A stretch of 64,000 nucleotides of DNA from Acidiferrobacterales bacterium (GCA_019633985.1 JAHQWE010000088.1:12956-76955), one strand, 5' to 3'; shown: positions 1-64,000, numbered from the stretch's first letter. Program-made: numbers and translations. Notes: a model not told the origin generated them from the sequence alone.

Positions 1-1241
1 TTATCCTTCGGCGCAACTGCCATGGAGATAACAGGATCTGGGAACACCATCGGTTCCAGCGTTGCCGGATCTTTCGGATCAGCTAAGGTATGCCCGGTCT
101 GCACATTCTTCATGCCGAGCACCGCGACAATATCGCCGGCCTGGGCAGAGTTCAGCTCCACACGATCGTCGGCATGCATTTCAACGATCCGGCCAATACG
201 TTCATTCTTACCCGTAAACGTATTCATGACGGTATCGCCCTTGGCGATCTTGCCCGAATAAACACGTATAAAGGTTAAAGCCCCATATCGATCATCCATA
301 ATCTTGAACGCCAATGCACGGAATGGCTTGTCGGTATCTACCAGCGCAAACTCGCCGGTTTCATTGCCTTCAAGATCCACTTCAGGCTGCGGCTTCACTT
401 CGGTTGGATTCGGCAGGTAATCGACAACAGCGTTCAAGACCAGTTGCACACCTTTGTTTTTAAACGCAGATCCACAGTAAGTCGGGAAGAAATCCAGTGC
501 GATTGTGCCTTTGCGAATACACGCCTTGATGGTATCTATATCAGGCTCTTCGCCCTCCAGATATTTCTCCATGGCATCGTCATCCTGTTCGAGCGCAGTC
601 TCGATCAGCTTCTCTCGATACTCTTCGACTTTGTCGACCATATCGGCGGGCACATCTTCCTCATGGTAAGCCATAGGATTACCAGAGTCGTCCCAGATCC
701 ACGCCCTACGGGTCAGCAGATCGACCACACCCTTGAAATCGTCTTCGATGCCGATTGGCAGCACCATGACCAGCGGGTTCGCTGCCAGCACGTTTTCGAC
801 TTGATCCACTACGCGATAAAAATCCGCACCCATGCGGTCCAGCTTATTGACGAAAATAATTCGCGCGACTTCTGAGTCGTTAGCGTAGCGCCAGTTGGTC
901 TCAGATTGTGGTTCCACACCTCCGGATCCGCAGAATACACCAACACCACCATCGAGCACCTTTAAAGATCGATAAACTTCGATCGTGAAGTCAACGTGCC
1001 CCGGCGTATCGATAATATTTAGGCGATGTCCGTCCCACTCACAGCTAGTTGCTGCTGACTGGATCGTGATACCACGCTCGCGCTCCTGATCCATGAAGTC
1101 TGTGGTCGCTTCACCGTCATGCACTTCACCGATTTTATGAATCTTGCCGGTGAGGCTGAGAATGCGCTCAGTAGTTGTGGTTTTGCCCGCATCTACGTGA
1201 GCAAAAATGCCGATATTTCGATAAGTCGATAGGTCTGTCAT
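1..1241 (-). CDS. fusA: Elongation factor G paralogue (EF-G 2 type), N-terminal ~413 codons; 3' end lies beyond the window
   Basis: Not in the supplied ORF track because it is open at the window edge. Hand translation of the minus strand from ATG at 1241 gives [28 protein letters not shown]...[14 protein letters not shown]...[12 protein letters not shown] (G1/G3/G4 GTPase motifs in EF-G order). The frame stays open to position 1. Confidence 0.9.
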
Positions 1242-1629
1242 GACGGTAATCCGACGATGTGTTAATTGATTCAGTGAAACGCGATAATTCGATTGGGCTC
1301 AAAACAGCAGGAGTTTCAGAGAAACCGCATTGGTTCTCCCTACTCCACCAGCCTTCAGAAACTTCCTTTCGGCCATTTTGAAATAGCAAAAACGGGCGCA
1401 GGCGGGTTACATTCCGTCCCCAGGTTTCGAGCGGGCGCGATGATACCGCATCTGGGGTCGCAAAACATGGGTGCCGCAAACCATTTTTCAACAATTTCAG
1501 CGAAAAATCGGCATATTTCGAAGAATTTCGGACGATCATATTCGTTCAAGACTGAAAAGCTTTGGCTAAACGGTAGATTACACACTGCGATTTCGGCTGA
1601 GATCGATCATTTTTACAGGCAAATACTCT

Positions 1630-2409
1630 ATGGCATGGTGGGGAAAATTAATTGGTGGCGCTCTTGGATTTCTGATTGGCGGCCCGCTGGGAGCGTTACT
1701 GGGGGCGTCATTCGGACACAATTTTGACGGTGATAGCTCTGGAGATCGTCCCCGCGCACTCCCTGGCGATCAGGAACGCACCCAGGCAGCATTTTTTACC
1801 GCGACTTTTTCCGTGATGGGATACGTGGCGAAATCTGATGGCCGTGTCAGCAGCGAAGAAATCCAGCTAGCCAATGCACTGATGGATGAAATGCAGTTAC
1901 CGGAAGCGCAGAAGAAAGTCGCGAGAAACCTGTTTACAAAAGGCAAGCAACCCGATTTCGATTTTGATGGCGTCATGGCACAGTTTCGAAAAGAGTGTCA
2001 TAGACGAACCACGCTGCTAAGGATGTTCTTGGAAATCCAAGTGCAGGCCGCTTTTGCTGACCAGCGACTTGATCCCAAAGAAAACCGGATACTCAAAGAG
2101 ATTGCCTCTCTTCTCGGTTTTCGAACCGCTGACCTGGAACAGCTGATTGACCTGGTGCGCGGGGGCGCGGAAGCACAGGCACATCCCGAGACTCTAAGTC
2201 TGGAAGATGCCTATAAGGTATTGGGTGCGAATGAGAAAATGACGCTAGTAGAGGTCAAAAAGTCCTACCGAAAATTGCTCAGTCAACATCATCCAGACAA
2301 ACTGGTTTCTCGCGGTCTACCAGAAGAAATGATCGAATTGGCAAATGAAAAGACCCGGGAAATCAAAACTGCCTGGCAAACCATTAAGAGCGCCAGAGGA
2401 GGTCGGTAA
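1630..2409 (+). CDS. djlA: Co-chaperone DjlA (N-terminal TM segment, TerB-like middle domain, C-terminal J domain)
   Basis: N-terminus MAWWGKLIGGALGFLIGGPLGALLGA and a C-terminal J domain with YRKLLSQHHPDK (HPD motif). Confidence 0.9.
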   Translation: MAWWGKLIGGALGFLIGGPLGALLGASFGHNFDGDSSGDRPRALPGDQERTQAAFFTATFSVMGYVAKSDGRVSSEEIQLANALMDEMQLPEAQKKVARNLFTKGKQPDFDFDGVMAQFRKECHRRTTLLRMFLEIQVQAAFADQRLDPKENRILKEIASLLGFRTADLEQLIDLVRGGAEAQAHPETLSLEDAYKVLGANEKMTLVEVKKSYRKLLSQHHPDKLVSRGLPEEMIELANEKTREIKTAWQTIKSARGGR

Positions 2410-2413
2410 CGCG

Positions 2414-3124
2414 ATGTCAGATTCCATACTGTTTATTCATCACTATGAAACTGAGCTGGTAGATACCGCATGGGCACATCTGGGGAAGCTCGGTTTTGAT
2501 CAGGTTGATGTAAAGCCTTTTAAAGGCGAACCACTTCCTGATTCTCTTACCGATTTTGCAGGTATCGTCATTTACGGCGGCAGTCAAAATATAACAGAAT
2601 TGGATCAATTTCCCTTTTTGCAAAAAGAGATCGAACTCATTCTCAACGCAATCGAGGAGAGTATTCCGGTGCTTGGAATATGTCTGGGCGGTCAGCTAAT
2701 TGCTCACGCGTTGGGAGGAGACGTTTCCAGACGTACACCGGCTGAATGTGAGTTTGGAATTTATCCGCTCAACCCGACTGTAGCGGGGAAAAACTGGATA
2801 CCTGCATCCTTTCACGCGGTGCAAGCGCATTACGAAGAGTTTTCTATCCCACCAGGTGCGGTGAAACTCGCAACGAGCGAACGATTTCCCAACCAAGCAT
2901 TTTGCTACCGTGACAATGTCTACGCATTGCAATTTCATCCCGAAACGACCCTGGAGATCCTGCGAGATTGGCAACAGGCAGACTGGGCAATGTACGGAAT
3001 CAATGGCGCGCAATCCAAAGCTGACCAGGACAAGTTTGCCGATACACATACTGAAATTCAGCGGCGCTGGTTCGAGTCGTTTTTAGACCAGCTCTTTGTT
3101 CGGGGTAAGAAAAACCTCCTGTGA
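2414..3124 (+). CDS. Class I glutamine amidotransferase (GMP-synthase-like GATase domain protein)
   Basis: ATG at 2414 lies inside the longer track ORF 2345..3124, just after the djlA stop. Nucleophile elbow GICLGGQ and LQFHPE (His-Glu of the triad) are present. Confidence 0.8.
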   Translation: MSDSILFIHHYETELVDTAWAHLGKLGFDQVDVKPFKGEPLPDSLTDFAGIVIYGGSQNITELDQFPFLQKEIELILNAIEESIPVLGICLGGQLIAHALGGDVSRRTPAECEFGIYPLNPTVAGKNWIPASFHAVQAHYEEFSIPPGAVKLATSERFPNQAFCYRDNVYALQFHPETTLEILRDWQQADWAMYGINGAQSKADQDKFADTHTEIQRRWFESFLDQLFVRGKKNLL

Positions 3125-3189
3125 TATTTTTTCATTTTCGAGACTTTAACCCCAGCAGTGAGATCAAAAATAGATTGGAGAATGGCTAT

Positions 3190-3975
3190 TTAATGCTGAT
3201 ATCCAAGTATTTTTAGACTCAACTGATAGTCTGCGTTATCCTGAAGTTGCTCCTCTAGCTCCGCGTCTTGCTCTCTTCTTGGTAAGGGTCGAATGCGTGG
3301 CGCCTCAGCGGTAGATGTCCCTCTAGAACTATTTTTATTGTCGCCGGTAATCGCCGTATTCGTATGCCATCGGTCGAGAAAACCCGGGTCATAGTCGAGC
3401 TCAAGTAACTCGCAAATCCTTTGCATGGTAGCTTCCGGCGCATGGGTAAATTGTTCATATTGGACATAACAACCACAAACTGCTTCTGCATAGCGCCTGT
3501 ATCCTTGAACAAACGCTTCGACCGTCAGTTTTCCTGCATAGATCTTCAACCTACGGGTGCTCAGCCATTGATCCAGAGGATGTCTGACCAGTGCACAGCG
3601 ATGAATCGAAAAATGGGGTTCCAGCACCTTGTTGAGATGGAACTCATAGGTGGGCTCGTCCTTCAATATTCGGCCGATAAAGTCAATCGACGCCCAGTCT
3701 CTGAGCACCATGACTGTGCCTTCTCCTCGAGTGACATCGTAAATAGCTTTTACCCCTTCAACAAAGGGGGACCGACGGTCTACGTCGGATTGACGAGCCA
3801 ATTGATACCAACGATGTGCCTGACTGGTTACATTCATGTAATCTACATGATTGGCGTCGGGATGAATCTCACTAAATAATCGAACTCCCGACATAGCACC
3901 GATACATTTGCTCACCATGGTGCCACCTGAACGCGCCATGTTATGAAAAATTCTGATGGGAGGTTGTTTGCTCAT
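3190..3975 (-). CDS. Sulfotransferase-family protein (cytoplasmic)
   Basis: Start taken at the internal ATG (MSKQPPIRIFHN...). A 5'-PSB-like loop HNMARSGGT, a 3'-PB-like LVRHPLDQWLS and the typical YEQF...ICELLELDYDP tail are present. Confidence 0.6.
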   Translation of the reverse strand: MSKQPPIRIFHNMARSGGTMVSKCIGAMSGVRLFSEIHPDANHVDYMNVTSQAHRWYQLARQSDVDRRSPFVEGVKAIYDVTRGEGTVMVLRDWASIDFIGRILKDEPTYEFHLNKVLEPHFSIHRCALVRHPLDQWLSTRRLKIYAGKLTVEAFVQGYRRYAEAVCGCYVQYEQFTHAPEATMQRICELLELDYDPGFLDRWHTNTAITGDNKNSSRGTSTAEAPRIRPLPRREQDAELEEQLQDNADYQLSLKILGYQH

Positions 3976-4237
3976 CAAAAGGCGGCAGAGATAATTTATC
4001 CAGCAATTCAATCAATCGCTAAGTATAATGTTGCGGTCGGAGTTTTGGCAGACAATAATCCGGTTGTTTAATTTAGGGAGCCTCTGCATAAGTCTGGGCG
4101 AGTCAGGTTGAGATGAGAATAATTCAAGGTCAAGGCGAACAGCGTAAGTAATAGCAGGACGCCGTCGGCAGGGCTATTGCGTCGTTTTTCAACAAAGAGA
4201 TTGGAATATTCTCGCTAAAACTAACCGGTCACGACTT

Positions 4238-4780
4238 TTGCAGAAGTTCCCCAGCTTCTCCGAGTGGAATCACTTTATGGCATTTGAATTTATTGGACAC
4301 GCAGACGATGTAGCAAAGCAACAACAGCTTTGGGGAGCAGTGCTGCTGGGCGCCAGCGCACTACTAGCCGGTTACACCATCAGCAAGGGTAAGCCCGCGG
4401 TATATTGGGGCGGTGTCCTTGTCATTGCCGCGATCGGCGTTTTTTACCTGTATCAATGGTCTCAGTTAAAAACCAATATGGGAGAATGGATTATTCGCGC
4501 AGATGACAACGGTATTTCCTGGCGATCACCTGATGAATCCATTGATCGTTCTTTTAATGTCTCTTACACAAATATTGAATACATAGACCGAAGCGCCATG
4601 TTAAACCCATCAGATCATCGGCGGGTTTATCATCTCATTCTCCGTGACGGAGACCCTGTTAAATTGAATGCAATCAGCGGGGTTGATCTAGAAGCTTTAG
4701 TCGCAACCGTGGCGAATGCGGGAATAGAGATCAGGGAAACAAATGATTACTACCTCCCTGTTGAAGAACGTAACAAGTAG
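4238..4780 (+). CDS. Hypothetical membrane protein (two predicted TM helices, soluble C-terminal domain)
   Basis: 180-aa ORF with hydrophobic stretches LWGAVLLGASALLAGYTI and VYWGGVLVIAAIGVFYLY. I recognise no motif. Track start is TTG; an ATG at 4277 is an alternative. Confidence 0.5.
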   Translation: MQKFPSFSEWNHFMAFEFIGHADDVAKQQQLWGAVLLGASALLAGYTISKGKPAVYWGGVLVIAAIGVFYLYQWSQLKTNMGEWIIRADDNGISWRSPDESIDRSFNVSYTNIEYIDRSAMLNPSDHRRVYHLILRDGDPVKLNAISGVDLEALVATVANAGIEIRETNDYYLPVEERNK

Positions 4781-4799
4781 TTAACCACAGCAAAACTCT

Positions 4800-5075
4800 A
4801 TGCCTAATCCCGATTCATCTAATCGTGATCGCCGCCAACGCAATCGCAGACGACCCAGAAGACAGCCAGGAATGCGCGACACCACCGTTCCTTCCCCCTG
4901 TCTCTCGGTATGTCGATTTGATGGTGAACCATACTGTGTCGGCTGCTATCGAAATGCCGACGAGATCAGAGAATGGATGATTATGACTAGAGAAGAGAAA
5001 CTGGCCGTACTGGCGCAGCTTCCTGGTCGAAAAAACTCTGACTCAGGCTCTTCCAAATATGGTTCAGATTCCTGA
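4800..5075 (+). CDS. DUF1289-family small cysteine-rich protein
   Basis: SPCLSVCRFDGEPYCVGCYRNADEIREW matches the remembered DUF1289 pattern (C-x3-C...C-x-G-C-x-R...E-x3-W). The N-terminus is basic. Confidence 0.7.
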   Translation: MPNPDSSNRDRRQRNRRRPRRQPGMRDTTVPSPCLSVCRFDGEPYCVGCYRNADEIREWMIMTREEKLAVLAQLPGRKNSDSGSSKYGSDS

Positions 5076-5095
5076 TCTACCGATACCAAAGTAGT

Positions 5096-5599
5096 GTGGT
5101 CCAAGATACTGATACCGAAATAAGCAAATCTGAGCGTAAGCGCAGGCACAAAGCGCTTCAAGACTTTGTCTCAGATTTGACAGAAGCCCCGGAAAACCAA
5201 CTTGCCCGTATCGGTTTCGACGAAGCGATTTTGGAAGAAATTCGTACCGCACGTAAAATGACCAAGTCTGCTCGAAATCGGCAAATTGGGTTTATCAGTA
5301 AAAAAATGGATCGGGAACTGGACTACATCACTATCGAATCGGCGAGGCAGACCTTCGAAGCCTTCAAGCACCCGTCAGCTGCCGCAAACGCCCATTTCCA
5401 TCAACTGGAAAACTGGAGAGAATCTCTCATCAACGGAGACCGATCTTTGCTTGAACGTCTAGTAAACGAATTCAATGCTGATCGACAGCAACTCAGGAGG
5501 TTGATTCGTGAAGCAAACAAACAAATGGAATTTGATCAAACACCCACGGCAAGCAGACAATTATTTCAATATCTACGGAAATTGTCTGAGGTCAGGTAA
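5096..5599 (+). CDS. yjgA: Ribosome-associated protein YjgA/DarP (DUF615)
   Basis: SKSERKRRHKALQDF...ARNRQIGFISKKM and overall size fit the YjgA family. GTG start. Confidence 0.8.
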   Translation: MVQDTDTEISKSERKRRHKALQDFVSDLTEAPENQLARIGFDEAILEEIRTARKMTKSARNRQIGFISKKMDRELDYITIESARQTFEAFKHPSAAANAHFHQLENWRESLINGDRSLLERLVNEFNADRQQLRRLIREANKQMEFDQTPTASRQLFQYLRKLSEVR

Positions 5600-6030
5600 T
5601 ACAGTTAACTACACTCTGATCAGGTTCTGTGTATCGCTGTATCATTTTTTGCATGATTTGGCTGCTTCGCGCTAAATACGAACCGCGCTCATTTCTCGCG
5701 TAAGGCAATTTTTCCTTCTCAACACATTCAGCGTGTCTTCAGAATGAGGCCTGTATATTCGCATTTTTCACATTTTTGTTCCGGTGACGTGTTTTTCCTT
5801 GCACTCTAAGCGTAAGAGAACATACACTGATGGGAAATCAAAATAGAAAAGTCGCAACGCCTGTGAGGGGCTTACTCGATCTCAAGGATTCGTAGATCTT
5901 CTTTGTCATCAGTGCCCCCAGATTTAGCTTCATGCAATTGGAGCATCAAACGTTGTGACAATAAAAAACTAAGGGGGTCTGCAACTGCAGATCAGTTCGT
6001 GCTTAATCAAAAAGAAATCGAATCGCTGCA

Positions 6031-7335
6031 ATGAAATTACTTCTTATTGGCGTTACGGCCATTCTGTCATTTGGATTGTTATCGCCAGCTGCATATGCCC
6101 AGGCTGAAGAAATGACTACCGATCAAAAACTTGACCTACTGCTGATCGGCTTCTCTGCCATGCTTGTATTTATTATGCAAGGTGGGTTTGCATTGTTGGA
6201 AAGCGGCATGGTTCGCGCCAAAAACACCGTTAACGTTTTGATGAAAAACTATATCGACGTTTGCGTTGTCATGTTGGTATTTTGGGCAGTTGGTTATGGT
6301 TTGATGTGGGGAAGTAACCCGACCGGTTTCTTTGGCACCAACAAATTTCTATTTGCCAGTGGTGAACCGATCGAAACGATGAATCTGTTTTACCAGGTAA
6401 TGTTCGCCGCAACAGCTGCAACAATCATTAGCGGCGCACTCGCCGAGCGTGTTAATTTTGTGGCATACATTATCATCTCTGTTTTCGTTTCCGGATTCAT
6501 CTACCCAATTTTTGGTAGCTGGGCCTGGGGAGACGGAGGCTGGTTAAACGAAGTTGGATTTATAGATTTCGCCGGCGGCACGGTGGTACACGGCGTTGGG
6601 GGATGGAGCGCTTTGGCTGCCGCCATTATCCTCGGCCCACGACTTGGACGATTCAGCAAGGACGGCGAGAAGCGTCATATCCTTGGACACAATCTTCCAT
6701 TGGTAGCACTGAGCGGATTTCTTTTGTGGTTTGGCTGGTTTGGATTTAATGGCGGCAGTGCTGGGAGAGTAGACGCTTCTTTTCCGTTGATTTTGTTCAA
6801 CACCAATATTGGTGGAGCAGCTGGAGGATTGGCCGGGGTACTCATGATGCTGTTTACACGACAACCGGTTCTTTTAACCACCACCATCGCTGCGAGCATC
6901 GGTGGCTTGGTAGCGATTACTTCAGGAGCTGCCACCATGACTCCTATTTTCGCGGCAATAACCGGAGCAATTGGCGGCATGGTTGCGGTATTCGGAATCA
7001 CTTTGCTGGAGAAACTCGGTATCGACGACGCGGTAGGGGCTATTCCCTGTCACGCATTTGCCGGATTCTGGGGCACACTTGCTACCGGGATATTCTACTC
7101 AGACAATATGTTTGATCTGGGGCTCATCCTTATACAGCTTACTGGCGCAGTCGCGTGCATGCTTTGGTCGTTTATAGGTGCATTCCTTTTGTTTAGCACG
7201 CTGAACGCCATTTCCAGAATACGAGTGAATGCGGGCGACGAACGGCGTGGTCTCGACTATTCAGAACACTACGAAATTGGCTATCCGGAATTTCAAACCC
7301 AAATGCTCAATCCGGGTAAAACTCAGACCGACTAA
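6031..7335 (+). CDS. amt: Ammonium transporter (Amt family) with cleavable signal peptide
   Basis: Signal peptide ...SPAAYAQAEE, then the FIMQGGFALLESGMVRAKN signature, 11 hydrophobic segments and the FAGGTVVHGVGGW motif. Confidence 0.95.
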   Translation: MKLLLIGVTAILSFGLLSPAAYAQAEEMTTDQKLDLLLIGFSAMLVFIMQGGFALLESGMVRAKNTVNVLMKNYIDVCVVMLVFWAVGYGLMWGSNPTGFFGTNKFLFASGEPIETMNLFYQVMFAATAATIISGALAERVNFVAYIIISVFVSGFIYPIFGSWAWGDGGWLNEVGFIDFAGGTVVHGVGGWSALAAAIILGPRLGRFSKDGEKRHILGHNLPLVALSGFLLWFGWFGFNGGSAGRVDASFPLILFNTNIGGAAGGLAGVLMMLFTRQPVLLTTTIAASIGGLVAITSGAATMTPIFAAITGAIGGMVAVFGITLLEKLGIDDAVGAIPCHAFAGFWGTLATGIFYSDNMFDLGLILIQLTGAVACMLWSFIGAFLLFSTLNAISRIRVNAGDERRGLDYSEHYEIGYPEFQTQMLNPGKTQTD

Positions 7336-7336
7336 A

Positions 7337-8050
7337 ATGTTCGAACTAGAAATAGAGAAGGTCAAAAGCCAGTTACCTTTACTTTTGTTCGGTGTTATCA
7401 ACTCAGGTGATTCAGCGTCGTATGAAAAGCTATGGGAGGCGGGTGTCAAGCAACTCGCTTCTCATAGTGAGGACAAGCGCTCATTTTTTCGTGAAACGTT
7501 ATTGCTGACTATCAAGCTGAATCGCCGCTTTAATGTGGACACGATTACCGGCAACCGTATTCGCCGAGAAATTCTCGATGCATTTTTGGACTCTAACCAA
7601 AGCCCGTTAAATCAGCCTTCCATTAATCAACCAAGTGGTTACTCCGAGCCAGATAGTCAAATCAGCAGCTTTTCACAGCTGAACAACGTCGAGCAAATTT
7701 CAGACAAACACATCGTAGTTGATGCGTTACTCAGTGAACTCGAACAACTTTACGATCAGCGGTTTAATGTTCAGGGGGCGATGAAACGCGAGTTAGTAGA
7801 AGCGCTTGGGCAGTTACCTATCACCTCCAAAAACAAACTCGCGCTCAAGCGCTGGGCAACCATCACTCCGTTTCAGGGCAGATTTGACAGCTTTGCCGAA
7901 GAAGAACTGCGGTTGATTGTTGACCAAATTTATACGTTTTTCTGCGACGAGTGGGGGCCTGCTGAAGCTGACAAAGAGATTTCGAAAGTGGCAACCGCAG
8001 TAGAGTCTTTACCTGAATCGCGCCAATTTTCTCTCAAGCAGATTCTATAA
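7337..8050 (+). CDS. Hypothetical protein, paralogue A of an amt-linked pair
   Basis: ATG at 7337, 1 nt after the amt stop (the track ORF start at 7229 overlaps amt). It shares blocks with 8445..9125: SFFRETLLLTIKLNRRFNVD vs SLFRETLLVTQKLNRNYRVD, and LKRW...LRLIVDQIY vs LKNW...LRTIVDNLY. Confidence 0.65.
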   Translation: MFELEIEKVKSQLPLLLFGVINSGDSASYEKLWEAGVKQLASHSEDKRSFFRETLLLTIKLNRRFNVDTITGNRIRREILDAFLDSNQSPLNQPSINQPSGYSEPDSQISSFSQLNNVEQISDKHIVVDALLSELEQLYDQRFNVQGAMKRELVEALGQLPITSKNKLALKRWATITPFQGRFDSFAEEELRLIVDQIYTFFCDEWGPAEADKEISKVATAVESLPESRQFSLKQIL

Positions 8051-8536
8051 CTGGCGATTAGAGGTTCTTTCTGCACTCATTCCTAGCCGAAGTGCAAATC
8101 CAACGTATAGAACTCTCTCCAAATCGGCTTCAATAACTCTATTCCCAAAATCCACTGGATTTCGGTACTTTGTATGCGCTATGATCTTATTAAAGTGCAT
8201 ACGAATCCGTTCCAGGTGAGAAGAACTATTCGAACAGATTTGGGGATTAGAAAAAAACACTGCAAACATATTGGTTAGTATATAACCATGCTGATGCAGC
8301 AGGGAAATCACAAAAAAAAATTGGACGAGGCACTTCTCGGAACATGTTTCCCCAGATATTGGGCGATATGCTGTTTCGTATAACAAACCCAAGCAATCGG
8401 CTTTAGGGTTAGTGTGAGGCAAAAGTTTAAAATAAATTTTCGTTATGGGGAACGAAATGTCCAATTTTGATGCAAAGGTCATACTGGTCCGGCGGAAACT
8501 GCCCGACCGACTGGCGCAATGCCTGGATACTGCCAC
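8045..8536 (-). CDS. Questionable ORF in the AT-rich spacer; weak resemblance to the C-terminal part of REP-associated tyrosine transposases (RAYT/IS200-like)
   Basis: A 163-codon open frame in AT-rich DNA, where stop codons should be frequent. LLHQHGYIL and YRNPVDFGNRVIEADL loosely recall the HUH and Y-x-NPV-x2-G-x-V motifs of RAYTs. Its 5' end overlaps the start of 8445..9125, so it may be a remnant or a chance frame. Confidence 0.25.
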   Translation of the reverse strand: MAVSRHCASRSGSFRRTSMTFASKLDISFPITKIYFKLLPHTNPKADCLGLLYETAYRPISGETCSEKCLVQFFFVISLLHQHGYILTNMFAVFFSNPQICSNSSSHLERIRMHFNKIIAHTKYRNPVDFGNRVIEADLERVLYVGFALRLGMSAERTSNRQL

Positions 8537-9125
8537 CGCCTCTGGCTATTGTAGGGAATGGAGCAACGCATTAGCGGAGCTACAATCTCAATTCTCCGAT
8601 AATCATTCTCTGTTTAGGGAAACCCTGCTGGTCACACAAAAGTTAAATAGAAACTACCGGGTTGACCAACCCACTCGAAAAGACATTAATCAATTATTGC
8701 TCCGATCTTTCACGGGTAAAAGAGATGATTCGCTGGGGTTGATAGAAAAACCGATCACCGAAGATCCACGTGTTAATGAAGAACACATCTTTGTACGGTT
8801 CCTTGATGCAGTGAAAGATAGCTACGATACCCGCATGGGGCGTGCCAACAAATTTGCGTTGGATTTTCAATGCCGCCTGACCTCCATGAAAATATCTTTC
8901 GATTCGGTTAGAGTTTTAAAGAACTGGATCAGTAGCCGAGCGGTCACACCTAACTTTGACGAAGTCCCTGCCTCCGATTTACGAACAATCGTTGATAATC
9001 TTTATATTCTGATCGAGCTACAATTTGGAAGCACTGCTGCAGATATCATTTTGTCGGATGCAATTTTAACTGCCGAGACGCAGGCCAAGGCGGGGCAGCT
9101 ATCAATCAGGGATTTAATGCAATAA
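8445..9125 (+). CDS. Hypothetical protein, paralogue B of the amt-linked pair
   Basis: 226-aa ORF with blockwise similarity to 7337..8050 over its whole length. I recognise no family. Confidence 0.65.
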   Translation: MGNEMSNFDAKVILVRRKLPDRLAQCLDTATASGYCREWSNALAELQSQFSDNHSLFRETLLVTQKLNRNYRVDQPTRKDINQLLLRSFTGKRDDSLGLIEKPITEDPRVNEEHIFVRFLDAVKDSYDTRMGRANKFALDFQCRLTSMKISFDSVRVLKNWISSRAVTPNFDEVPASDLRTIVDNLYILIELQFGSTAADIILSDAILTAETQAKAGQLSIRDLMQ

Positions 9126-9166
9126 ATTAGCTGGGAGCTCTCATCCCATCAACCCCATCCATGCCA

Positions 9167-10720
9167 TTACTCCTCCGCCACATAGTCCATGAGTTTTGGC
9201 AAGTGACTTGCAGCATGTTCAGATACCGCGCCCTCTTCTACTAAATTCGCAGCGGCTGCGATATCTGTTGCCATATAACGATCTTGATTCAGCGCTGGAA
9301 CTTTCTCCCTCAGTTCGGCAATCGTACGGTCGAGCACCGCACTGGTAGACAATGGCGCGCGAAAACCAATGCCCTGAGCACTAACCAACAGCTCAATACC
9401 GATAATCGTAGCTAAGTTCTGGTTCATAGGACCAAGCCGTCGTGCTGCATGACAGGCCATCGAAACATGGTCTTCCTGATTGGCGCTAGTTGGGGTGGAA
9501 TCCACAGAGCAAGGCATTGCTTTCTGTTTGTTTTCCGCCATGAGAGCAGCTGCCGTCACTTCGGCCACCATAAAACCCGAGTTCAATCCGGGAGCAGGAG
9601 AGAGAAATGCAGGCAAACCATAGTTCAGGGATGGATCCACCATGGTGGCAATTCTGCGTTCGGTTATCGACCCCGTTTCAGCAATGGCCAGGGCGATCTG
9701 GTCAGCAGCAAATGCGACAGGTTCTGCGTGGAAGTTTCCGCCTGACAAAATACTTTCTTCTTCCACAACGACCAAAGGATTATCTGTGACAGCATTCGCT
9801 TCGATTTCCAACACTTGTGCTACATGACGAAGCAGGTCCACACAGGCTCCCATTACCTGGGGTTGGCAACGCATACAGTAAGGATCTTGCACCCGGGTAT
9901 CATCCTCGCGATGTGATTCACGAATTTCAGAACCTGCTAGTAGCGCCCTGAGAGAAGCTCCAACAGCGATCTGCCCGGGGTGTCCCCTCAATGCATGGAT
10001 TTCACTTCGAAACGGTGCCGTGGATGCCATCATTGCGTCACTTGCCATTGCACCAGTGACCAATGCAGTTGTGACCAGATTCCATGCGTTAAACAAGCCC
10101 GCCAACGCGAGCGCTGTGGATACTTGGGTGCCGTTGATCATTCCCAACCCTTCTTTGGCTGCGAGCACTAGCGGTTTCAAACCTGCCTCGATGAACGCGG
10201 CTTTCGCGGGCAACACATCGCCCTTTACGCGAACATCTCCCTCTCCCATCATAGCCGCCGTTAGATGTGCCAACGGTGCCAGATCACCCGATGCACCCAC
10301 CGAACCTTGCGAGGGAATAACAGGATACATCCCTGCGTTGAACATTGCCTGTAAGTGCTCGATCAAGACCCAGCGTACACCCGAAGCCCCTCTAGCCAAA
10401 GAGTTGAGCTTGAGAACCATAATTAATCTGACGACATCATCTGGTAGTGGCTCACCAACGCCGCAGCAATGCGACAAAATTAAATTGCGTTGCAGCTGTT
10501 TGGTATCTTTAGCATCAATTCGGGTATTGGCCAACTTTCCAAACCCCGTGTTGACGCCATACACTGGCGAATCACTTTGGGCAGCGTCGGCAACCACTTT
10601 TGCAGCCAGATCAACGATGTTTTTTGCCGACACATCCAGTTCAACTCCCATCCTACCGCGATAAATCGATTCCAGTTGTAATAAGGTCAATGAGGCTGAC
10701 GTGAAGCACAATACCGTCAT
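9167..10720 (-). CDS. hutH: Histidine ammonia-lyase
   Basis: [11 protein letters not shown], the MIO precursor [15 protein letters not shown], and NFHAEP. The start overlaps the hutF stop (ATGA). Confidence 0.95.
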
Positions 10721-12129
10721 TGTGAATCTCCCAGCTGTTGCAAGGCAATCTTAAAATTTCGATGAATCTCAATTTCGTCAGCATGCTTTCCATTTTCTAT
10801 CGTCCGATAACCCTTGGTATAAACAGCTCGGATGGCGCTGCTGTCGGCAGCAAAAATCCAGCTATCTATCAATTCGTTTCTTGTTCTCTCCATGAGTCTA
10901 GGATGGGCCATATCCAACACGATAAAATTTGCTTGTGCACCAGCGGAAATACCACCTTGCGCTATACCACATGCCTTGTTACCACCCGTTACCGCCTGTT
11001 GAAACAATTGCGTTCCACAATGTTTTCTATTCCTATCTGTATTGTTCCCAGTATTATTCTCAGAGTTATTCAAAACGTTTCTTTGACGTCTTAGTAGTCG
11101 TTGCACGTATTCGAGCCATCGTAATTCTTCAGTCACAGAAACAGAAATTTGACTATCGCTACCGATTCCAAATCTCCCGCCTGCTTGAAGAAACATTGGC
11201 GCATTAAATATACCATCGCCTAAATTTGCTTCTGTGGTGGGACATAAACCTGCAGTAGCACCGGATTGGGCAAACCCGGTTAGTTCACTCTCTTCCAAGT
11301 GCGTTGCGTGGATAAGGCACCAGTCTGCATTCACCGAGAATCTTTCCAATACCCACTCCATCGGTCTCTGCCCACACCATTTCACGCAGTCTTCCACTTC
11401 CGTAGTTTGCTCGGCGATATGCAGATGGACCGGAATATCATTTGGCAATGCGCTCAACACATCTTTCAACAAACTCTCACTAATCGCCCGAAGGGAGTGC
11501 GGAGCAACACCGATTCGTTCCTCTTCGATCAATTCGGCTCTGACACACTCCCATAGTCGGCAGAACCCGTCTTGATCATTGGTAAAACGTTTTTGACCCT
11601 CGGTTGAAGGCTGCCCGCCGAAGCCGCCGTAACGATACAACACAGGCAGCGCAGTAAAACCAATTCCAACATCTCTCGCGGCACGCAGACACTGTAGTGT
11701 CATTTCTGCCGGGTTTTTATAAGCGTTTCCGTTTGGCATGTGATGCAGGTATTGAAATTCTGCTACGTGGGTATAGCCAGCCTGCAGCATTTCCAGGTAG
11801 AGCATTCTGGCGATATGGTAGAGTTGATCGGGGTTAATTCGCTCCAACATTTGGTACATCACCTTTCGCCAGCTCCAAAAGTTATCCTGCTCCCCGGAAG
11901 ACTGTTCTGCCAATCCTGTCATGGCACGCTGATGTGCATGGGAGTGCAGATTTGCAACGCCCGGTAGCACAGCCCCGGCAATTCTTTCATCAACGGATTT
12001 GCTTTCTTGTTCTGAGCAATTCAAACGGAGATTCTCAATAACCCCATCTGCCGATACCGACATGATGACCGACTGCCGCCAACCGTCGGGAAGCAAGATT
12101 GAGGGGCACCAGATGTTGCGTAAGGACAT
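10717..12129 (-). CDS. hutF: Formimidoylglutamate deiminase
   Basis: [22 protein letters not shown] metal-binding motif of the amidohydrolase/HutF family. Start taken at MSLRNIW (ATG 12129), because the longer track ORF to 12390 runs into hutI. Confidence 0.85.
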
Positions 12130-12171
12130 AACTGACTTGCGAAGAAAGGGAGAGAAGTATAACATTCCATG

Positions 12172-12189
12172 TACATGTATATACAAGTA
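12172..12189. promoter_or_regulatory. Candidate HutC operator in the hutF<>hutI divergent promoter
   Basis: TACATGTATATACAAGTA is an 18-bp palindrome with one mismatched pair. Its core GTATATAC fits the HutC-subfamily GT-N-TA-N-AC rule and resembles the enterobacterial hut operator CTTGTATAGACAAG. Confidence 0.6.
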
Positions 12190-12210
12190 AAGATTTCTCT
12201 CGAATAGCCT

Positions 12211-13431
12211 ATGTCTGTCACACTCCTGACTAATGCCAATATCGTTTGTCTCCAGGACCATCGCTCTTATGGTCAGATTCAAAACGGTGCAGTGGCCATC
12301 AAAGACAACCATATCGAATGGGTAGGTGACCAACACGACTTGCCATCCAAAATCATGGCCAAGGCAAACGATACCTTCGATTGCCAACAAAAACTGCTAA
12401 CACCGGGACTGATTGATTGTCATACTCATCTCGTTTATGCAGGCAACCGCGCTGGAGAGTTTGAACAAAGGCTGCAGGGGAAAAGCTATGCAGAAATTTC
12501 TCAGAGCGGTGGTGGCATTATGAACACGGTGAGAGCAACTCGTGACGCGACAGAAGAATCGCTGGTTCAAGCATCAATGCCAAGATTGCGGAGCCTGCTG
12601 CGAGAGGGGGTAACCACGGTAGAAATCAAGTCAGGTTATGGATTGAATACCGAGAGCGAACTCAAAATGCTGCGCGCGGCCAGAAATTTGACAGACGATC
12701 TTGCAGTGCATACCCAAACCACTTTTCTGGCTGCCCACGCCCTGCCCCCTGAATTCGCCGGAAAAGCCGATACCTATATCGATCTTGTTTGCGAAGAAAT
12801 GCTGCCCGCTGCGGTAGAAGCGGGGCTCGCCGATGCGGTAGATGCGTTCTGCGAAACCATTGGATTTACATTGAAGCAGGTCGAGCGGGTATTTGACGCG
12901 GCAGACAAGTGGAACCTGCCGATTAAATGCCATGCTGAACAGTTAAGTGATATGGGTGCTGCTGCGATGAGTGCTGAACGCGGTGCGTTGTCGGTTGACC
13001 ATCTAGAATATCTCTCTGAATCATCGGTATCGACCATCGCTCAGGGGGGTAGTGTTGCGGTGCTTTTGCCCGGCGCGTTTTATGTGCTGGGTGAAACACA
13101 GCTTCCTCCAATGGACGCGCTCCGCGCAGCTGAAGTACCAATTGCCATCGCCACAGACGCTAACCCCGGCAGTTCCCCCCTGTTCTCTCCGTTAACGGCG
13201 ATGAACTTAGGGTGTATTTTATTTGGCCTGACCCCTCTCGAGGCACTTGCCGGCACCACGATTCAGGCCGCCAGGGCATTGGGTTTACAAAGCAGAGTTG
13301 GGTCTATCGAACCTGGTAAACAAGCTGATCTGGTTTTATGGAATTGTCAGCACCCAGCAGAATTGAGCTACCAGATAGGATTAAATCCGTGTGAAAGAGT
13401 CATGCAAGCAGGTCACTGGCGATCTCTTTAG
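12211..13431 (+). CDS. hutI: Imidazolonepropionase
   Basis: GLIDCHTHLVYAG, KCHAEQLS and ATDANPGSSP motifs of HutI. Confidence 0.95.
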   Translation: MSVTLLTNANIVCLQDHRSYGQIQNGAVAIKDNHIEWVGDQHDLPSKIMAKANDTFDCQQKLLTPGLIDCHTHLVYAGNRAGEFEQRLQGKSYAEISQSGGGIMNTVRATRDATEESLVQASMPRLRSLLREGVTTVEIKSGYGLNTESELKMLRAARNLTDDLAVHTQTTFLAAHALPPEFAGKADTYIDLVCEEMLPAAVEAGLADAVDAFCETIGFTLKQVERVFDAADKWNLPIKCHAEQLSDMGAAAMSAERGALSVDHLEYLSESSVSTIAQGGSVAVLLPGAFYVLGETQLPPMDALRAAEVPIAIATDANPGSSPLFSPLTAMNLGCILFGLTPLEALAGTTIQAARALGLQSRVGSIEPGKQADLVLWNCQHPAELSYQIGLNPCERVMQAGHWRSL

Positions 13432-13444
13432 GCAGTATAAAAAT

Positions 13445-14206
13445 ATGAATCCAACAACACACGCTCAGCTGAGCAAGATTCAGAAAGCATCGGAACTTCC
13501 GCTCTATCAGCAAATTAAATCTGATATTCGCAATAAGATTGATCGAGATGAATGGCTTCCAGGGCAAAAACTGCCTTCGGAAAATACCCTGGTAGCACGA
13601 CTTGGCGTCAGCCGTATGACAGTGCATCGGGCATTACGAGAACTAACCCACGAAGGGTTATTGAGTCGCGTACATGGCCTTGGAACGTTCGTCGCAAAGC
13701 CGCAACGACATGCCAGCCTGATACGACTGCAGGATATCGCGGAAGAGGTTCGAGCGACCGAAGGTCACTACAGCTGTAAAGTGTTGAAGCAACAGATGGT
13801 AAAAATCAAGGGGGTTGCAGCCACTGAAATGGCAACGCCCCCAGACAGCCCTGTGTGTCATTTAAGAGTGGTGCACTTTCAGGACGAAGTGGCGATACAA
13901 CTAGAGGATCGCCTGATCCATCCCGATTTTTTTACCGAGTTTGAGAACACGGATTTCTCTCAAAGAACTGCTACCGATATTTTGGTTAATCAGTTTAAAC
14001 CGGATGAAATGGAGCATATTGTCCGTGCAATTCCCGCCAGCAAAAGCACTTCAAGGATACTGGCAATTGAGCCAGGAGAACCTTGTATTGAACTCACCCG
14101 GCGTACCTGGAAAAACGATCGTATTGTCACCCGGGTGGTGTTGACCTATCCCGGAAGCCGATATGACCTGCGGGAGAGATACCGAACCGAAGACGTTTCA
14201 ACTTAA
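13445..14206 (+). CDS. hutC: Histidine utilisation repressor (GntR family, HutC subfamily)
   Basis: ATG at 13445 (MNPTTHAQL). The wHTH reads PLYQQIKSDIRNKIDRDEWLPGQKLPSENTLVARLGVSRMTVHRALRELTHEGLL, followed by a UTRA-type C-terminal domain. Confidence 0.9.
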   Translation: MNPTTHAQLSKIQKASELPLYQQIKSDIRNKIDRDEWLPGQKLPSENTLVARLGVSRMTVHRALRELTHEGLLSRVHGLGTFVAKPQRHASLIRLQDIAEEVRATEGHYSCKVLKQQMVKIKGVAATEMATPPDSPVCHLRVVHFQDEVAIQLEDRLIHPDFFTEFENTDFSQRTATDILVNQFKPDEMEHIVRAIPASKSTSRILAIEPGEPCIELTRRTWKNDRIVTRVVLTYPGSRYDLRERYRTEDVST

Positions 14207-14218
14207 TACTCCAATCAA

Positions 14219-15892
14219 ATGGCAAATACCAGAATAGACACATCCAGAATTGTTCGAGCGCCTAAAGGCGATACCCTGCATTGTAAGAGCTGGCTTGCAG
14301 AAGCCGCCTTCCGCATGATCCAGAACAATCTCGATCCCGATGTAGCTGAAAACCCTGCAGAGTTGATTGTTTACGGGGGTATTGGTCGGGCTGCAAGAGA
14401 CTGGGAGAGTTTTGACAAGATTCTCGAATGCTTGCGGGCCCTTGAATGTGATCAAACACTGTTAGTGCAGTCGGGTAAGCCAGTCGGGGTGTTTCAAACT
14501 CATGCAGATGCACCTCGTGTGCTAATTGCCAATTCCAATCTCGTTCCCGCTTGGGCGAATTGGGATCACTTTAACGAACTCGATCGCAAGGGATTGATGA
14601 TGTACGGTCAAATGACCGCCGGCTCATGGATTTATATTGGGAGTCAGGGAATCGTCCAGGGCACCTACGAAACCTTTGTCGAAGCAGGTCGTCAACACTT
14701 TAATGGCGACACCTCGGGCAAGTGGATACTGACCTGTGGCCTCGGTGGCATGGGTGCGGCGCAACCACTGGCAGCTACCATGGCGGGGTATAGTATGTTG
14801 TGCGTTGAATGCGACGAGAGCCGAATCGACTTTCGGTTGCGTACCCGTTATGTCGACCAAAAAGCCGCCAGTTTGGATGAAGCTCTGGCGATGATAGAGC
14901 AGTCCTGCACGGACAAAAAACCGTTATCCGTTGCCTTGTTGGGGAATGGGGCGGAAATCTTACCCGAGCTGATTGAACGCGGCATCAAACCCGACCTGGT
15001 TACCGACCAGACCTCTGCCCATGATCCTGTGAACGGCTACCTTCCCGCAGGATGGAGCCTTTCGCAATGGCATGAGGAACAAAAGAAAAACCCGAGGCGA
15101 GTCGCCGAGGAAGCGAGACACAGTATGGCCACGCACGTACTCGCTATGTTGCAATTTCATAATCAGGGAATTCCGACCGTTGATTATGGCAATAATATTC
15201 GTCAGGAAGCGTTGAATGACGGCGTAGAAAACGCCTTTGATTTCCCAGGGTTCGTCCCCGCCTATGTACGACCGTTATTTTGCCGAGGTGTGGGGCCGTT
15301 TCGATGGGTTGCGCTCTCTGGTGACCCCGAAGACATTTATAAAACCGATGCGATGGTCAAACAGATGATCCCTGATGACCCACATCTGCACAACTGGCTG
15401 GATATGGCCCAAAAGAAAATTACTTTTCAAGGTTTACCAGCACGAATTTGCTGGGTTGGCCTCGGTCAACGCCACCGTCTGGGACTCGCATTTAACAAAA
15501 TGGTGCGGGATGGCGAATTAAAAGCGCCGGTCGTCATCGGGCGAGATCATCTTGACTCCGGCTCTGTCGCCAGCCCCAACCGGGAAACAGAATCGATGAT
15601 CGATGGATCGGATGCAGTTTCCGATTGGCCATTATTGAACGCTATGCTCAACACAGCAGGTGGTGCGACCTGGGTATCACTTCATCATGGCGGCGGCGTC
15701 GGAATGGGCTACTCACAACACTCCGGTGTAGTCATCGTATGTGATGGCACAGAAGCAGCTGATCGACGCATTGAGCGAGTGCTGTGGAATGACCCAGCTT
15801 CCGGCGTCATGCGTCATGCCGATGCTGGTTATCGGGACGCCAAGGAATGTGCGACAAAGAATCAGCTTAATCTGGCAGCGATCGATCTCTAA
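14219..15892 (+). CDS. hutU: Urocanate hydratase
   Basis: 557 aa with [12 protein letters not shown] and the end-to-end urocanase pattern. Confidence 0.95.
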
Positions 15893-15905
15893 ACTAAGTA
15901 CTCTG

Positions 15906-16907
15906 ATGACTAAAATCCACATTACCTATTTAAACGGCCCGGAAATTGACAGTCTGGAGCTGACCAATGACGAGATTCTGGACGCGGTTGAATCCGGATT
16001 GCTTGCTGCGGGTAATCAACAAACTGTCATTGAGCCCCGTATGCATCTGACCCCAGACCCGGCATTCAACGGGCACTTTAATGTTCTGCGTGGCTATGTA
16101 GCTCCACTAGAACTGGCAGGTGTAAAAATTGTTGGCGATTACGTCAATAACTATCAAAGAGGCCTGCCATCCGAGATGGCTATGCTGAATTTATTCAACC
16201 CTCAAACCGGTATGCCGGTGGCTATTATTGACGCCACCGCAATCACCGAGATGCGCACCGGCGCCTTGAGTGCACTGGGCGCAAAATATCTTGCTCCATC
16301 AAAACCCAAACGTCTGGGGCATATTGGCGCCAGAGGGACAGCCTATTGGAATGTTCGTTTATTGGATCACCTGTTCGACTTTGAGGAGATCAGAGTCCAC
16401 TCCCGTCGCCCTGAGAGTCGGGAGCCCTTTGCTGCCAGATTGTCGGAAGATTTGAATAAAGCTGTGGAAGCGAGTTCAGATTGGGAGCGGTGTCTGAACG
16501 GCGCGGACATCCTGGTAGAGGCTTCTCGACTTCCAGAACCGAAACCGCTTTTTAAATCAGACTGGGTAAAAAAAGGGGCTCTCGCCATTCCTTACGGCAC
16601 CATGAGCACTCTGGAAATAGACCTGACTGATCGAATGGACAAAATTGTGGTGGATGATCGCGGGCAGATGAACGCCGGGCCTTATGGTGCGTTAAGACCA
16701 CATATTAATGCAGGCAAAGTAAGCGCGGAAACTGTGCATGCTGAGATCGGGGAAATCGTTGCGGGCCACCAAAGCGGAAGAGAAAACGACGAGGAAACCA
16801 TCTTGTTCTGGCACCGCGGTTTATCGACCAGCGATATTGCACTCGGCGCCGCGATTCTAGAAAAGGCGAAACGTTTGGGTGTGGGTCAAACCCTGGTATA
16901 CGCCTGA
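15906..16907 (+). CDS. Ornithine cyclodeaminase / mu-crystallin family protein
   Basis: ATG at 15906 (MTKIHITYLNG), 14 nt after the hutU stop. The track ORF from 15741 overlaps hutU. Rossmann stretch RLGHIGARGTAYWN and typical OCD length. Confidence 0.75.
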   Translation: MTKIHITYLNGPEIDSLELTNDEILDAVESGLLAAGNQQTVIEPRMHLTPDPAFNGHFNVLRGYVAPLELAGVKIVGDYVNNYQRGLPSEMAMLNLFNPQTGMPVAIIDATAITEMRTGALSALGAKYLAPSKPKRLGHIGARGTAYWNVRLLDHLFDFEEIRVHSRRPESREPFAARLSEDLNKAVEASSDWERCLNGADILVEASRLPEPKPLFKSDWVKKGALAIPYGTMSTLEIDLTDRMDKIVVDDRGQMNAGPYGALRPHINAGKVSAETVHAEIGEIVAGHQSGRENDEETILFWHRGLSTSDIALGAAILEKAKRLGVGQTLVYA

Positions 16908-16951
16908 GTGGCAACCTACAATCTGTTATCACCACAAATAAATCGAATTTC

Positions 16952-17656
16952 ATGAAAAATATCCAAGGTAAAAAAGCGATCGTGCTGGGCGGCACATCCG
17001 GTATTGGTCTTGCCGCTACCCAGCAGCTAAGAGAGGCCGGTGCAACGGTGATTGCCGCAAGTCGAAGAGGCACTTTCGAAGGGGATCAAAATGGCATTGT
17101 CCTCGAGAAGGTGGACGTACTAGATCGCGATGGACTCACGGCCTTGTTTGAAAAACATGCACCATTTGATTTTCTTGTTTGTGCGGCAACAGGCGGCGCT
17201 CGTGCCAAGGGCCCCTTTCTTGAAATGGATCTGGACGGTTTTCAAGGCTCTTTCGCCAAACTATGGGGGTATACCAATGCAGTGCGACTGGGAACTCATC
17301 ATCTCGCAGAGGACGGTGCCATTGTTTTGGTAAGCGGCTCTCCCGCGAGAAAATGTGGCCCCGGAATGCTGGCGATATCCACCGTAGGCAACGCCGTAGA
17401 GGGTTTTGCCCGCGCTGTTGCACCGGAAATTGCGCCAAGGAGAATTAATCTGGTCTCACCCGGACTGATCGATACACCGATGGTCCCTCTCGAAGGCAAA
17501 GAGAGAGATACGCACTTTGAAAACGCGACAAAGGGTCAGCTAATCCCGCGCGCCGGTACTGCCGATGAAGTGGCACAGGCTATCTTATTGACACTGGACA
17601 ACCCTTTTATGACCGGTGCAACCATTGATGTCGACGGTGGAATACTGCTTCCGTAG
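16952..17656 (+). CDS. Short-chain dehydrogenase/reductase (SDR)
   Basis: AIVLGGTSGIGLAAT (TGxxxGIG cofactor motif), ~234 aa, and a C-terminal MTGATIDVDGG typical of classical SDRs. Confidence 0.85.
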   Translation: MKNIQGKKAIVLGGTSGIGLAATQQLREAGATVIAASRRGTFEGDQNGIVLEKVDVLDRDGLTALFEKHAPFDFLVCAATGGARAKGPFLEMDLDGFQGSFAKLWGYTNAVRLGTHHLAEDGAIVLVSGSPARKCGPGMLAISTVGNAVEGFARAVAPEIAPRRINLVSPGLIDTPMVPLEGKERDTHFENATKGQLIPRAGTADEVAQAILLTLDNPFMTGATIDVDGGILLP

Positions 17657-17687
17657 ACCGATTATGTGCCGGCAGCGACGATTTAAA

Positions 17688-19211
17688 TCACGAAACGTTT
17701 TTAGCTGATGGTTTTTCACAGCGAAATTTACCGCGACGGATCGCATCGCTAATCAAATTGATATCATCCGTGATAGAGCGATCAGCCTGAATAGGCGCAC
17801 TATCCAGTCTGATCTGCTCAACCCATCGCAACACTTGTGGCGCTTTCTGCACCCCCTTTAACATATCAATTGCCTGCGCTCCCATGATCAGTTCCATAGC
17901 ACAAAGTTGACTGATCTGATCGAGCACGCGACCTAGGGACCGAATGGCCAGTGGCGCATGGGATTGAATATCTTCCACTCCCTCAGCATTGATACTTGGC
18001 CATACCGTAGCGGGCGTTGCATCATGGTGTACGCCGGCTACCAGGGCTTCCGCAATTTTTAACACGGGTGCAAATCCATTCGACTCGACCCCTCCCGAAG
18101 CCAGAAATTGTGGCAAGCCGCTAAATCTTGCGCTAAGTAATTTCGACATTCGGGCCAGCTGTGCAGTCGCAACATGCGCCAGTGCCTGACTCATCGACTG
18201 GGCGACCAATGCAAGATGCGCAGTGTAGTACGTACCACAAGAAAGTACTCTACAACCAGCTAAGTCAACAATCGGGTTGTCCGTCACGCTATTGATCTCG
18301 ATGGTGGCGACGGTCTTCAGGTTTTCCAATGCGGAAAATGCAGCGGCATGTACGTGCACTGCATTTCTCATTGATAATGGGTCTTGCAAGCGCTTTGCCT
18401 GGTTGGCGTTCTTGAGCGCGCTACCCGCCAACCCGTCCAACAACTGTAAAGCCGTTTCAGCCTGCAGGTGCTGCGGATGAAGCGCAGATGCGATCGGATC
18501 TAGGGGCGTGAGGTTAGCTCGCATCGCCTCCATCGTAATGATGGTAGCGGCCTGCACTGCCTCCATCACGTAGCCACATGAAATTCCACTCAGAGCGAGC
18601 AATGCGCCGGAAAAACTTGAATGACTAGCGATGACCAGGCCGTCTTTGGGGCCAGGTTTGAAGGGTGGTACGTTGGCCGACGCTAACGCTTCCGTTGCAT
18701 CACAAATTTCGCCGGAACTATTTCGCATTTTCCCTTCGCCAGTAAGCGCCAGCCCCAGGGTCGCTCCCCAACACAAATCTGCAACACCGATCGAGCCAAT
18801 CTCACCGATGATCGGCGTCGTATCTGTTCTTAAACAGGCAAGAAGGCAATCCGCTAATTCTGGGGAAGCGCCCGCCGCGCCAGTCATTAATGTATTTATC
18901 CGAACCGCCATCGCCGCTCGCACAATATGTTTTGCAAGTGGCTCGCCGAGGGATTGTGCTCTACCCCGTAGGGTTTGCACAGAAAAACGAGATAGTTGTT
19001 CACCAGACAATCCTTCTCCGGCCTGGGAACCCAACCCGGTTGTCAGCCCGTAAATGACCTCACTACGTTCCAGTGCAGACAGCACAATTTCCCTGCCCTC
19101 TTGCATTCTCTCTTTTCCATCTACCGATAAGATGATCTCGGTATCTTCTGAGCCAGCAATACGCGCCAGATCAACAAGAGAAAGTGAGTAACCATCGAGA
19201 AGAATTTTCAA
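17688..19211 (-). CDS. Aromatic amino-acid ammonia-lyase family protein lacking the Ala-Ser-Gly MIO motif
   Basis: Collinear with hutH (YGLTTGLG, NSVTDNP), but the MIO segment reads GSIGVADLCWGATL instead of [18 protein letters not shown] start. Confidence 0.8.
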   Translation of the reverse strand: MKILLDGYSLSLVDLARIAGSEDTEIILSVDGKERMQEGREIVLSALERSEVIYGLTTGLGSQAGEGLSGEQLSRFSVQTLRGRAQSLGEPLAKHIVRAAMAVRINTLMTGAAGASPELADCLLACLRTDTTPIIGEIGSIGVADLCWGATLGLALTGEGKMRNSSGEICDATEALASANVPPFKPGPKDGLVIASHSSFSGALLALSGISCGYVMEAVQAATIITMEAMRANLTPLDPIASALHPQHLQAETALQLLDGLAGSALKNANQAKRLQDPLSMRNAVHVHAAAFSALENLKTVATIEINSVTDNPIVDLAGCRVLSCGTYYTAHLALVAQSMSQALAHVATAQLARMSKLLSARFSGLPQFLASGGVESNGFAPVLKIAEALVAGVHHDATPATVWPSINAEGVEDIQSHAPLAIRSLGRVLDQISQLCAMELIMGAQAIDMLKGVQKAPQVLRWVEQIRLDSAPIQADRSITDDINLISDAIRRGKFRCEKPSAKNVS

Positions 19212-19405
19212 AGATACAGCCTAGCTCAAATATTTCATTAACGCCTGGAAAGGAGAGAGCATCGCGTTGAACCGGTAACGCATATGATGCAGGCAGGGCT
19301 TTAAACTAACAGGATAAACTGTACCGCCCGCAGCGCCGAAATAACAGCGCTAATTTAATCATCTATGTCCATTCTGCGGAATTGGTATGTCGCTGAGCTT
19401 TCGGA

Positions 19406-20278
19406 TTACTGTTTGCGCAATTGAGAAACAATTTGGCGATTCACCGAGAGATAACCGCGGTGAGAGACAGCGATTTCAGGTGACAACTTCTTCGTCACCT
19501 GGTGCAACCGAAAAAACGGCACCCCCGCATAAGCGTGATGCGCAGTATGGTGATTCATATTCCAGCAGAACCAGGTCATGAACCGGTTGCTATAGGTGGT
19601 TCTGGTATTTCGTAACATATCTTCCACCTCATCACAGCCAGTATGTTCTGCCATCAAGAACATTCTCAAAAATGGCTGTCCCACTATCAAAGGAACCACC
19701 CAAAACCAGACAAGCACCATCGACTGCATAGCGATTGAAACAAAAAATGCGAGTAGATAGAAAACCAGGAACAATCGGGCTTCCGCAATCACCCCACGTT
19801 TTTGGCGCTCAGGCACAAAGTCGTCGGTGCGCCCAAGGGCCCCTCGAAAGAGCACCCTGGTTTCAGCAATCAAATAGGGGATGCCACTCACAATCCACAT
19901 ATATTCGCGGACATTCTCGGGCTTCGGCGTAACAAGCTCAGGATCTTTTCCAGGTAGTTGCGTATACCTGTGATGTGCCATATGAAATGCGTGAAAATAA
20001 CGGGGAGGCAAAACGATCATTAGCCCCAGGATAAAGCTTGTTGATTTATTTAACCAACGAGTCGCAAACAAACTCCCGTGGATTGATTCATGCAATGGGC
20101 AAAAGCTGAAGATGAAAAAGATACTGTATAGCAAGCCGGGTATCAGCGCATATGCACCGGGCGTCACCAGCATCAACCAGCAAAGTAAAATAAGAGCGAC
20201 AAAATGTTGCCCTATACGAGACAAACCCTTTTGATCAGAACGGCGAGTTAGCACTGACAAATCCTCCGGAGCGATCAT
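19406..20278 (-). CDS. Membrane fatty-acid desaturase family protein
   Basis: Three histidine boxes: HESIHG, HMAHHRY and HHTAHHAY. Start set at the ATG at 20278, downstream of the upstream gene's stop. Confidence 0.85.
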   Translation of the reverse strand: MIAPEDLSVLTRRSDQKGLSRIGQHFVALILLCWLMLVTPGAYALIPGLLYSIFFIFSFCPLHESIHGSLFATRWLNKSTSFILGLMIVLPPRYFHAFHMAHHRYTQLPGKDPELVTPKPENVREYMWIVSGIPYLIAETRVLFRGALGRTDDFVPERQKRGVIAEARLFLVFYLLAFFVSIAMQSMVLVWFWVVPLIVGQPFLRMFLMAEHTGCDEVEDMLRNTRTTYSNRFMTWFCWNMNHHTAHHAYAGVPFFRLHQVTKKLSPEIAVSHRGYLSVNRQIVSQLRKQ

Positions 20279-20303
20279 TTGCCCACGCCTTGCGCCTGTT
20301 AAT

Positions 20304-21233
20304 TCAGCTTGTGTTTTCAAATTGTTTAGGCGCAATACCTGCCCGCGATACATGTTCGAAAGACCGTATCCCATACTCCTCTCGAAGCGCAAGCCAGGTA
20401 TTGATGATCAATGTCATCAGTACAATTGCGCCACCAATAATCGAATACCATCCGGGATTTTCGCTCAACACCAGCCAAACCCAGATAGGCCCCAGAATCG
20501 TTTCCAGCAACATCATCAGGCCGACTTCAGGAGCGGGCAGATACTTGGGGCCCACAAACATCAGTGCATTCGCCAATGGCAGCATGAGTACCCCCATGAT
20601 GATGAGATAAGTTAAATCCAGATTGGAAGTCTCCGCAGGGGCTACTAATGGCGCCATCACCAACGCAGTGAAAACACCACCCAAGCCCAGTGAAGGCAAG
20701 ATATCTTTGGTAGAGGACAGTCGGATTAACGAAAATTGCGTTGCCAGTGTTGCCGCTGCGAGCAAACCGGCAAGAATACCCAACCAATCACCCGATCCGG
20801 GTTCACTGCCTTGGGTGATGACAACAATACCCACCACCACTGCAAGTATCGCCACGATGGTTCGGCGAGGCATTTTCTCCCGAAGAAATAGAAGGGAAAC
20901 CAACGCAGCCCAAATCGGTGTGGTGCTCAGCATAAATAGCGTATTGGCTACCGTAGTGTGGGTGATGGAATAAATAAACAGAATGTTTCCAACGCAATAG
21001 CAGGCCACAATTCCGGCATCCGGTAATGTGAAGCGTGCAAATACAGCGAGGGTCCTTGAACGATATCGAAGGACAACAAACATCAGCACCGTTAATCCGA
21101 ATAAGAGACCTCGCCAAAATGTGATGGTCATGGAATCCGCTGAAATAAAGCGTGTTAGAAGCCCATCCGGGCTGATCGCAATCACCCCAAGCATGGTGAT
21201 CAGATATCCCTTGGCTTTATCACCTACAAACAT
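20304..21233 (-). CDS. EamA/DMT family transporter
   Basis: About 10 hydrophobic segments in two EamA-like halves. Start taken at ATG 21233, overlapping the ycaQ-like stop by 14 nt; the exact start is uncertain. Confidence 0.75.
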   Translation of the reverse strand: MFVGDKAKGYLITMLGVIAISPDGLLTRFISADSMTITFWRGLLFGLTVLMFVVLRYRSRTLAVFARFTLPDAGIVACYCVGNILFIYSITHTTVANTLFMLSTTPIWAALVSLLFLREKMPRRTIVAILAVVVGIVVITQGSEPGSGDWLGILAGLLAAATLATQFSLIRLSSTKDILPSLGLGGVFTALVMAPLVAPAETSNLDLTYLIIMGVLMLPLANALMFVGPKYLPAPEVGLMMLLETILGPIWVWLVLSENPGWYSIIGGAIVLMTLIINTWLALREEYGIRSFEHVSRAGIAPKQFENTS

Positions 21234-22449
21234 TCGCTGGTACTGACTTTTTAATATTTTCTTTGAACAACTGCCGAATGGCTTTGTCGTGCCCTTGCGA
21301 CACAGAAACACGGTCAACAGTAATGTCATCACATTCATTAAAGTGGGCGAATCTCCACAATTCGGGAGCGAGCGCGGTTAAAAACTCCGCTGACTTTTTC
21401 AAACTACCTTCTATAGCGAGATGTTTCACTTCCAGAATACCGTCCTTGCGATGCGCCTTTGCGTCCAACCGAGCGACCAGATTTCCCTGCCAGATAATCG
21501 GCAAACTAAAATAGCCAAATAGTCGTTTCTCAGCCGGCAGATAACATTCAATCTGATAATTAAATTGAAATAGTGATCGGATTCTCTTTCGAAGAATAAT
21601 AAAGTTATCAAACGGCGAGATAATCCGCACCCTGGCGCGGGAGAGCGGCTGGTTTAAATGATCGAGCGCATTATCCATTGCGAGCCATTGCTCTCCGCAG
21701 GATTGAATTTCACACAATTCTCCTGACTCAAGCATCTCCGCAGCTGCAGTTGCAATATCAGCTTTAAAGCCCTTTCTTAAGTGCGAAAACTCTACAACCT
21801 TGCCGAGGCCGTTGGCTCGAAGATATCTTTTAATCACATGTCGCGCATAGTCGTTCACGCTCGGTACACTTTTATCCACTTCGGCGGGCAGCACTCTCTC
21901 AGCGAGATCATAAACCTTCTGAAAACCTTGCCTCGAAGACGTCATAATCACGCCTTCCATAAACAGCTGCTCCAACGCATATTTCGCTGGTTTCCATTCC
22001 CACACCGCTCGTTTGCCACCACCCGGGTCTTCAAAATCGCGTGCACTGAGCGGCCCTTCCTCGGTGATACGTTTTAAAACCTGATTCATCAGACTGGCAT
22101 TTTTCTTATGCCAATGCCCTTTACCCTGTCGTTCGAGCTGCATTCGCGGCAGCGCAAATCGGTAATCATCCATGGGCAGATACGCCGCCGCATGAGACCA
22201 GTATTCAAAAATTTTTCGATCGGCAAGCAATTGGTCCAAATGTGTGGTTCGATACCTGGGATTGCGCGTCCACAGTGTATGGTGGTGCGCCCGTGCGACT
22301 ACCGAGATCGTGTCGATTTGTATGTATCCCAGATGACAACACGCATCCATGGTTGCATCGATCGCCCGCCCCTTCTTATTCACCTGCAGAATTCGCTGAG
22401 CATTCAACACCAGTTTTCTGGCTTCGGCGGGGGAAAGAGAGACAGGCAT
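21220..22449 (-). CDS. ycaQ: YcaQ-family winged-helix DNA glycosylase (interstrand crosslink repair)
   Basis: Collinear with the E. coli YcaQ sequence as I recall it: LGYIQIDTISVVARAHH, WEWKPAKYALEQLFMEG, FQKVYDL and ISPFDNFI...YQIECYLPAEKRLFGYFSLPI. Confidence 0.85.
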   Translation of the reverse strand: MPVSLSPAEARKLVLNAQRILQVNKKGRAIDATMDACCHLGYIQIDTISVVARAHHHTLWTRNPRYRTTHLDQLLADRKIFEYWSHAAAYLPMDDYRFALPRMQLERQGKGHWHKKNASLMNQVLKRITEEGPLSARDFEDPGGGKRAVWEWKPAKYALEQLFMEGVIMTSSRQGFQKVYDLAERVLPAEVDKSVPSVNDYARHVIKRYLRANGLGKVVEFSHLRKGFKADIATAAAEMLESGELCEIQSCGEQWLAMDNALDHLNQPLSRARVRIISPFDNFIILRKRIRSLFQFNYQIECYLPAEKRLFGYFSLPIIWQGNLVARLDAKAHRKDGILEVKHLAIEGSLKKSAEFLTALAPELWRFAHFNECDDITVDRVSVSQGHDKAIRQLFKENIKKSVPANVCR

Positions 22450-22539
22450 TATTTTCTGGAGAAATCAGGGGACGATAGACTACCACCGTCTTACCTATTC
22501 TTGTCGTCAATTCATTGTTCAAAGCGATACAATCGAGAT

Positions 22540-23532
22540 ATGACTATCTCCCTGGCACCGATGGAAGGCGTAATCGACGCAAGTATGCGCCGAATGCTCA
22601 GCGCTATTGGCGGTTACAACCGATGTGTGACTGAGTTTATCAGGGTAACGAATTCGGTCGTACCGACCAAGGTATTCCATCGCCTTTGCCCTGAGCTTAT
22701 GGAGGGCGGGCGAACCAAGTCTGGAACCCCTGTCTACATCCAGCTACTGGGAAGCGATCATGGGCGAATGGCAAAAAGTGCGGCGATCGGTGTGCGTGCA
22801 GGGGCGCTTGGTGTTGACCTTAACTTCGGATGCCCGGCGAAAATTGTGAATCGACACAATGGCGGTTCGGCGCTCTTGAAGGAGCCATCGAAAGTGGGGG
22901 AAATAGTCGATGCGGTGAGGCAGGAAATTGATCCAGCAATCCCGGTGTGCGCCAAAATTCGATTGGGATTTGATCATGCCAATTACCTTTCCGAGATTGT
23001 CGAACGCATCGCAGATGCCGGTGCTAATGAACTTTGTATTCACGCTCGAACTCGGACCGATGGTTATAAACCTCCAGCTTACTGGCATTTTATAGGTGAG
23101 TTAGCGCATCCAAAAAAAACCGAATTGATTGTGAATGGCGAAATCTGGACGGTGTCCGATGCCCGCAACGCACTGAGTCAAAGCCGGTGTCGCTCCTTGA
23201 TGCTGGGTAGAGGCGGGTTAGCGCAACCTGATCTTGCACACCAAATTCAACAAGCGCTCTCTTCTAAAAACCATACTTACTCGCCCATGAGCTGGCAACA
23301 AGTGTTGATACTGGTAGAGCAATTTTATCGAGAGAGCGATAGCCATAACCCGAAATATGCGGGCAACAGAACCAAGCAATGGCTCGGTTATCTTCGGAAA
23401 CAGTATGCGGGCGCCAATCAGCTCTTTGTGGATATTAAACGATTGCGAGGCATTGAAGAGATTTCCACTGTGATCTACCAGCACCAGTGCAGACTTGACC
23501 TCCAATCAGGCTGCGAACGCGATGCAGCCTGA
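22540..23532 (+). CDS. dusC: tRNA-dihydrouridine(16) synthase
   Basis: ATG at 22540 (MTISLAPMEGVIDASMRRML...CVTEFIRV...VFHRLCPEL...VDLNFGCP) aligns with E. coli DusC from residue 1. Confidence 0.9.
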   Translation: MTISLAPMEGVIDASMRRMLSAIGGYNRCVTEFIRVTNSVVPTKVFHRLCPELMEGGRTKSGTPVYIQLLGSDHGRMAKSAAIGVRAGALGVDLNFGCPAKIVNRHNGGSALLKEPSKVGEIVDAVRQEIDPAIPVCAKIRLGFDHANYLSEIVERIADAGANELCIHARTRTDGYKPPAYWHFIGELAHPKKTELIVNGEIWTVSDARNALSQSRCRSLMLGRGGLAQPDLAHQIQQALSSKNHTYSPMSWQQVLILVEQFYRESDSHNPKYAGNRTKQWLGYLRKQYAGANQLFVDIKRLRGIEEISTVIYQHQCRLDLQSGCERDAA

Positions 23533-23558
23533 TTTTTACTGGACCTTGATCCAAGAGA

Positions 23559-24491
23559 TCAGGCGTTTAATAAAATCAGCAGGACAGAAAGGCTCACAAC
23601 AGATAAAGCGGTCGAAATGACAATGACAGCGCTAGATCGCACCACAAAGACATTGTGTTTTTGCGCCAGTGCAAAAACCGGCACCCCGCAGGGAAGCGCC
23701 GCCTGAATCACTACGATACTGGCAAGCATTGGATTTAACTCAAAGATGTGAAATGCCAGAAACCAGGTAATCAACGGATGAGCCAGTAGTTTCAGAAAAA
23801 CCAACCAGCCAATCTCGAGCTTCACACCCTTGATAGAACACTCCGCGATAAACAAGCCGGCAGCGAATAAGGCGCAAGGAATATAGGCATCTCCAAAGAA
23901 TGCGAGAGTGGTTTTTACGGGCGCCGGAAACGCGAGATTCAGCGCTGACATCAACAGTCCAATGCAGGTGGCAAGCAGTACTGGACTGGCAAACACCTTC
24001 ACCAGGGTCAGCCCCAGGTTATTTTTCGATTCCTTGGCTGAATCCAGCTCGGCAATGATAATCGCGATGGGCAAAAACACCGCGCCAGTGATGACTGCAC
24101 CCGCAATTGCCGGCAGTAAACCCGGGTCACCATACACAAGCAAAATGAGTGGCAACCCAATGTACCCAGTACTCGAATACATTGCGGTCAACGCATGCAA
24201 ACCGTTTTCGGTCCATGTATCGCTAAAGTATTTACGGGCAACGAGAAAAGCCATGCCGTAAGTAATCAACATGCCCCCACCTAAACTGCCAAAGAACGGC
24301 CAGTCAAAAAACTCAGAGACTGTCACTTCAGATAGCTTTAGTAATGCCAAAGCGGGGAGTGCAACAGTGAACACAAATTGACTGAATATCGCACTGCTCC
24401 CCTTTTTAAAGATGCCGAATCGCGCCGACAGATATCCGGTGATCAGAATGCCAAACAAAGGCAGGATGATGGAAATAATAGGTCCGGACAA
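23559..24491 (-). CDS. Auxin efflux carrier (AEC) family transporter
   Basis: 310 aa, 10 hydrophobic segments, N-terminus MSGPIISIILPLFGILITGYLSARFGIF typical of the AEC family. Confidence 0.75.
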   Translation of the reverse strand: MSGPIISIILPLFGILITGYLSARFGIFKKGSSAIFSQFVFTVALPALALLKLSEVTVSEFFDWPFFGSLGGGMLITYGMAFLVARKYFSDTWTENGLHALTAMYSSTGYIGLPLILLVYGDPGLLPAIAGAVITGAVFLPIAIIIAELDSAKESKNNLGLTLVKVFASPVLLATCIGLLMSALNLAFPAPVKTTLAFFGDAYIPCALFAAGLFIAECSIKGVKLEIGWLVFLKLLAHPLITWFLAFHIFELNPMLASIVVIQAALPCGVPVFALAQKHNVFVVRSSAVIVISTALSVVSLSVLLILLNA

Positions 24492-24643
24492 GGTAAACAG
24501 CCTACTTATTCGTGTTCAACAGAGGAATGACATCCTAACAGCTGGTAGTCTACCTTAGTGCCCTAATCCAGCATGACGCCCGTGGAGGGGTTTACCTGAG
24601 GTCGTGAAACAGGTTCATACTTCAATACGAGTCACCAATCATA

Positions 24644-25570
24644 ATGACCAAAACAACTCTAGGCCTCATCTTCACCGTAATTTTCGTTGTTCTCGAATCC
24701 ACCCAGTTTGTTTTCTTTGGCAACTTGTTTCAAAAGGTAGATTCGTTCCTGTTTGGGTTTCTAGTGTTCGGCTTTACCGTTTTCGTATTTGTTGGCTGGG
24801 CCTTTCTCTTTCGCCCGGGTGAAATCCGTCAGGCTTTACGAACACCCTTTGCCTTGCTTGCGGTCAACCTCGGAGCAGTGGTCACGTTCACAGCTTATCT
24901 GCTATCCGTACAACTATTGGAGCCCGCCATTACCTATACGATATCAGCTGGAACCATGCCTATCACCGCCTACCTGCTCTATCGAATGGGTTTGAGAGAA
25001 GGTGAAGATATGCGAAACCGGCTGGAGAGTAGCGGTACACTGTTTATACTATGCAGTATTATTTTTCTGGCCGTGATCACCATATTGGGATGGTCAGGTT
25101 TTGTCCGCGGTAGTCAATCTACCGCGATCGTCGGTATTTTGCTGGCGATGATAGACGGCGTGTTTTTTACTTTAATTCTGGTTTACTCACAAAGGCTGAA
25201 CGCTGCGGGTGTCGGGCCCGCCACAGTGCTTGGTCTGCGACTGCCGCTATATGTTTTGGTCACCGGTTCCATCGCTCTTGGGAGCAGCGGAACCCCGTCT
25301 GATTTGGACAATCACACGATAGTTGCTTATGCAGGCATCGGATTTCTATTGACGATTCCTCCCCTTTATTTCTTGCAAAAAGCCGTTTCCATGCTCCCAG
25401 CGATCACAATCAGTGCGCTTACAGCGTTGGGGCCATTTGTTATTTTCTCGTTACAGTTGATCGAAGGAAGAATCGATTACAGCCCTGCCACGCTGGCAGG
25501 GCTGACCATTTACATCATTGGCGCAGTGCTTTGTGCGTTTGGCGCAGTAAGGGCAACGGTGGAAGGCTGA
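24644..25570 (+). CDS. DMT-superfamily-like integral membrane protein
   Basis: 308 aa with ~10 hydrophobic segments. No specific motif recognised. Confidence 0.6.
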   Translation: MTKTTLGLIFTVIFVVLESTQFVFFGNLFQKVDSFLFGFLVFGFTVFVFVGWAFLFRPGEIRQALRTPFALLAVNLGAVVTFTAYLLSVQLLEPAITYTISAGTMPITAYLLYRMGLREGEDMRNRLESSGTLFILCSIIFLAVITILGWSGFVRGSQSTAIVGILLAMIDGVFFTLILVYSQRLNAAGVGPATVLGLRLPLYVLVTGSIALGSSGTPSDLDNHTIVAYAGIGFLLTIPPLYFLQKAVSMLPAITISALTALGPFVIFSLQLIEGRIDYSPATLAGLTIYIIGAVLCAFGAVRATVEG

Positions 25571-25641
25571 CTCCTTCTGCATTCTGTTTTTAATAGCGCC
25601 AGACCCTTGGACGTAGGATATGCAGTAGCACTATAAGAACC

Positions 25642-26565
25642 CTATCGCTCTTTCTTACCCTTTTTCCAATTGTTTTTTCGTTCCGCTTTGCGCCGCGCTT
25701 TTTCTTCGCGCAATCGCTCCACTTCCAACACTTCTTCCCGCATCATTTCGGGCGTTTCAAGAGTCATCGGGCCAAGGGTTCCATCGCGGAAGTCACCCAA
25801 CAATATGCGGGCAACCCGCTCCTGATCGATCAAGCCACCGGACTTGAGACAACCTCTTAGCTTGCCAATGCAGGAAAGCAATGCCCCGGCGTCGGCCCCC
25901 TCCTCACTAAAACCATATCGCTGTCGCAATAATCCTGGATAGTGCTGCAGCGCAAACTCTGCAAAAGACCAAGCGACGTCTTCAAACGAAATCGCAGTCT
26001 GCCTGATTGCACCACTGGCCGCGAGTCGGAATCCACTCTGCGGATTTTCTACATTGGGCCATAACACCCCAGGGGTATCGAGCAAAACTACATTGTGATC
26101 CAATTTGATTTTCTGCTGCATCTTCGTCACAGCGGGCTCGTTTCCGGTTTTCGCTACCGCGCGGTTAGCGAGAACGTTAATTACCGTAGATTTACCCACA
26201 TTGGGAATGCCAACGATCATGACTGTGATCGCATTCTCCCTTGTGGGAAACAAGGTACGGCATTTTTGCGTAAGGCTTCGGATCTGCTGACGATCCTGGG
26301 AGGCCACTGCTATCATCTCCCTTGTGTCATTACCCTGGTACCATTCCAACCACTGCAGTGTTCGTGCGGGATCAGCCAGGTCTTTTTTCGTCATGACTCG
26401 AATACAGGGTTTATCTCCTCTGATTTCCGCCAATAGTGGGTTTGCACTGCTGTAGGGCAGTCGCGCATCCAGTAGTTCGATAAACATATCGACCTGGGAA
26501 AGCATCTCGCGAATCTCGCGTTGCGCTTTGTGCATATGCCCGGGATACCACTGAATCTGCCCCAC
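25642..26565 (-). CDS. ylqF: Ribosome biogenesis GTPase YlqF/RbgA
   Basis: IQWYPGHMHKA start and circularly permuted GTPase order (TKKDL before GIPNVGKST and DTPG). Confidence 0.9.
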   Translation of the reverse strand: MGQIQWYPGHMHKAQREIREMLSQVDMFIELLDARLPYSSANPLLAEIRGDKPCIRVMTKKDLADPARTLQWLEWYQGNDTREMIAVASQDRQQIRSLTQKCRTLFPTRENAITVMIVGIPNVGKSTVINVLANRAVAKTGNEPAVTKMQQKIKLDHNVVLLDTPGVLWPNVENPQSGFRLAASGAIRQTAISFEDVAWSFAEFALQHYPGLLRQRYGFSEEGADAGALLSCIGKLRGCLKSGGLIDQERVARILLGDFRDGTLGPMTLETPEMMREEVLEVERLREEKARRKAERKNNWKKGKKER

Positions 26566-26566
26566 C

Positions 26567-27697
26567 TTACGAATCCTTTTTTGCTCTCGATTTTTTCATC
26601 GCCGCAGCCCAAGGCGAACCGGGGTCGATGACCTCCTGCTCTTCCAATTTGGGTGTTTCTTGTTTCCGCGGTTTATTCACTTTTGGTTTGGCGGATTTTC
26701 CTTTAGGCGGTTTTGTCGCAGTCGCGTTTTTCTGTTCTCGTTTCTTTTCTGATGCTTCTACTTGAGGTTTTCTACCTTTATCAGTGGTTTTCTTTTTGTC
26801 AGGCGCGTGTCGCGGTTTTTTGGTTGATTGACTCGCTTCCGCAGACTTGCGGGCTTTCAGCAGCTTTACCTGCTCTGGCGACAGGCTGACCCGTTTCTCT
26901 TTATAAAGCGCTCCGAGGGCTCTTTTAAATGCCGCCTTGCTGACCCCAAATTGATCCATAATCATGTCTGGGCTGCTCTTATCGGTGATGGCCATCACCC
27001 CATCGTTTGCCACCAGAAAATCTATAATCTCCTCATGCAGATCGTTTCGCGTCAGAGCTCTATTCGCGTCCAGCGCCAAATCAATTCGTTGATCGTCGGT
27101 ACGAACACGCTTGATATATCCATTCAGCTTTTGACCAATCGCAAGGGTTTGTCGGATTTCAGCATGAAATATCAACCCGAGATGCGTGCCGTTCACAACC
27201 GCTTTCACGCCTAGATCAGATCGCGACACCACCTGCAATGCCACCTGTTGGCCAATATGAAATCCGGTTCCTGTTTCCTTTAAAAATAGGCTCAGCCTGG
27301 AGGATGCGGCGATTCTTCCTGTGCGTTTATCGACATAGGCGGTGACCACACATGAATCACCTTCCTTCAGCGGCGTCGCCATTTGGTTAAACGGCACGAG
27401 GAGATCTTTCGGCAACCCCCAATCCATAAACGCCCCGATATGATTTACTGCCTGAACTTTCAGGAACGCACACTCTCCAACCTGAATCAGCGGCTTTATA
27501 GTGGTGGCAATGAGGCGATCTTCAGAGTCGCGATAGATAAAGGCATCGATCATTTGCCCAACCTCAATACCTTCTGGTACATAGCGTCTGGGCATCAAAA
27601 TTTCGACGCCGTCTCCGCCATCCAAATAGATACCGAAATCGACTTTTTTAAGAACTTCCAGCGAGTTAAACCGACCTATTTCCACTATTTTCATCAA
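26567..27697 (-). CDS. S1-like RNA-binding domain protein (CvfB/YitL family) with a lysine-rich C-terminal tail
   Basis: Repeated S1-like modules (GRFNSLEVLKKVDFGIYLDGG..., ECAFLKVQAVNHIGAFMDWG...), a wHTH-like segment, and a basic low-complexity tail. Confidence 0.7.
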   Translation of the reverse strand: MMKIVEIGRFNSLEVLKKVDFGIYLDGGDGVEILMPRRYVPEGIEVGQMIDAFIYRDSEDRLIATTIKPLIQVGECAFLKVQAVNHIGAFMDWGLPKDLLVPFNQMATPLKEGDSCVVTAYVDKRTGRIAASSRLSLFLKETGTGFHIGQQVALQVVSRSDLGVKAVVNGTHLGLIFHAEIRQTLAIGQKLNGYIKRVRTDDQRIDLALDANRALTRNDLHEEIIDFLVANDGVMAITDKSSPDMIMDQFGVSKAAFKRALGALYKEKRVSLSPEQVKLLKARKSAEASQSTKKPRHAPDKKKTTDKGRKPQVEASEKKREQKNATATKPPKGKSAKPKVNKPRKQETPKLEEQEVIDPGSPWAAAMKKSRAKKDS

Positions 27698-27760
27698 CGA
27701 TAGACTGGCGCCAGAGTGTACTCCAGGTTGCCTTGCCGACCATCCTCTTGACCCGCAATC

Positions 27761-28561
27761 ATGTGTATTTTATTCATCGCCATCCGTCAGCACCCTAAAT
27801 ATCCTCTGATTATTACCGCAAACAGAGACGAGTTTCATGGCAGACCGAGTCAATCCTTTCGTGAATGGCCGGACAGCAGTGGATTGTGGGCGGGGCGGGA
27901 TCTGGAAGCAGGGGGAACCTGGTTAGGCGTCAATCGCTCTGGACAATTTGCTGCTGTGACCAATTTCAGGACAGCCGAAGACAGCAATCCAAACGCTTTG
28001 AGCCGGGGAGAACTGGTGGTAAACGCCTTGTCCCCTTGCGAACAGAGTGAGAGCGAACAAGGTAACAATACGAAATTTGATTGTTTTCTGGACACTAACT
28101 TTAAGAAATACAATCCGTTCAATTTGATCTATGGCAATCAACAGAGTCTCCAGGCATGGGACTATTCGTTAGGTACGAGACGACGCCTTGACCCTGGTTT
28201 CCACAGCGTCAGCAATGGGCCGATAGACGACCATTGGCCCAAAATGTCCCAGGGAGTCAAACAGGTGGCAGACCTGATTTCACGTCGGGGCGATCTTGAC
28301 CCCGATATGCTGACGGCTATGATGCAAGATCAAACCAGAGCTCCCATTGATCAGCTGCCGAAAACCGGAATTAGTGTAGAGAAAGAGCAGATGCTCTCGT
28401 CTATATTTATCGAAGGGGCGGAATATGGCACCCGAACTACCACTATTTTATTGTTCAACCATGAGAACATCGAAGTGAAAGAGACAAACTACACTCCTGA
28501 AGGTATGGTCTCGTCTGTGGAACATCAAAAACTGGCTATGATCCTACCTGATGCCGTTTAG
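27761..28561 (+). CDS. NRDE-family protein (DUF833/TANGO2-like)
   Basis: MCILFIA...ITANRDEFHGRP contains the N-terminal Cys and the NRDE signature. Confidence 0.8.
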   Translation: MCILFIAIRQHPKYPLIITANRDEFHGRPSQSFREWPDSSGLWAGRDLEAGGTWLGVNRSGQFAAVTNFRTAEDSNPNALSRGELVVNALSPCEQSESEQGNNTKFDCFLDTNFKKYNPFNLIYGNQQSLQAWDYSLGTRRRLDPGFHSVSNGPIDDHWPKMSQGVKQVADLISRRGDLDPDMLTAMMQDQTRAPIDQLPKTGISVEKEQMLSSIFIEGAEYGTRTTTILLFNHENIEVKETNYTPEGMVSSVEHQKLAMILPDAV

Positions 28562-29048
28562 CAAGATGAATACGCAGCGTTACTCCCGGACCATGTGTCT
28601 ATGGCTCATTCTCACAATGAGCTTACTTCTGGTATCGTGTCAGTTCCCGGCTAATGTCAGTACTGGAAAAGAAATGAATCAAACAGCGCAGAATATTCAA
28701 TCACTTTCACCCTGCCCGGGCACGCCGAATTGCGTGTGTAGTGCCTATCCGGATTCCAAGGAATTTATCTCGCCTATTTCTTACGAAGGAGACAGTGTGG
28801 CTGCCCTCAATCGAATACAAGAGGTGATAAAGGGGATGACGAGGACCAGGGTCGTAACCGCTACCAATCGATACATACATGCCGAATTTACCAGCTTGAT
28901 ATTCCGTTTCGTCGACGATGTCGAAATTCTGATAGAACCCGAAGAAAACGTGATGCACATCCGATCCGCGTCTCGGGTCGGCAGATCTGACCTGGGTGCG
29001 AATAGAAAGCGAGTCGAACAGATTCGTGCACTCTTTGAGAAAGGATAG
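28551..29048 (+). CDS. DUF1499-family lipoprotein
   Basis: Lipobox LLLVSC, then PNCVCS and RSASRVGRSDLGANRKR, which I recall as typical of DUF1499. An alternative ATG at 28566 would remove the overlap with the previous gene. Confidence 0.7.
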   Translation: MPFSKMNTQRYSRTMCLWLILTMSLLLVSCQFPANVSTGKEMNQTAQNIQSLSPCPGTPNCVCSAYPDSKEFISPISYEGDSVAALNRIQEVIKGMTRTRVVTATNRYIHAEFTSLIFRFVDDVEILIEPEENVMHIRSASRVGRSDLGANRKRVEQIRALFEKG

Positions 29049-29053
29049 ACCCG

Positions 29054-29434
29054 ATGGATTGGCCAAAAGATCAACAAAGCGTCCTCGACGAGCCACTTGC
29101 TTCCTGCTCTGAAGATCCGGTAACAGGCTTCACTCGAAATGGCTGCTGTGAGACCGGGCCGCAAGACGTCGGCTCACATACCGTTTGCGTGGAGTTGACT
29201 GACGAATTTCTTTCCTTTTCCAAGGAACGAGGAAACGACCTGACCACACCGATACCTGCCTATAATTTTCCGGGTTTGAAAGGCGGTGATCGATGGTGTT
29301 TGTGTGCCAGCAGATGGAAGGAGGCATACGACGCCGGGGTCGCACCGAAAGTCATTATGCGCTCTACCCATCAACGGGCGTTGGAGATAATTCCTTTTGC
29401 AGCGCTATCCCAGCACGCATTGGATTTGTCATAA
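29054..29434 (+). CDS. DUF2237-family protein
   Basis: GFTRNGCCETGPQDVGSHTVC...GDRWCLCASRW matches the remembered DUF2237 pattern. Confidence 0.7.
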   Translation: MDWPKDQQSVLDEPLASCSEDPVTGFTRNGCCETGPQDVGSHTVCVELTDEFLSFSKERGNDLTTPIPAYNFPGLKGGDRWCLCASRWKEAYDAGVAPKVIMRSTHQRALEIIPFAALSQHALDLS

Positions 29435-29478
29435 GCGGATTAGCGTTCGATATCCAGTTGATCGATCACTGCCTGCAA

Positions 29479-30366
29479 TCAGTACAAAATAATCGCCGCA
29501 GTGCCGCACACAGCAATGGAAGCGCCTATCCATGCACCCAGGGCGGGACGCTCGCGGGTTCTTAACCAAAGCACAGGTAAGATCATCACGGGGGTGGTGG
29601 CAGATAGTACCGAGGCTATGCCGACATCACCATTGGCAAACGCCCAGAGCAGTAGGGAGACCCCGACCACTACCGCGACAAAAGCATTTGCTGATGCAAG
29701 CGTGACGTGACGCAATGTAATGGGCACTGCCGCTGGTTCGGATAATCCCACACCGCGCATCACTAACAAAACCAGTGCAGCCGCGCCCAGTCTCACTGTC
29801 GACGCAGCAACGGGGTCAACACCCGCCTCGAGCGCCGGTTTGACAATGAGCGAACCCACCGCCTGCCCCAGGCCAGACAAGAGCCCAAGCGCTATGCCAA
29901 TCCAAACCAGACCCTGGACCTGCTCCCACCGGTGAATCTGCGACTTTCGCTTGCCCCAGATAATGGCAATCACAACGCCGGAAAAAACAGCGGCAATTCC
30001 GAGAAACTGCCCGCAGTTTGGCGCTTCTGAGAGAAATAAAATGCCCAAAATAACGGCCATTGGCGCGTTGCAGGCATAGAGGACCTGGGCTCGTCTCGGG
30101 CCCAATCTTTTAAAAGCGGCAAATAACGCACTATCACCGATAGCCAAACCTGCCACTCCGGAGACCGCTAATATCGGATACCAATGTAGGGGAACCGACT
30201 GCAGATCACCCGACACGGCGGTAATGATTAACAGCATCAAAAATGCCGCAACCACACGTAGACGATTAAACGCCAGCCCGCCCAGCTCCCTGGAAGCGTC
30301 AGCCGCTAATAGTGAAGCGAAAACCCAAGAGAATGCGGCCCCAAGGGCGGCGTATTCATAGTACAT
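29479..30366 (-). CDS. EamA/DMT family transporter
   Basis: 295 aa, 10 hydrophobic segments, two EamA-like halves. Confidence 0.75.
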   Translation of the reverse strand: MYYEYAALGAAFSWVFASLLAADASRELGGLAFNRLRVVAAFLMLLIITAVSGDLQSVPLHWYPILAVSGVAGLAIGDSALFAAFKRLGPRRAQVLYACNAPMAVILGILFLSEAPNCGQFLGIAAVFSGVVIAIIWGKRKSQIHRWEQVQGLVWIGIALGLLSGLGQAVGSLIVKPALEAGVDPVAASTVRLGAAALVLLVMRGVGLSEPAAVPITLRHVTLASANAFVAVVVGVSLLLWAFANGDVGIASVLSATTPVMILPVLWLRTRERPALGAWIGASIAVCGTAAIILY

Positions 30367-30538
30367 GGGAAGGGTTCTCGAAATTCTAAACGTGGATCAT
30401 AAACGAACATCCCTATCCAAGGGCGATGTCATGGTTAAACAAGAAACTTGTAGCGATTGCTCATGGTCGAGCCATTGACGATCTTGTATGTCTTAAAGAT
30501 TGTAGAATGCAATGAGTTCTTATCTATAGCCTATTGCA

Positions 30539-32014
30539 ATGACACGACCAAACTTTCTTATCGTCCAGGCAGATCAATTGTCAGCTATGGTGCTTGGTGT
30601 TAGCGGTAACGCGGTTGCCGATACTCCACATCTGGACAGCTTGATGCAATCGTCAATGACGTTTCGCAATGCCTATTGTAATTTCCCGCTGTGTGCGCCG
30701 TCTCGGGTGGCGATGTTGACCGGCAGACTCTCCTCTCGATCTGCCGTCTATGATAATGCCTGCGCGTTGAATAGCGAGATACCCACTTATGCCCACTATT
30801 TACAGGCGGCCGGATATCACACCTGCTTAAGTGGGAAAATGCATTTTGTCGGGGCAGATCAATTGCATGGCTTCGAAGGGCGATTAACCACCGATATTTA
30901 TCCATCGGATTTTTACTGGACTGAAAATAAGCAGAGTCGTGATCCAAAACATAAATCCGATGATAGAGGCGTTACCTTGTCCGGGATTTGCGATCAGTCT
31001 GTACAGCTTGAATACGATGATCTGGTAATGCAGTGTGCAGTGGATAAGCTTACGCAATTGGGAAGCAATTCCACTGCACAACCCTGGTTGCTTCATGTGT
31101 CTCTCACCCACCCACATGATCCCTACTATTGTCGAGAAGAGCACTGGAATCGTTATACGGAAAATGACGTTTCTCTTCCAAGGGTCGGCCGGATTCCAAT
31201 CGATGAACTGGATGCTTTATCCCTTTTTATCAACGATCGCGCGGGACTCAACCGAGAATTTAGCGAAGCCGATATATTGCGCGCACGTCGCGGTTATTTG
31301 GGCTCAGTCAGCTATTTCGATGATCAATTGGGAAAACTGATCCAGACTCTGGAGCAAATTGGTCAAAGAGACAACACGGTCATTATTGTTACCAGCGATC
31401 ATGGTGAGATGCTGGGGGAACGCGGCATGTGGTACAAGCGCCACCATTTTGAATGGTCTGCCAAGATTCCACTGGTCATTTCCGCATACGGCGATCTGAA
31501 CTCCGGTGTTTGGGATGCCCCCGTTTCCCACGTCGATTTACTTCCTACGCTCCTGCAGCTTGCCGATGTCGACACATTGGTGGATTCCCTGGATGGTCAA
31601 AGCCTTCTTCAACCCACCGATGAAAACGTGGTCCTGGGCGAAAGCATGAGTGACGGAATAGATATGCCGGTTTTTATGGTTCGGCAACACCAATACAAGT
31701 TAATTTGCAGCGAGATGCAACCGGATATGCTGTATGACCTGTCGGTGGATGCTGATGAGTGCAACAACGTCGCCCAGCAATACCCCGACGTGGTTGCGCG
31801 GCTTAAAACCCATGTTGCTGACAATTGGCAATCGCAGTCTCTGCAAAAAGAGATTGATCAAAGCATTGCTCGACGACTGCTGATTCGACAAAGCCATCTA
31901 AAGGGTAAACCGCCCGAGTGGGACTACATGCCTGATCACCCAGACAACCACAAGTGGTGTCGCTCTGGATCCGATTACACTGCCTGGTCGACCTCAGTAC
32001 TCAACCCAAGGTAG
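30539..32014 (+). CDS. Sulfatase, choline-sulfatase (BetC)-like
   Basis: NFLIVQADQL and the formylglycine motif PLCAPSRVAMLTGR, plus SDHGEMLGERG. No signal peptide and ~490 aa, as in BetC. Confidence 0.75.
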   Translation: MTRPNFLIVQADQLSAMVLGVSGNAVADTPHLDSLMQSSMTFRNAYCNFPLCAPSRVAMLTGRLSSRSAVYDNACALNSEIPTYAHYLQAAGYHTCLSGKMHFVGADQLHGFEGRLTTDIYPSDFYWTENKQSRDPKHKSDDRGVTLSGICDQSVQLEYDDLVMQCAVDKLTQLGSNSTAQPWLLHVSLTHPHDPYYCREEHWNRYTENDVSLPRVGRIPIDELDALSLFINDRAGLNREFSEADILRARRGYLGSVSYFDDQLGKLIQTLEQIGQRDNTVIIVTSDHGEMLGERGMWYKRHHFEWSAKIPLVISAYGDLNSGVWDAPVSHVDLLPTLLQLADVDTLVDSLDGQSLLQPTDENVVLGESMSDGIDMPVFMVRQHQYKLICSEMQPDMLYDLSVDADECNNVAQQYPDVVARLKTHVADNWQSQSLQKEIDQSIARRLLIRQSHLKGKPPEWDYMPDHPDNHKWCRSGSDYTAWSTSVLNPR

Positions 32015-32039
32015 ATTTATTTCATCCTACAACGCATTC

Positions 32040-33479
32040 TTAGATAGCTTTCTGTTCATCAGCAGCTGCCTCGGCGCTGCTTTGAAGAATCCGCCAAAGT
32101 CGTTCGATATGCGCCCGTTCCGTGGATTCCACACCAATCGAAACCCGCACCATCCAGCGGCCATCGAGTATCGAGGGAGACATAAACGCCTCGCCGGATT
32201 GATTAATGCGATTAACCCAATTGAGCGTGTGTTGATCGAGGGCATCTCCTTCCAGCCCGGGCGGGGTGTGTCGAATACAAACGGTTTGCAAATTCACTGG
32301 TGACACTACGTTCCAGTGATCGGCACTTTCCACTTTTGTTGCGAACCACTTTGCGTTTTCAAGGTCTCGTCTCAAGCGTTCCCGTATCGCATCGATGCCG
32401 TCCAGCCGCAGGTGAAACCAGAGTTTCAAGGCGCGAAATCTTCTACCCAATGGAATACCCCAGTCTCGATACTGCGTAACTTCGCCATCCACCGTGGATC
32501 GCAAATAGCTGGGATTGGTCGACATTACGCGAATCAAATGCTGTGGATCCTTTACGTAAAAGAGCGAACAATCCAGTATCGTTCCCATCCACTTGTGGGG
32601 GTTCCAGGAAATAGAATCTGCCATTTCCACACCCTGCCATAACCCTCTGCACTCTGGCAGCAGCATGGCAGAGCCTGCCATTGCCGCATCAACGTGCAGC
32701 CACAGGTTTTCTTTATCGGCAATCCGAGCGAGTGCTTCAACGGGATCGACTGCGGTAACCCCCGTAGAACCAACAGACGCAATCACCGCGGCAGGCCTAT
32801 TGCCGGCTCTTCGATCAATTGCAATTTCTTCAGCAAGGGCCTCTGGATTCATGCTGCGATCAAGCGGATTCATTGCGACCATTCGCAGGTTATCCTTTCC
32901 GTAACCAGCGAGTAGCGCAGCTTTTGTAATCGAGGAATGTGCTTCCTCGGTTGTATAGATCACCAGCGGCTTCTCTTCGCTTTGAAGACCGCCTTTGGTT
33001 TCTGAATATTGGGTCGCCTTTTCTCTTGCCAGAATCAACCCGGTAAGACACGCCGTAGAAGCGGTATCGTGAATCGTTCCTTCCCACTGTTCTGATAATC
33101 CGGTTAACTGCCTCAGCCAGTCACATACCACTTCCTCCACTTCGGTGAGTGCCGGACAGCTTTCCCAGGATATACCCAATGTGCCCAACCCTGAACTGGC
33201 AATATCTCCCAAAACCGAAGCCAAAGAAGCGTTGGACGGAAACCAGCCATAGTGCATCGGGTGCTGAACCTGTGTGATTCCAGGCACAACAATCGATTCC
33301 AGGTCTGCCATAACTGCTTCAAGAGAATCGGGGCGTGATGGCGGTATTACTGATAGCGCTTGCCTCACCTCTCCAGGGGCGACCTGGGCACGGACGGGCA
33401 GCTGATCAATTCGCTGCCGGTAATCACTGATCCAATCGATGAGGGCATGCCCTGCGACACGAAACTCTTCTGGGGTCAT
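32040..33479 (-). CDS. Pyridoxal-phosphate-dependent aromatic L-amino-acid/tyrosine decarboxylase (group II)
   Basis: HPMHYGWFPS, HVDAAMAGSA and SWNPHKWMG (PLP lysine). Confidence 0.85.
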   Translation of the reverse strand: MTPEEFRVAGHALIDWISDYRQRIDQLPVRAQVAPGEVRQALSVIPPSRPDSLEAVMADLESIVVPGITQVQHPMHYGWFPSNASLASVLGDIASSGLGTLGISWESCPALTEVEEVVCDWLRQLTGLSEQWEGTIHDTASTACLTGLILAREKATQYSETKGGLQSEEKPLVIYTTEEAHSSITKAALLAGYGKDNLRMVAMNPLDRSMNPEALAEEIAIDRRAGNRPAAVIASVGSTGVTAVDPVEALARIADKENLWLHVDAAMAGSAMLLPECRGLWQGVEMADSISWNPHKWMGTILDCSLFYVKDPQHLIRVMSTNPSYLRSTVDGEVTQYRDWGIPLGRRFRALKLWFHLRLDGIDAIRERLRRDLENAKWFATKVESADHWNVVSPVNLQTVCIRHTPPGLEGDALDQHTLNWVNRINQSGEAFMSPSILDGRWMVRVSIGVESTERAHIERLWRILQSSAEAAADEQKAI

Positions 33480-33538
33480 AGTTCTCAGTTTTTAAATTTA
33501 ATGCATTTCAAAGACGACTCAGATGGAACGAAGAGCCC

Positions 33539-34063
33539 TCACAACTTTGCAACCGCAGCCGCCAGCAATAGTCTGGAGTACAGTTTATGAAACCCAAGCA
33601 GTCGTTGATAAACTTTGCCAATTTGTCTTTGTCCGTTCTCAAGCTCTTCAGTCGGGACAATGGCTGTACCAAAATAGAGTTTGGTACGACTGGTGTTATT
33701 CGCTAGATCTGGTTCGACCATCAACCAGGATCGCGTCCGTTTTATGCAATCACACATAAGCAATTGATTGCTCTCGCGTTGTTCCACCGTCCAGGCGGAA
33801 AAGTGATCCAGATGGCCTTCAGCCAGTTCCTTGGCTTGTGAATCACTGGATGGTTTATCGATCCCTATTTTCAAAATGACTCTTTCGATTTTAAAAAGAA
33901 AGGAAGTGTAAAAGGCGATGACAAACTCAGGATGCGAGGCCTGTCTGTCAATGACTATGGAAAAACAATCGGTATACGCCCCTGGCAGAGTACGGTACGA
34001 CTCAAGAAGCGTTTGTCCTGGCAATATGTCTGCTTTTACCGCAAAAAACCGCTTCATTGCCAA
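33539..34063 (-). CDS. Hypothetical protein, translationally coupled between the dioxygenase and decarboxylase genes
   Basis: 174-aa ORF. Its start overlaps the upstream gene's end by 10 nt. No family recognised. Confidence 0.55.
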   Translation of the reverse strand: MAMKRFFAVKADILPGQTLLESYRTLPGAYTDCFSIVIDRQASHPEFVIAFYTSFLFKIERVILKIGIDKPSSDSQAKELAEGHLDHFSAWTVEQRESNQLLMCDCIKRTRSWLMVEPDLANNTSRTKLYFGTAIVPTEELENGQRQIGKVYQRLLGFHKLYSRLLLAAAVAKL

Positions 34064-34839
34064 AGAAAATTGCTAACTTTTCTTCCCATTATTTCGAATT
34101 GATCCGCTTCGGTCGCTGATCTACCTGCCGCGCCATAACAAACATGCAGTGGCAACAGATGCTCCTCTCTGGGATGGCAAAACCGCGCCCCAGGTGCAGA
34201 TTCCCAATCGATTAGTCGACTCGCTCTCTCTACTTCCCCCATATCGGGACTGGTCACAGTATGATTTATCCACTCTTCAAACTGCAAATTCTCTTCGACC
34301 GATTGCTCATTGACACCAAAGCCTTTGAGGTTATGAAAAGACAAACCCGAACCCAGTATCAACAAGTTTCGATCGTCGAGATGGGACAACGCCTCCCCCA
34401 TCTTGAGGTGCGATTCAGAACTGAGAGACTTCAGCAGTGACAGCTGCACACAGGGAATATCCGCCGCCGGGTACATCAATTTCAGTGGCACAAACAAGCC
34501 ATGATCAAAATCCCTGTCGTCGTCCAGTGCCGGATTCAATCCAGCCTGGGTCAATACGGAAAATATGTCGTTTGCCAATTGTGGCGCTCCCAGCGCGGGA
34601 TATTGAATCTCATAAGCTTCAGCTGGGAAACCATAATAGTCATACAGTAGTGAAGGTGCGGCAGCATTGGTTACAGTAGGTACTTGCAGTTCCCAATGAG
34701 CACTAACTACGACAATCGCATCAGGTTTGCCGATGGTCTTCGCCAGACGTTTCAGGGCTGCCACCATTTCGACATGTCCCTGATCACCCAATAGTGGCAG
34801 TGGTCCGCCACCATGGGCGATATATGCGACTTTATTCAA
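34054..34839 (-). CDS. Class III extradiol ring-cleavage dioxygenase, 4,5-DOPA dioxygenase (YgiD/DODA)-like
   Basis: YIAHGGGPLPLL, IVVVSAHWE, DFDHGLFVPLKLMYP, GSGLSFHNL and REEHLLPL are collinear with the YgiD-type metal and active-site residues. Confidence 0.8.
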   Translation of the reverse strand: MNKVAYIAHGGGPLPLLGDQGHVEMVAALKRLAKTIGKPDAIVVVSAHWELQVPTVTNAAAPSLLYDYYGFPAEAYEIQYPALGAPQLANDIFSVLTQAGLNPALDDDRDFDHGLFVPLKLMYPAADIPCVQLSLLKSLSSESHLKMGEALSHLDDRNLLILGSGLSFHNLKGFGVNEQSVEENLQFEEWINHTVTSPDMGEVERASRLIDWESAPGARFCHPREEHLLPLHVCYGAAGRSATEADQFEIMGRKVSNFLWQ

Positions 34840-35021
34840 AACTCAATCCACCAAGTAAATTGGAGAATTATACAATTCCTGCAATCGTATACAGCGTCTA
34901 CCGCGATTGAATAACAGAATCCCAGTATTGATCTATCATTTTCCGGGAAACACTGGCTTTTCGCGATCATTCACCACTTTTGTTATAGTGTCGTACCAGC
35001 AAAGCATAAAGGAGAGTTTCT

Positions 35022-35357
35022 ATGTCGAATCTGCACATATTGGAACACGTGATTGCCACCAGCCTGGAGCCGATGTATCAGGAAGCAGAGGAAAAAGGCC
35101 TCTGGTTTTTCCATATCACCGATGATGGAGAAGAAATCTGGTGCTCGCCTGGTTATCTGAAAGCGGAGCAACGCGAAGGTAGGCTCATCATTGCACCGGA
35201 ACACTGGGAACTGCGCGATCCAGCCGGATATATGAGCAAACTGGTAAACGACTGCCAGGGTATTGTGGATGAATACAACCAAATGGCGAAACGCCTGAAA
35301 ATAGAAGAGACCCTCGAGCTGGTTTCACATTCCACCAATCCTGCAGATAGCAGATAA
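35022..35357 (+). CDS. Hypothetical small acidic protein
   Basis: 111-aa ORF in a gap not otherwise coding, with a GGAG-like sequence (aaaggagag) 8 nt upstream of the ATG. No motif recognised. Confidence 0.45.
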   Translation: MSNLHILEHVIATSLEPMYQEAEEKGLWFFHITDDGEEIWCSPGYLKAEQREGRLIIAPEHWELRDPAGYMSKLVNDCQGIVDEYNQMAKRLKIEETLELVSHSTNPADSR

Positions 35358-35468
35358 ATTCCAAAGCCACGGTCGCAGCGGTGAGATAGAGTCGCGTTTC
35401 CTTGCCCTACTCTTGCGCCAGTTCGAACCTCTTCGATCGCAGACCTTCTAATTCGTGCACCCGTGCGC

Positions 35469-36389
35469 CTAAGTTCGCGAGCGGGAAAATCGCTTTAGCA
35501 ACCTACCATCCGTTGCCACCAGCCCCATTGCAATGAACCCCAGTCCGAGGAATTCGTACAATCCCAATGCTTCCTGTAAAAAAATCGTGCCTAAAATAAT
35601 CGCGCTGGCAGGCACAATCAACGTCACCAATGAGAGATTCGTTGCTCCACCCGTCGACAGTATGCGAAAGAATAAAATGTAGGCGAGTGCGGTACAAACC
35701 ACTGCTAATCCCAGCACTGACCATAGGACTGGCGAGGAATATGTCTGTGGCTGGATTGTCGGATCAAGCAACAAAACGGCAGGTAACATAATGAGACTGG
35801 ATCCGGACAATTGCCCCATCGCAACTCGAACGGGCCCGACTCCCATCCGCGCAAACCGTCTTCCAAACACTCCCGCGAATGCGTATGAAACAGCTGCACC
35901 TAGGCAAGCAATCATTGGTAGCGGTGGATTGGAAACATCGCCAGATAGTCCCGAACCGAGCATTACCGCTACTCCAAAAAAGCCCAGAAAGATACCGAGT
36001 AGACGATGCCAGTTAATCTTTTCGTCCGAAGTAAAAAGATGGGCCACCAATACGGTAAATATGGGTGTAGTGGCGTTCAGTATGGACGCGAGACCGCTGG
36101 CAATATGTATCTGCCCCCAAAACAGCAAACTGAACGGGATGACGTTGTTGATCAACCCCATCACTAGAAACGCACTCCAAATTTTCCAGCCAATTGGGAA
36201 ATTTCTTCCCGTCATTTTTAAGTAAGTGATCAGAATCAGTGCGGCAACGCTCACACGGTAAAACACTAAAGTCAAAGGTGGGACTTCTGAAACAGCTACC
36301 TTCGCAAGGAAAAATGAACCACCCCAAATGATTCCCAAAGCGAACAGCATTAACCATTCAGTCATTCCCAGGCTTGGTGTTGGCTTCAT
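35469..36389 (-). CDS. EamA/DMT family transporter
   Basis: Start taken at ATG 36389 (MKPTPSLGMTEWLMLFALGIIWGGSFF). 10 hydrophobic segments. Confidence 0.75.
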   Translation of the reverse strand: MKPTPSLGMTEWLMLFALGIIWGGSFFLAKVAVSEVPPLTLVFYRVSVAALILITYLKMTGRNFPIGWKIWSAFLVMGLINNVIPFSLLFWGQIHIASGLASILNATTPIFTVLVAHLFTSDEKINWHRLLGIFLGFFGVAVMLGSGLSGDVSNPPLPMIACLGAAVSYAFAGVFGRRFARMGVGPVRVAMGQLSGSSLIMLPAVLLLDPTIQPQTYSSPVLWSVLGLAVVCTALAYILFFRILSTGGATNLSLVTLIVPASAIILGTIFLQEALGLYEFLGLGFIAMGLVATDGRLLKRFSRSRT

Positions 36390-36707
36390 GTTGTCTAAAT
36401 TGGAAACGTTATTGAGAGTTGGAGGTCGGAGTCGCAAAGGCAACATAAAACAAACCATTTGCGGAAATCACAGTGCAGTATCATTGTTATCGGTCAGCAC
36501 TCAATATCTGATGCAAAGTGACATCGCAGAGGCCAGCAACTCAGAATGGCGTGGTGGCTCCAATCGGTCAGAGACAATCACAATTGGTAGATGTTTTCTT
36601 TCAATTTGTCACTCGTCTTGATGAGTTTAAGGGCTAACAACCCATCACGAAAATCTTAGATTACCTCGAATCGATTCATTCAGCTGGCTAATTTCGGCCG
36701 CGAATAG

Positions 36708-36743
36708 ACAAATAAAAATCAATTCATCGTTGGAGATCGATGA
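36708..36743 (-). terminator. Weak candidate rho-independent terminator after the Rieske-like gene
   Basis: 6-bp stem TCATCG/CGATGA with an 8-nt loop. On the minus strand it is followed by AATTGATTTTTATTTG. Confidence 0.3.
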
Positions 36744-36769
36744 CGAACGGGTTTTTTAAGAGATTGTTT

Positions 36770-37510
36770 TTAACAAGAAACAGTATTGCTGGAATATAAA
36801 TCATGAGGCACCGCCAATGTCTGATCACTTACGGAAGCCCGAACATCAACGACTTTGTGATCTAACGCTAGTCGGAAACCAAATTTTTCAAAAAAAGAGT
36901 CGTATAGTTCACCGCCCCGTGTTCCCGTCGCATAATATCTGTCCGTTGAAGACTCGTATTCAAGCTCCACAGCGGCAAGTGGTTGAGTGGCAGGACCGCC
37001 AAGAACTTCAGCGCCATTCGCTGGATCATATGCGCTGCGTTCAGAACAGCAGTAGATTAACTGTCGCTGCTCCAGTGTTCCCTGGTTGTGACTGACAAAC
37101 CGGACCTTTTCAGAACGGTAATTAAGAAAACTCATTGTTTTAGTCGGATAGCTCAGCTTATGGGTGCAAATTGCTGAGAACGCGACGATTTGGTTTTCTG
37201 GCCCTGCCCCGCCTTGCCAGGTATAACTGCCCTGTGTTGCAGATTGCAAAGTCCTCCCGGCTATCAGCGGCTTTCCGAGATTAACCAAAAAGCACGGAGT
37301 CGTCACAAAAGGATAGTGAAAGATAAAAGGTTTATCTGCCTTGAGAGCGTTACTCCCAATGGGCTCCCCATTCTCATCGACAATCAATGATCGATGATAA
37401 CTTCTCACCGGTGCACTGGAGGCCAACAAGCGAGGATTAGCCGCGACAGCGGAGGCCGCGGTTACGCAGGTTTTTACAAATGTCCTGCGCGTTGAATTTA
37501 ATTTTTCCAT
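36770..37510 (-). CDS. Tat-exported Rieske-fold protein with non-canonical cluster-ligand positions
   Basis: MEKLNSTRRTFVKTCVTAASAVA is a twin-arginine signal. Box I is CTH. Box II reads CCSERSAYD where CPCHGSxFD is expected, followed by GGPATQPL. Start taken at ATG 37510; the track start at 37525 is TTG. Confidence 0.7.
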   Translation of the reverse strand: MEKLNSTRRTFVKTCVTAASAVAANPRLLASSAPVRSYHRSLIVDENGEPIGSNALKADKPFIFHYPFVTTPCFLVNLGKPLIAGRTLQSATQGSYTWQGGAGPENQIVAFSAICTHKLSYPTKTMSFLNYRSEKVRFVSHNQGTLEQRQLIYCCSERSAYDPANGAEVLGGPATQPLAAVELEYESSTDRYYATGTRGGELYDSFFEKFGFRLALDHKVVDVRASVSDQTLAVPHDLYSSNTVSC

Positions 37511-37515
37511 CTTCT

Positions 37516-38289
37516 CTATATCCAATGGAGGTACTGCGGGAGTGAGAGATCAACTGACTCTCCTGTGTCCATTTTAATCATACATGCGGCGTCTTCATAA
37601 ACCCCTGTTTGGGAACCAGATATCTCAGAGCCATCCAATAGCAATATATTGCTCAACTCTTTTTTCTCTGATCTGGTCTTCCAAAATGCCAGAATATGAT
37701 CGAATCCACGTTCGTCCCAGTTGTTAATTTCGGTGATGAATTGCCTTGCCCAGGTTTCAAGCAGCAGCTCGCGAGTGATATCACTATTGCCTTCAGCTTC
37801 TCTCACACTCATGGTCGCGAGTGAGAAATCGCCGTCATCATCTCCCGGTGCATGCATTAAGTTCACGGACACTGTGAGGGTCAACCATGGTCCTTCGGCA
37901 GATTTACCCTTATCAAGCCACACACTGGCAACCTTTTGACCTGCGATATATACGTCGTTCGGCCAGCGATACGTCAGTGAAGTCATTGGTGCTACATGGG
38001 TAGCCAGACTTGCTCCCAGACTGACCACCCCGAGTATCAAGATTTCGTGGAATCGCTCAGCGGGGAATTCCGGTTGCAGTATGAGTGAGAAATGCAGGTT
38101 TTCTGAAAAGCCCTGCCATTGTTTGTGCTGATAGCCCTCGGCCGCTGAAAGATTCGATGCAACCAATAGTGTGCCTTCTTCCACACCGGTGTCTGCGATA
38201 GCAGCCGAAGTACTTCTTAAGCATTCTACCTCCCCTACCTCTCTGAGGACGTATGCCGCCGGTAGCGATAGAGATTCTTCGAGTAGCAT
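37516..38289 (-). CDS. Biotin/lipoate protein ligase (BPL_LplA_LipB) fold protein with a degenerate nucleotide loop
   Basis: Aligns with the BirA catalytic core: YRWPNDVYIAGQKVASV vs KWPNDLYLQDRKLAGIL. BirA GRGRRGRKW is AEGYQHKQW here. ATG at 38289, 7 nt after the ankyrin gene's stop. Confidence 0.65.
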   Translation of the reverse strand: MLLEESLSLPAAYVLREVGEVECLRSTSAAIADTGVEEGTLLVASNLSAAEGYQHKQWQGFSENLHFSLILQPEFPAERFHEILILGVVSLGASLATHVAPMTSLTYRWPNDVYIAGQKVASVWLDKGKSAEGPWLTLTVSVNLMHAPGDDDGDFSLATMSVREAEGNSDITRELLLETWARQFITEINNWDERGFDHILAFWKTRSEKKELSNILLLDGSEISGSQTGVYEDAACMIKMDTGESVDLSLPQYLHWI

Positions 38290-38296
38290 CGTTCCG

Positions 38297-39025
38297 TTAA
38301 TCCTCGGATGCGTGCAATAACCTTGCCACGCTTCCATGTCCTCTCTCAGCAGCGTAATTGAGAGGTGTTCTCCCATCCGCATCTTTGAGATTGATATCAG
38401 CGCCGCCTGTAATCAAAATCCGCGCGACTTCCAGCCAACCCTGCGAAGCCGCGTGATGCAGCGCCGTCGCACCTTGATCGTCTAAAGCATTTACATCCAC
38501 TCCATCTGTGTTTACTAGCTTATCTACTACCCCGGTTTTGTTTTGATACGCCGCCCTGTGCAACGGTGTCCATTGATAAACGTCACGAGTATCCACTGAT
38601 GCACCGGCGTCGATCAAGCGCGATGTCGCATCAACATGCCCTTTGGCGGCGGCGATCATCAGCGCACCCCAGCCATTGCTGCCACGAAGGTTGATATCCA
38701 CCTTTCGCATTAAAAACAGCTCGATCGTATCGAGGTCACCGCTAATGGCCGCAAACATAATTGGTGTACCACCATTCTTATTCTTGAACGAAGGGTCTGC
38801 CCCTTTATTTAAGAGTTGCTCCACAAGGGAAGCCTTGCCAGCCTTTGCGGCTACCATAAGAGCGTTTTTACCAGTGTGATCGGCCACATCAATATTGTCG
38901 ATGTTCCCAGACAGGCTGGCAATTCCATCGAGATCACCATTCGAAATAGCACGAATCATTTCCTGCTCACTGGAAAGTGCGGAAAAGCTCAGCACACAGA
39001 GTAAAAATCCGAAGAATAATTTCAT
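38297..39025 (-). CDS. Secreted ankyrin-repeat protein
   Basis: Signal peptide MKLFFGFLLCVLSFSALS, then about six repeats with G-TPL/ALM-AA--GH-----LL--GAD periodicity. Confidence 0.85.
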   Translation of the reverse strand: MKLFFGFLLCVLSFSALSSEQEMIRAISNGDLDGIASLSGNIDNIDVADHTGKNALMVAAKAGKASLVEQLLNKGADPSFKNKNGGTPIMFAAISGDLDTIELFLMRKVDINLRGSNGWGALMIAAAKGHVDATSRLIDAGASVDTRDVYQWTPLHRAAYQNKTGVVDKLVNTDGVDVNALDDQGATALHHAASQGWLEVARILITGGADINLKDADGRTPLNYAAERGHGSVARLLHASED

Positions 39026-39558
39026 TGTTTATCAAGCTTCTCCTCACCGGAAATATGCGATGCATAATTTCCAGTGACTGCCTTAAGCGCGGCCATTGCA
39101 TCGTAACGCCCAGATAATCGAATCATGGCATCATGACTCACCGCGTCATCGAGAATGGAGCGATAACCCTCGCGTTCCTGATCCCGTAGCACCACCTGTT
39201 GACTATGAATAACGTGGTATGCGCCGTCAGCGAAGTAGAAAGGGAGATGGGATTGGTTCGCCAGATAGTTCAGCGTTTCAAATTGAACGTTGCCAATACC
39301 AGGCAGGATCAATACCTCCCCCGCCAGGGGTGTAGCAAGCCCGGTCATTACCTCAAATCGTAGCATCACCACAGCGGCGGTATCTTGCTCGATTAAATCT
39401 GCTTCCAATGCGATGGGTAACGGCTGCTGTGTGTGCAGCAGAACCTTCCTATCCTGCTCACATTCTTTGCCACCTAATTCAAAGAACACTGCAGACTGCC
39501 AAACTGTGTCGTCCATTTCAATTGGCAGGCAGGTCGTCATCGCACGACTGCTGCGCAT
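39022..39558 (-). CDS. Hypothetical cytoplasmic protein, first gene of the four-gene module
   Basis: Open frame 39022..39591. The stop overlaps the ankyrin start (ATGA). The start is uncertain: GTG 39591, ATG 39558 or ATG 39540, none with a good SD. Confidence 0.5.
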   Translation of the reverse strand: MRSSRAMTTCLPIEMDDTVWQSAVFFELGGKECEQDRKVLLHTQQPLPIALEADLIEQDTAAVVMLRFEVMTGLATPLAGEVLILPGIGNVQFETLNYLANQSHLPFYFADGAYHVIHSQQVVLRDQEREGYRSILDDAVSHDAMIRLSGRYDAMAALKAVTGNYASHISGEEKLDKQ

Positions 39559-39643
39559 ACTTTTAATTATCGAGGAGGGGAAACGATCCACGGGAAATTA
39601 GAAATTAATTAAGAACATCAATGTGAAGTGCCTTGCCCCATTC

Positions 39644-39678
39644 AAAATAAAAAGCCCCTGCTAATGCAAGGGCTTTTT
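39644..39678 (-). terminator. Rho-independent terminator after the formate dehydrogenase gamma gene (usable from either strand)
   Basis: GCCCCTGC-TAAT-GCAAGGGC hairpin (8 bp, one mismatch) flanked by AAAATAAAAA on one side and TTTTT on the other. The minus-strand transcript therefore ends hairpin + UUUUUAUUUU, 19 nt after the stop. Confidence 0.6.
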
Positions 39679-39696
39679 CACAGCGAGTGATTGAAA

Positions 39697-40788
39697 TCAG
39701 GTTGAGGTCGCTGTAGCTCCAGAAATTTCTGTTTCTTGTCTGCCAGCCTGATCCTTCACTTCTTCGTACCAGAGATCATGGTGTTGCTTCGCCCATTCTG
39801 CACTCACTCGACCACTTGTCATTCCTTCCAATGCACCTTCGGTACCTAGAGTACCGATATACGCATGGCCGAAGAAGCCTACAATCCAAATAATCGCCGC
39901 AATTGCGTGAATTTGATGGGCGAACTGCATCGTCGCTCTTCCACCATCAACCACACCATATTGTGCTGCCCAACCAATGAGTACCAGACCCGACCCACAA
40001 ACTGCAATAAGGCCGACAAAAATCACAATCCAATACCATAGTTTTTCGCCACCATTGAGCTTTCCCGCACTCGGGTGCGCATTGCCGATCAGACCACCGC
40101 CCTTGGCAAACCATTTCATATCGGTTCCGTTGGGAATATTGTTCTTAACCCAAACCAAAAGCATGGCAAAAACACCAAGCGCGAAAAACGGTCCTACGTA
40201 ATTATGTACCGTGATAGATAGATTTGCCCACATCCCAAAACCTTTCGCTCCGAGAAGCGGGATCAGTACCGCTCTGCCAAATAAAAGACTAAGGCCTGAG
40301 ATAGTCAGCAATACGAACAAAATGGCTGTGTACCAGTGCATCACCCTTTCCCAGGTTTTCCATCTCGGTACGGTTAAGCCAGAGCTTTCTTCCTCTACCT
40401 TTATCCTTCCACGTAACAAGAAAAAGAGAACGATCGCTCCCAGCCCCAAAACAATCGCCCAGCCGCCATAGTTGGCGATCACTCCATTGCGCAATTGACG
40501 CCAGTTTTGGCCGCCATTGTTAATGAACACGCCTGCTTCTGGACCAGATACTGAACTGTATCCAGGTTTTCCCTCACGAACCGCACGCCAAAAATTAGCG
40601 CGTTGATTATTATCGTTGTTAACCTGCGCATAAGCATCATCTGCGCTAAAAAGGTAAGAAGCGGTTGGCAAAATCGTCGCACTCATCACAATGAAGACGA
40701 ATGACCACAACATTGATTTCCAACGATTGCGAGCTTTCTTCACAGGTGCTTTGTCCATGGTGGTTTTGCTTTTAGTTTTTTGTTTCAT
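39697..40788 (-). CDS. Formate dehydrogenase gamma subunit (di-haem cytochrome b, FdnI-like, with N-terminal TM plus periplasmic extension)
   Basis: N-terminal anchor, a ~70-aa periplasmic segment, then four TM helices with conserved His (VMHWYTA, ITVHNYVGP, QIHAIAAIIW...GHAYIG). Confidence 0.8.
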   Translation of the reverse strand: MKQKTKSKTTMDKAPVKKARNRWKSMLWSFVFIVMSATILPTASYLFSADDAYAQVNNDNNQRANFWRAVREGKPGYSSVSGPEAGVFINNGGQNWRQLRNGVIANYGGWAIVLGLGAIVLFFLLRGRIKVEEESSGLTVPRWKTWERVMHWYTAILFVLLTISGLSLLFGRAVLIPLLGAKGFGMWANLSITVHNYVGPFFALGVFAMLLVWVKNNIPNGTDMKWFAKGGGLIGNAHPSAGKLNGGEKLWYWIVIFVGLIAVCGSGLVLIGWAAQYGVVDGGRATMQFAHQIHAIAAIIWIVGFFGHAYIGTLGTEGALEGMTSGRVSAEWAKQHHDLWYEEVKDQAGRQETEISGATATST

Positions 40789-40811
40789 AGTTTTGTCGCC
40801 CTATTAAGTTG

Positions 40812-40840
40812 CAAGATGAATAGATGAATCACTCATCTTG
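40812..40840 (-). promoter_or_regulatory. Intercistronic hairpin between the mini-lipoprotein and gamma genes
   Basis: Perfect 8-bp stem CAAGATGA/TCATCTTG with a 13-nt loop. The T-run lies on the plus-strand side only, so it is not a canonical terminator for the operon strand. Confidence 0.4.
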
Positions 40841-40897
40841 TTTTGTTTGTTCCCAAAAACCAGTTTGCAGACTAGGAGAGTCTCACAGCCAAGAAAA

Positions 40898-41077
40898 TCA
40901 GCGATCGCGCTGACCCTCAAGGCGGGTCTGCAACGCTTCCGCATCGGTTTTTAGGGAATCACTTGCGCCAAAATATTTTCCAGGTTCATGAAAGGTAACG
41001 TCAGAGGATTCCCAGCAGCCGGTTAACACCGCACTGAAAGAAATCAAAACAATCAGCCTGGCTATTTTTTTAATCAT
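40898..41077 (-). CDS. Mini-lipoprotein encoded inside the formate dehydrogenase operon
   Basis: MIKKIARLIVLISFSAVLTGCWESS has a signal peptide plus lipobox (L-T-G-C). About 59 aa from ATG 41077; the track start is GTG 41095. Confidence 0.55.
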   Translation of the reverse strand: MIKKIARLIVLISFSAVLTGCWESSDVTFHEPGKYFGASDSLKTDAEALQTRLEGQRDR

Positions 41078-41158
41078 TGTTTTAATTTGTCTCACTCATA
41101 ACCAAATATTGGATCAGGGTCTCGGTCGCAGCATTGTGGTTTCTGCTTTTGACCGCTT

Positions 41159-41188
41159 CCGGAGGAGAAGCGATGACTTCCCCTCCGG
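41159..41188 (-). promoter_or_regulatory. Strong intercistronic stem-loop between the beta-subunit and mini-lipoprotein genes
   Basis: CCGGAGGAGAAG-cgatga-CTTCCCCTCCGG: a 12-bp GC-rich stem with one mismatch. No U-tract follows on the coding strand. Confidence 0.5.
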
Positions 41189-41211
41189 TTCAAGCAAACC
41201 CCTTTCAGCGA

Positions 41212-41796
41212 TTAACTGCTGTAAGCAGTTTCCCAACCCCAGGTTTGAGGGCGTCCGCCTCTTTTGAGGATACGTTCACGATAGATATCAGCGACCATGT
41301 CACCGTCTCCCGCAATCAGTGCTTTGGTAGAACACATCTCCGCACAAAGTGGTAGCTTACCTTCTGCCATTCTGTTTCGACCGTACTTCTCTTTTTCGGC
41401 TGCAGAATTGTCATCGGCTGGACCGCCAGCGCAGAATGTACATTTATCCATCTTGCCACGGACACCAAAAGCCTCTTCTTGCGGATACTGCGGCGCACCA
41501 AAGGGGCATGCGTAGAAACAGTAACCACAACCAATACAAAGATCTTTATCGTGCAGCACAACGCCATCATCAGTGGTGTAAAAGCAATCTACCGGGCACA
41601 CCGCGGAACATGGTGCATCGGTACAGTGCATACAAGCAACCGAAATCGATTTCTCGCCTGCTTCGCCATCACCTAGCGTGATAACCCGGCGACGGTTCAC
41701 GCCCCACGGTACTTCATGCTCATTCTTGCATGCAGTCACACAGCCGTTACATTCAATACAACGCTCTGCATCGCACAAAAATTTCATTCTTGCCAT
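41212..41796 (-). CDS. Formate dehydrogenase beta subunit (4Fe-4S ferredoxin-type, no membrane anchor)
   Basis: Four Cys clusters: CIECNGCVTAC, CMHCTDAPCSAVCP, CIGCGYCFYACP and CTFC...C. Confidence 0.85.
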   Translation of the reverse strand: MARMKFLCDAERCIECNGCVTACKNEHEVPWGVNRRRVITLGDGEAGEKSISVACMHCTDAPCSAVCPVDCFYTTDDGVVLHDKDLCIGCGYCFYACPFGAPQYPQEEAFGVRGKMDKCTFCAGGPADDNSAAEKEKYGRNRMAEGKLPLCAEMCSTKALIAGDGDMVADIYRERILKRGGRPQTWGWETAYSS

Positions 41797-41813
41797 CGTT
41801 TTAATCCTCCAGC

Positions 41814-44681
41814 TTATGCGACTGAGATTTTACAGAGAGACACCTTAGTCTCCTGCATCTGGGTTACGGAATCGTAGCCGTAGGTAAAAGCAGTGTTCAC
41901 TGCTTCACCCCTTACATACGGCGCAGTTCCCTCGGGATACTTATCGTGCAAATCTTCACCCTGATAGTGCCCGCCAAAATGGAATGGCGCGGAAGCGACC
42001 CCTGGTGCTACGCGTTTGGTGACCATGGCCTTAACCTTGATCTTCGCGCCCTCGGGAGTCTCTATCCAGACCATGTTCCCATCCTTAACGCCATTGTCAT
42101 TAGCATCTTTGGGATTGATCTCTACGAACATTTCCTGCTGTAGCTCCGCCAGCCAAGGGTTAGAACGTGACTCATCTCCACCTCCCTCATATTCGACCAG
42201 TCTGAAGCTGGAGAAAATAATTGGGAATTCTTTTGAGTGATCCTCAGCCTGGATTGATGCATATCGCGTAGGCAACCGATAAAACCGCTTGCGATCTTCG
42301 TAAGTGGGGTATTTTTCAACCAACTCACGATCTGGCGCGTACAGAGGTTCCCGATGCACCGGTACCCGATCTGGGAAAGTCCAAACAATCGCTCTCGCTT
42401 TCGCGTTTCCAAACGGCGCACAACCATGTTTAATAGCAACTCTTTGAATGCCACCAGACAAGTCGGTCTTCCAGTTTTTGCCTTCCGCCGCTGCTTGCTC
42501 TTCTGGTGTCAGATCTTCCCACCACCCGAGGCTCTTCAACAAATCTGCTGAAAATTCCGGGTGTCCGTCCTGAATTTCGTTGCCTTTAGGCCAGGAATCC
42601 TCAGCAAGGATATTGTTGCCTTCATGCTCAACACCAAACCGGGCTCGGAAGTTCAAGCCGCCTTCCGCCACTGGCTTGCTAGGATCGTAGAGTACTGGTG
42701 TACCCGGATGACCCATCTCAGCCGTTCCCCAGCAAGGCCAGGGCATACCATAGTACTCCCCATCACAGGGACCGCCTTCGGCTTTCAAGGTTGTGGTGTT
42801 GAAAGTGTGTTTGTTTTCCATATGCTTTTTCAAGCGCTCTGGACTTTGACCGGTGTAGCCGATGGTCCACATACCCTTATTGAATTCACGAGTGATGTCT
42901 TCAATTAGCGGCTCATCACCATTGACCTGAATGTTTTTGCAGAACTGCTCTGCGAAGCCAAATTTTTTGGCAAACAGGTACATGATTTCATGGTCAGGCT
43001 TGGAGTCAAATAGCGGCTCGATGACTTTCTCACGCCACTGCAGAGAGCGGTTGGATGCCGTTACTGACCCATAAGTTTCAAACTGGGTAGTAGCAGGTAG
43101 CAACCAAACACCGTCTGTGCGATCGTTCAGTACCGCCGCATGGGTTGGATACGGGTCAATGATGACCATCATATCGAGCTTAGACATCGCCTTTTTCATC
43201 TCTGGGCCACGAGCCTGACTGTTCACCGCATGTCCGTTGTAAACCATGCAGCGAATGTTGTCTTTCTGGCCAATGCTTTCTTCCAAAACACCGTCGACCC
43301 ATCGAGAAACGGGAATGCCCCGGTAGTGCATCGGATGCACTGGTTTGCCTTTATCCCCTTCAACTTCTTCTGAACTGAACTGACCTTTGACCCACTCAAA
43401 GTCAAGGCCCCAGACTTTCGACCAATGCTTCCAAGATCCTGCACTTAAACCGTAGTAACCCGGTAGCGAGTGAGACAGAACGCAGAAGTCAGTCGCGCCT
43501 TGTACATTGTCGTGGCCGCGGAAAATATTGGCGCCGCCGCCTTCTTTACCGATATTGCCCAACGCCAGCTGGAAGGCGCAGTAGGCACGGGTGTTATTGT
43601 TACCAATTGTGTGTTGGGTACCCCCCATACACCACACAAAAGTTGCCGGACTATTTTTCGCCATCATTTCTGCGGCGGTCTTTACCACGTCTTCTGGCAC
43701 CCCAGTGACGCGCTCTGTTTCTTCTGGTGTCCACTTGGCAACTTCTGCCTGAACTTCATCCATTCCGTAAACACGCTGTCGGATGTATTCCTTATCTTCC
43801 CAGCCGTTTTCAAAGATGTGCCACATCATGCCCCAGATTATCGCGACATCCGTTCCCGGACGAATTTGCACGAAGTGATCAGCATGGGCTGCTGTTCGGG
43901 TGTAGCGAGGGTCGATAACCACCATTTTGGAGCCGTTTTCTTTAGCACGAAAAATGTGCTGCAGAGAAACCGGATGCGCTTCAGCAGGGTTGGACCCGAT
44001 AAACAACATACATTTACTGTTATGCATGTCGTTGTAGGAGTTGGTCATCGCACCGTAGCCCCAGGTGTTCGCTACCCCGGCTACTGTGGTGGAGTGACAA
44101 ATTCGTGCCTGGTGGTCAACGTTGTTGGTTCCCCACATCGCGGCAAACTTGCGGAACATATACGACTGTTCGTTGTTGTGCTTCGCAGAACCGAGCCAAT
44201 AAACGGAATCCGGACCAGACTCTTCCCGGATTTTCATCATGCCATCACCGATTTCGTTGATCGCATCGTCCCATGACATCTTCTTCCACTTGCCCCCAAC
44301 CAACTTCATCGGTGTTTTAAGGCGTTTTTCACCGTGACCATGTTCACGCACCGATGCACCTTTGGCGCAGTGGGCGCCGAGGTTGAAAGGCGAATCAAAA
44401 TCCGGCTCCTGACCGGTCCAAACACCATTTTGCACTTCTGCTCTTACTCCACAACCAACAGAACAGTGGGTGCAGACACTACGTTTAATGGTGATGTCAC
44501 CGCCCGCATCGGCACTCGCCGCATGGGCTTTCTTCACTCGGCCCGGGGCTAGCAGGGTTGCTGCAGCGCCAGTTCCTACCGCCAGACCGGAGCGCTTTAA
44601 GAAGGTTCGTCGGTCAACCGATTGACCGATTCCTGCAGGCGCTTTTACCTCGACTCCTGGCTGCTTTCTAATAAGTTTCAT
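41814..44681 (-). CDS. Formate dehydrogenase alpha subunit, periplasmic molybdopterin enzyme (FdnG-like, Cys instead of Sec)
   Basis: Start at ATG 44681 behind GGAGAAAG. Tat signal DRRTFLKRSGLAVG, FeS motif CTHCSVGCG, and active site HQARICHSTTV (E. coli FdnG has U at the Cys position). No in-frame TGA. Confidence 0.9.
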   Translation of the reverse strand: MKLIRKQPGVEVKAPAGIGQSVDRRTFLKRSGLAVGTGAAATLLAPGRVKKAHAASADAGGDITIKRSVCTHCSVGCGVRAEVQNGVWTGQEPDFDSPFNLGAHCAKGASVREHGHGEKRLKTPMKLVGGKWKKMSWDDAINEIGDGMMKIREESGPDSVYWLGSAKHNNEQSYMFRKFAAMWGTNNVDHQARICHSTTVAGVANTWGYGAMTNSYNDMHNSKCMLFIGSNPAEAHPVSLQHIFRAKENGSKMVVIDPRYTRTAAHADHFVQIRPGTDVAIIWGMMWHIFENGWEDKEYIRQRVYGMDEVQAEVAKWTPEETERVTGVPEDVVKTAAEMMAKNSPATFVWCMGGTQHTIGNNNTRAYCAFQLALGNIGKEGGGANIFRGHDNVQGATDFCVLSHSLPGYYGLSAGSWKHWSKVWGLDFEWVKGQFSSEEVEGDKGKPVHPMHYRGIPVSRWVDGVLEESIGQKDNIRCMVYNGHAVNSQARGPEMKKAMSKLDMMVIIDPYPTHAAVLNDRTDGVWLLPATTQFETYGSVTASNRSLQWREKVIEPLFDSKPDHEIMYLFAKKFGFAEQFCKNIQVNGDEPLIEDITREFNKGMWTIGYTGQSPERLKKHMENKHTFNTTTLKAEGGPCDGEYYGMPWPCWGTAEMGHPGTPVLYDPSKPVAEGGLNFRARFGVEHEGNNILAEDSWPKGNEIQDGHPEFSADLLKSLGWWEDLTPEEQAAAEGKNWKTDLSGGIQRVAIKHGCAPFGNAKARAIVWTFPDRVPVHREPLYAPDRELVEKYPTYEDRKRFYRLPTRYASIQAEDHSKEFPIIFSSFRLVEYEGGGDESRSNPWLAELQQEMFVEINPKDANDNGVKDGNMVWIETPEGAKIKVKAMVTKRVAPGVASAPFHFGGHYQGEDLHDKYPEGTAPYVRGEAVNTAFTYGYDSVTQMQETKVSLCKISVA

Positions 44682-44754
44682 TCTACTTTCTCCTGAACCA
44701 TTCACTGGTTCATCAGTTTTTCAAAAATACTGTTTTAAAAATTGGAACCGGGTT

Positions 44755-44967
44755 CTAAAAACGGGCCAAACGATAATACTCGCGCACATGTTTGGTCTCC
44801 TGGTATCCGAGACTTTGGCTCTTTTTGGTTTCACTGGTCGTTTCATCCGCAATGGCGTCAGTCGCGAGTACACCAGCCCCCGCTGCTGCAGAAGCAACCG
44901 CAGCGCCTTTGAGGAATTCTCTCCGCGCTGTTTGGGGTTTCTCTTTCTTTATGTCGGTGTCTTTCAT
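44755..44967 (-). CDS. Small Tat-signal protein ('formate dehydrogenase region TAT target' family)
   Basis: ARREFLKGAAVASAAAGAG twin-arginine signal in a 70-aa protein immediately upstream of the alpha subunit. I recall a family with this arrangement (TIGR02811 from memory, unchecked). Confidence 0.7.
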   Translation of the reverse strand: MKDTDIKKEKPQTARREFLKGAAVASAAAGAGVLATDAIADETTSETKKSQSLGYQETKHVREYYRLARF

Positions 44968-45065
44968 GGTTCCTACCTCATTTTTCTGAAATTCAAACGT
45001 TCAATTATTTAGTTAATGGATTCACTGTTGGTTCTGTTATCCCGGCTCATCATTCGCGCTGCTAT

Positions 45066-45734
45066 CTAATGATCCTGGATGTTTAAATATTGGTTCTCCA
45101 AAGCGATGAAGCGCTGACCCAGTATGCCCACCGCACGATAAAAATCAGCATTTTTTGCATTTTCGAGTTCGCTGAAAAACTTACCCGCCCAAGAGTAGAT
45201 ATGCTGTAGATAAAAACGCCGCTGCTGGTAGCTCTCGATATCATCTGCGGTAATCAAGATAGACATGGTTTCACAGATCGCTGCGATATGGTCTTCCGGC
45301 TCCTTTCGCTCAGGGTCCGATTCAAATCCCAAAGCTTTCAAATCAGCCCGCAGCTCTCCCAAAGGTTTGTCCATCAAAAACCCAGTGAGGTGCCAGGATG
45401 CGTAGGGGACGACTTCGCCTCGACCGAGGCCAACAAACAAAGCGTGATATTCGTCGTCCAGTTCAGTCAAACTGGATGTTCTAGCAGCAGCTTTAAGCCG
45501 TCGCCAGGCATCACCCACATTGTCTGCACTGTCTTGGGGGAGGTCTTCTTCATCGAGTGACTCGATACTTGAGATGTATTCGATCAGCTCTTTCGACGGA
45601 ACGTCGCTCAGCAGAGAAGCTAATATCGTGTAGGTACGGGAACGAGCCTGATCCTCGTCACGTATCAGTGTTTGCACTTGTTCACCGCCCGACAGATTTT
45701 GCTCATCCGCCGATAGCGACACTGTTTCCCGCAA
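45066..45734 (-). CDS. TorD/DmsD-family redox-enzyme maturation chaperone
   Basis: Size, helical character and RSRTYTILASLL...YHALFVG pattern fit the family. TTG start behind GGAGAG. Confidence 0.65.
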   Translation of the reverse strand: MRETVSLSADEQNLSGGEQVQTLIRDEDQARSRTYTILASLLSDVPSKELIEYISSIESLDEEDLPQDSADNVGDAWRRLKAAARTSSLTELDDEYHALFVGLGRGEVVPYASWHLTGFLMDKPLGELRADLKALGFESDPERKEPEDHIAAICETMSILITADDIESYQQRRFYLQHIYSWAGKFFSELENAKNADFYRAVGILGQRFIALENQYLNIQDH

Positions 45735-46088
45735 TTGCTCTCTCCAGAGGTGGTTGTCCGCCGCAAGTTAATTTTGCGGTTGGTATTACGTTCCTCGATT
45801 TACGATCAACGAACGTTTTTTTTAGTATTAGCCGGCTACTCTAACCAGACCTTTGTTACGATTCAAGCCGGTCTTACTTACCCGCACGTTGCACGCCTTA
45901 CACTCGCCGTGCTCCAAGCGGATTAAATCAGCTTATTCCTCCATAAAATCAGTATCTTGCGACTGCTTAAACGCCTTAAGGCAGAAAAGAGCATATAATG
46001 GGAGGAAAATATCCTAATAAAACGTAAATTTAAGAAAATTATCCTGCTTCCTAGGGCGTCAGGTGCACTTTAGATCGCTTTAATCACT

Positions 46089-47720
46089 TCAGGCAGATTC
46101 GTTGAACATATCTGCCACACGACAATCTTCACACATTCTCAATCGATTCAACGCTTCCGGTTTTTCAAACATCCAGTGCCCGCTCAATTTCTCGGTCATC
46201 CGATCAATCATGGCATTGGTCGCGAAAGGTTTATTACACTGGATGCAGCGAAATGGTTCTTCCTCTTTGAGAGCCCGTACTTTCTTTGCGGCAATACCAT
46301 CAAATAAAAAGCGCGGTGCCAAAGTGAGTGCACTCTCCGGACATGCAGTCGCACACAGTCCACACTGCAGACAATTGGCTTCGATAAACTTGAGCGCAGG
46401 GGACTCCCCTCCCGCTTCCAAAGCGCTGGCTGGACAAACTGAAACACATGCCATGCAGAGGGTGCAGGCATCGTAGTCGAGGGAAACCTCGCCAAATATA
46501 CTGTTCTCTGGCAATTTAGCATATTCGGGTTTGGCAACAGATTGTGCATAAAGGAATTCAAGGGCATTACGGATCAGCGCTCTCTTACTGCCAATACCAG
46601 CGTAAGTGGCAACAGTTTCCAATCGGCTTTCATCTTCTTTATCGCTGGAAAGCTCGACGACGTCGGAAATGATATTGAGTTCATAGCCATCCAGATTCAA
46701 TGTCCGGAGCAGGTCGTGGAGCAATGTCGCATCCCGCCCTACACTTGCGGCAATCTGTTCGCTCACCGTTTCGGGCACCAGTATATGAAGGCGGTTTGCA
46801 CCATATGCCAGTGCCGCGCTCATAAGGTCGAGTCCCACCGAGCCAATTTCCTCCACTTCCAGTGGCAAAACATGCTCGGGTAAGCCCTCACCTCCACGGA
46901 TAATTTTCTCTCCATGCTCAATGTCATAGATCAATAGTGAAATACCGCGAGACTCCCGGCGTTCGCGAAAATCGCGGGTCATCTGACGCAAAAACTCGAT
47001 TTGCTCTTCCGCCTGCGGATAGCGGTAGCTGATTGCCCCAGAAGGACAACTGGCAGTGCAACTCCCGCCGCCCTGGCAAAGATGCGGGTTGACTTCAATT
47101 TGCTCGCCGATGGAAATAATTGCATCGGTTGGGCATGCCTCAATACAGCGTCGACATCCTTGCAAACCACTGCGACCATGCGCGCAGATGTCTGGGTTGT
47201 AGTCAAAAAACTTGGGCTTTTCGAATTCCCCGATCAGCTCGGGAATCTGTGCCAGGGCCGCATCCAGCTTTTCGGTATCGCCGCCAGGAAAGTAATAACC
47301 CGGCGGCTTGATCGCAGCGCCGATCATGGCTGACTCACCGAGGTCAATAACCTGATCAAATAAGCCGTTAGCAACCCCGAGCATCACACCGATATTGGTC
47401 TGATCAGACTCCGCTTGGGAATGGCTTCCGGTAGGTAAATGCAAAGAAAAGCGACCCAGATACCCTTCCAGTTTTGCGCCAGAAAAGCGATCTTCGGCTG
47501 GGTCCATCGAAAAACATTCAACTGGAGCGGGCAAGGTCGATTCTATTTTTTCGACCTCTTCTCCATCACCAATAATCAAAACACGATTGGCAGCGGTGTA
47601 AGACACATTGGTTGTTGGGGTCGGTTGCCAGGGAATCGCGCTGAGCACTTGCTCACGAGCGGTTCCAGATTCAGAACTTGCGGTTAACGTTAACGCGATA
47701 GTGTCCAGATAGTTTGACAT
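46089..47720 (-). CDS. Multi-cluster 4Fe-4S ferredoxin-domain protein (polyferredoxin)
   Basis: Motifs CRRCIEACP, CQGGGSCTASCP, CTLCMACVSVCP and CLQCGLCATACP, plus a C-terminal CIQC...CEDC pair. Confidence 0.8.
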   Translation of the reverse strand: MSNYLDTIALTLTASSESGTAREQVLSAIPWQPTPTTNVSYTAANRVLIIGDGEEVEKIESTLPAPVECFSMDPAEDRFSGAKLEGYLGRFSLHLPTGSHSQAESDQTNIGVMLGVANGLFDQVIDLGESAMIGAAIKPPGYYFPGGDTEKLDAALAQIPELIGEFEKPKFFDYNPDICAHGRSGLQGCRRCIEACPTDAIISIGEQIEVNPHLCQGGGSCTASCPSGAISYRYPQAEEQIEFLRQMTRDFRERRESRGISLLIYDIEHGEKIIRGGEGLPEHVLPLEVEEIGSVGLDLMSAALAYGANRLHILVPETVSEQIAASVGRDATLLHDLLRTLNLDGYELNIISDVVELSSDKEDESRLETVATYAGIGSKRALIRNALEFLYAQSVAKPEYAKLPENSIFGEVSLDYDACTLCMACVSVCPASALEAGGESPALKFIEANCLQCGLCATACPESALTLAPRFLFDGIAAKKVRALKEEEPFRCIQCNKPFATNAMIDRMTEKLSGHWMFEKPEALNRLRMCEDCRVADMFNESA

Positions 47721-47784
47721 AACTCATATTGTTTGAAGGTCAATCCCATTAATTTTCTGAGGAAGTAAGCGCTTGATCAGTGGT

Positions 47785-48498
47785 TCAGGAATGTGGCGAT
47801 GAATCCGGTTCATTATCAGTTTCAGCCGCGATCTGATCGTCGCTGAGCGGCGACTCGGTTGGGGATTGGTCTTGTTCATCAACATCGGTAGTAACGTCTT
47901 GATCCAAAGCCTCTCCAGACTCTTCTTCTGCTGCTAGAGTCTCTTGTTTTAAAGCCTCCTCATCATGATGCTCAACGGACTCATCTGCTGCCTCTGATTC
48001 TGCAAGCGCTTTTAGGCGCTTTTCCTCTTCCACTTCGGCACGATGTTTCATATCGCAGGTAACAATATCTCCCAAGGGTGCAAAATTGGTGAAGTCTTCA
48101 TCATAGTCATCTAGTCCGTCTCGAATATTGAAGCCGGCGCCGGCAAACAGCTTTCTCAGCGCTAATTTGCGTAATTTGTCGCTGACACCAGGAGACATAA
48201 ACCCGGTGAAGTCACTACCCTCATTGAGGGTATCAATCTCCGGCATATCCGCATCAGTCAAAATGGGCTCCCGCTCTTCGGAGTGGGCGAGCTCTTCTTT
48301 AAGTCTGTCAGCTTCCACTGTCGTCGACATTCGGCCTGTAGTAGCGCCCGGCATCACCGTATTCAAAGGGATTTTCGGGAGGCTCTCGCTCTCGATGTTC
48401 CCCTCGGCACCCTCATCAGGTTTGTCTTCCTCCAATTTTCGACGCGACCACCGGGAAACAAAACCTTCGTTTTCGTGTGATTGATCTTTGATACTCAA
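47785..48498 (-). CDS. DUF3306-family protein
   Basis: N-terminal GFVSRWSRRK motif as recalled for DUF3306. The rest is an acidic low-complexity tail. TTG start. Confidence 0.6.
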   Translation of the reverse strand: MSIKDQSHENEGFVSRWSRRKLEEDKPDEGAEGNIESESLPKIPLNTVMPGATTGRMSTTVEADRLKEELAHSEEREPILTDADMPEIDTLNEGSDFTGFMSPGVSDKLRKLALRKLFAGAGFNIRDGLDDYDEDFTNFAPLGDIVTCDMKHRAEVEEEKRLKALAESEAADESVEHHDEEALKQETLAAEEESGEALDQDVTTDVDEQDQSPTESPLSDDQIAAETDNEPDSSPHS

Positions 48499-48603
48499 CT
48501 GCGTTTTTCCTATTTTCTATTTAAAGACATATCTTTGGTACCAAGTGATCGATCACCCGCCGGGATATTGCTGACCGAGTAGCGCCGACCCAACAGCGAC
48601 GAA

Positions 48604-48636
48604 GGCTCAAAACACTACGGATTACCGTGTTGAGCC
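48604..48636 (-). promoter_or_regulatory. Intercistronic hairpin between the DUF3305 and DUF3306 genes
   Basis: GGCTCAAAACAC ... GTGTTGAGCC forms about 10 paired bases with a small bulge. Nearby is a perfect 12-bp palindrome GTGATCGATCAC at 48545..48556. Confidence 0.3.
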
Positions 48637-48675
48637 GAAAAGGATAAAACGGTATACACATTGCTTCCTTCGCAA

Positions 48676-49260
48676 TCATGGTTTACTCACCGGTTCTTGC
48701 ACAGCTGATTTGGTTTCAGAATTGCCGGAAATCTCATTTGGCTTATTGACATACAGAGAATCGTCCAGCCAGTCACGCCGTTTTCTCTTCTTCTTAATCG
48801 CCGGTTCATAGTGATCCACTACATATCGTTCCAGTAAGTCTCTAATTGGTTCAGGCATTGCTACAGATAAAACAATGTCATCTGATTCCAGGTGTCCTGT
48901 GGCTTCGTCCTGGTTGGCCGTAATAAACACTGGCTCAATTTGTTTCGCGTCTTGCTCACCCTCACAGACCACGAATAAGTAGGGTTCCTCAGAAAGCAGG
49001 TTATACCAATACCCTTCACTACCGTCTTTGTACAGTTCCAGCAACAAGCCGCCGTGAAAACTGGTGATCGAGTCACTGGTATCAGACTCTTCCGGATAGC
49101 CATCAGCTTCATCTATCGCATTACCAGTGAGCACCTTTTCGATATTCCAGGTCGGGTATCCCCACTTTTTGGTCCGATCGATTTCTCGGCGCAACACAAC
49201 TGCGACAGGTATTTTGATGCGCGAGTCCGTCTCAATAATCTGCGTAGAGATTTCAGTCAT
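48676..49260 (-). CDS. DUF3305-family protein
   Basis: 194-aa ORF. The family assignment comes from its position next to the DUF3306 gene and polyferredoxin, and from memory of the family; not checked. Confidence 0.55.
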   Translation of the reverse strand: MTEISTQIIETDSRIKIPVAVVLRREIDRTKKWGYPTWNIEKVLTGNAIDEADGYPEESDTSDSITSFHGGLLLELYKDGSEGYWYNLLSEEPYLFVVCEGEQDAKQIEPVFITANQDEATGHLESDDIVLSVAMPEPIRDLLERYVVDHYEPAIKKKRKRRDWLDDSLYVNKPNEISGNSETKSAVQEPVSKP

Positions 49261-49301
49261 CGCATTCTTGGGCCAAAGAAGTTATCCCGATATGGTCTCT
49301 C

Positions 49302-49517
49302 CTACTCATCCGCCTCAATTTTCAGTTTTTCAACAATATCAACATCGAGACCCAATTGACGAATGGAAAGATGCATGGTGGCCTCGATCTCTTCTCCCAG
49401 TTTGATCGATCCATCCTCTAAACCATCGCGCACTGACTGTTCAATACAGCGTTGCGAAGTGATACCCGTTTTCTTGAGGAACTTGCGAATTTGCATGTTG
49501 AGGGCTTCTTCGTTCAT
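49302..49517 (-). CDS. Small hypothetical protein (~71 aa)
   Basis: MNEEALNMQIRKFLKKTGITSQRCIEQSV... I recall a small DUF (possibly DUF6494) starting this way. The ATG at 49517 is preferred over the TTG at 49553. Confidence 0.45.
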   Translation of the reverse strand: MNEEALNMQIRKFLKKTGITSQRCIEQSVRDGLEDGSIKLGEEIEATMHLSIRQLGLDVDIVEKLKIEADE

Positions 49518-49659
49518 GGTACGGTCGATTAGTAAATTTAACTTGATCGACAAGGATAGAGGGATTCAGCAGCGAAATACAACCGGTATGGCATATCCCT
49601 CACACCAATAGTTGGTTAATATTGCGTCAACTTCGAATTTCTAATATCCGCAGCAGTCT

Positions 49660-50508
49660 ATGGGATCAGTAACCTCCTTACATCAGCCTAAACCCGAGCA
49701 TCAGCTGTTGATGACAGACAATGGACTGGAAACTATTCATGTTGCAGAGGCGCTGGACCAATACGGTAAGCAAAGCGATATCAATATTGTCGGAGAAGTA
49801 CCTCTGACAATCAAAGTGGACGGACAAGAGCTGGTAACACTAATGACACTTGGTGCCAAACCCGAGCTGCTAGTTCTAGGTTACCTGAGAAACCAGACGT
49901 TGTTCGATTCCCCGGGGGAAATTCGATCCATTGCTGTCGACTGGGACAGAGAACTTGCCGAGGTGGAAACAGTCAGCGGTGAGGGAATAACCGGGGTCGA
50001 TACCAGCAAACGTACCGTCACTACCGGATGCGGGCAGGGAACGATTCTCAGCTGCACACTCGACAAGCTGTACGACCATCGACTCCCCGACATTACCATT
50101 CGACAATCGGATATCTATGCGGTGCTTGGCAAAATCAAGGACTTTAATCGCACCTATAGAGCGGCGGGTTCCGTGCACGGTTGTGGGCTTTGCAAGGATG
50201 GAGAGGTTTTAACTTTTGTCGAGGACGTCGGCCGTCATAACGCCATGGATTCCATTTCTGGAGAAATGTGGCTAAACGATATTAATGGCAATGACAAAAT
50301 TTTCTACACCACAGGCCGACTGACGTCTGAGATTGTGATGAAAGCAGCACTAATGGGGATCCCGGTTTTGGTTTCGCGTAATGGCACTACCAATATGGGT
50401 TATGAACTCGCTAAAGAATTGGGTGTGACGCTGATTGCCAGAGCCAAGAGTCGCCACTTCGTTGCGCTGAATACTGAGAACATGGTTTTCGACGCTATAC
50501 CCAAATAA
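49660..50508 (+). CDS. fdhD: Formate dehydrogenase accessory sulfurtransferase FdhD
   Basis: GCGLC loop, VGRHNAMD and TGRLTSEIVMKAALMGIPVLVSR, as in the FdhD family. Confidence 0.85.
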   Translation: MGSVTSLHQPKPEHQLLMTDNGLETIHVAEALDQYGKQSDINIVGEVPLTIKVDGQELVTLMTLGAKPELLVLGYLRNQTLFDSPGEIRSIAVDWDRELAEVETVSGEGITGVDTSKRTVTTGCGQGTILSCTLDKLYDHRLPDITIRQSDIYAVLGKIKDFNRTYRAAGSVHGCGLCKDGEVLTFVEDVGRHNAMDSISGEMWLNDINGNDKIFYTTGRLTSEIVMKAALMGIPVLVSRNGTTNMGYELAKELGVTLIARAKSRHFVALNTENMVFDAIPK

Positions 50509-50595
50509 AAGCGCCGAAACTCAGTTGGGTCATCCTTGACCGTCCTTGGCATAGAGACTGTGAGGGAATCTCTTGTCCTTATTTTCCGTTCAAAA

Positions 50596-51138
50596 CTAGT
50601 TCTTTGTGTCGTATAGGGGGAACAAGTAAGCTCGCTCACGATTGAGTTGTTCGGTCAGTACTTTAACCACTCGCTCCATATCCGTTCTCACATCATTCAC
50701 AAATTCAGCGTCAAAAAATTCATTTGACTGATGGTATTTACGTAGAAACACGGCGATAAGCTCGTTGGTCTTCCTGGCTCTCTCTTCAAAAATCTTAAAC
50801 CGCTCGTAGCTTCCAGATCGTTCTATTCGCAAACTCCTTCTGACGGGAACGTACATCTTTTCGCTTATCACACGCAGATGGTGACGCACGCTTTTCTCAA
50901 ACGAGGCGAACAACTCATCTGTGGTCTCGCTCCAGGGCGAGTTCAGCTGGGAAAACAGCGCTTTCTTACTGTGTTGTACAGCCTTAAAATTTGCTCGAAT
51001 TTTCGCAGGTAGTTCAGGGTCATTCTGTTCTAGAGAATAAACCTCCGAAGGAGATAGTCCTGCCGTCGGCACTCCACCCACAGGAAGATTGGCAGCATCA
51101 AGGTGAGCCTCGGAAAATTGCGCTGATTCAGTTAACAT
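50596..51138 (-). CDS. Hypothetical protein (possibly hemerythrin-like helical bundle)
   Basis: 180-aa helical ORF. The C-terminal ERAYLFPLY resembles the hemerythrin E-x2-lfP element. Weak evidence. Confidence 0.4.
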   Translation of the reverse strand: MLTESAQFSEAHLDAANLPVGGVPTAGLSPSEVYSLEQNDPELPAKIRANFKAVQHSKKALFSQLNSPWSETTDELFASFEKSVRHHLRVISEKMYVPVRRSLRIERSGSYERFKIFEERARKTNELIAVFLRKYHQSNEFFDAEFVNDVRTDMERVVKVLTEQLNRERAYLFPLYDTKN

Positions 51139-51273
51139 CTATTTACCCCAGTGTTTTTTAGAATACGCTTCGATATCGGTTGTTCTGGTTAATCGAAGTC
51201 GGCGTTGAAATTTGGTACGGGGTGGAGTAAATCTTAATGAAATCGATCATTCAAATTTTTTCTGTGAGTAGTA

Positions 51274-51318
51274 AAATTCGGCCGCTGAACGGCAAAACTA
51301 TGAAAATTCGCTGAACGA
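51274..51318. repeat. Direct repeat pair AAAATTCG(GCC)GCTGAACG, upstream of the LytTR regulator gene
   Basis: GCTGAAC occurs at 51284..51290 and 51310..51316 (26-nt period), each preceded by AAAATTCG. The reverse complement GCCGTTCAGC resembles the AlgR box ACCGTTCGTC. Confidence 0.5.
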
Positions 51319-51460
51319 AATTGGCGTTTTTCTCGCCATGAAACCCGTTATAGAGGCCATCTGGTTCTGCAAAACAGCCAATTTTCAGCAAAAATCGCTG
51401 TATTTAACCCTGGTTCATTTAGTTCTCAGGGTTGATTAAGTTTCAGTGCGCCATTATCGC

Positions 51461-51497
51461 TCTGAACAGGCATGTCACGGGTTCTGAACTGCCTGTT
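51461..51497. repeat. Second pair of TCTGAAC repeats plus inverted repeat AACAGGCA/TGCCTGTT
   Basis: TCTGAAC occurs at 51461..51467 and 51483..51489 (22-nt period). The 8-bp arms are at 51465..51472 and 51490..51497. Confidence 0.45.
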
Positions 51498-51579
51498 ATT
51501 ATCATTAAGTAAATCAATTCGTCTGATTTCACGCTACAAAGCAGGGGTCTAAAATGAAGGTTCAAAAGTATCCAGTGCA

Positions 51580-52266
51580 ATGAAATGCATGGTCATAGAT
51601 GATGACCCAATTTTTCTTGAATTAATGGGGTATTACGTATCGAAGCAACCGGCACTGGAGCTCGTTGGCAGTTATACGAACGGATTGGACTCCCTAGAGG
51701 CCATGAAAAGTCTGGCCATTGACCTGGTTTTTCTTGATATCGAAATGCCCGGGCTGAGCGGCATGGAACTGGTGAAAGACCTGAACAAGGGAGCGCAGGT
51801 CATTTTTGTGACTTCCCATGAACAATTCGCAGTAGAGGCTTTTAGTCATCAAGTAACCGACTACTTGATCAAACCCATCGATGAAGACCGGTTTTCGCAA
51901 GCAGTTTTTCGGGCTATCGAAATGCACAACCAACGGAGCCTCGCTTCTGAGCAACAGGAAATTTTTATCAAAGTTAACAATAAGTTTCAGAAAATCGCTT
52001 GTAAGGATATTCTCTCCGTAGACGCGGACGGCGACTATGTTCATATCAGAACTACCGACAAAGTGCATCTGGTTTCCAGTTCCCTAAACGCCATGGAATC
52101 CATGTTAGGGGAACAGTGTTTTTTTCGGGCTCATAGAAAGAACATTGTTCGTATCGGAGCGATTGAAAACGTGAGTAGCAAGGAAGCCACGCTCTCTGAT
52201 GGCAGCAAGATTCCGATAAGTCGAACCAAGAAATCGGAACTACTTTCTAGATTGCAATTGAATTAA
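51580..52266 (+). CDS. Two-component response regulator, LytTR (LytR/AlgR) family
   Basis: Receiver domain (VIDDD...LVFLDIEMPGLSG...SH) plus a LytTR DNA-binding domain (FFRAHRKNIVRIGAI). Confidence 0.9.
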   Translation: MKCMVIDDDPIFLELMGYYVSKQPALELVGSYTNGLDSLEAMKSLAIDLVFLDIEMPGLSGMELVKDLNKGAQVIFVTSHEQFAVEAFSHQVTDYLIKPIDEDRFSQAVFRAIEMHNQRSLASEQQEIFIKVNNKFQKIACKDILSVDADGDYVHIRTTDKVHLVSSSLNAMESMLGEQCFFRAHRKNIVRIGAIENVSSKEATLSDGSKIPISRTKKSELLSRLQLN

Positions 52267-52268
52267 CA

Positions 52269-52625
52269 ATGGATCACCAAAACTTTTCAGATGAATTGCT
52301 CGAGATTCGCCACCGGTTTCTCAGAAGCCTTCCTGAACGAGTACGCCTGCTGGAAACTGCAATGTCTGATTTGACCTGGTCGACCTCACCAAAACCGGAG
52401 GAGAACTTTGAAACCCTTTACAGTCTTACCCATCAACTGGTGGGCACAGCAGGATCTGTAGGTTTTCCTGCCCTATCTGAAACCGCAAAGAGCCTTAATC
52501 TGGTGCTCAGAGAAATACGCACAATGAATCATCAGTTAATTACCGATGATAATTTGGCAGAAATAAACTCTAACTTCTCGGCACTTTCAGAAGAAGCAAA
52601 ACGTTGCCTGAGTCTCAGTGAATAA
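52269..52625 (+). CDS. Histidine phosphotransfer (Hpt) protein
   Basis: LTHQLVGTAGSVGF matches the Hpt H-x-l-K/V-G-s-a-g-x-x-G motif. 118 aa; starts 2 nt after the regulator gene. Confidence 0.8.
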   Translation: MDHQNFSDELLEIRHRFLRSLPERVRLLETAMSDLTWSTSPKPEENFETLYSLTHQLVGTAGSVGFPALSETAKSLNLVLREIRTMNHQLITDDNLAEINSNFSALSEEAKRCLSLSE

Positions 52626-53694
52626 CGCACTTGCATTCACCGGCATGTCACGCTGCTCCCACTCTGCCCTCTACGTTCTCCGCGGAACAAAATGGTTGCT
52701 TACTCTCTTCTGCCTCATGGGGCTATTAACATCACCTGTTATCCTTGCAACGAATATCACAGACTCAGGCCTCATTCGTATCGGAACCGGCGGCCCCAAG
52801 GGTACGTACTATCCCATTGGAAGTTTGATAGCGAGCGCCGTAAGTGACACCAGCGCGTTCAAGACTTGTCAGACCTCACCATGCGACCAACCACCTATTC
52901 TCGCAGTGCATCAAACATCAAACGGTTCCATCGCAAATGCGATGGATATTCAGAGCGGCAGTCTGGAAGCCGGTTTAGTACAGTCCGATATCGCACACTG
53001 GGCTTTTACCGGCACCGGCGTATTACAAGGCGACAAACCTGCCAAACAACTTAGAGCTGTTGGTAGCTTATATACCGAAAGCTTTCATCTAGTTGCGCGT
53101 AAGGACGCCAACATTCAAACAGTACGAGACTTGAGAAATAAGCGCGTGTCGTTAGATGAGCCTGGTTCCGGTACTCTAGTTGATGCCACCCTGTTGCTGA
53201 ATGCCTATGGGCTTCAACCTGCCGACCTGAAAGCAGAATATATTAAAGCCGAAATTGCTAAATCCAAACTACTTGAAGGTCGATTGGACGCCTTTTTTAT
53301 CGTTGGTGGTTTTCCCGTATCTATCATTGCGGAACTGGCTGAAACAGGAAAAATCACACTGGTGCCTATAGATGGGCCAGAGAAGGCTGGATTGTTATCG
53401 AATAACCAGTTTTTCTCAGAAAATCTGATTCCGGCCGGAACCTATAGCAATATCGGTGAGACCGCCACCATCGGCGTTGGCGCATTACTACTGGTGACTT
53501 CCATGCTGGAAGAAAACATCGTGTACAAGTTGACCAAAGAACTCTGGAGCGCAAAGACCCGAAAAATACTTTCTGCGGGTCACCAGAAAGGCAAGGAGAT
53601 TCGATTTACAAATATGAATAAAGGCGTATCCGTACCTTTCCACCCTGGAGCATTGCGACTTTACAGTGAGCTCGGCGTGCCAATAAATCCGTAG
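52618..53694 (+). CDS. TAXI-family (TRAP-associated) periplasmic solute-binding protein; no TRAP membrane genes nearby
   Basis: N-terminal hydrophobic anchor/signal, then IRIGTGGPKGTYYPIGSLIA and ...GVSVPFHPGA as recalled for TAXI receptors. GTG start overlaps the Hpt gene by 8 nt. Confidence 0.75.
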   Translation: MNNALAFTGMSRCSHSALYVLRGTKWLLTLFCLMGLLTSPVILATNITDSGLIRIGTGGPKGTYYPIGSLIASAVSDTSAFKTCQTSPCDQPPILAVHQTSNGSIANAMDIQSGSLEAGLVQSDIAHWAFTGTGVLQGDKPAKQLRAVGSLYTESFHLVARKDANIQTVRDLRNKRVSLDEPGSGTLVDATLLLNAYGLQPADLKAEYIKAEIAKSKLLEGRLDAFFIVGGFPVSIIAELAETGKITLVPIDGPEKAGLLSNNQFFSENLIPAGTYSNIGETATIGVGALLLVTSMLEENIVYKLTKELWSAKTRKILSAGHQKGKEIRFTNMNKGVSVPFHPGALRLYSELGVPINP

Positions 53695-53718
53695 CCTTAC
53701 GTATCTAGGATGTAACTC

Positions 53719-55908
53719 GTGACCCTTTCAAAAAATAGATACTTTGCCACTATTGTCATAGCACTGATTCTCTTCGCGGTTTTATTCGGTGTTTACTATG
53801 TGCAGACGACATTGCGGGATATCGAGTCGGCACTACCCTTTCAGATCGTCAAGGAAAAAACCGCTCTCACGGGACTCACAGATAAGCTGGGGGATTTAGT
53901 CAACTCCATTTCTGACTTGAAGGCAGCGCCTGAAAACGCCGAATTACATCGAAATACAATGTTGAGCTTAGCCTCAACAGAAGATGAGCTTAAGTTTATA
54001 CGCGACACATACCGTTTCGAAAACCAGCTTGGTGCAACCGCTTTCCACGCTGTGATATATCCCGCGCTTTTTGATATTCGGCGTTGGATGACTGATGGCG
54101 TGCACGACCTCCCAGCAACTTCTAACCTGGTGTTGACATTACTTGAAACAAGATCAAAGGAAGCACTTGTCAGATCAAAGAAGCTTGATACAGCAGCTAA
54201 TCTATTGGCTGAAAACAAGATGTCTGAGCAATCAGAAAACATCAATCGCTTCCGCGATATCGCCACTTTTGGTTTGATTGCCTTTGTGTTGCTAACCGGG
54301 TGGTTAGTTATCCTGATTTGGCGTCAGTTCGCCATTACGGAAAAACTGCAACACAGCGAATACCGATTCCGAGAGTTTGCGAATATTACTTCCGATTTCC
54401 TCTGGGAGACGGACAAGGATCTAAAAACCACATATCTCTCTGAAAAATTTGAGAACCTCACTGGTTTAAGCGCAGCAACGACACTGGGACAGGCATTGCA
54501 CCCCTCCCTTTTCAACAGCAAAGCGACAAAGCAGGAAGAACAGCTATTCGAAGAAGCATTTGCGTCCGGTCGTCCTGTAAAAGGCATCACGCTCCAACTC
54601 AGCGCGGGGCACAACGTGAGTAAGTATTTACAAATTGACGCCAAGCCTATGAGAAACCGGCACGGCGTTTTGACTGGATATCGCGGCGGAATGAAGGACA
54701 TTACTGAGCTTACCTATGCGCTAAGAACGGCCGAAGAAATGAAAGGCCTCGCTGAATCAGCCAACCAGGCAAAAACCAATTTTCTCGCCAACATGAGCCA
54801 CGAAATCCGATCACCCATCGCGATTATCACCGGCATGACCGATCTGTTGCTCGATTCTGTGCGTGACGTGCAAAACGCCAAATTTTTACGGACAATCAAG
54901 GACTCTAGCGAAAGCCTGTTAAGCCTGATCAACCGGATTCTGGATGTTTCGAAAATTGAATCTGAAAAGATGCCACTTTCTTACGTTAAGTTTGATGTGG
55001 CGGAAATGGCTGAAAGCATTCGATTTGCCTACGAGCAAATTGTAAAAAACAAGGACATAAAGGTAGAACTCGAAGTTGATCGAACAATCGAAAGGGAACA
55101 GATAGGCGACAAATTTCGGGTCGAGCAGGTATTACGAAACCTGGTTGATAATGCCGCAAAGTTCACTGAAGCAGGACAAATACTGATACAAATCAAACCA
55201 ACGGATCAACCCAATACACTTGAATTTGTGGTCTCCGACTCGGGAGTGGGAATTCCAGAGAAGAAACAGAAAAAGCTGTTCGAGCCGTTTACACAGGCGG
55301 ATGACTCCACCGCCAGAAAATACGGAGGCACAGGACTCGGCCTTGCGATTTGTAAACAGTTGGTCGAACGCATGGGTGGAGAGCTTTCGCTAGAGAGTCA
55401 GCTGGGAGGCGGTAGCAAATTCACTTTTTCGATCGCCTTTCAGAGTGAAGATCCTGTTGATCGTGCAGCCCTGAAAATGCACAAGGAGGAATGCAGGACA
55501 AGGAATAATCTCAAAATTCTGATTGCCGAAGACGACCCCATCATGGCGATGATTTTTAAAGAAAACCTTCGGGAATTTGATCACCAGATTTCAGTTGCTG
55601 AAAATGGCAAAGAGGCGGTGAGAACATTTGACGAGATGGAATTCGATATCGTTTTTCTGGATATCCATATGCCTGAGATGGATGGTTACGAGGCGGTAAG
55701 CCAAATTCGAGCTACTCAGAAAGAAGGGCAACAAAAAAATTTCCCTATCGTTGCGCTCTCGGCAAGCGTTCTCTCCTCCGATATTGATCGATGTCTGCGT
55801 TCAGGGTTTACTACCCACATCAGTAAACCGTTCAATCGAGACGACTTGATACAGTGCATTGCAGATCTCACCAAAATGACTGAAGAAAATCAGGAAAGAG
55901 AAAACTGA
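53719..55908 (+). CDS. Hybrid sensor histidine kinase / response regulator (2 TM, periplasmic domain, PAS, HisKA, HATPase, REC)
   Basis: H box [11 protein letters not shown] box LVDNAAKF, G boxes DSGVGI and GGTGLGLAI, and a receiver ILIAEDDP...[12 protein letters not shown]...SKP. TM segments flank a ~155-aa external region. Confidence 0.9.
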
Positions 55909-55966
55909 CAGCTTTCATCTCCATATGGTTGAAAGAGACCCAGCAATATGGAGGCATCTGAACCGT

Positions 55967-57865
55967 CTAACCGAAATACTGACGCGCTGACTGACACTGA
56001 AGGTCGGTAAGTTCGACATTGTTCCCCGACGTCTCAGCAGACATCAAGTTGTTTGAATCCGCAACGTGGCGGCCGTCGTTGGACAGTATATGAAAGAGTT
56101 CGTGCGCGATTGTGACATCGAGATCCCTCGCTCCAAGAGCAACCCAAAGTGAATTTTTTAACCAGGGTCTGCTGCGAGTATTACCCTCACCGAATGCCTC
56201 CGCCTCATACTGAATGTGCATTCTGCTGTCTCTCGCAAAAACCAGAGTGATGGCATCCGCTGTTCCATCCACAGGTCTCAGTTTATGGAATGCGCTCAGT
56301 ACGGTATGCGCAGTTCCGACTGAGAGATCTTTGAGATAGGCGTCGGATTTCATCTTAAATGTCTCTCGGCTCTGTATTGCAATCTTGCAAGTTGACAGCA
56401 CTTTGGCGGCAGCAGAGATCGCCAGCTGTACCTCTTCTACGTTCCATCTCTCATCCAGAAGCAAAATACGCACATCAACACCGTCGCTCTCAGCGCTCAT
56501 TTCCTCACTCGTACTTTCCACAAATTTAAATGAGACTTCAGCGGTGAACGCACGTGGATCGGGTATATAGCCAGTGCTGATATATTGTTGATTTCCTGCA
56601 GGCAATGCAAAGCTCTTTATACGCTCTATCAGCTCTTTTGCTGACAACAAAGCGTCTTCGGATAAAATATTTGCCGCCAACGCCGCGACACGCGACACGG
56701 CATAGCTTGATCCGGAGACTTCCCGAAAGTCGCCGCTAAAATCAATAGCCTGAACCGATTCAGCAGGAACAGAAAAATCGACAGATCGTTTACCCCAATT
56801 GGTGCGTTCAGCGGGTCGGATAAAGTCGTCGGCAGAGGTCACTACGACCATATTGTCGATATCCAGAGAAGCCGGATAGATGGGTTGACTATCGATATCG
56901 ACACCGTTATTTCCCGCCGATACCACAAACAAAATATGCGGATTTGCTTTCGCTGCCTGCTCAAACGCCAACCAATCCGATTCCTTCCGACTTCCTAGTG
57001 GCATTCCGATAATACGCACACCGAGACTATCTGCGTGGGTCACCAGGGCTTTCATTCGCGTCATATCCGGCCTCGGGTAACGATAGGACACCACTCTAGC
57101 GGCGGGGGATTCTTCCATCAATATGGAAGCAGTTCGCGTACCATGGCGCTGAACAAAAAATGGCGAACCCGGAGCCTGTGAATCAAAAAACTGAGAATCC
57201 AAATCCCAAAAATCATAACCAAGCATGTTACCGAACTGGTCCCGAGCAAGCCCGAGCTGTATTTGTGGTAATTGATAATTCACACCGGAATCTACCAACG
57301 CCACAAGCACCGATTGCGTTGCAGACGCCCCCGTAAGTATTGGCAGAGGCGGATTGAGCGGCTCAGAGCGCAAAGATTGAAAATCTGCACTGAATATATC
57401 CAGGGTTACAGCGATATCTCCCTGATACTCGAGATAGCGCCCCTGTTGTAACGCGCAAGTTGGATCCATACCCAGAAATATAACGGGCGCCAGTCGAAGT
57501 GCAGTAGTTGGTGCTGAGATTTCGGCGACAAATCGTTCCTGCTGACCGCTGGGACGCACGTGGTCTAGGCGGACAGCAAATCGGTCTTCAAACTGAAATT
57601 GATACCGCTCTCCAACTTTCTGCTGACGAAACAAGATGGGTTCTGGCTTGGGTAACTCACTGTCGGAAAGAATTTTTTGACAGGCAGTTTGTGCCTGCGC
57701 GATCACCCGGTGCTCTTCCGGCGAAAGCGTAAACGCATACGTTGGTTGAAAATACCATAAGCCAAAGATCAAAAACCAGGTGATTGGAGATGCACATCGC
57801 ACAATCCGGTGTAGGTGAAATTCCTTCGCTTTTTGTCTTAGTGCTGCGCCTGTTTGGTTTAACAT
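55967..57865 (-). CDS. Membrane-anchored S8 (subtilisin-like) serine peptidase with a C-terminal HExxH domain
   Basis: Catalytic triad contexts VALVDSGV, HGTRTASIL and SGSSYAVSRVAALAA, plus oxyanion SAGNNG. The C-terminal ~200 aa end with TIAHELFHIL (HExxH). N-terminal hydrophobic anchor. Confidence 0.8.
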   Translation of the reverse strand: MLNQTGAALRQKAKEFHLHRIVRCASPITWFLIFGLWYFQPTYAFTLSPEEHRVIAQAQTACQKILSDSELPKPEPILFRQQKVGERYQFQFEDRFAVRLDHVRPSGQQERFVAEISAPTTALRLAPVIFLGMDPTCALQQGRYLEYQGDIAVTLDIFSADFQSLRSEPLNPPLPILTGASATQSVLVALVDSGVNYQLPQIQLGLARDQFGNMLGYDFWDLDSQFFDSQAPGSPFFVQRHGTRTASILMEESPAARVVSYRYPRPDMTRMKALVTHADSLGVRIIGMPLGSRKESDWLAFEQAAKANPHILFVVSAGNNGVDIDSQPIYPASLDIDNMVVVTSADDFIRPAERTNWGKRSVDFSVPAESVQAIDFSGDFREVSGSSYAVSRVAALAANILSEDALLSAKELIERIKSFALPAGNQQYISTGYIPDPRAFTAEVSFKFVESTSEEMSAESDGVDVRILLLDERWNVEEVQLAISAAAKVLSTCKIAIQSRETFKMKSDAYLKDLSVGTAHTVLSAFHKLRPVDGTADAITLVFARDSRMHIQYEAEAFGEGNTRSRPWLKNSLWVALGARDLDVTIAHELFHILSNDGRHVADSNNLMSAETSGNNVELTDLQCQSARQYFG

Positions 57866-57868
57866 GTT

Positions 57869-58180
57869 CTAATCAGGTTTATTGTCATAACGAGCTACTT
57901 TTTGTTTCGAAGACCAGTCGATGTGTTTCGAAAGCAATGGGTCAGCTAGTATCTTACCCTTATCGTTGTAGTGCTTCGCGAGTGTCATCTCATCATATAA
58001 ACGATGCAACCCCCTGTGACACAATAGACAAATATAGATACCGAGATTCAGTGTATCTCTAGTATAGCGTTTGCGAAAACTCGCCCTTCTGTGCAGCTTG
58101 CGCGGAATCAGATGATGAAAAGTCAAATCGCGATTTCTTTTGCACAACTCACACTCTGACTGTTGATGCTTACGGGTCAC
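57869..58180 (-). CDS. Small HNH endonuclease-fold protein (YajD-like)
   Basis: CELCKRN...FHHLIPRKLH...CLLCHRGLH (CxxC...HH...CxxCH). GTG start. The stop lies 3 nt before the peptidase ATG. Confidence 0.75.
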   Translation of the reverse strand: MTRKHQQSECELCKRNRDLTFHHLIPRKLHRRASFRKRYTRDTLNLGIYICLLCHRGLHRLYDEMTLAKHYNDKGKILADPLLSKHIDWSSKQKVARYDNKPD

Positions 58181-58263
58181 TATATTGATGCTTGCTTTCC
58201 AGTATCTGTTTTGCCATAAACATCTGTTAAAGTGAACTCCTCTTAAGAATCATATTGCTGAAA

Positions 58264-58875
58264 ATGAAAGAAACAGCACTGTTGGTCATTGATGTCCAAA
58301 ACGATTTTTGCCCGGGTGGCGCGCTGGCGGTAGAACACGGTGACCAGGTGGTCGAACCCATCAATACTATGATCGACCGTTTCGAAAACATTGTTTTAAC
58401 GCAGGACTGGCATCCGTCAGATCACATTAGCTTTGCAAGTAACCACAATAATGCTGCACCATTCGAGATGATCACTCTTGAGTATGGCGAGCAAACTTTG
58501 TGGCCAGATCATTGTGTCGCAGCAGATAAGGGAGCGGAATTCCATAAGGATCTGAACTCCCACGCGGCCCAGATGGTGGTTAGAAAGGGTTTTCGAAGTC
58601 AGATCGACAGCTATTCTGCGTTCTTCGAAAATGACCAGACAACCCCTACCGGACTCCACGGCTATCTTCAGGAACGAGGCATCAAAGCGCTGATACTATG
58701 TGGTTTGGCGACCGATTATTGCGTCGCCTGGTCGGCACTCGATGCCGCAAAGTTGGGATACAAAGCAAAGGTGGTTTTACCTGCATGTCGTGCCATCGAT
58801 CTTGCAGGCTCACTTGCGGCTCAGATCGAGAACATGACCAATGCCGGAATCGAAATACAAGACACTATCACTTGA
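58264..58875 (+). CDS. pncA: Nicotinamidase/pyrazinamidase
   Basis: LLVIDVQNDFCPGGALAV, QDWHP and the catalytic Cys context LCGLATDYCV. ATG at 58264. Confidence 0.9.
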   Translation: MKETALLVIDVQNDFCPGGALAVEHGDQVVEPINTMIDRFENIVLTQDWHPSDHISFASNHNNAAPFEMITLEYGEQTLWPDHCVAADKGAEFHKDLNSHAAQMVVRKGFRSQIDSYSAFFENDQTTPTGLHGYLQERGIKALILCGLATDYCVAWSALDAAKLGYKAKVVLPACRAIDLAGSLAAQIENMTNAGIEIQDTIT

Positions 58876-58969
58876 TTGATTAATTGATTAATAGATTGAT
58901 TGAGCCAATCACACCAGTTCTCTTACTTCAGCATATCGCACTATCTTACTCATATCTGATTGGAGTGCA

Positions 58970-59674
58970 TTAAATTCCAATATACTTTTGTAGCAACGAT
59001 TTATCCGTACTTAACTCGGCAACATCAAAAGTTTCTTTTATCAAACCATTTTCGATAAAAGCCACGCGATCGGCAATAGAGAGAACCGCTTCAACCCGTT
59101 GTTCCACAAGTAATATACCGACTCCTTGTGACTTGAGGGTAGAAATCGCTTGGCGGATATTAGCAATCATTTGTGGCATTAATCCTTCGGTGGGCTCGTC
59201 CAACATCAGCACGGCGGGTTCAATACACATCGCCCTCGCCATTGCCAACATTTGTTGTTCGCCGCCACTCAGTGTTCCAGACTCCTGTTCAAGACGCTCT
59301 TGTAAAACCGGAAATAGCTTAAACACATTCTCAAACACATCGTTATTGTTGTTACGGGTCATTTGTCCAATAAGCAGATTCTCACGTACCGTCAGTTCAG
59401 AAAATAAGCGCCGACCTTGTGGAACGTAGCCAACACCTAATTTGGGAATTTCGTGGGCAGGGAAATCGCCAATTTCGTTGCCGCAAAATTTGATCACTCC
59501 CTGTTTTTTTACCAGACCGACTATCGATTTTAATAATGTGGTTTTACCCGCCCCGTTTCGCCCCAACAGACATAAGACTTCCCCCGATTGCAATTGCAGT
59601 GAAGCACTCCGCACCACTTGTAAATCCGAATAGAAACAATCGACCTGATCGAGTTCAAGCAACATTTTCTTCAT
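58970..59674 (-). CDS. livF: ABC transporter ATP-binding protein, LivF type
   Basis: Walker A GRNGAGKTT, signature LSGGEQQML and Walker B LMLDEP. Family-level call; substrate unknown. Confidence 0.85.
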   Translation of the reverse strand: MKKMLLELDQVDCFYSDLQVVRSASLQLQSGEVLCLLGRNGAGKTTLLKSIVGLVKKQGVIKFCGNEIGDFPAHEIPKLGVGYVPQGRRLFSELTVRENLLIGQMTRNNNNDVFENVFKLFPVLQERLEQESGTLSGGEQQMLAMARAMCIEPAVLMLDEPTEGLMPQMIANIRQAISTLKSQGVGILLVEQRVEAVLSIADRVAFIENGLIKETFDVAELSTDKSLLQKYIGI

Positions 59675-60395
59675 CGATAGTGCCGAGATATGCCGACTGA
59701 ACGGCCGCGTTTGCCTGAATTTCGTCTGGAGTACCCTGCGCCAACAATAGCCCTTGATCCATTACGGAGATTTGACGTGCAAGGGACATCACCACCTGCA
59801 TGTTGTGCTCGATGAGCAGCACCGTTGTTTGCTGATTAATCTCTCTGATTAACCCACAAAATTGCTCGATCTCGAGATCTGATAACCCCTGGGTTGGCTC
59901 ATCCAGTATGAGCAATTCAGGCTCCAGTGCGATTCCCATCGCCACTTCCAACACTCTCTGGTGTCCGTATGCCAATGATCCGGCTTCGTGACTGGCATAC
60001 GCGGCCAACCCCACTTTCTCCAGCGCTGTTTTCGCTCTTTGCTCCGCATCGTCGGCGGGTTTATTTGCGTGTTGCGCTGCAATCGCGGCATTTTGGAACA
60101 CTGTCAGATTAGAGTAGATACTGGTGATCTGAAAGGTATATGCGATTCCCGCCCGAACCCTTTTCCATGCAGGCATCTCTGTGATTTCTTTGCCCTTAAA
60201 GAAAATACTTCCCTCTGTCGCTTCTAACCTTCCGCACAAAAGGCTAACAAAAGTCGTTTTTCCTGCCCCATTGGGCCCAATCAACGCATGGATTTCACCT
60301 TTCTCCAAAGTAAAATCGACTCCGGCCACCGCATTCAGGCCGCCAAATCGCTTTACTAATTGCCTTGTTGTCAACAACGTGGTCACGGTAACCAC
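59655..60395 (-). CDS. livG: ABC transporter ATP-binding protein, LivG type
   Basis: Walker A GPNGAGKTT, LAYGHQRVLEVA (LivG-type signature) and LILDEP. Confidence 0.85.
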   Translation of the reverse strand: MVTVTTLLTTRQLVKRFGGLNAVAGVDFTLEKGEIHALIGPNGAGKTTFVSLLCGRLEATEGSIFFKGKEITEMPAWKRVRAGIAYTFQITSIYSNLTVFQNAAIAAQHANKPADDAEQRAKTALEKVGLAAYASHEAGSLAYGHQRVLEVAMGIALEPELLILDEPTQGLSDLEIEQFCGLIREINQQTTVLLIEHNMQVVMSLARQISVMDQGLLLAQGTPDEIQANAAVQSAYLGTIDEENVA

Positions 60396-61348
60396 CGGCA
60401 GTATTTTTGACGGATCGCACCGAACACGCCTTTAGGGAAATACAGGATGAGCAATACCAGTACGATGCCGGTCACCAGCAAATAAGCCGAAGTGTACTCG
60501 CTCGCGATATCAATCAAGTAAAACATTGAAAACGTACCAAATACCGGCCCAAGCACGGTACCCGCGCCGCCAAGCAACGTGTATAGAAGCGGATCGATAG
60601 AATATTGTATCGTTGCGAATGAAGAGCCAATATAGGCGAACATCAAAGCATAGGCTGATCCAGCCATTGCAGACAATGCTGCGGAGGCGGTGAGCACCTT
60701 TAACTTAATGGCAAAGGTGTTATAGCCCAGCATTCTTGTCCTTGACTCATTTTCTCGAATTGCCACAAGCGCGCGTCCAAAGCGCCCACGAACCAGTAGA
60801 AAAACTATCAACATCGTCAAGGTTAACAACAGCAGTGCCAGATTGTATCTAGTAACTGAATCGGTTAAGGAAATCGACATGCCTAGCAGCTCGAATCCGC
60901 GAAATTCTGCCGGCATCACCAATCCCTCATCGCCTCGGGTATAAGTGGTGAAATAGACGATAACCAGATAACTCACCTTAGCAAACATCAGAGTGACAAT
61001 CATAAATGCCACTCCAGTTGTTCGCAGCGCAATCATCCCAATGACGAATCCCAATATCGCACCGCAGACGACACCAAATAAAAATGCACCCGGAACGGAC
61101 CAACCAAAATGGTAAACGGTCAATCCTGCGCCATACATACCCGCTGCGAAAAACATCGCATGCCCCAGACTTAGCAACCCGGTATAACCAAAAAGAAGGT
61201 TAAATCCCAACGCGAAGATCGCCAGTAACATAATGCGGGTTAACGCCAACAGATGATATTCCGGCAATACGTACTGCAAAGCATAGAAAGAAATCACCAC
61301 TGCCGCGTGTATGCCAAGCGAGAGAATTTGAGAATTTTTACTATCCAT
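60383..61348 (-). CDS. livM: Branched-chain-amino-acid-type ABC permease, LivM type
   Basis: 321-aa polytopic protein with GYTGLLSLGHAMFFAAGMY, typical of LivM. Confidence 0.8.
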   Translation of the reverse strand: MDSKNSQILSLGIHAAVVISFYALQYVLPEYHLLALTRIMLLAIFALGFNLLFGYTGLLSLGHAMFFAAGMYGAGLTVYHFGWSVPGAFLFGVVCGAILGFVIGMIALRTTGVAFMIVTLMFAKVSYLVIVYFTTYTRGDEGLVMPAEFRGFELLGMSISLTDSVTRYNLALLLLTLTMLIVFLLVRGRFGRALVAIRENESRTRMLGYNTFAIKLKVLTASAALSAMAGSAYALMFAYIGSSFATIQYSIDPLLYTLLGGAGTVLGPVFGTFSMFYLIDIASEYTSAYLLVTGIVLVLLILYFPKGVFGAIRQKYCRWLP

Positions 61349-62232
61349 CAGAGCCGACTGCGATGCCCAAACAGGCCTTCTGGTTTAAAGACAAGTACGA
61401 GAGCAACCAGCGTCGTGGAGACCATTTTCGCGAGGGTCGGAGAGAAAAAGACTGAAAAGATTCCGTCACTGAGTCCAATCAACAACGCGGCCAATAGCGT
61501 ACCTCGTATGCTACCAAGACCACCAATAATGACTACGATAAACGCAAGCAGCAGGGGATCACCGCCCATCAAATAGTGTGCCTGTTGAATCGGCACAATC
61601 AGAACCGCTGCAATAGCAGCAAATGCCGCACCCGCAGCAAACACCATCGCATAAACGCGGTCTACCGCAATCCCATAGTTCTGCGCAGTTTCGCGATCAA
61701 ACTGTGTTGCCCGCATGATTAAGCCAAGCCGCGTTCGTGTAATCACAAACCAGGCTAGCAACAACAGGATGACAGCCGCTGCAATCACAATTAGCTTGTA
61801 TCCAGAGTACCCAAACCAGGGAAACTCAACGCGAAAATACAGCGGTGGCTCAACCGGTCTAGCATCGGGCCCGAACGTCAATAGCGCGGTTTGTTGCAAA
61901 ATGTACAAAATACCAATCGTCGCAACAATGGTCGCTTCCGGATCATAACCCAGGCGGCGCAATATGATTTTTTCACTCAAATAAGCAACCACACCGACGA
62001 ACAGGGGAGCGAGTAGCAAAGCGACAGCGAATCCCATTGCCGGATTCCCTGAAATCCAGCTGGTTATCCAGTATGCGAGCACAGCGCCGAGCATATAAAA
62101 CTCGCCATGTGCAACATTAACCACACGCATGACACCGAACACCAGCGACAGACCAAGTGCAGTCAAACAAAGTACCGCGGCTTGAACTAATCCTTCAAGG
62201 GTGGCTAAAAAAAGAAAAGGACCGAAGTCCAT
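61348..62232 (-). CDS. livH: Branched-chain-amino-acid-type ABC permease, LivH type
   Basis: 294-aa polytopic protein with VNVAHGEFYMLGA, typical of LivH. Confidence 0.8.
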   Translation of the reverse strand: MDFGPFLFLATLEGLVQAAVLCLTALGLSLVFGVMRVVNVAHGEFYMLGAVLAYWITSWISGNPAMGFAVALLLAPLFVGVVAYLSEKIILRRLGYDPEATIVATIGILYILQQTALLTFGPDARPVEPPLYFRVEFPWFGYSGYKLIVIAAAVILLLLAWFVITRTRLGLIMRATQFDRETAQNYGIAVDRVYAMVFAAGAAFAAIAAVLIVPIQQAHYLMGGDPLLLAFIVVIIGGLGSIRGTLLAALLIGLSDGIFSVFFSPTLAKMVSTTLVALVLVFKPEGLFGHRSRL

Positions 62233-62335
62233 GATGAATTACTCCGGTGATCTGGGTATCGATTCGACTAGTTGGTTACACGTGGCCAGCGCTGCCCGCG
62301 TGAGAAAGCTGCGCTGGCTTCAGAGCGTACCTGGG

Positions 62336-63646
62336 TTAAAGTGCCATCTGCGTGTAGTCAACATCCGATTCGTAGAGACCATCCTCGATAGAGGTTTTGT
62401 GCACTACCTCCATCGAACCATCGGCGCCTACCTTCGATATGTGCTGATGACCAAAGGATTGATGCAACTTAGGATTGAAGATTTTATTTCCCTGGGGGTG
62501 CGCTAAGCCTTCGTCAAATTTTTGTAGGGATTCCATCGCTTCGATAAACGCGTTTTTATCCGCTACGCTGCGGTATCCCGCGAGTTCCATCGCTTCTTTA
62601 ATGATAAACAAACTCTCCCAACAGGCGAACATATGAGAATAAGTACTGACATCTTTAGGATCAGCTAGGCTGGCACCCTTGCCGTCAACTCCTACCGCAG
62701 CGCGGTACTGCTTATCAAAATCAGATTGATCAGCCTGCGCATAGCGAGGATTCCCTTCCCAAAAATAGGTTCCTTCCAAAAACTCCAACTGCGGTGTTGC
62801 CAAATCAACCGCTTCCAGAGAGTCGATAAATCCAAAAATTTCCGGGCGCTTCTTGCCGAAGTGCTGCCCCATCTCTTTCACAAAGGTTAAAACGCCAGGC
62901 CCAACCATTACGTGGTAGAGCACCTCTGTGTCGCGAGGGATTCGCGGGAAGTAGCGGGTAAAGGAAGTTTCTGTCGGGGGCACCGCAATCAATTCCAGCA
63001 CTTCACCACCCTGCTCAGCGATCGCTTGCGAGAAATAATCTCTGTGATCATGTCCAAAAGCAAAATCTGGGAACATCATTGTCACCTTTTTACCCAGATT
63101 CTGTGAGATCCACGGCGCCATTGAGATTACCTGGGAACGCACGTCGGTAATACCCGGTTGAAACACGTAACGATTTAATTTTCCTGAAGCAACGTGGTGT
63201 CCTTCAGAACAAACGACATACGGCAGTTTCAGCTCGCCGGCGCGGGGAGAAGACCCGATCACGACGTGAGAAAACAGCGTTCCATACGCCACATCCACTT
63301 TGTGCTGCGTCGCAAACTTCTCCAACACTTCGGTTCCGCGTTTCGGATCGGTACCGTCATCCTCGACGATGAGCTCGACAGGACGCCCGTTAATGCCGCC
63401 CTGCTCATTAATCAAGTTTACCGCGGCAGTGGCAGTACGCTCGTACCACCGGCCATAGGAAGCGCCAATACCAGTTCGATGGAGCTGCGCTCCAATTTTG
63501 ATCGGCTCGCTCGCGGCATAGGCCCTTGGAAACCAAACCGGCGCGGTTGCAGCGGCGATCCCGGTTCCAATGGTTTTTAGCGTGCGGCGTCTCGAACTGC
63601 TTACACCGGTTACATCCGTTGAGCTTGATTCTTTCTTCTGTTTCAT
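62336..63646 (-). CDS. Periplasmic binding protein (type 1, Leu/Ile/Val-binding family) with a twin-arginine signal
   Basis: SSRRRTLKTIGTGIAAATAP...AYAASEP signal, then IKIGAQLHRTGIGASYG as in PBP1 ABC receptors. Confidence 0.8.
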   Translation of the reverse strand: MKQKKESSSTDVTGVSSSRRRTLKTIGTGIAAATAPVWFPRAYAASEPIKIGAQLHRTGIGASYGRWYERTATAAVNLINEQGGINGRPVELIVEDDGTDPKRGTEVLEKFATQHKVDVAYGTLFSHVVIGSSPRAGELKLPYVVCSEGHHVASGKLNRYVFQPGITDVRSQVISMAPWISQNLGKKVTMMFPDFAFGHDHRDYFSQAIAEQGGEVLELIAVPPTETSFTRYFPRIPRDTEVLYHVMVGPGVLTFVKEMGQHFGKKRPEIFGFIDSLEAVDLATPQLEFLEGTYFWEGNPRYAQADQSDFDKQYRAAVGVDGKGASLADPKDVSTYSHMFACWESLFIIKEAMELAGYRSVADKNAFIEAMESLQKFDEGLAHPQGNKIFNPKLHQSFGHQHISKVGADGSMEVVHKTSIEDGLYESDVDYTQMAL

Positions 63647-63668
63647 AGCAGTTTTCTCTGTAATTTCG

Positions 63669-64000
63669 TTATATTTTGCGAGCCATTAGTCTGACGCCGC
63701 CTAGCTTACCTGATCGAAAGTGGCGATTAACCAGATCATAAAATTCCTCCATCGCCAAATAGGTCGATTCATCGTGTACTCTGACATGACGCTCTTTTCC
63801 GTTTCGATAATCAATTAATCGATCAGTGGTGAACTCGGTCCAATCGTTTGACATTTCATCGCATCGGAGAATCTCAAACCCTGCGTCGACAAAGTCTTTT
63901 TTATATGTTTCCAGATCCGGCATGTAACCTGTATACATTCCTTCTTTCAATTCCCGAGCCTCGGCATCAGACATCGCTGCCCTACAGTACATATCTTCCG
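63669..64000 (-). CDS. C-terminal part of a probable class I SAM-dependent methyltransferase; 5' end beyond the window
   Basis: The frame stays open upstream of the track ATG (63992) to the window end. The tail ...FVDAGFEILRCDEM...GKLGGVRLMARKI resembles methyltransferase C-termini. Weak evidence. Confidence 0.4.
   Translation of the reverse strand, partial: EDMYCRAAMSDAEARELKEGMYTGYMPDLETYKKDFVDAGFEILRCDEMSNDWTEFTTDRLIDYRNGKERHVRVHDESTYLAMEEFYDLVNRHFRSGKLGGVRLMARKI

Follow-up and report, generated by a model that had tools for sequence, protein, structure and literature searches.

Organization of the locus

The window, i.e., the complete stretch of 64,000 nucleotides from an Acidiferrobacterales bacterium that was analysed, carries a periplasmic formate dehydrogenase operon of the FDH3 type, recognised by family profile matches, and four genes behind it that are here named g1, Ank, BPL-like and Rsk. 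All these features lie on the minus strand and are given in the direction of transcription:

39697..49260, minus strand: FDH3-type periplasmic formate dehydrogenase operon
48676-49260, minus strand: DUF3305 gene of the FDH3-type operon
47785-48498, minus strand: DUF3306 gene of the same operon
46089-47720, minus strand: polyferredoxin gene of the same operon
45066-45734, minus strand: TorD-like gene of the same operon
44755-44967, minus strand: small Tat peptide gene of the same operon
41814-44705, minus strand: FdhA, same operon
41212-41796, minus strand: FdhB, same operon
40898-41095, minus strand: 65-aa open reading frame of the same operon, between FdhB and FdhC
39697-40788, minus strand: FdhC cytochrome b, same operon
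39649..39678, minus strand: terminator-like hairpin with a 13-bp stem, 6 G-C pairs, a 4-nt loop and a T-run
39022..39591, minus strand: g1, cytoplasmic orphan of 189 aa, GTG start
38297..39025, minus strand: Ank, ankyrin-repeat protein of 242 aa with an N-terminal Sec-type signal peptide
37516..38289, minus strand: BPL-like, 257 aa, biotin/lipoate-ligase fold with a degenerate biotin loop and without a signal peptide
36770..37510, minus strand: Rsk, 246 aa, Tat signal and Rieske fold of the AioB/SoxF type
36724..36743, minus strand: weak terminator-like hairpin 3' of Rsk (hairpin scan), the end of the module

The FDH3_beta (fdh3B) equivalog profile is matched with 342 bits (cut-off 240) and the FDH gamma profile TIGR01583 with 161 bits (cut-off 116), and an identical order of the fdh operon genes is present in the related loci L001, L002, L004 and L006-L017. 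The upstream part of the locus matches exactly the operon type DUF3305-DUF3306-fer4-TorD-'fdh tat'-fdhGHI described by Bay et al. 2015 (PMC4464133); in the passages of that article considered here, the account ends at fdhI (gamma) and the g1-Ank-BPL-Rsk set is absent.

The original prediction placed four same-strand open reading frames behind the FDH gamma gene (fdhC), tightly packed and encoding two cytoplasmic and two periplasmic products, and in these respects it was confirmed. All the coordinates were verified on the minus strand; the stop codon of g1 and the start codon of Ank overlap in an ATGA (39025..39022), the stop of Ank (38297) is followed after 7 nt by the ATG of BPL-like at 38289, and the stop of BPL-like (37516) after 5 nt by the ATG of Rsk at 37510; export signals are predicted for Ank and Rsk, and none for g1 or BPL-like. 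Judged from the sequence, the overlap and the short gaps appear to be set up for translational coupling. The next gene beyond Rsk encodes an EamA transporter (35469-36458) and is unrelated to the module.

The hairpin at 39649..39678, which is strong and GC-rich and was detected by scanning and folding, lies between fdhC and g1 and begins 19 nt past the fdhC stop codon. A comparable GC hairpin with a T-run, of differing sequence, was detected behind fdhC in 34 of 52 related loci, and a comparison of the 39649..39678 hairpin with Rfam gave sub-threshold matches only. A conserved terminator-like hairpin in this position is evidence against a simple co-transcription of g1 with fdhABC. It had not been mentioned in the original prediction.

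Rsk, a Rieske-fold protein with an altered metal site

The Tat motif of Rsk is RRTFVK, and its twin arginines are invariant in the family; export by this route usually means that a protein has been folded and loaded with its cofactor beforehand. A search of Pfam, including the Rieske family, gave no match even at E <=10, and in NCBIfam the protein is recognised below the curated Rieske thresholds, by SoxL2 (TIGR03171; 4e-29, 101.5 bits, cut-off 582) and AioB (TIGR02694; 7e-14, 51.8 bits, cut-off 95.65). A profile search of the PDB retrieved SoxF (8.8e-15) with the ligand residues aligned, and the AlphaFold2 model (pLDDT 88) superimposes on AioB in Foldseek with a TMt of 0.84-0.88 and an rmsd of 1.1-1.8 Å, as a Rieske β-sandwich. 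The family is large, with more than 2400 homologues and occurrence in at least 585 species genomes.

Rsk thus resembles AioB, the Rieske small subunit of arsenite oxidase (PDB 1g8j, 1g8k, 8cgs), with which it shares the fold, and the archaeal Rieske protein SoxF/SoxL2 (PDB 1jm1), to which it is similar at the profile level; a Tat signal, a Cys-x-His first box and the GGxGP and PCF motifs are common to all of them. Like AioB, Rsk is predicted to be a periplasmic partner encoded at the locus of a Mo/W-bisPGD enzyme, but the place of AioA is taken here by a formate dehydrogenase, the alpha subunit of which carries a Tat signal of its own. The predicted metal site consists of Cys115-x-His117 and Cys154-Cys155-Ser156-Glu157, together with the C-terminal Cys246. 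While box I (C115-T-H117) conserves the Cys-x-His ligands of Rieske proteins, box II reads Cys-Cys-Ser-Glu in place of the Cys-x-x-His of AioB and SoxF, and Glu157 aligns with the His ligand of both. The cysteines of the inter-loop disulfide, a feature of high-potential Rieske proteins, are also replaced in all sequences, by Ser or Thr at one position and by Ser at the other (S120 and S156 in Rsk). Two additional differences from AioB and SoxF are a C-terminal extension of approx. 45 residues that ends in the invariant Cys, and an invariant Cys within the signal peptide.

All 83 sequences contain C115, H117, C154, C155, S156 and C246, and 82 of them contain E157, although motif invariance among the genome loci is partly built in, given that the CCSE and AIC[AS]H motifs supplied the patterns with which these loci were fetched; the HMMER-derived sets show no variation at these residues either. 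It had been claimed that Rsk lost canonical residues. The replacement of His by Glu and of the disulfide Cys by Ser stands, whereas the idea of loss or decay does not, since the replacements are invariant across the family, which indicates that the site has changed. The predicted metal site of Rsk is, from its sequence conservation, remodelled and retained rather than lost. Only one lysine of the protein, K118, is well conserved, and 21 of the 83 sequences have Arg or Gln in its place.

The ankyrin protein and g1

Ank matches Ank_2 (3.6e-46) and contains six Ank stretches detected with Pfam, forming tandem repeats of 33 residues. Its N-terminus is a Sec-type signal (MKLFFGFLLCVLSFSALS), and similar signal-peptide-like N-termini occur in nearly all the ankyrin proteins of the related loci, which are therefore predicted to be periplasmic. 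In nearly all loci the ankyrin gene is directly downstream of fdhC or of g1. Catalase-adjacent ankyrin genes offer a precedent, because their product is needed for catalase activity, probably via haem (PMC7567364, citing Howell 2000 and Flint 2015). Similarly to Ank, AnkB of Pseudomonas aeruginosa and Cj1386 of Campylobacter jejuni are small exported ankyrin-repeat proteins encoded directly beside the gene of a haem redox enzyme. Ank is of this type in that it is predicted to be exported and its gene is located 3' of fdhC, which encodes a cytochrome b; however, the resemblance is restricted to generic ankyrin repeats, and the partner here would be the di-haem cytochrome b of formate dehydrogenase, or Rsk, instead of a catalase.

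The N-terminal stretch MDRFPSSIIKSM of g1 is kept in its homologues with synonymous changes in the DNA, which shows that the long form of 189 aa is real; Cys21, within a 'TTC' motif, is invariant. Pfam and NCBIfam profile searches assigned g1 to no family. Its homologues amount to 55 in 5.8 G proteins and to 52 clusters among 1.84 G representatives. The AlphaFold2 model has a pLDDT of 91.4, and a Foldseek comparison with the PDB gave no match (best E 0.18, TM <=0.23). From this model, g1 represents a narrow orphan family with a confidently predicted fold and no counterpart in the PDB. DUF6505 (PF20115) was considered as an identity for g1 and rejected, since the Pfam search gave no match, hhalign gave a probability of 0.1% with a single DUF6505 sequence and likewise with an alignment of 13 of them, and the two genes are found together in the same loci.

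The biotin/lipoate-ligase-like protein

The BPL-like protein matches PF16917 (5.6e-20, 72 bits, Pfam cut-off 27) and reaches 64.4 bits with the NCBIfam equivalog TIGR00121, under the cut-off of 83.1. It aligns with PDB 2eay over residues ~25-243, i.e., over the BPL/LplA catalytic fold, and also matches PDB 3bfm, a structural-genomics protein of the PF16917 type. Its length of 257 aa is common to the homologues P0176-P0180. The catalytic-domain fold is shared with BirA and other group I ligases (PDB 2eay, 1wnl, 1bia), and the window copy keeps the WPND motif, the Asn in the 'GINV' strand and the catalytic lysine. In contrast with BirA, the GRGRxGRxW loop is lost in the window copy, where it reads AAEGYQHKQW, and is variable across the family, the score falls under the TIGR00121 cut-off, and the genomic context is not that of a biotin-dependent carboxylase. 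The loop is degenerate in most of 39 relatives and near-canonical in a few, e.g., L019; the window copy retains K119, equivalent to K183 of E. coli, as do 27 of the 39 relatives, whereas the remaining 12 have another residue at this position. Of the catalytic residues that were said to be lost from this protein, the loop is indeed gone from the window copy and the lysine is kept.

Given its score above the gathering threshold of PF16917 and its location at an FDH3 locus, the protein belongs to the FDH3-associated type. A 'biotin/lipoate--protein ligase family protein' (PF16917) is annotated in the FDH3 clusters of Sinorhizobium and Pseudosulfitobacter plasmids, and for these plasmids the original prediction was right in placing BPL-like and DUF genes beside DUF3305/DUF3306 formate dehydrogenase clusters. 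These alphaproteobacterial copies are distant homologues, with 20-24% identity to the one in the window, and their clusters have the same FdhC and contain BPL-like, DUF6505 and Mrp/NBP35 genes, but lack Rsk and the ankyrin gene; moreover, their BPL-like gene precedes DUF3305, whereas that of the window follows the structural genes and adjoins Rsk. Thus, the BPL-like gene is part of an older FDH3 kit, and its tie to FDH3 does not depend on Rsk or the ankyrin gene. DUF6505, which adjoins the BPL-like gene in some related loci, is the partner of the FDH3-associated PF16917 protein; a search of the window revealed no DUF6505 gene. Two of the families proposed for profile searches did not apply, as g1 is not DUF6505 and the profile of the C-terminal domain DUF4444 gave no match to the BPL-like protein of the window.

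Linkage to FDH3 across genomes

Linkage was evaluated in 80 species-level genomes with Rsk, counting as linked those with fdhC or fdhA within 10 kb. An FDH3-type operon stands beside Rsk in 52 of them, co-linear in 15 and convergent in 37, and these 52 loci fall into 12 gene-content classes; independent look-ups of the loci agree with this picture. The linkage of the module to FDH3 is not due to chance. Rsk and the ankyrin gene form the tightest pair, the latter being present in 51 of the 52 linked loci, and the order fdhC-g1-ankyrin is found in 35 of the 80. Immediately upstream of Rsk, 37 loci have the BPL-like gene and 8 have a gene for a Cys-rich YgbA_NO protein; DUF6505 is divergent from Rsk in other loci, and a Mrp/NBP35 Fe-S carrier gene follows it in L001 and L038. 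Many Rsk loci have no BPL-like gene or have YgbA in its stead; the cytoplasmic partner genes vary while Rsk persists.

About one-third of the Rsk loci, some of them on truncated contigs, have no adjacent FDH3 operon. In 9-10 loci without FDH3, Rsk is beside moeA and/or a tungsten-type AOR operon, and in two others beside a formate-THF ligase gene; the moeA/AOR loci belong to one closely related clade and represent roughly one evolutionary event. The hosts are uncultured Gammaproteobacteria, e.g., Arenicellales, Acidiferrobacterales, Poriferihabitaceae and Thioalkalivibrio-like groups; the linkage to FDH3 extends over dozens of marine ones.

The view of four genes that are not unrelated is supported by their co-occurrence with each other and with FDH3 operons in many genomes and in several independent arrangements, and none of the four matches a characterised family of unrelated function. 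The notion of a single four-gene module had to be abandoned, since the set consists of two sub-modules, g1-Ank and BPL-(Ank)-Rsk, usually on opposite strands and not derived from one ancestral operon; their in-line fusion is found only in the lineage of the window. The literature search retrieved no published description of the g1-Ank-BPL-Rsk module or of the altered site of Rsk.

Possible role of the module

We tentatively favour, at slightly less than an even chance, a reading in which the four genes extend the FDH3-type periplasmic formate dehydrogenase system in a lineage-specific way. With the same reserve, Rsk and the periplasmic ankyrin protein may together serve FDH3 as an additional redox partner or as a tether, and maturation may be the task of the cytoplasmic proteins. 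The g1-Ank sub-module trails fdhC behind the hairpin, which makes a lower expression probable, either by read-through or from a separate weak promoter. In most genomes the BPL-like-(Ank)-Rsk part stands apart and runs convergently to the fdh operon; in the lineage of the window it has been joined in line. Rsk would fold in the cytoplasm and acquire a metal centre there. The most likely centre is an Fe-S cluster with Cys115, His117 and Cys154 as ligands, a further ligand from Cys155 or Glu157, and perhaps a contribution of Cys246; after export via Tat, Rsk would serve as a periplasmic redox partner or electron outlet of FdhAB(C). The change from a His ligand to a carboxylate or thiolate, together with the loss of the disulfide, should lower the potential toward values that the steps after formate oxidation require. 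Ank, exported via Sec, could be a periplasmic adaptor that binds Rsk or fastens it to the enzyme. In the cytoplasm, the BPL-like protein may be a degenerate ligase-fold factor of a conserved FDH3 maturation kit that would also include DUF6505, Mrp/NBP35, DUF3305/3306 and the polyferredoxin, and g1 may be an additional helper.

Electrons from FdhAB already have a complete route to the cytochrome b FdhC, and the need for an extra acceptor is not obvious. In addition, the FDH3 of alphaproteobacteria works without Rsk or an ankyrin protein, and the Rsk loci beside moeA/AOR or formate-THF ligase genes indicate that Rsk may serve something broader than FDH3.

It is also conceivable, though unlikely, that all four proteins act only in the assembly of FDH3 and do not belong to the active enzyme; Ank would deliver or stabilise haem in FdhC as proposed for AnkB/Cj1386, Rsk would be a periplasmic assembly or docking factor, and the BPL-like protein and g1 would be cytoplasmic chaperones. 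The position of the ankyrin gene behind g1 or behind fdhC, which encodes a haem protein, and the catalase precedent (PMC7567364) agree with this possibility, the terminator ahead of g1 fits accessory factors of low stoichiometry, and the alphaproteobacterial BPL-like gene stands among maturation genes. Nevertheless, FdhAB leaves the cytoplasm via Tat in an already assembled state, so that little periplasmic assembly is left for a Tat-exported metalloprotein; the invariant Cys/His/Glu site and the abundance of Rsk homologues suggest a working cofactor site, and the alphaproteobacteria have the same FdhC and no ankyrin gene.

A general periplasmic stress or redox-sensing device formed by Rsk and Ank, for instance one that protects or repairs O2- or NO-sensitive Mo/W enzymes and is only loosely tied to FDH3, seems decidedly improbable. 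It would account for the eight loci with the NsrR-regulon-type YgbA_NO gene directly upstream of Rsk, for the neighbours found where FDH3 is absent, and for the ankyrin-catalase pair, which acts in oxidative stress (PMC7567364); however, FDH3 predominates among the neighbours and has been rearranged repeatedly, AOR and formate-THF ligase are enzymes of the cytoplasm while export is predicted for Rsk, and the moeA/AOR loci amount to about a single event.

Even less credit can be given to a BPL-like protein that, as a true ligase, adenylates a biotin- or lipoate-like carboxylic cofactor and, ahead of export, couples it to either Rsk or a subunit of FDH3. The fold with its PF16917 match, the lysine, the near-canonical loop of a few relatives and, in most loci with a BPL-like gene, the position of this gene just ahead of Rsk are compatible with such an activity. 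They are outweighed by the degenerate loop of the window copy and most relatives, the 12 relatives with the lysine replaced, the score under the TIGR00121 cut-off, the variability of K118, which is therefore not an obligatory acceptor, the many Rsk loci without a BPL-like gene or with YgbA, and the alphaproteobacteria that have the BPL-like gene without Rsk. That four unrelated genes happen to lie behind the operon in this genome, to which the hairpin between fdhC and g1 and the absence of a common annotated pathway might have pointed, is refuted by a linkage kept in dozens of species-level genomes despite changes of strand and order, and the gene spacing also speaks against it.

Regarding the reading of Rsk and Ank as additional partners of FDH3, the type of cluster and its potential are guesses, and a Glu at the position of the His could mean a mononuclear metal site or no metal. 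A bolder form of this reading, which we regard as rather doubtful, is that Rsk is the founder of a new class of Rieske-derived metalloproteins with a low-potential or unusual centre and that, with Ank as its adaptor, it provides hitherto unrecognised fourth and fifth subunits of FDH3 or a dedicated electron outlet. To our knowledge, if these proteins were subunits, Ank would be the first ankyrin-repeat component in a bacterial respiratory complex. If Rsk does represent such a class, this would concern the FDH3 of abundant uncultured Gammaproteobacteria of marine and sediment environments.

Gene order at the FDH3 locus

The four genes under study encode an orphan protein (g1), an ankyrin-repeat protein (Ank), a protein of biotin/lipoate-ligase fold (BPL-like) and a Rieske-fold protein with a Tat signal (Rsk). 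They follow the operon of an FDH3-type periplasmic formate dehydrogenase, and every relevant gene, those of the upstream operon included, lies on the minus strand. The upstream part of the locus is of the operon type described by Bay et al. 2015 (PMC4464133).

Genes of the FDH3 operon and of the trailing module in the window
49660-50508, divergent from the FDH3 operon: fdhD
48676-49260, minus: DUF3305
47785-48498, minus: DUF3306
46089-47720, minus: polyferredoxin, 543 aa
45066-45734, minus: TorD/NarJ-type chaperone
44755-44967, minus: Tat peptide, 70 aa
41814-44705, minus: FdhA (alpha subunit), RRTFLK signal, active-site Cys and not Sec
41212-41796, minus: FdhB (beta subunit), NCBIfam FDH3_beta, 342 bits against a cut-off of 240
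40898-41095, minus: 65-aa ORF between fdhB and fdhC
39697-40788, minus: FdhC (gamma subunit, cytochrome b), TIGR01583, 161 bits against a cut-off of 116
39591-39022, minus: g1, GTG start, 189 aa
39025-38297, minus: Ank, 242 aa
38289-37516, minus: BPL-like, 257 aa
37510-36770, minus: Rsk, 246 aa

The tight packing on which the original prediction relied, an ATGA overlap between g1 and Ank followed by spacers of 7 and 5 nt, was confirmed in the sequence. The gene beyond Rsk encodes an EamA transporter that is unrelated to the module; past it, the minus-strand region 32040-34839 encodes a LigB-type extradiol dioxygenase, an unannotated 174-aa ORF and a PLP-dependent decarboxylase, suggestive of a small cluster that modifies aromatic compounds or amino acids. 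Within the operon, the product of the 65-aa ORF (40898-41095, minus) carries a lipobox-like LTGC motif and a signal peptide; since 43 of 80 related loci (the best 80 of at least 585 genomes with Rsk) have a homologue at this position, it is likely to be a conserved small lipoprotein belonging to FDH3.

Linkage to FDH3 across genomes

A scan with the Rsk alignment, run on one genome per species, retrieved at least 585 genomes. The best 80 of these are all metagenome-assembled genomes, mostly of uncultured Gammaproteobacteria (Arenicellales, Acidiferrobacterales, Poriferihabitaceae, Granulosicoccaceae and Thioalkalivibrio/Ectothiorhodospiraceae-like groups), and their loci were annotated using the window's own proteins as queries. 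In 52 of these best 80 loci fdhC is present in the available flank; the other 28 are without FDH, several of them being truncated contigs. With the linkage to FDH3 recurring in this way, the proposal that the genes are a non-random module was borne out, and look-ups of single homologues returned the same neighbourhood in several orientations.

Fifteen of the 52 FDH-linked loci are co-linear, as in the window, with fdhC, g1, Ank, an optional BPL-like gene and Rsk in succession on one strand; the remaining 37 are convergent, with (DUF6505), BPL-like, (Ank2) and Rsk running towards fdhC, (g1) and Ank on the opposite strand, where brackets mark optional genes and Ank2 is a second, longer ankyrin paralogue. 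A single ancestral four-gene operon was rejected, given that the two halves lie on opposite strands in most genomes. The 52 loci represent 12 gene-content classes, and an ankyrin gene is found in 51 of them; over all 80 loci (best 80 of at least 585), 35 have g1, 37 have BPL-like and 12 have DUF6505.

Several other neighbours were observed. In eight FDH-linked loci that are without BPL-like and g1 (L026, L030, L046, L060, L064, L074, L081 and L082), a Cys-rich protein of the YgbA_NO family (PF11756, to which the NsrR-regulated ygbA of E. coli belongs) is encoded directly upstream of Rsk on the same strand, in the place of BPL-like. A gene for an Mrp/NBP35-type Fe-S carrier ATPase lies 3' of Rsk in L001 (12846-13916) and L038. 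In L027 (9977-13319) and L048, with FDH3 not nearby, Rsk converges on an ankyrin gene located behind a gene for formate-tetrahydrofolate ligase, a formate-related neighbour. In 9-10 loci of one clade that has no adjacent FDH3 operon (L023, L029, L031, L032, L034, L043, L055, L056, L061 and L080), Rsk is near a convergent moeA (at 0.3-3.6 kb) and/or an operon for a tungsten-type aldehyde:ferredoxin oxidoreductase (Fer4-AOR-FAD protein), which hints at a wider link of Rsk to Mo/W-pterin enzymes.

A tblastn search with DUF6505 against plasmids led to annotated FDH3 clusters of Sinorhizobium meliloti and Pseudosulfitobacter, in the order BPL-family protein, DUF6505, (DUF6352), DUF3305, DUF3306, TorD, small Tat protein, FdhA, fdh3B and FdhC. 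The same clusters carry polyferredoxin, DUF6494, Mrp/NBP35, ABC transporter and molybdenum-cofactor genes, and they have neither Rsk nor an ankyrin gene. For this reason the BPL-like gene is an Rsk-independent companion of FDH3, and Rsk, Ank and g1 have been added in the Gammaproteobacteria. In two alphaproteobacterial clusters (L086, 6155-8424; L087, 14525-16748) the ABC transporter (binding protein, ATPase and permease) and molybdopterin genes adjoin FDH3, an arrangement that would be consistent with a supply of molybdate or tungstate dedicated to the enzyme; in the Pseudosulfitobacter cluster (L087, 12200-13270) the Mrp/NBP35 carrier adjoins the BPL-like gene.

A hairpin between fdhC and the trailing genes

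A strong terminator-like hairpin with a T-run (39678-39649, minus; 13 bp, 6 G-C pairs) lies in the spacer between fdhC and g1, a feature absent from the original prediction. For this spacer Rfam gave sub-threshold terminator-type matches only and found no structured RNA; in a scan of 39592-39696 no sigma-70 promoter for g1 reached the threshold, a weak TTGAAT-17-ATTGAT being all that was seen by eye. Under a strict rule, a GC hairpin with a T-run is present 3' of fdhC in 34 of the 52 FDH-linked loci (L002, L004, L006-L012, L014, L017, L033, L039, L042 and others), and in more by eye; the position is conserved and the sequences are unrelated between loci. The break between fdhC and the trailing genes is therefore a conserved feature, which suggests programmed attenuation between the structural and the trailing genes.

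The remodelled site of Rsk

Rsk has no match in Pfam, and its matches in NCBIfam, to SoxL2 (4e-29) and AioB (7e-14), are sub-threshold. The solved sequences nearest to it are SoxF (profile E 8.8e-15) and AioB, and its AlphaFold2 model (pLDDT 88) superposes on AioB with a TMt of 0.84-0.88 and an rmsd of 1.1-1.8 A. Rsk resembles AioB and SoxF in fold and, putatively, in its working.

Rsk residues and their counterparts in SoxF/AioB, from the SoxF alignment
C115 and H117: box I ligands (Cys, His)
C154: box II Cys ligand
E157: second His ligand
S120 and S156: the two disulfide Cys
C155: box II Pro

Residues C15, C115, H117, C154, C155, S156 and C246 are present in 83 of 83 sequences, and C73 and E157 in 82 of 83 each, in a set whose genome loci were retrieved by pattern searches based on two of these motifs; the same site residues are conserved in the HMMER-retrieved sets. 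The twin-arginine motif is likewise invariant. The original prediction had described Rsk as deprived of canonical catalytic or ligand residues. The box II His and the disulfide Cys are indeed replaced, but the candidate ligand set as a whole is conserved in remodelled form; with these residues and the Tat motif kept, a simple loss of the cluster was rejected as stated. Since the defining features of the Rieske family fail (Rsk lacks the box II His and the disulfide, and scores under the curated thresholds), we do not class it with the Rieske [2Fe-2S] proteins or the arsenite oxidase subunits. On sequenced plasmids no true Rsk member was found, only bona fide AioB at 26-30% identity.

Two further invariant cysteines are not explained by the Rieske template: Cys15, inside the Tat signal peptide (RRxFVKxC), and Cys246, the last residue of a C-terminal extension of about 45 residues, whose equivalents lie at the end of the protein or at most 2 residues from it. 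Position 118 varies between Lys, Arg and Gln (Arg or Gln in 21 of 83 sequences), so that K118 is not an obligatory modification site.

The ankyrin, ligase-like and orphan proteins

Ank consists of six ankyrin repeats behind a Sec-type signal peptide, and signal-peptide-like N-termini occur in almost all its orthologues. Ank2, with its own signal peptide, is encoded between BPL-like and Rsk in convergent loci (L004/L013, L019, L022, L040, L066, L069, L077 and L079); it measures about 350-550 aa in stop-to-stop ORFs, and 403 aa as called in L004.

By profile score, BPL-like is a member of PF16917 (72 bits, above the cut-off of 27) and not BirA (64 bits, under the equivalog cut-off of 83). It is related to PDB 3bfm, a "biotin protein ligase-like protein of unknown function", and only distantly to the copies of S. 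meliloti and Pseudosulfitobacter (20-24% identity, E 1e-9 and 6e-8). A homologue search with a word prefilter gave 9 close relatives only, so the family alignment of 39 members was drawn from neighbours in Rsk loci. In the alignment with Aquifex BirA, the window copy has AAEGYQHKQW in place of the GRGRxGRxW loop; among the 39 members this loop is mostly degenerate, near-canonical in only 1-2, and the lysine is kept in 27. The loss of canonical residues that had been proposed is thus seen in the biotin loop of the window copy, but the lysine is retained there. At the level of sequence, the pattern is that of ligase chemistry under relaxed constraint, with a conserved core (EGT, WPN, Asn). Modification of Rsk Lys118 by BPL-like as an obligatory mechanism was rejected, on account of the substitutions at that position and of the degenerate ligase motifs.

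The g1 protein matches no family in Pfam or NCBIfam. Only 55 homologues were found among 5.8 billion proteins, and searching 1.84 billion representatives exhaustively with a profile gave only 52 clusters, all of the g1 family itself. The GTG start is real, because the N-terminal extension MDRFPSSIIKSM is conserved as protein in homologues, with synonymous changes in the DNA; the invariant residues include the Cys of a TTC motif. The AlphaFold2 model (pLDDT 91.4) has two beta-beta-alpha-beta-beta-like halves and a helical hairpin; Foldseek against the PDB gave no match (best E 0.18, TM at most 0.23), and a profile search of PDB sequences found nothing. A divergent DUF6505 was rejected, in view of the lack of a Pfam match at E up to 10, an hhalign probability of 0.1% and the occurrence of both in the same loci. 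The g1 protein is a member of no described family and has an orphan fold.

Possible role of the module

We tentatively favour a reading in which Rsk and Ank are an extra periplasmic redox partner or tether of FdhAB(C) and the cytoplasmic partners are helpers. A metal centre would be loaded into Rsk in the cytoplasm, and Rsk would then be exported to work in the periplasm with Sec-exported Ank, its most faithful companion. The conservation of the Tat motif and of the Cys/His/Glu set argues for a cofactor, and the variety of upstream partners (BPL-like, YgbA-like, DUF6505, Mrp) is in keeping with helpers in the cytoplasm. In Rieske chemistry, exchange of a His ligand for a carboxylate or thiolate, together with loss of the disulfide, should lower the potential; such a lowered potential would suit a place downstream of formate oxidation.

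Possible, though rather unlikely, is a role in assembly only, in which Ank would act by analogy with AnkB and Cj1386, catalase-linked ankyrin proteins (PMC7567364). A broader stress or redox role seems improbable. It is very doubtful that BPL-like is a true ligase modifying Rsk or FDH, its loop being mostly degenerate. Chance adjacency of the four genes is refuted by the FDH3 linkage in the locus survey (best 80 of at least 585 genomes) and can practically be dismissed.

Literature searches on FDH3, its DUF genes and Rieske/ankyrin partners gave no account of this module. What we infer to be new is a set of partners, accessory or for electron transfer, that serve a periplasmic molybdoenzyme and include an orphan fold and a new subfamily derived from Rieske proteins; the module is solidly conserved, unannotated and experimentally tractable, its function being our inference. 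The names now in use are "arsenite oxidase small subunit", "Rieske Fe-S protein", "biotin--protein ligase" and "hypothetical", the first and third of which are misleading for these proteins.

FDH3 occurs widely among Alpha- and Gammaproteobacteria, with sponge symbionts and sulfur oxidisers of sediments among its carriers, and to our knowledge its biochemistry is almost unstudied. It travels with a conserved, unannotated helper set that spans two compartments and leads to testable ideas on how electrons exit from FDH3 and how the enzyme matures. Rsk itself is a natural ligand-replacement experiment on the Rieske site (Glu for His, tandem Cys, no disulfide), preserved unchanged across at least 585 species; should it bind a cluster, it would extend both the ligand chemistry and the potentials known for the Rieske fold.
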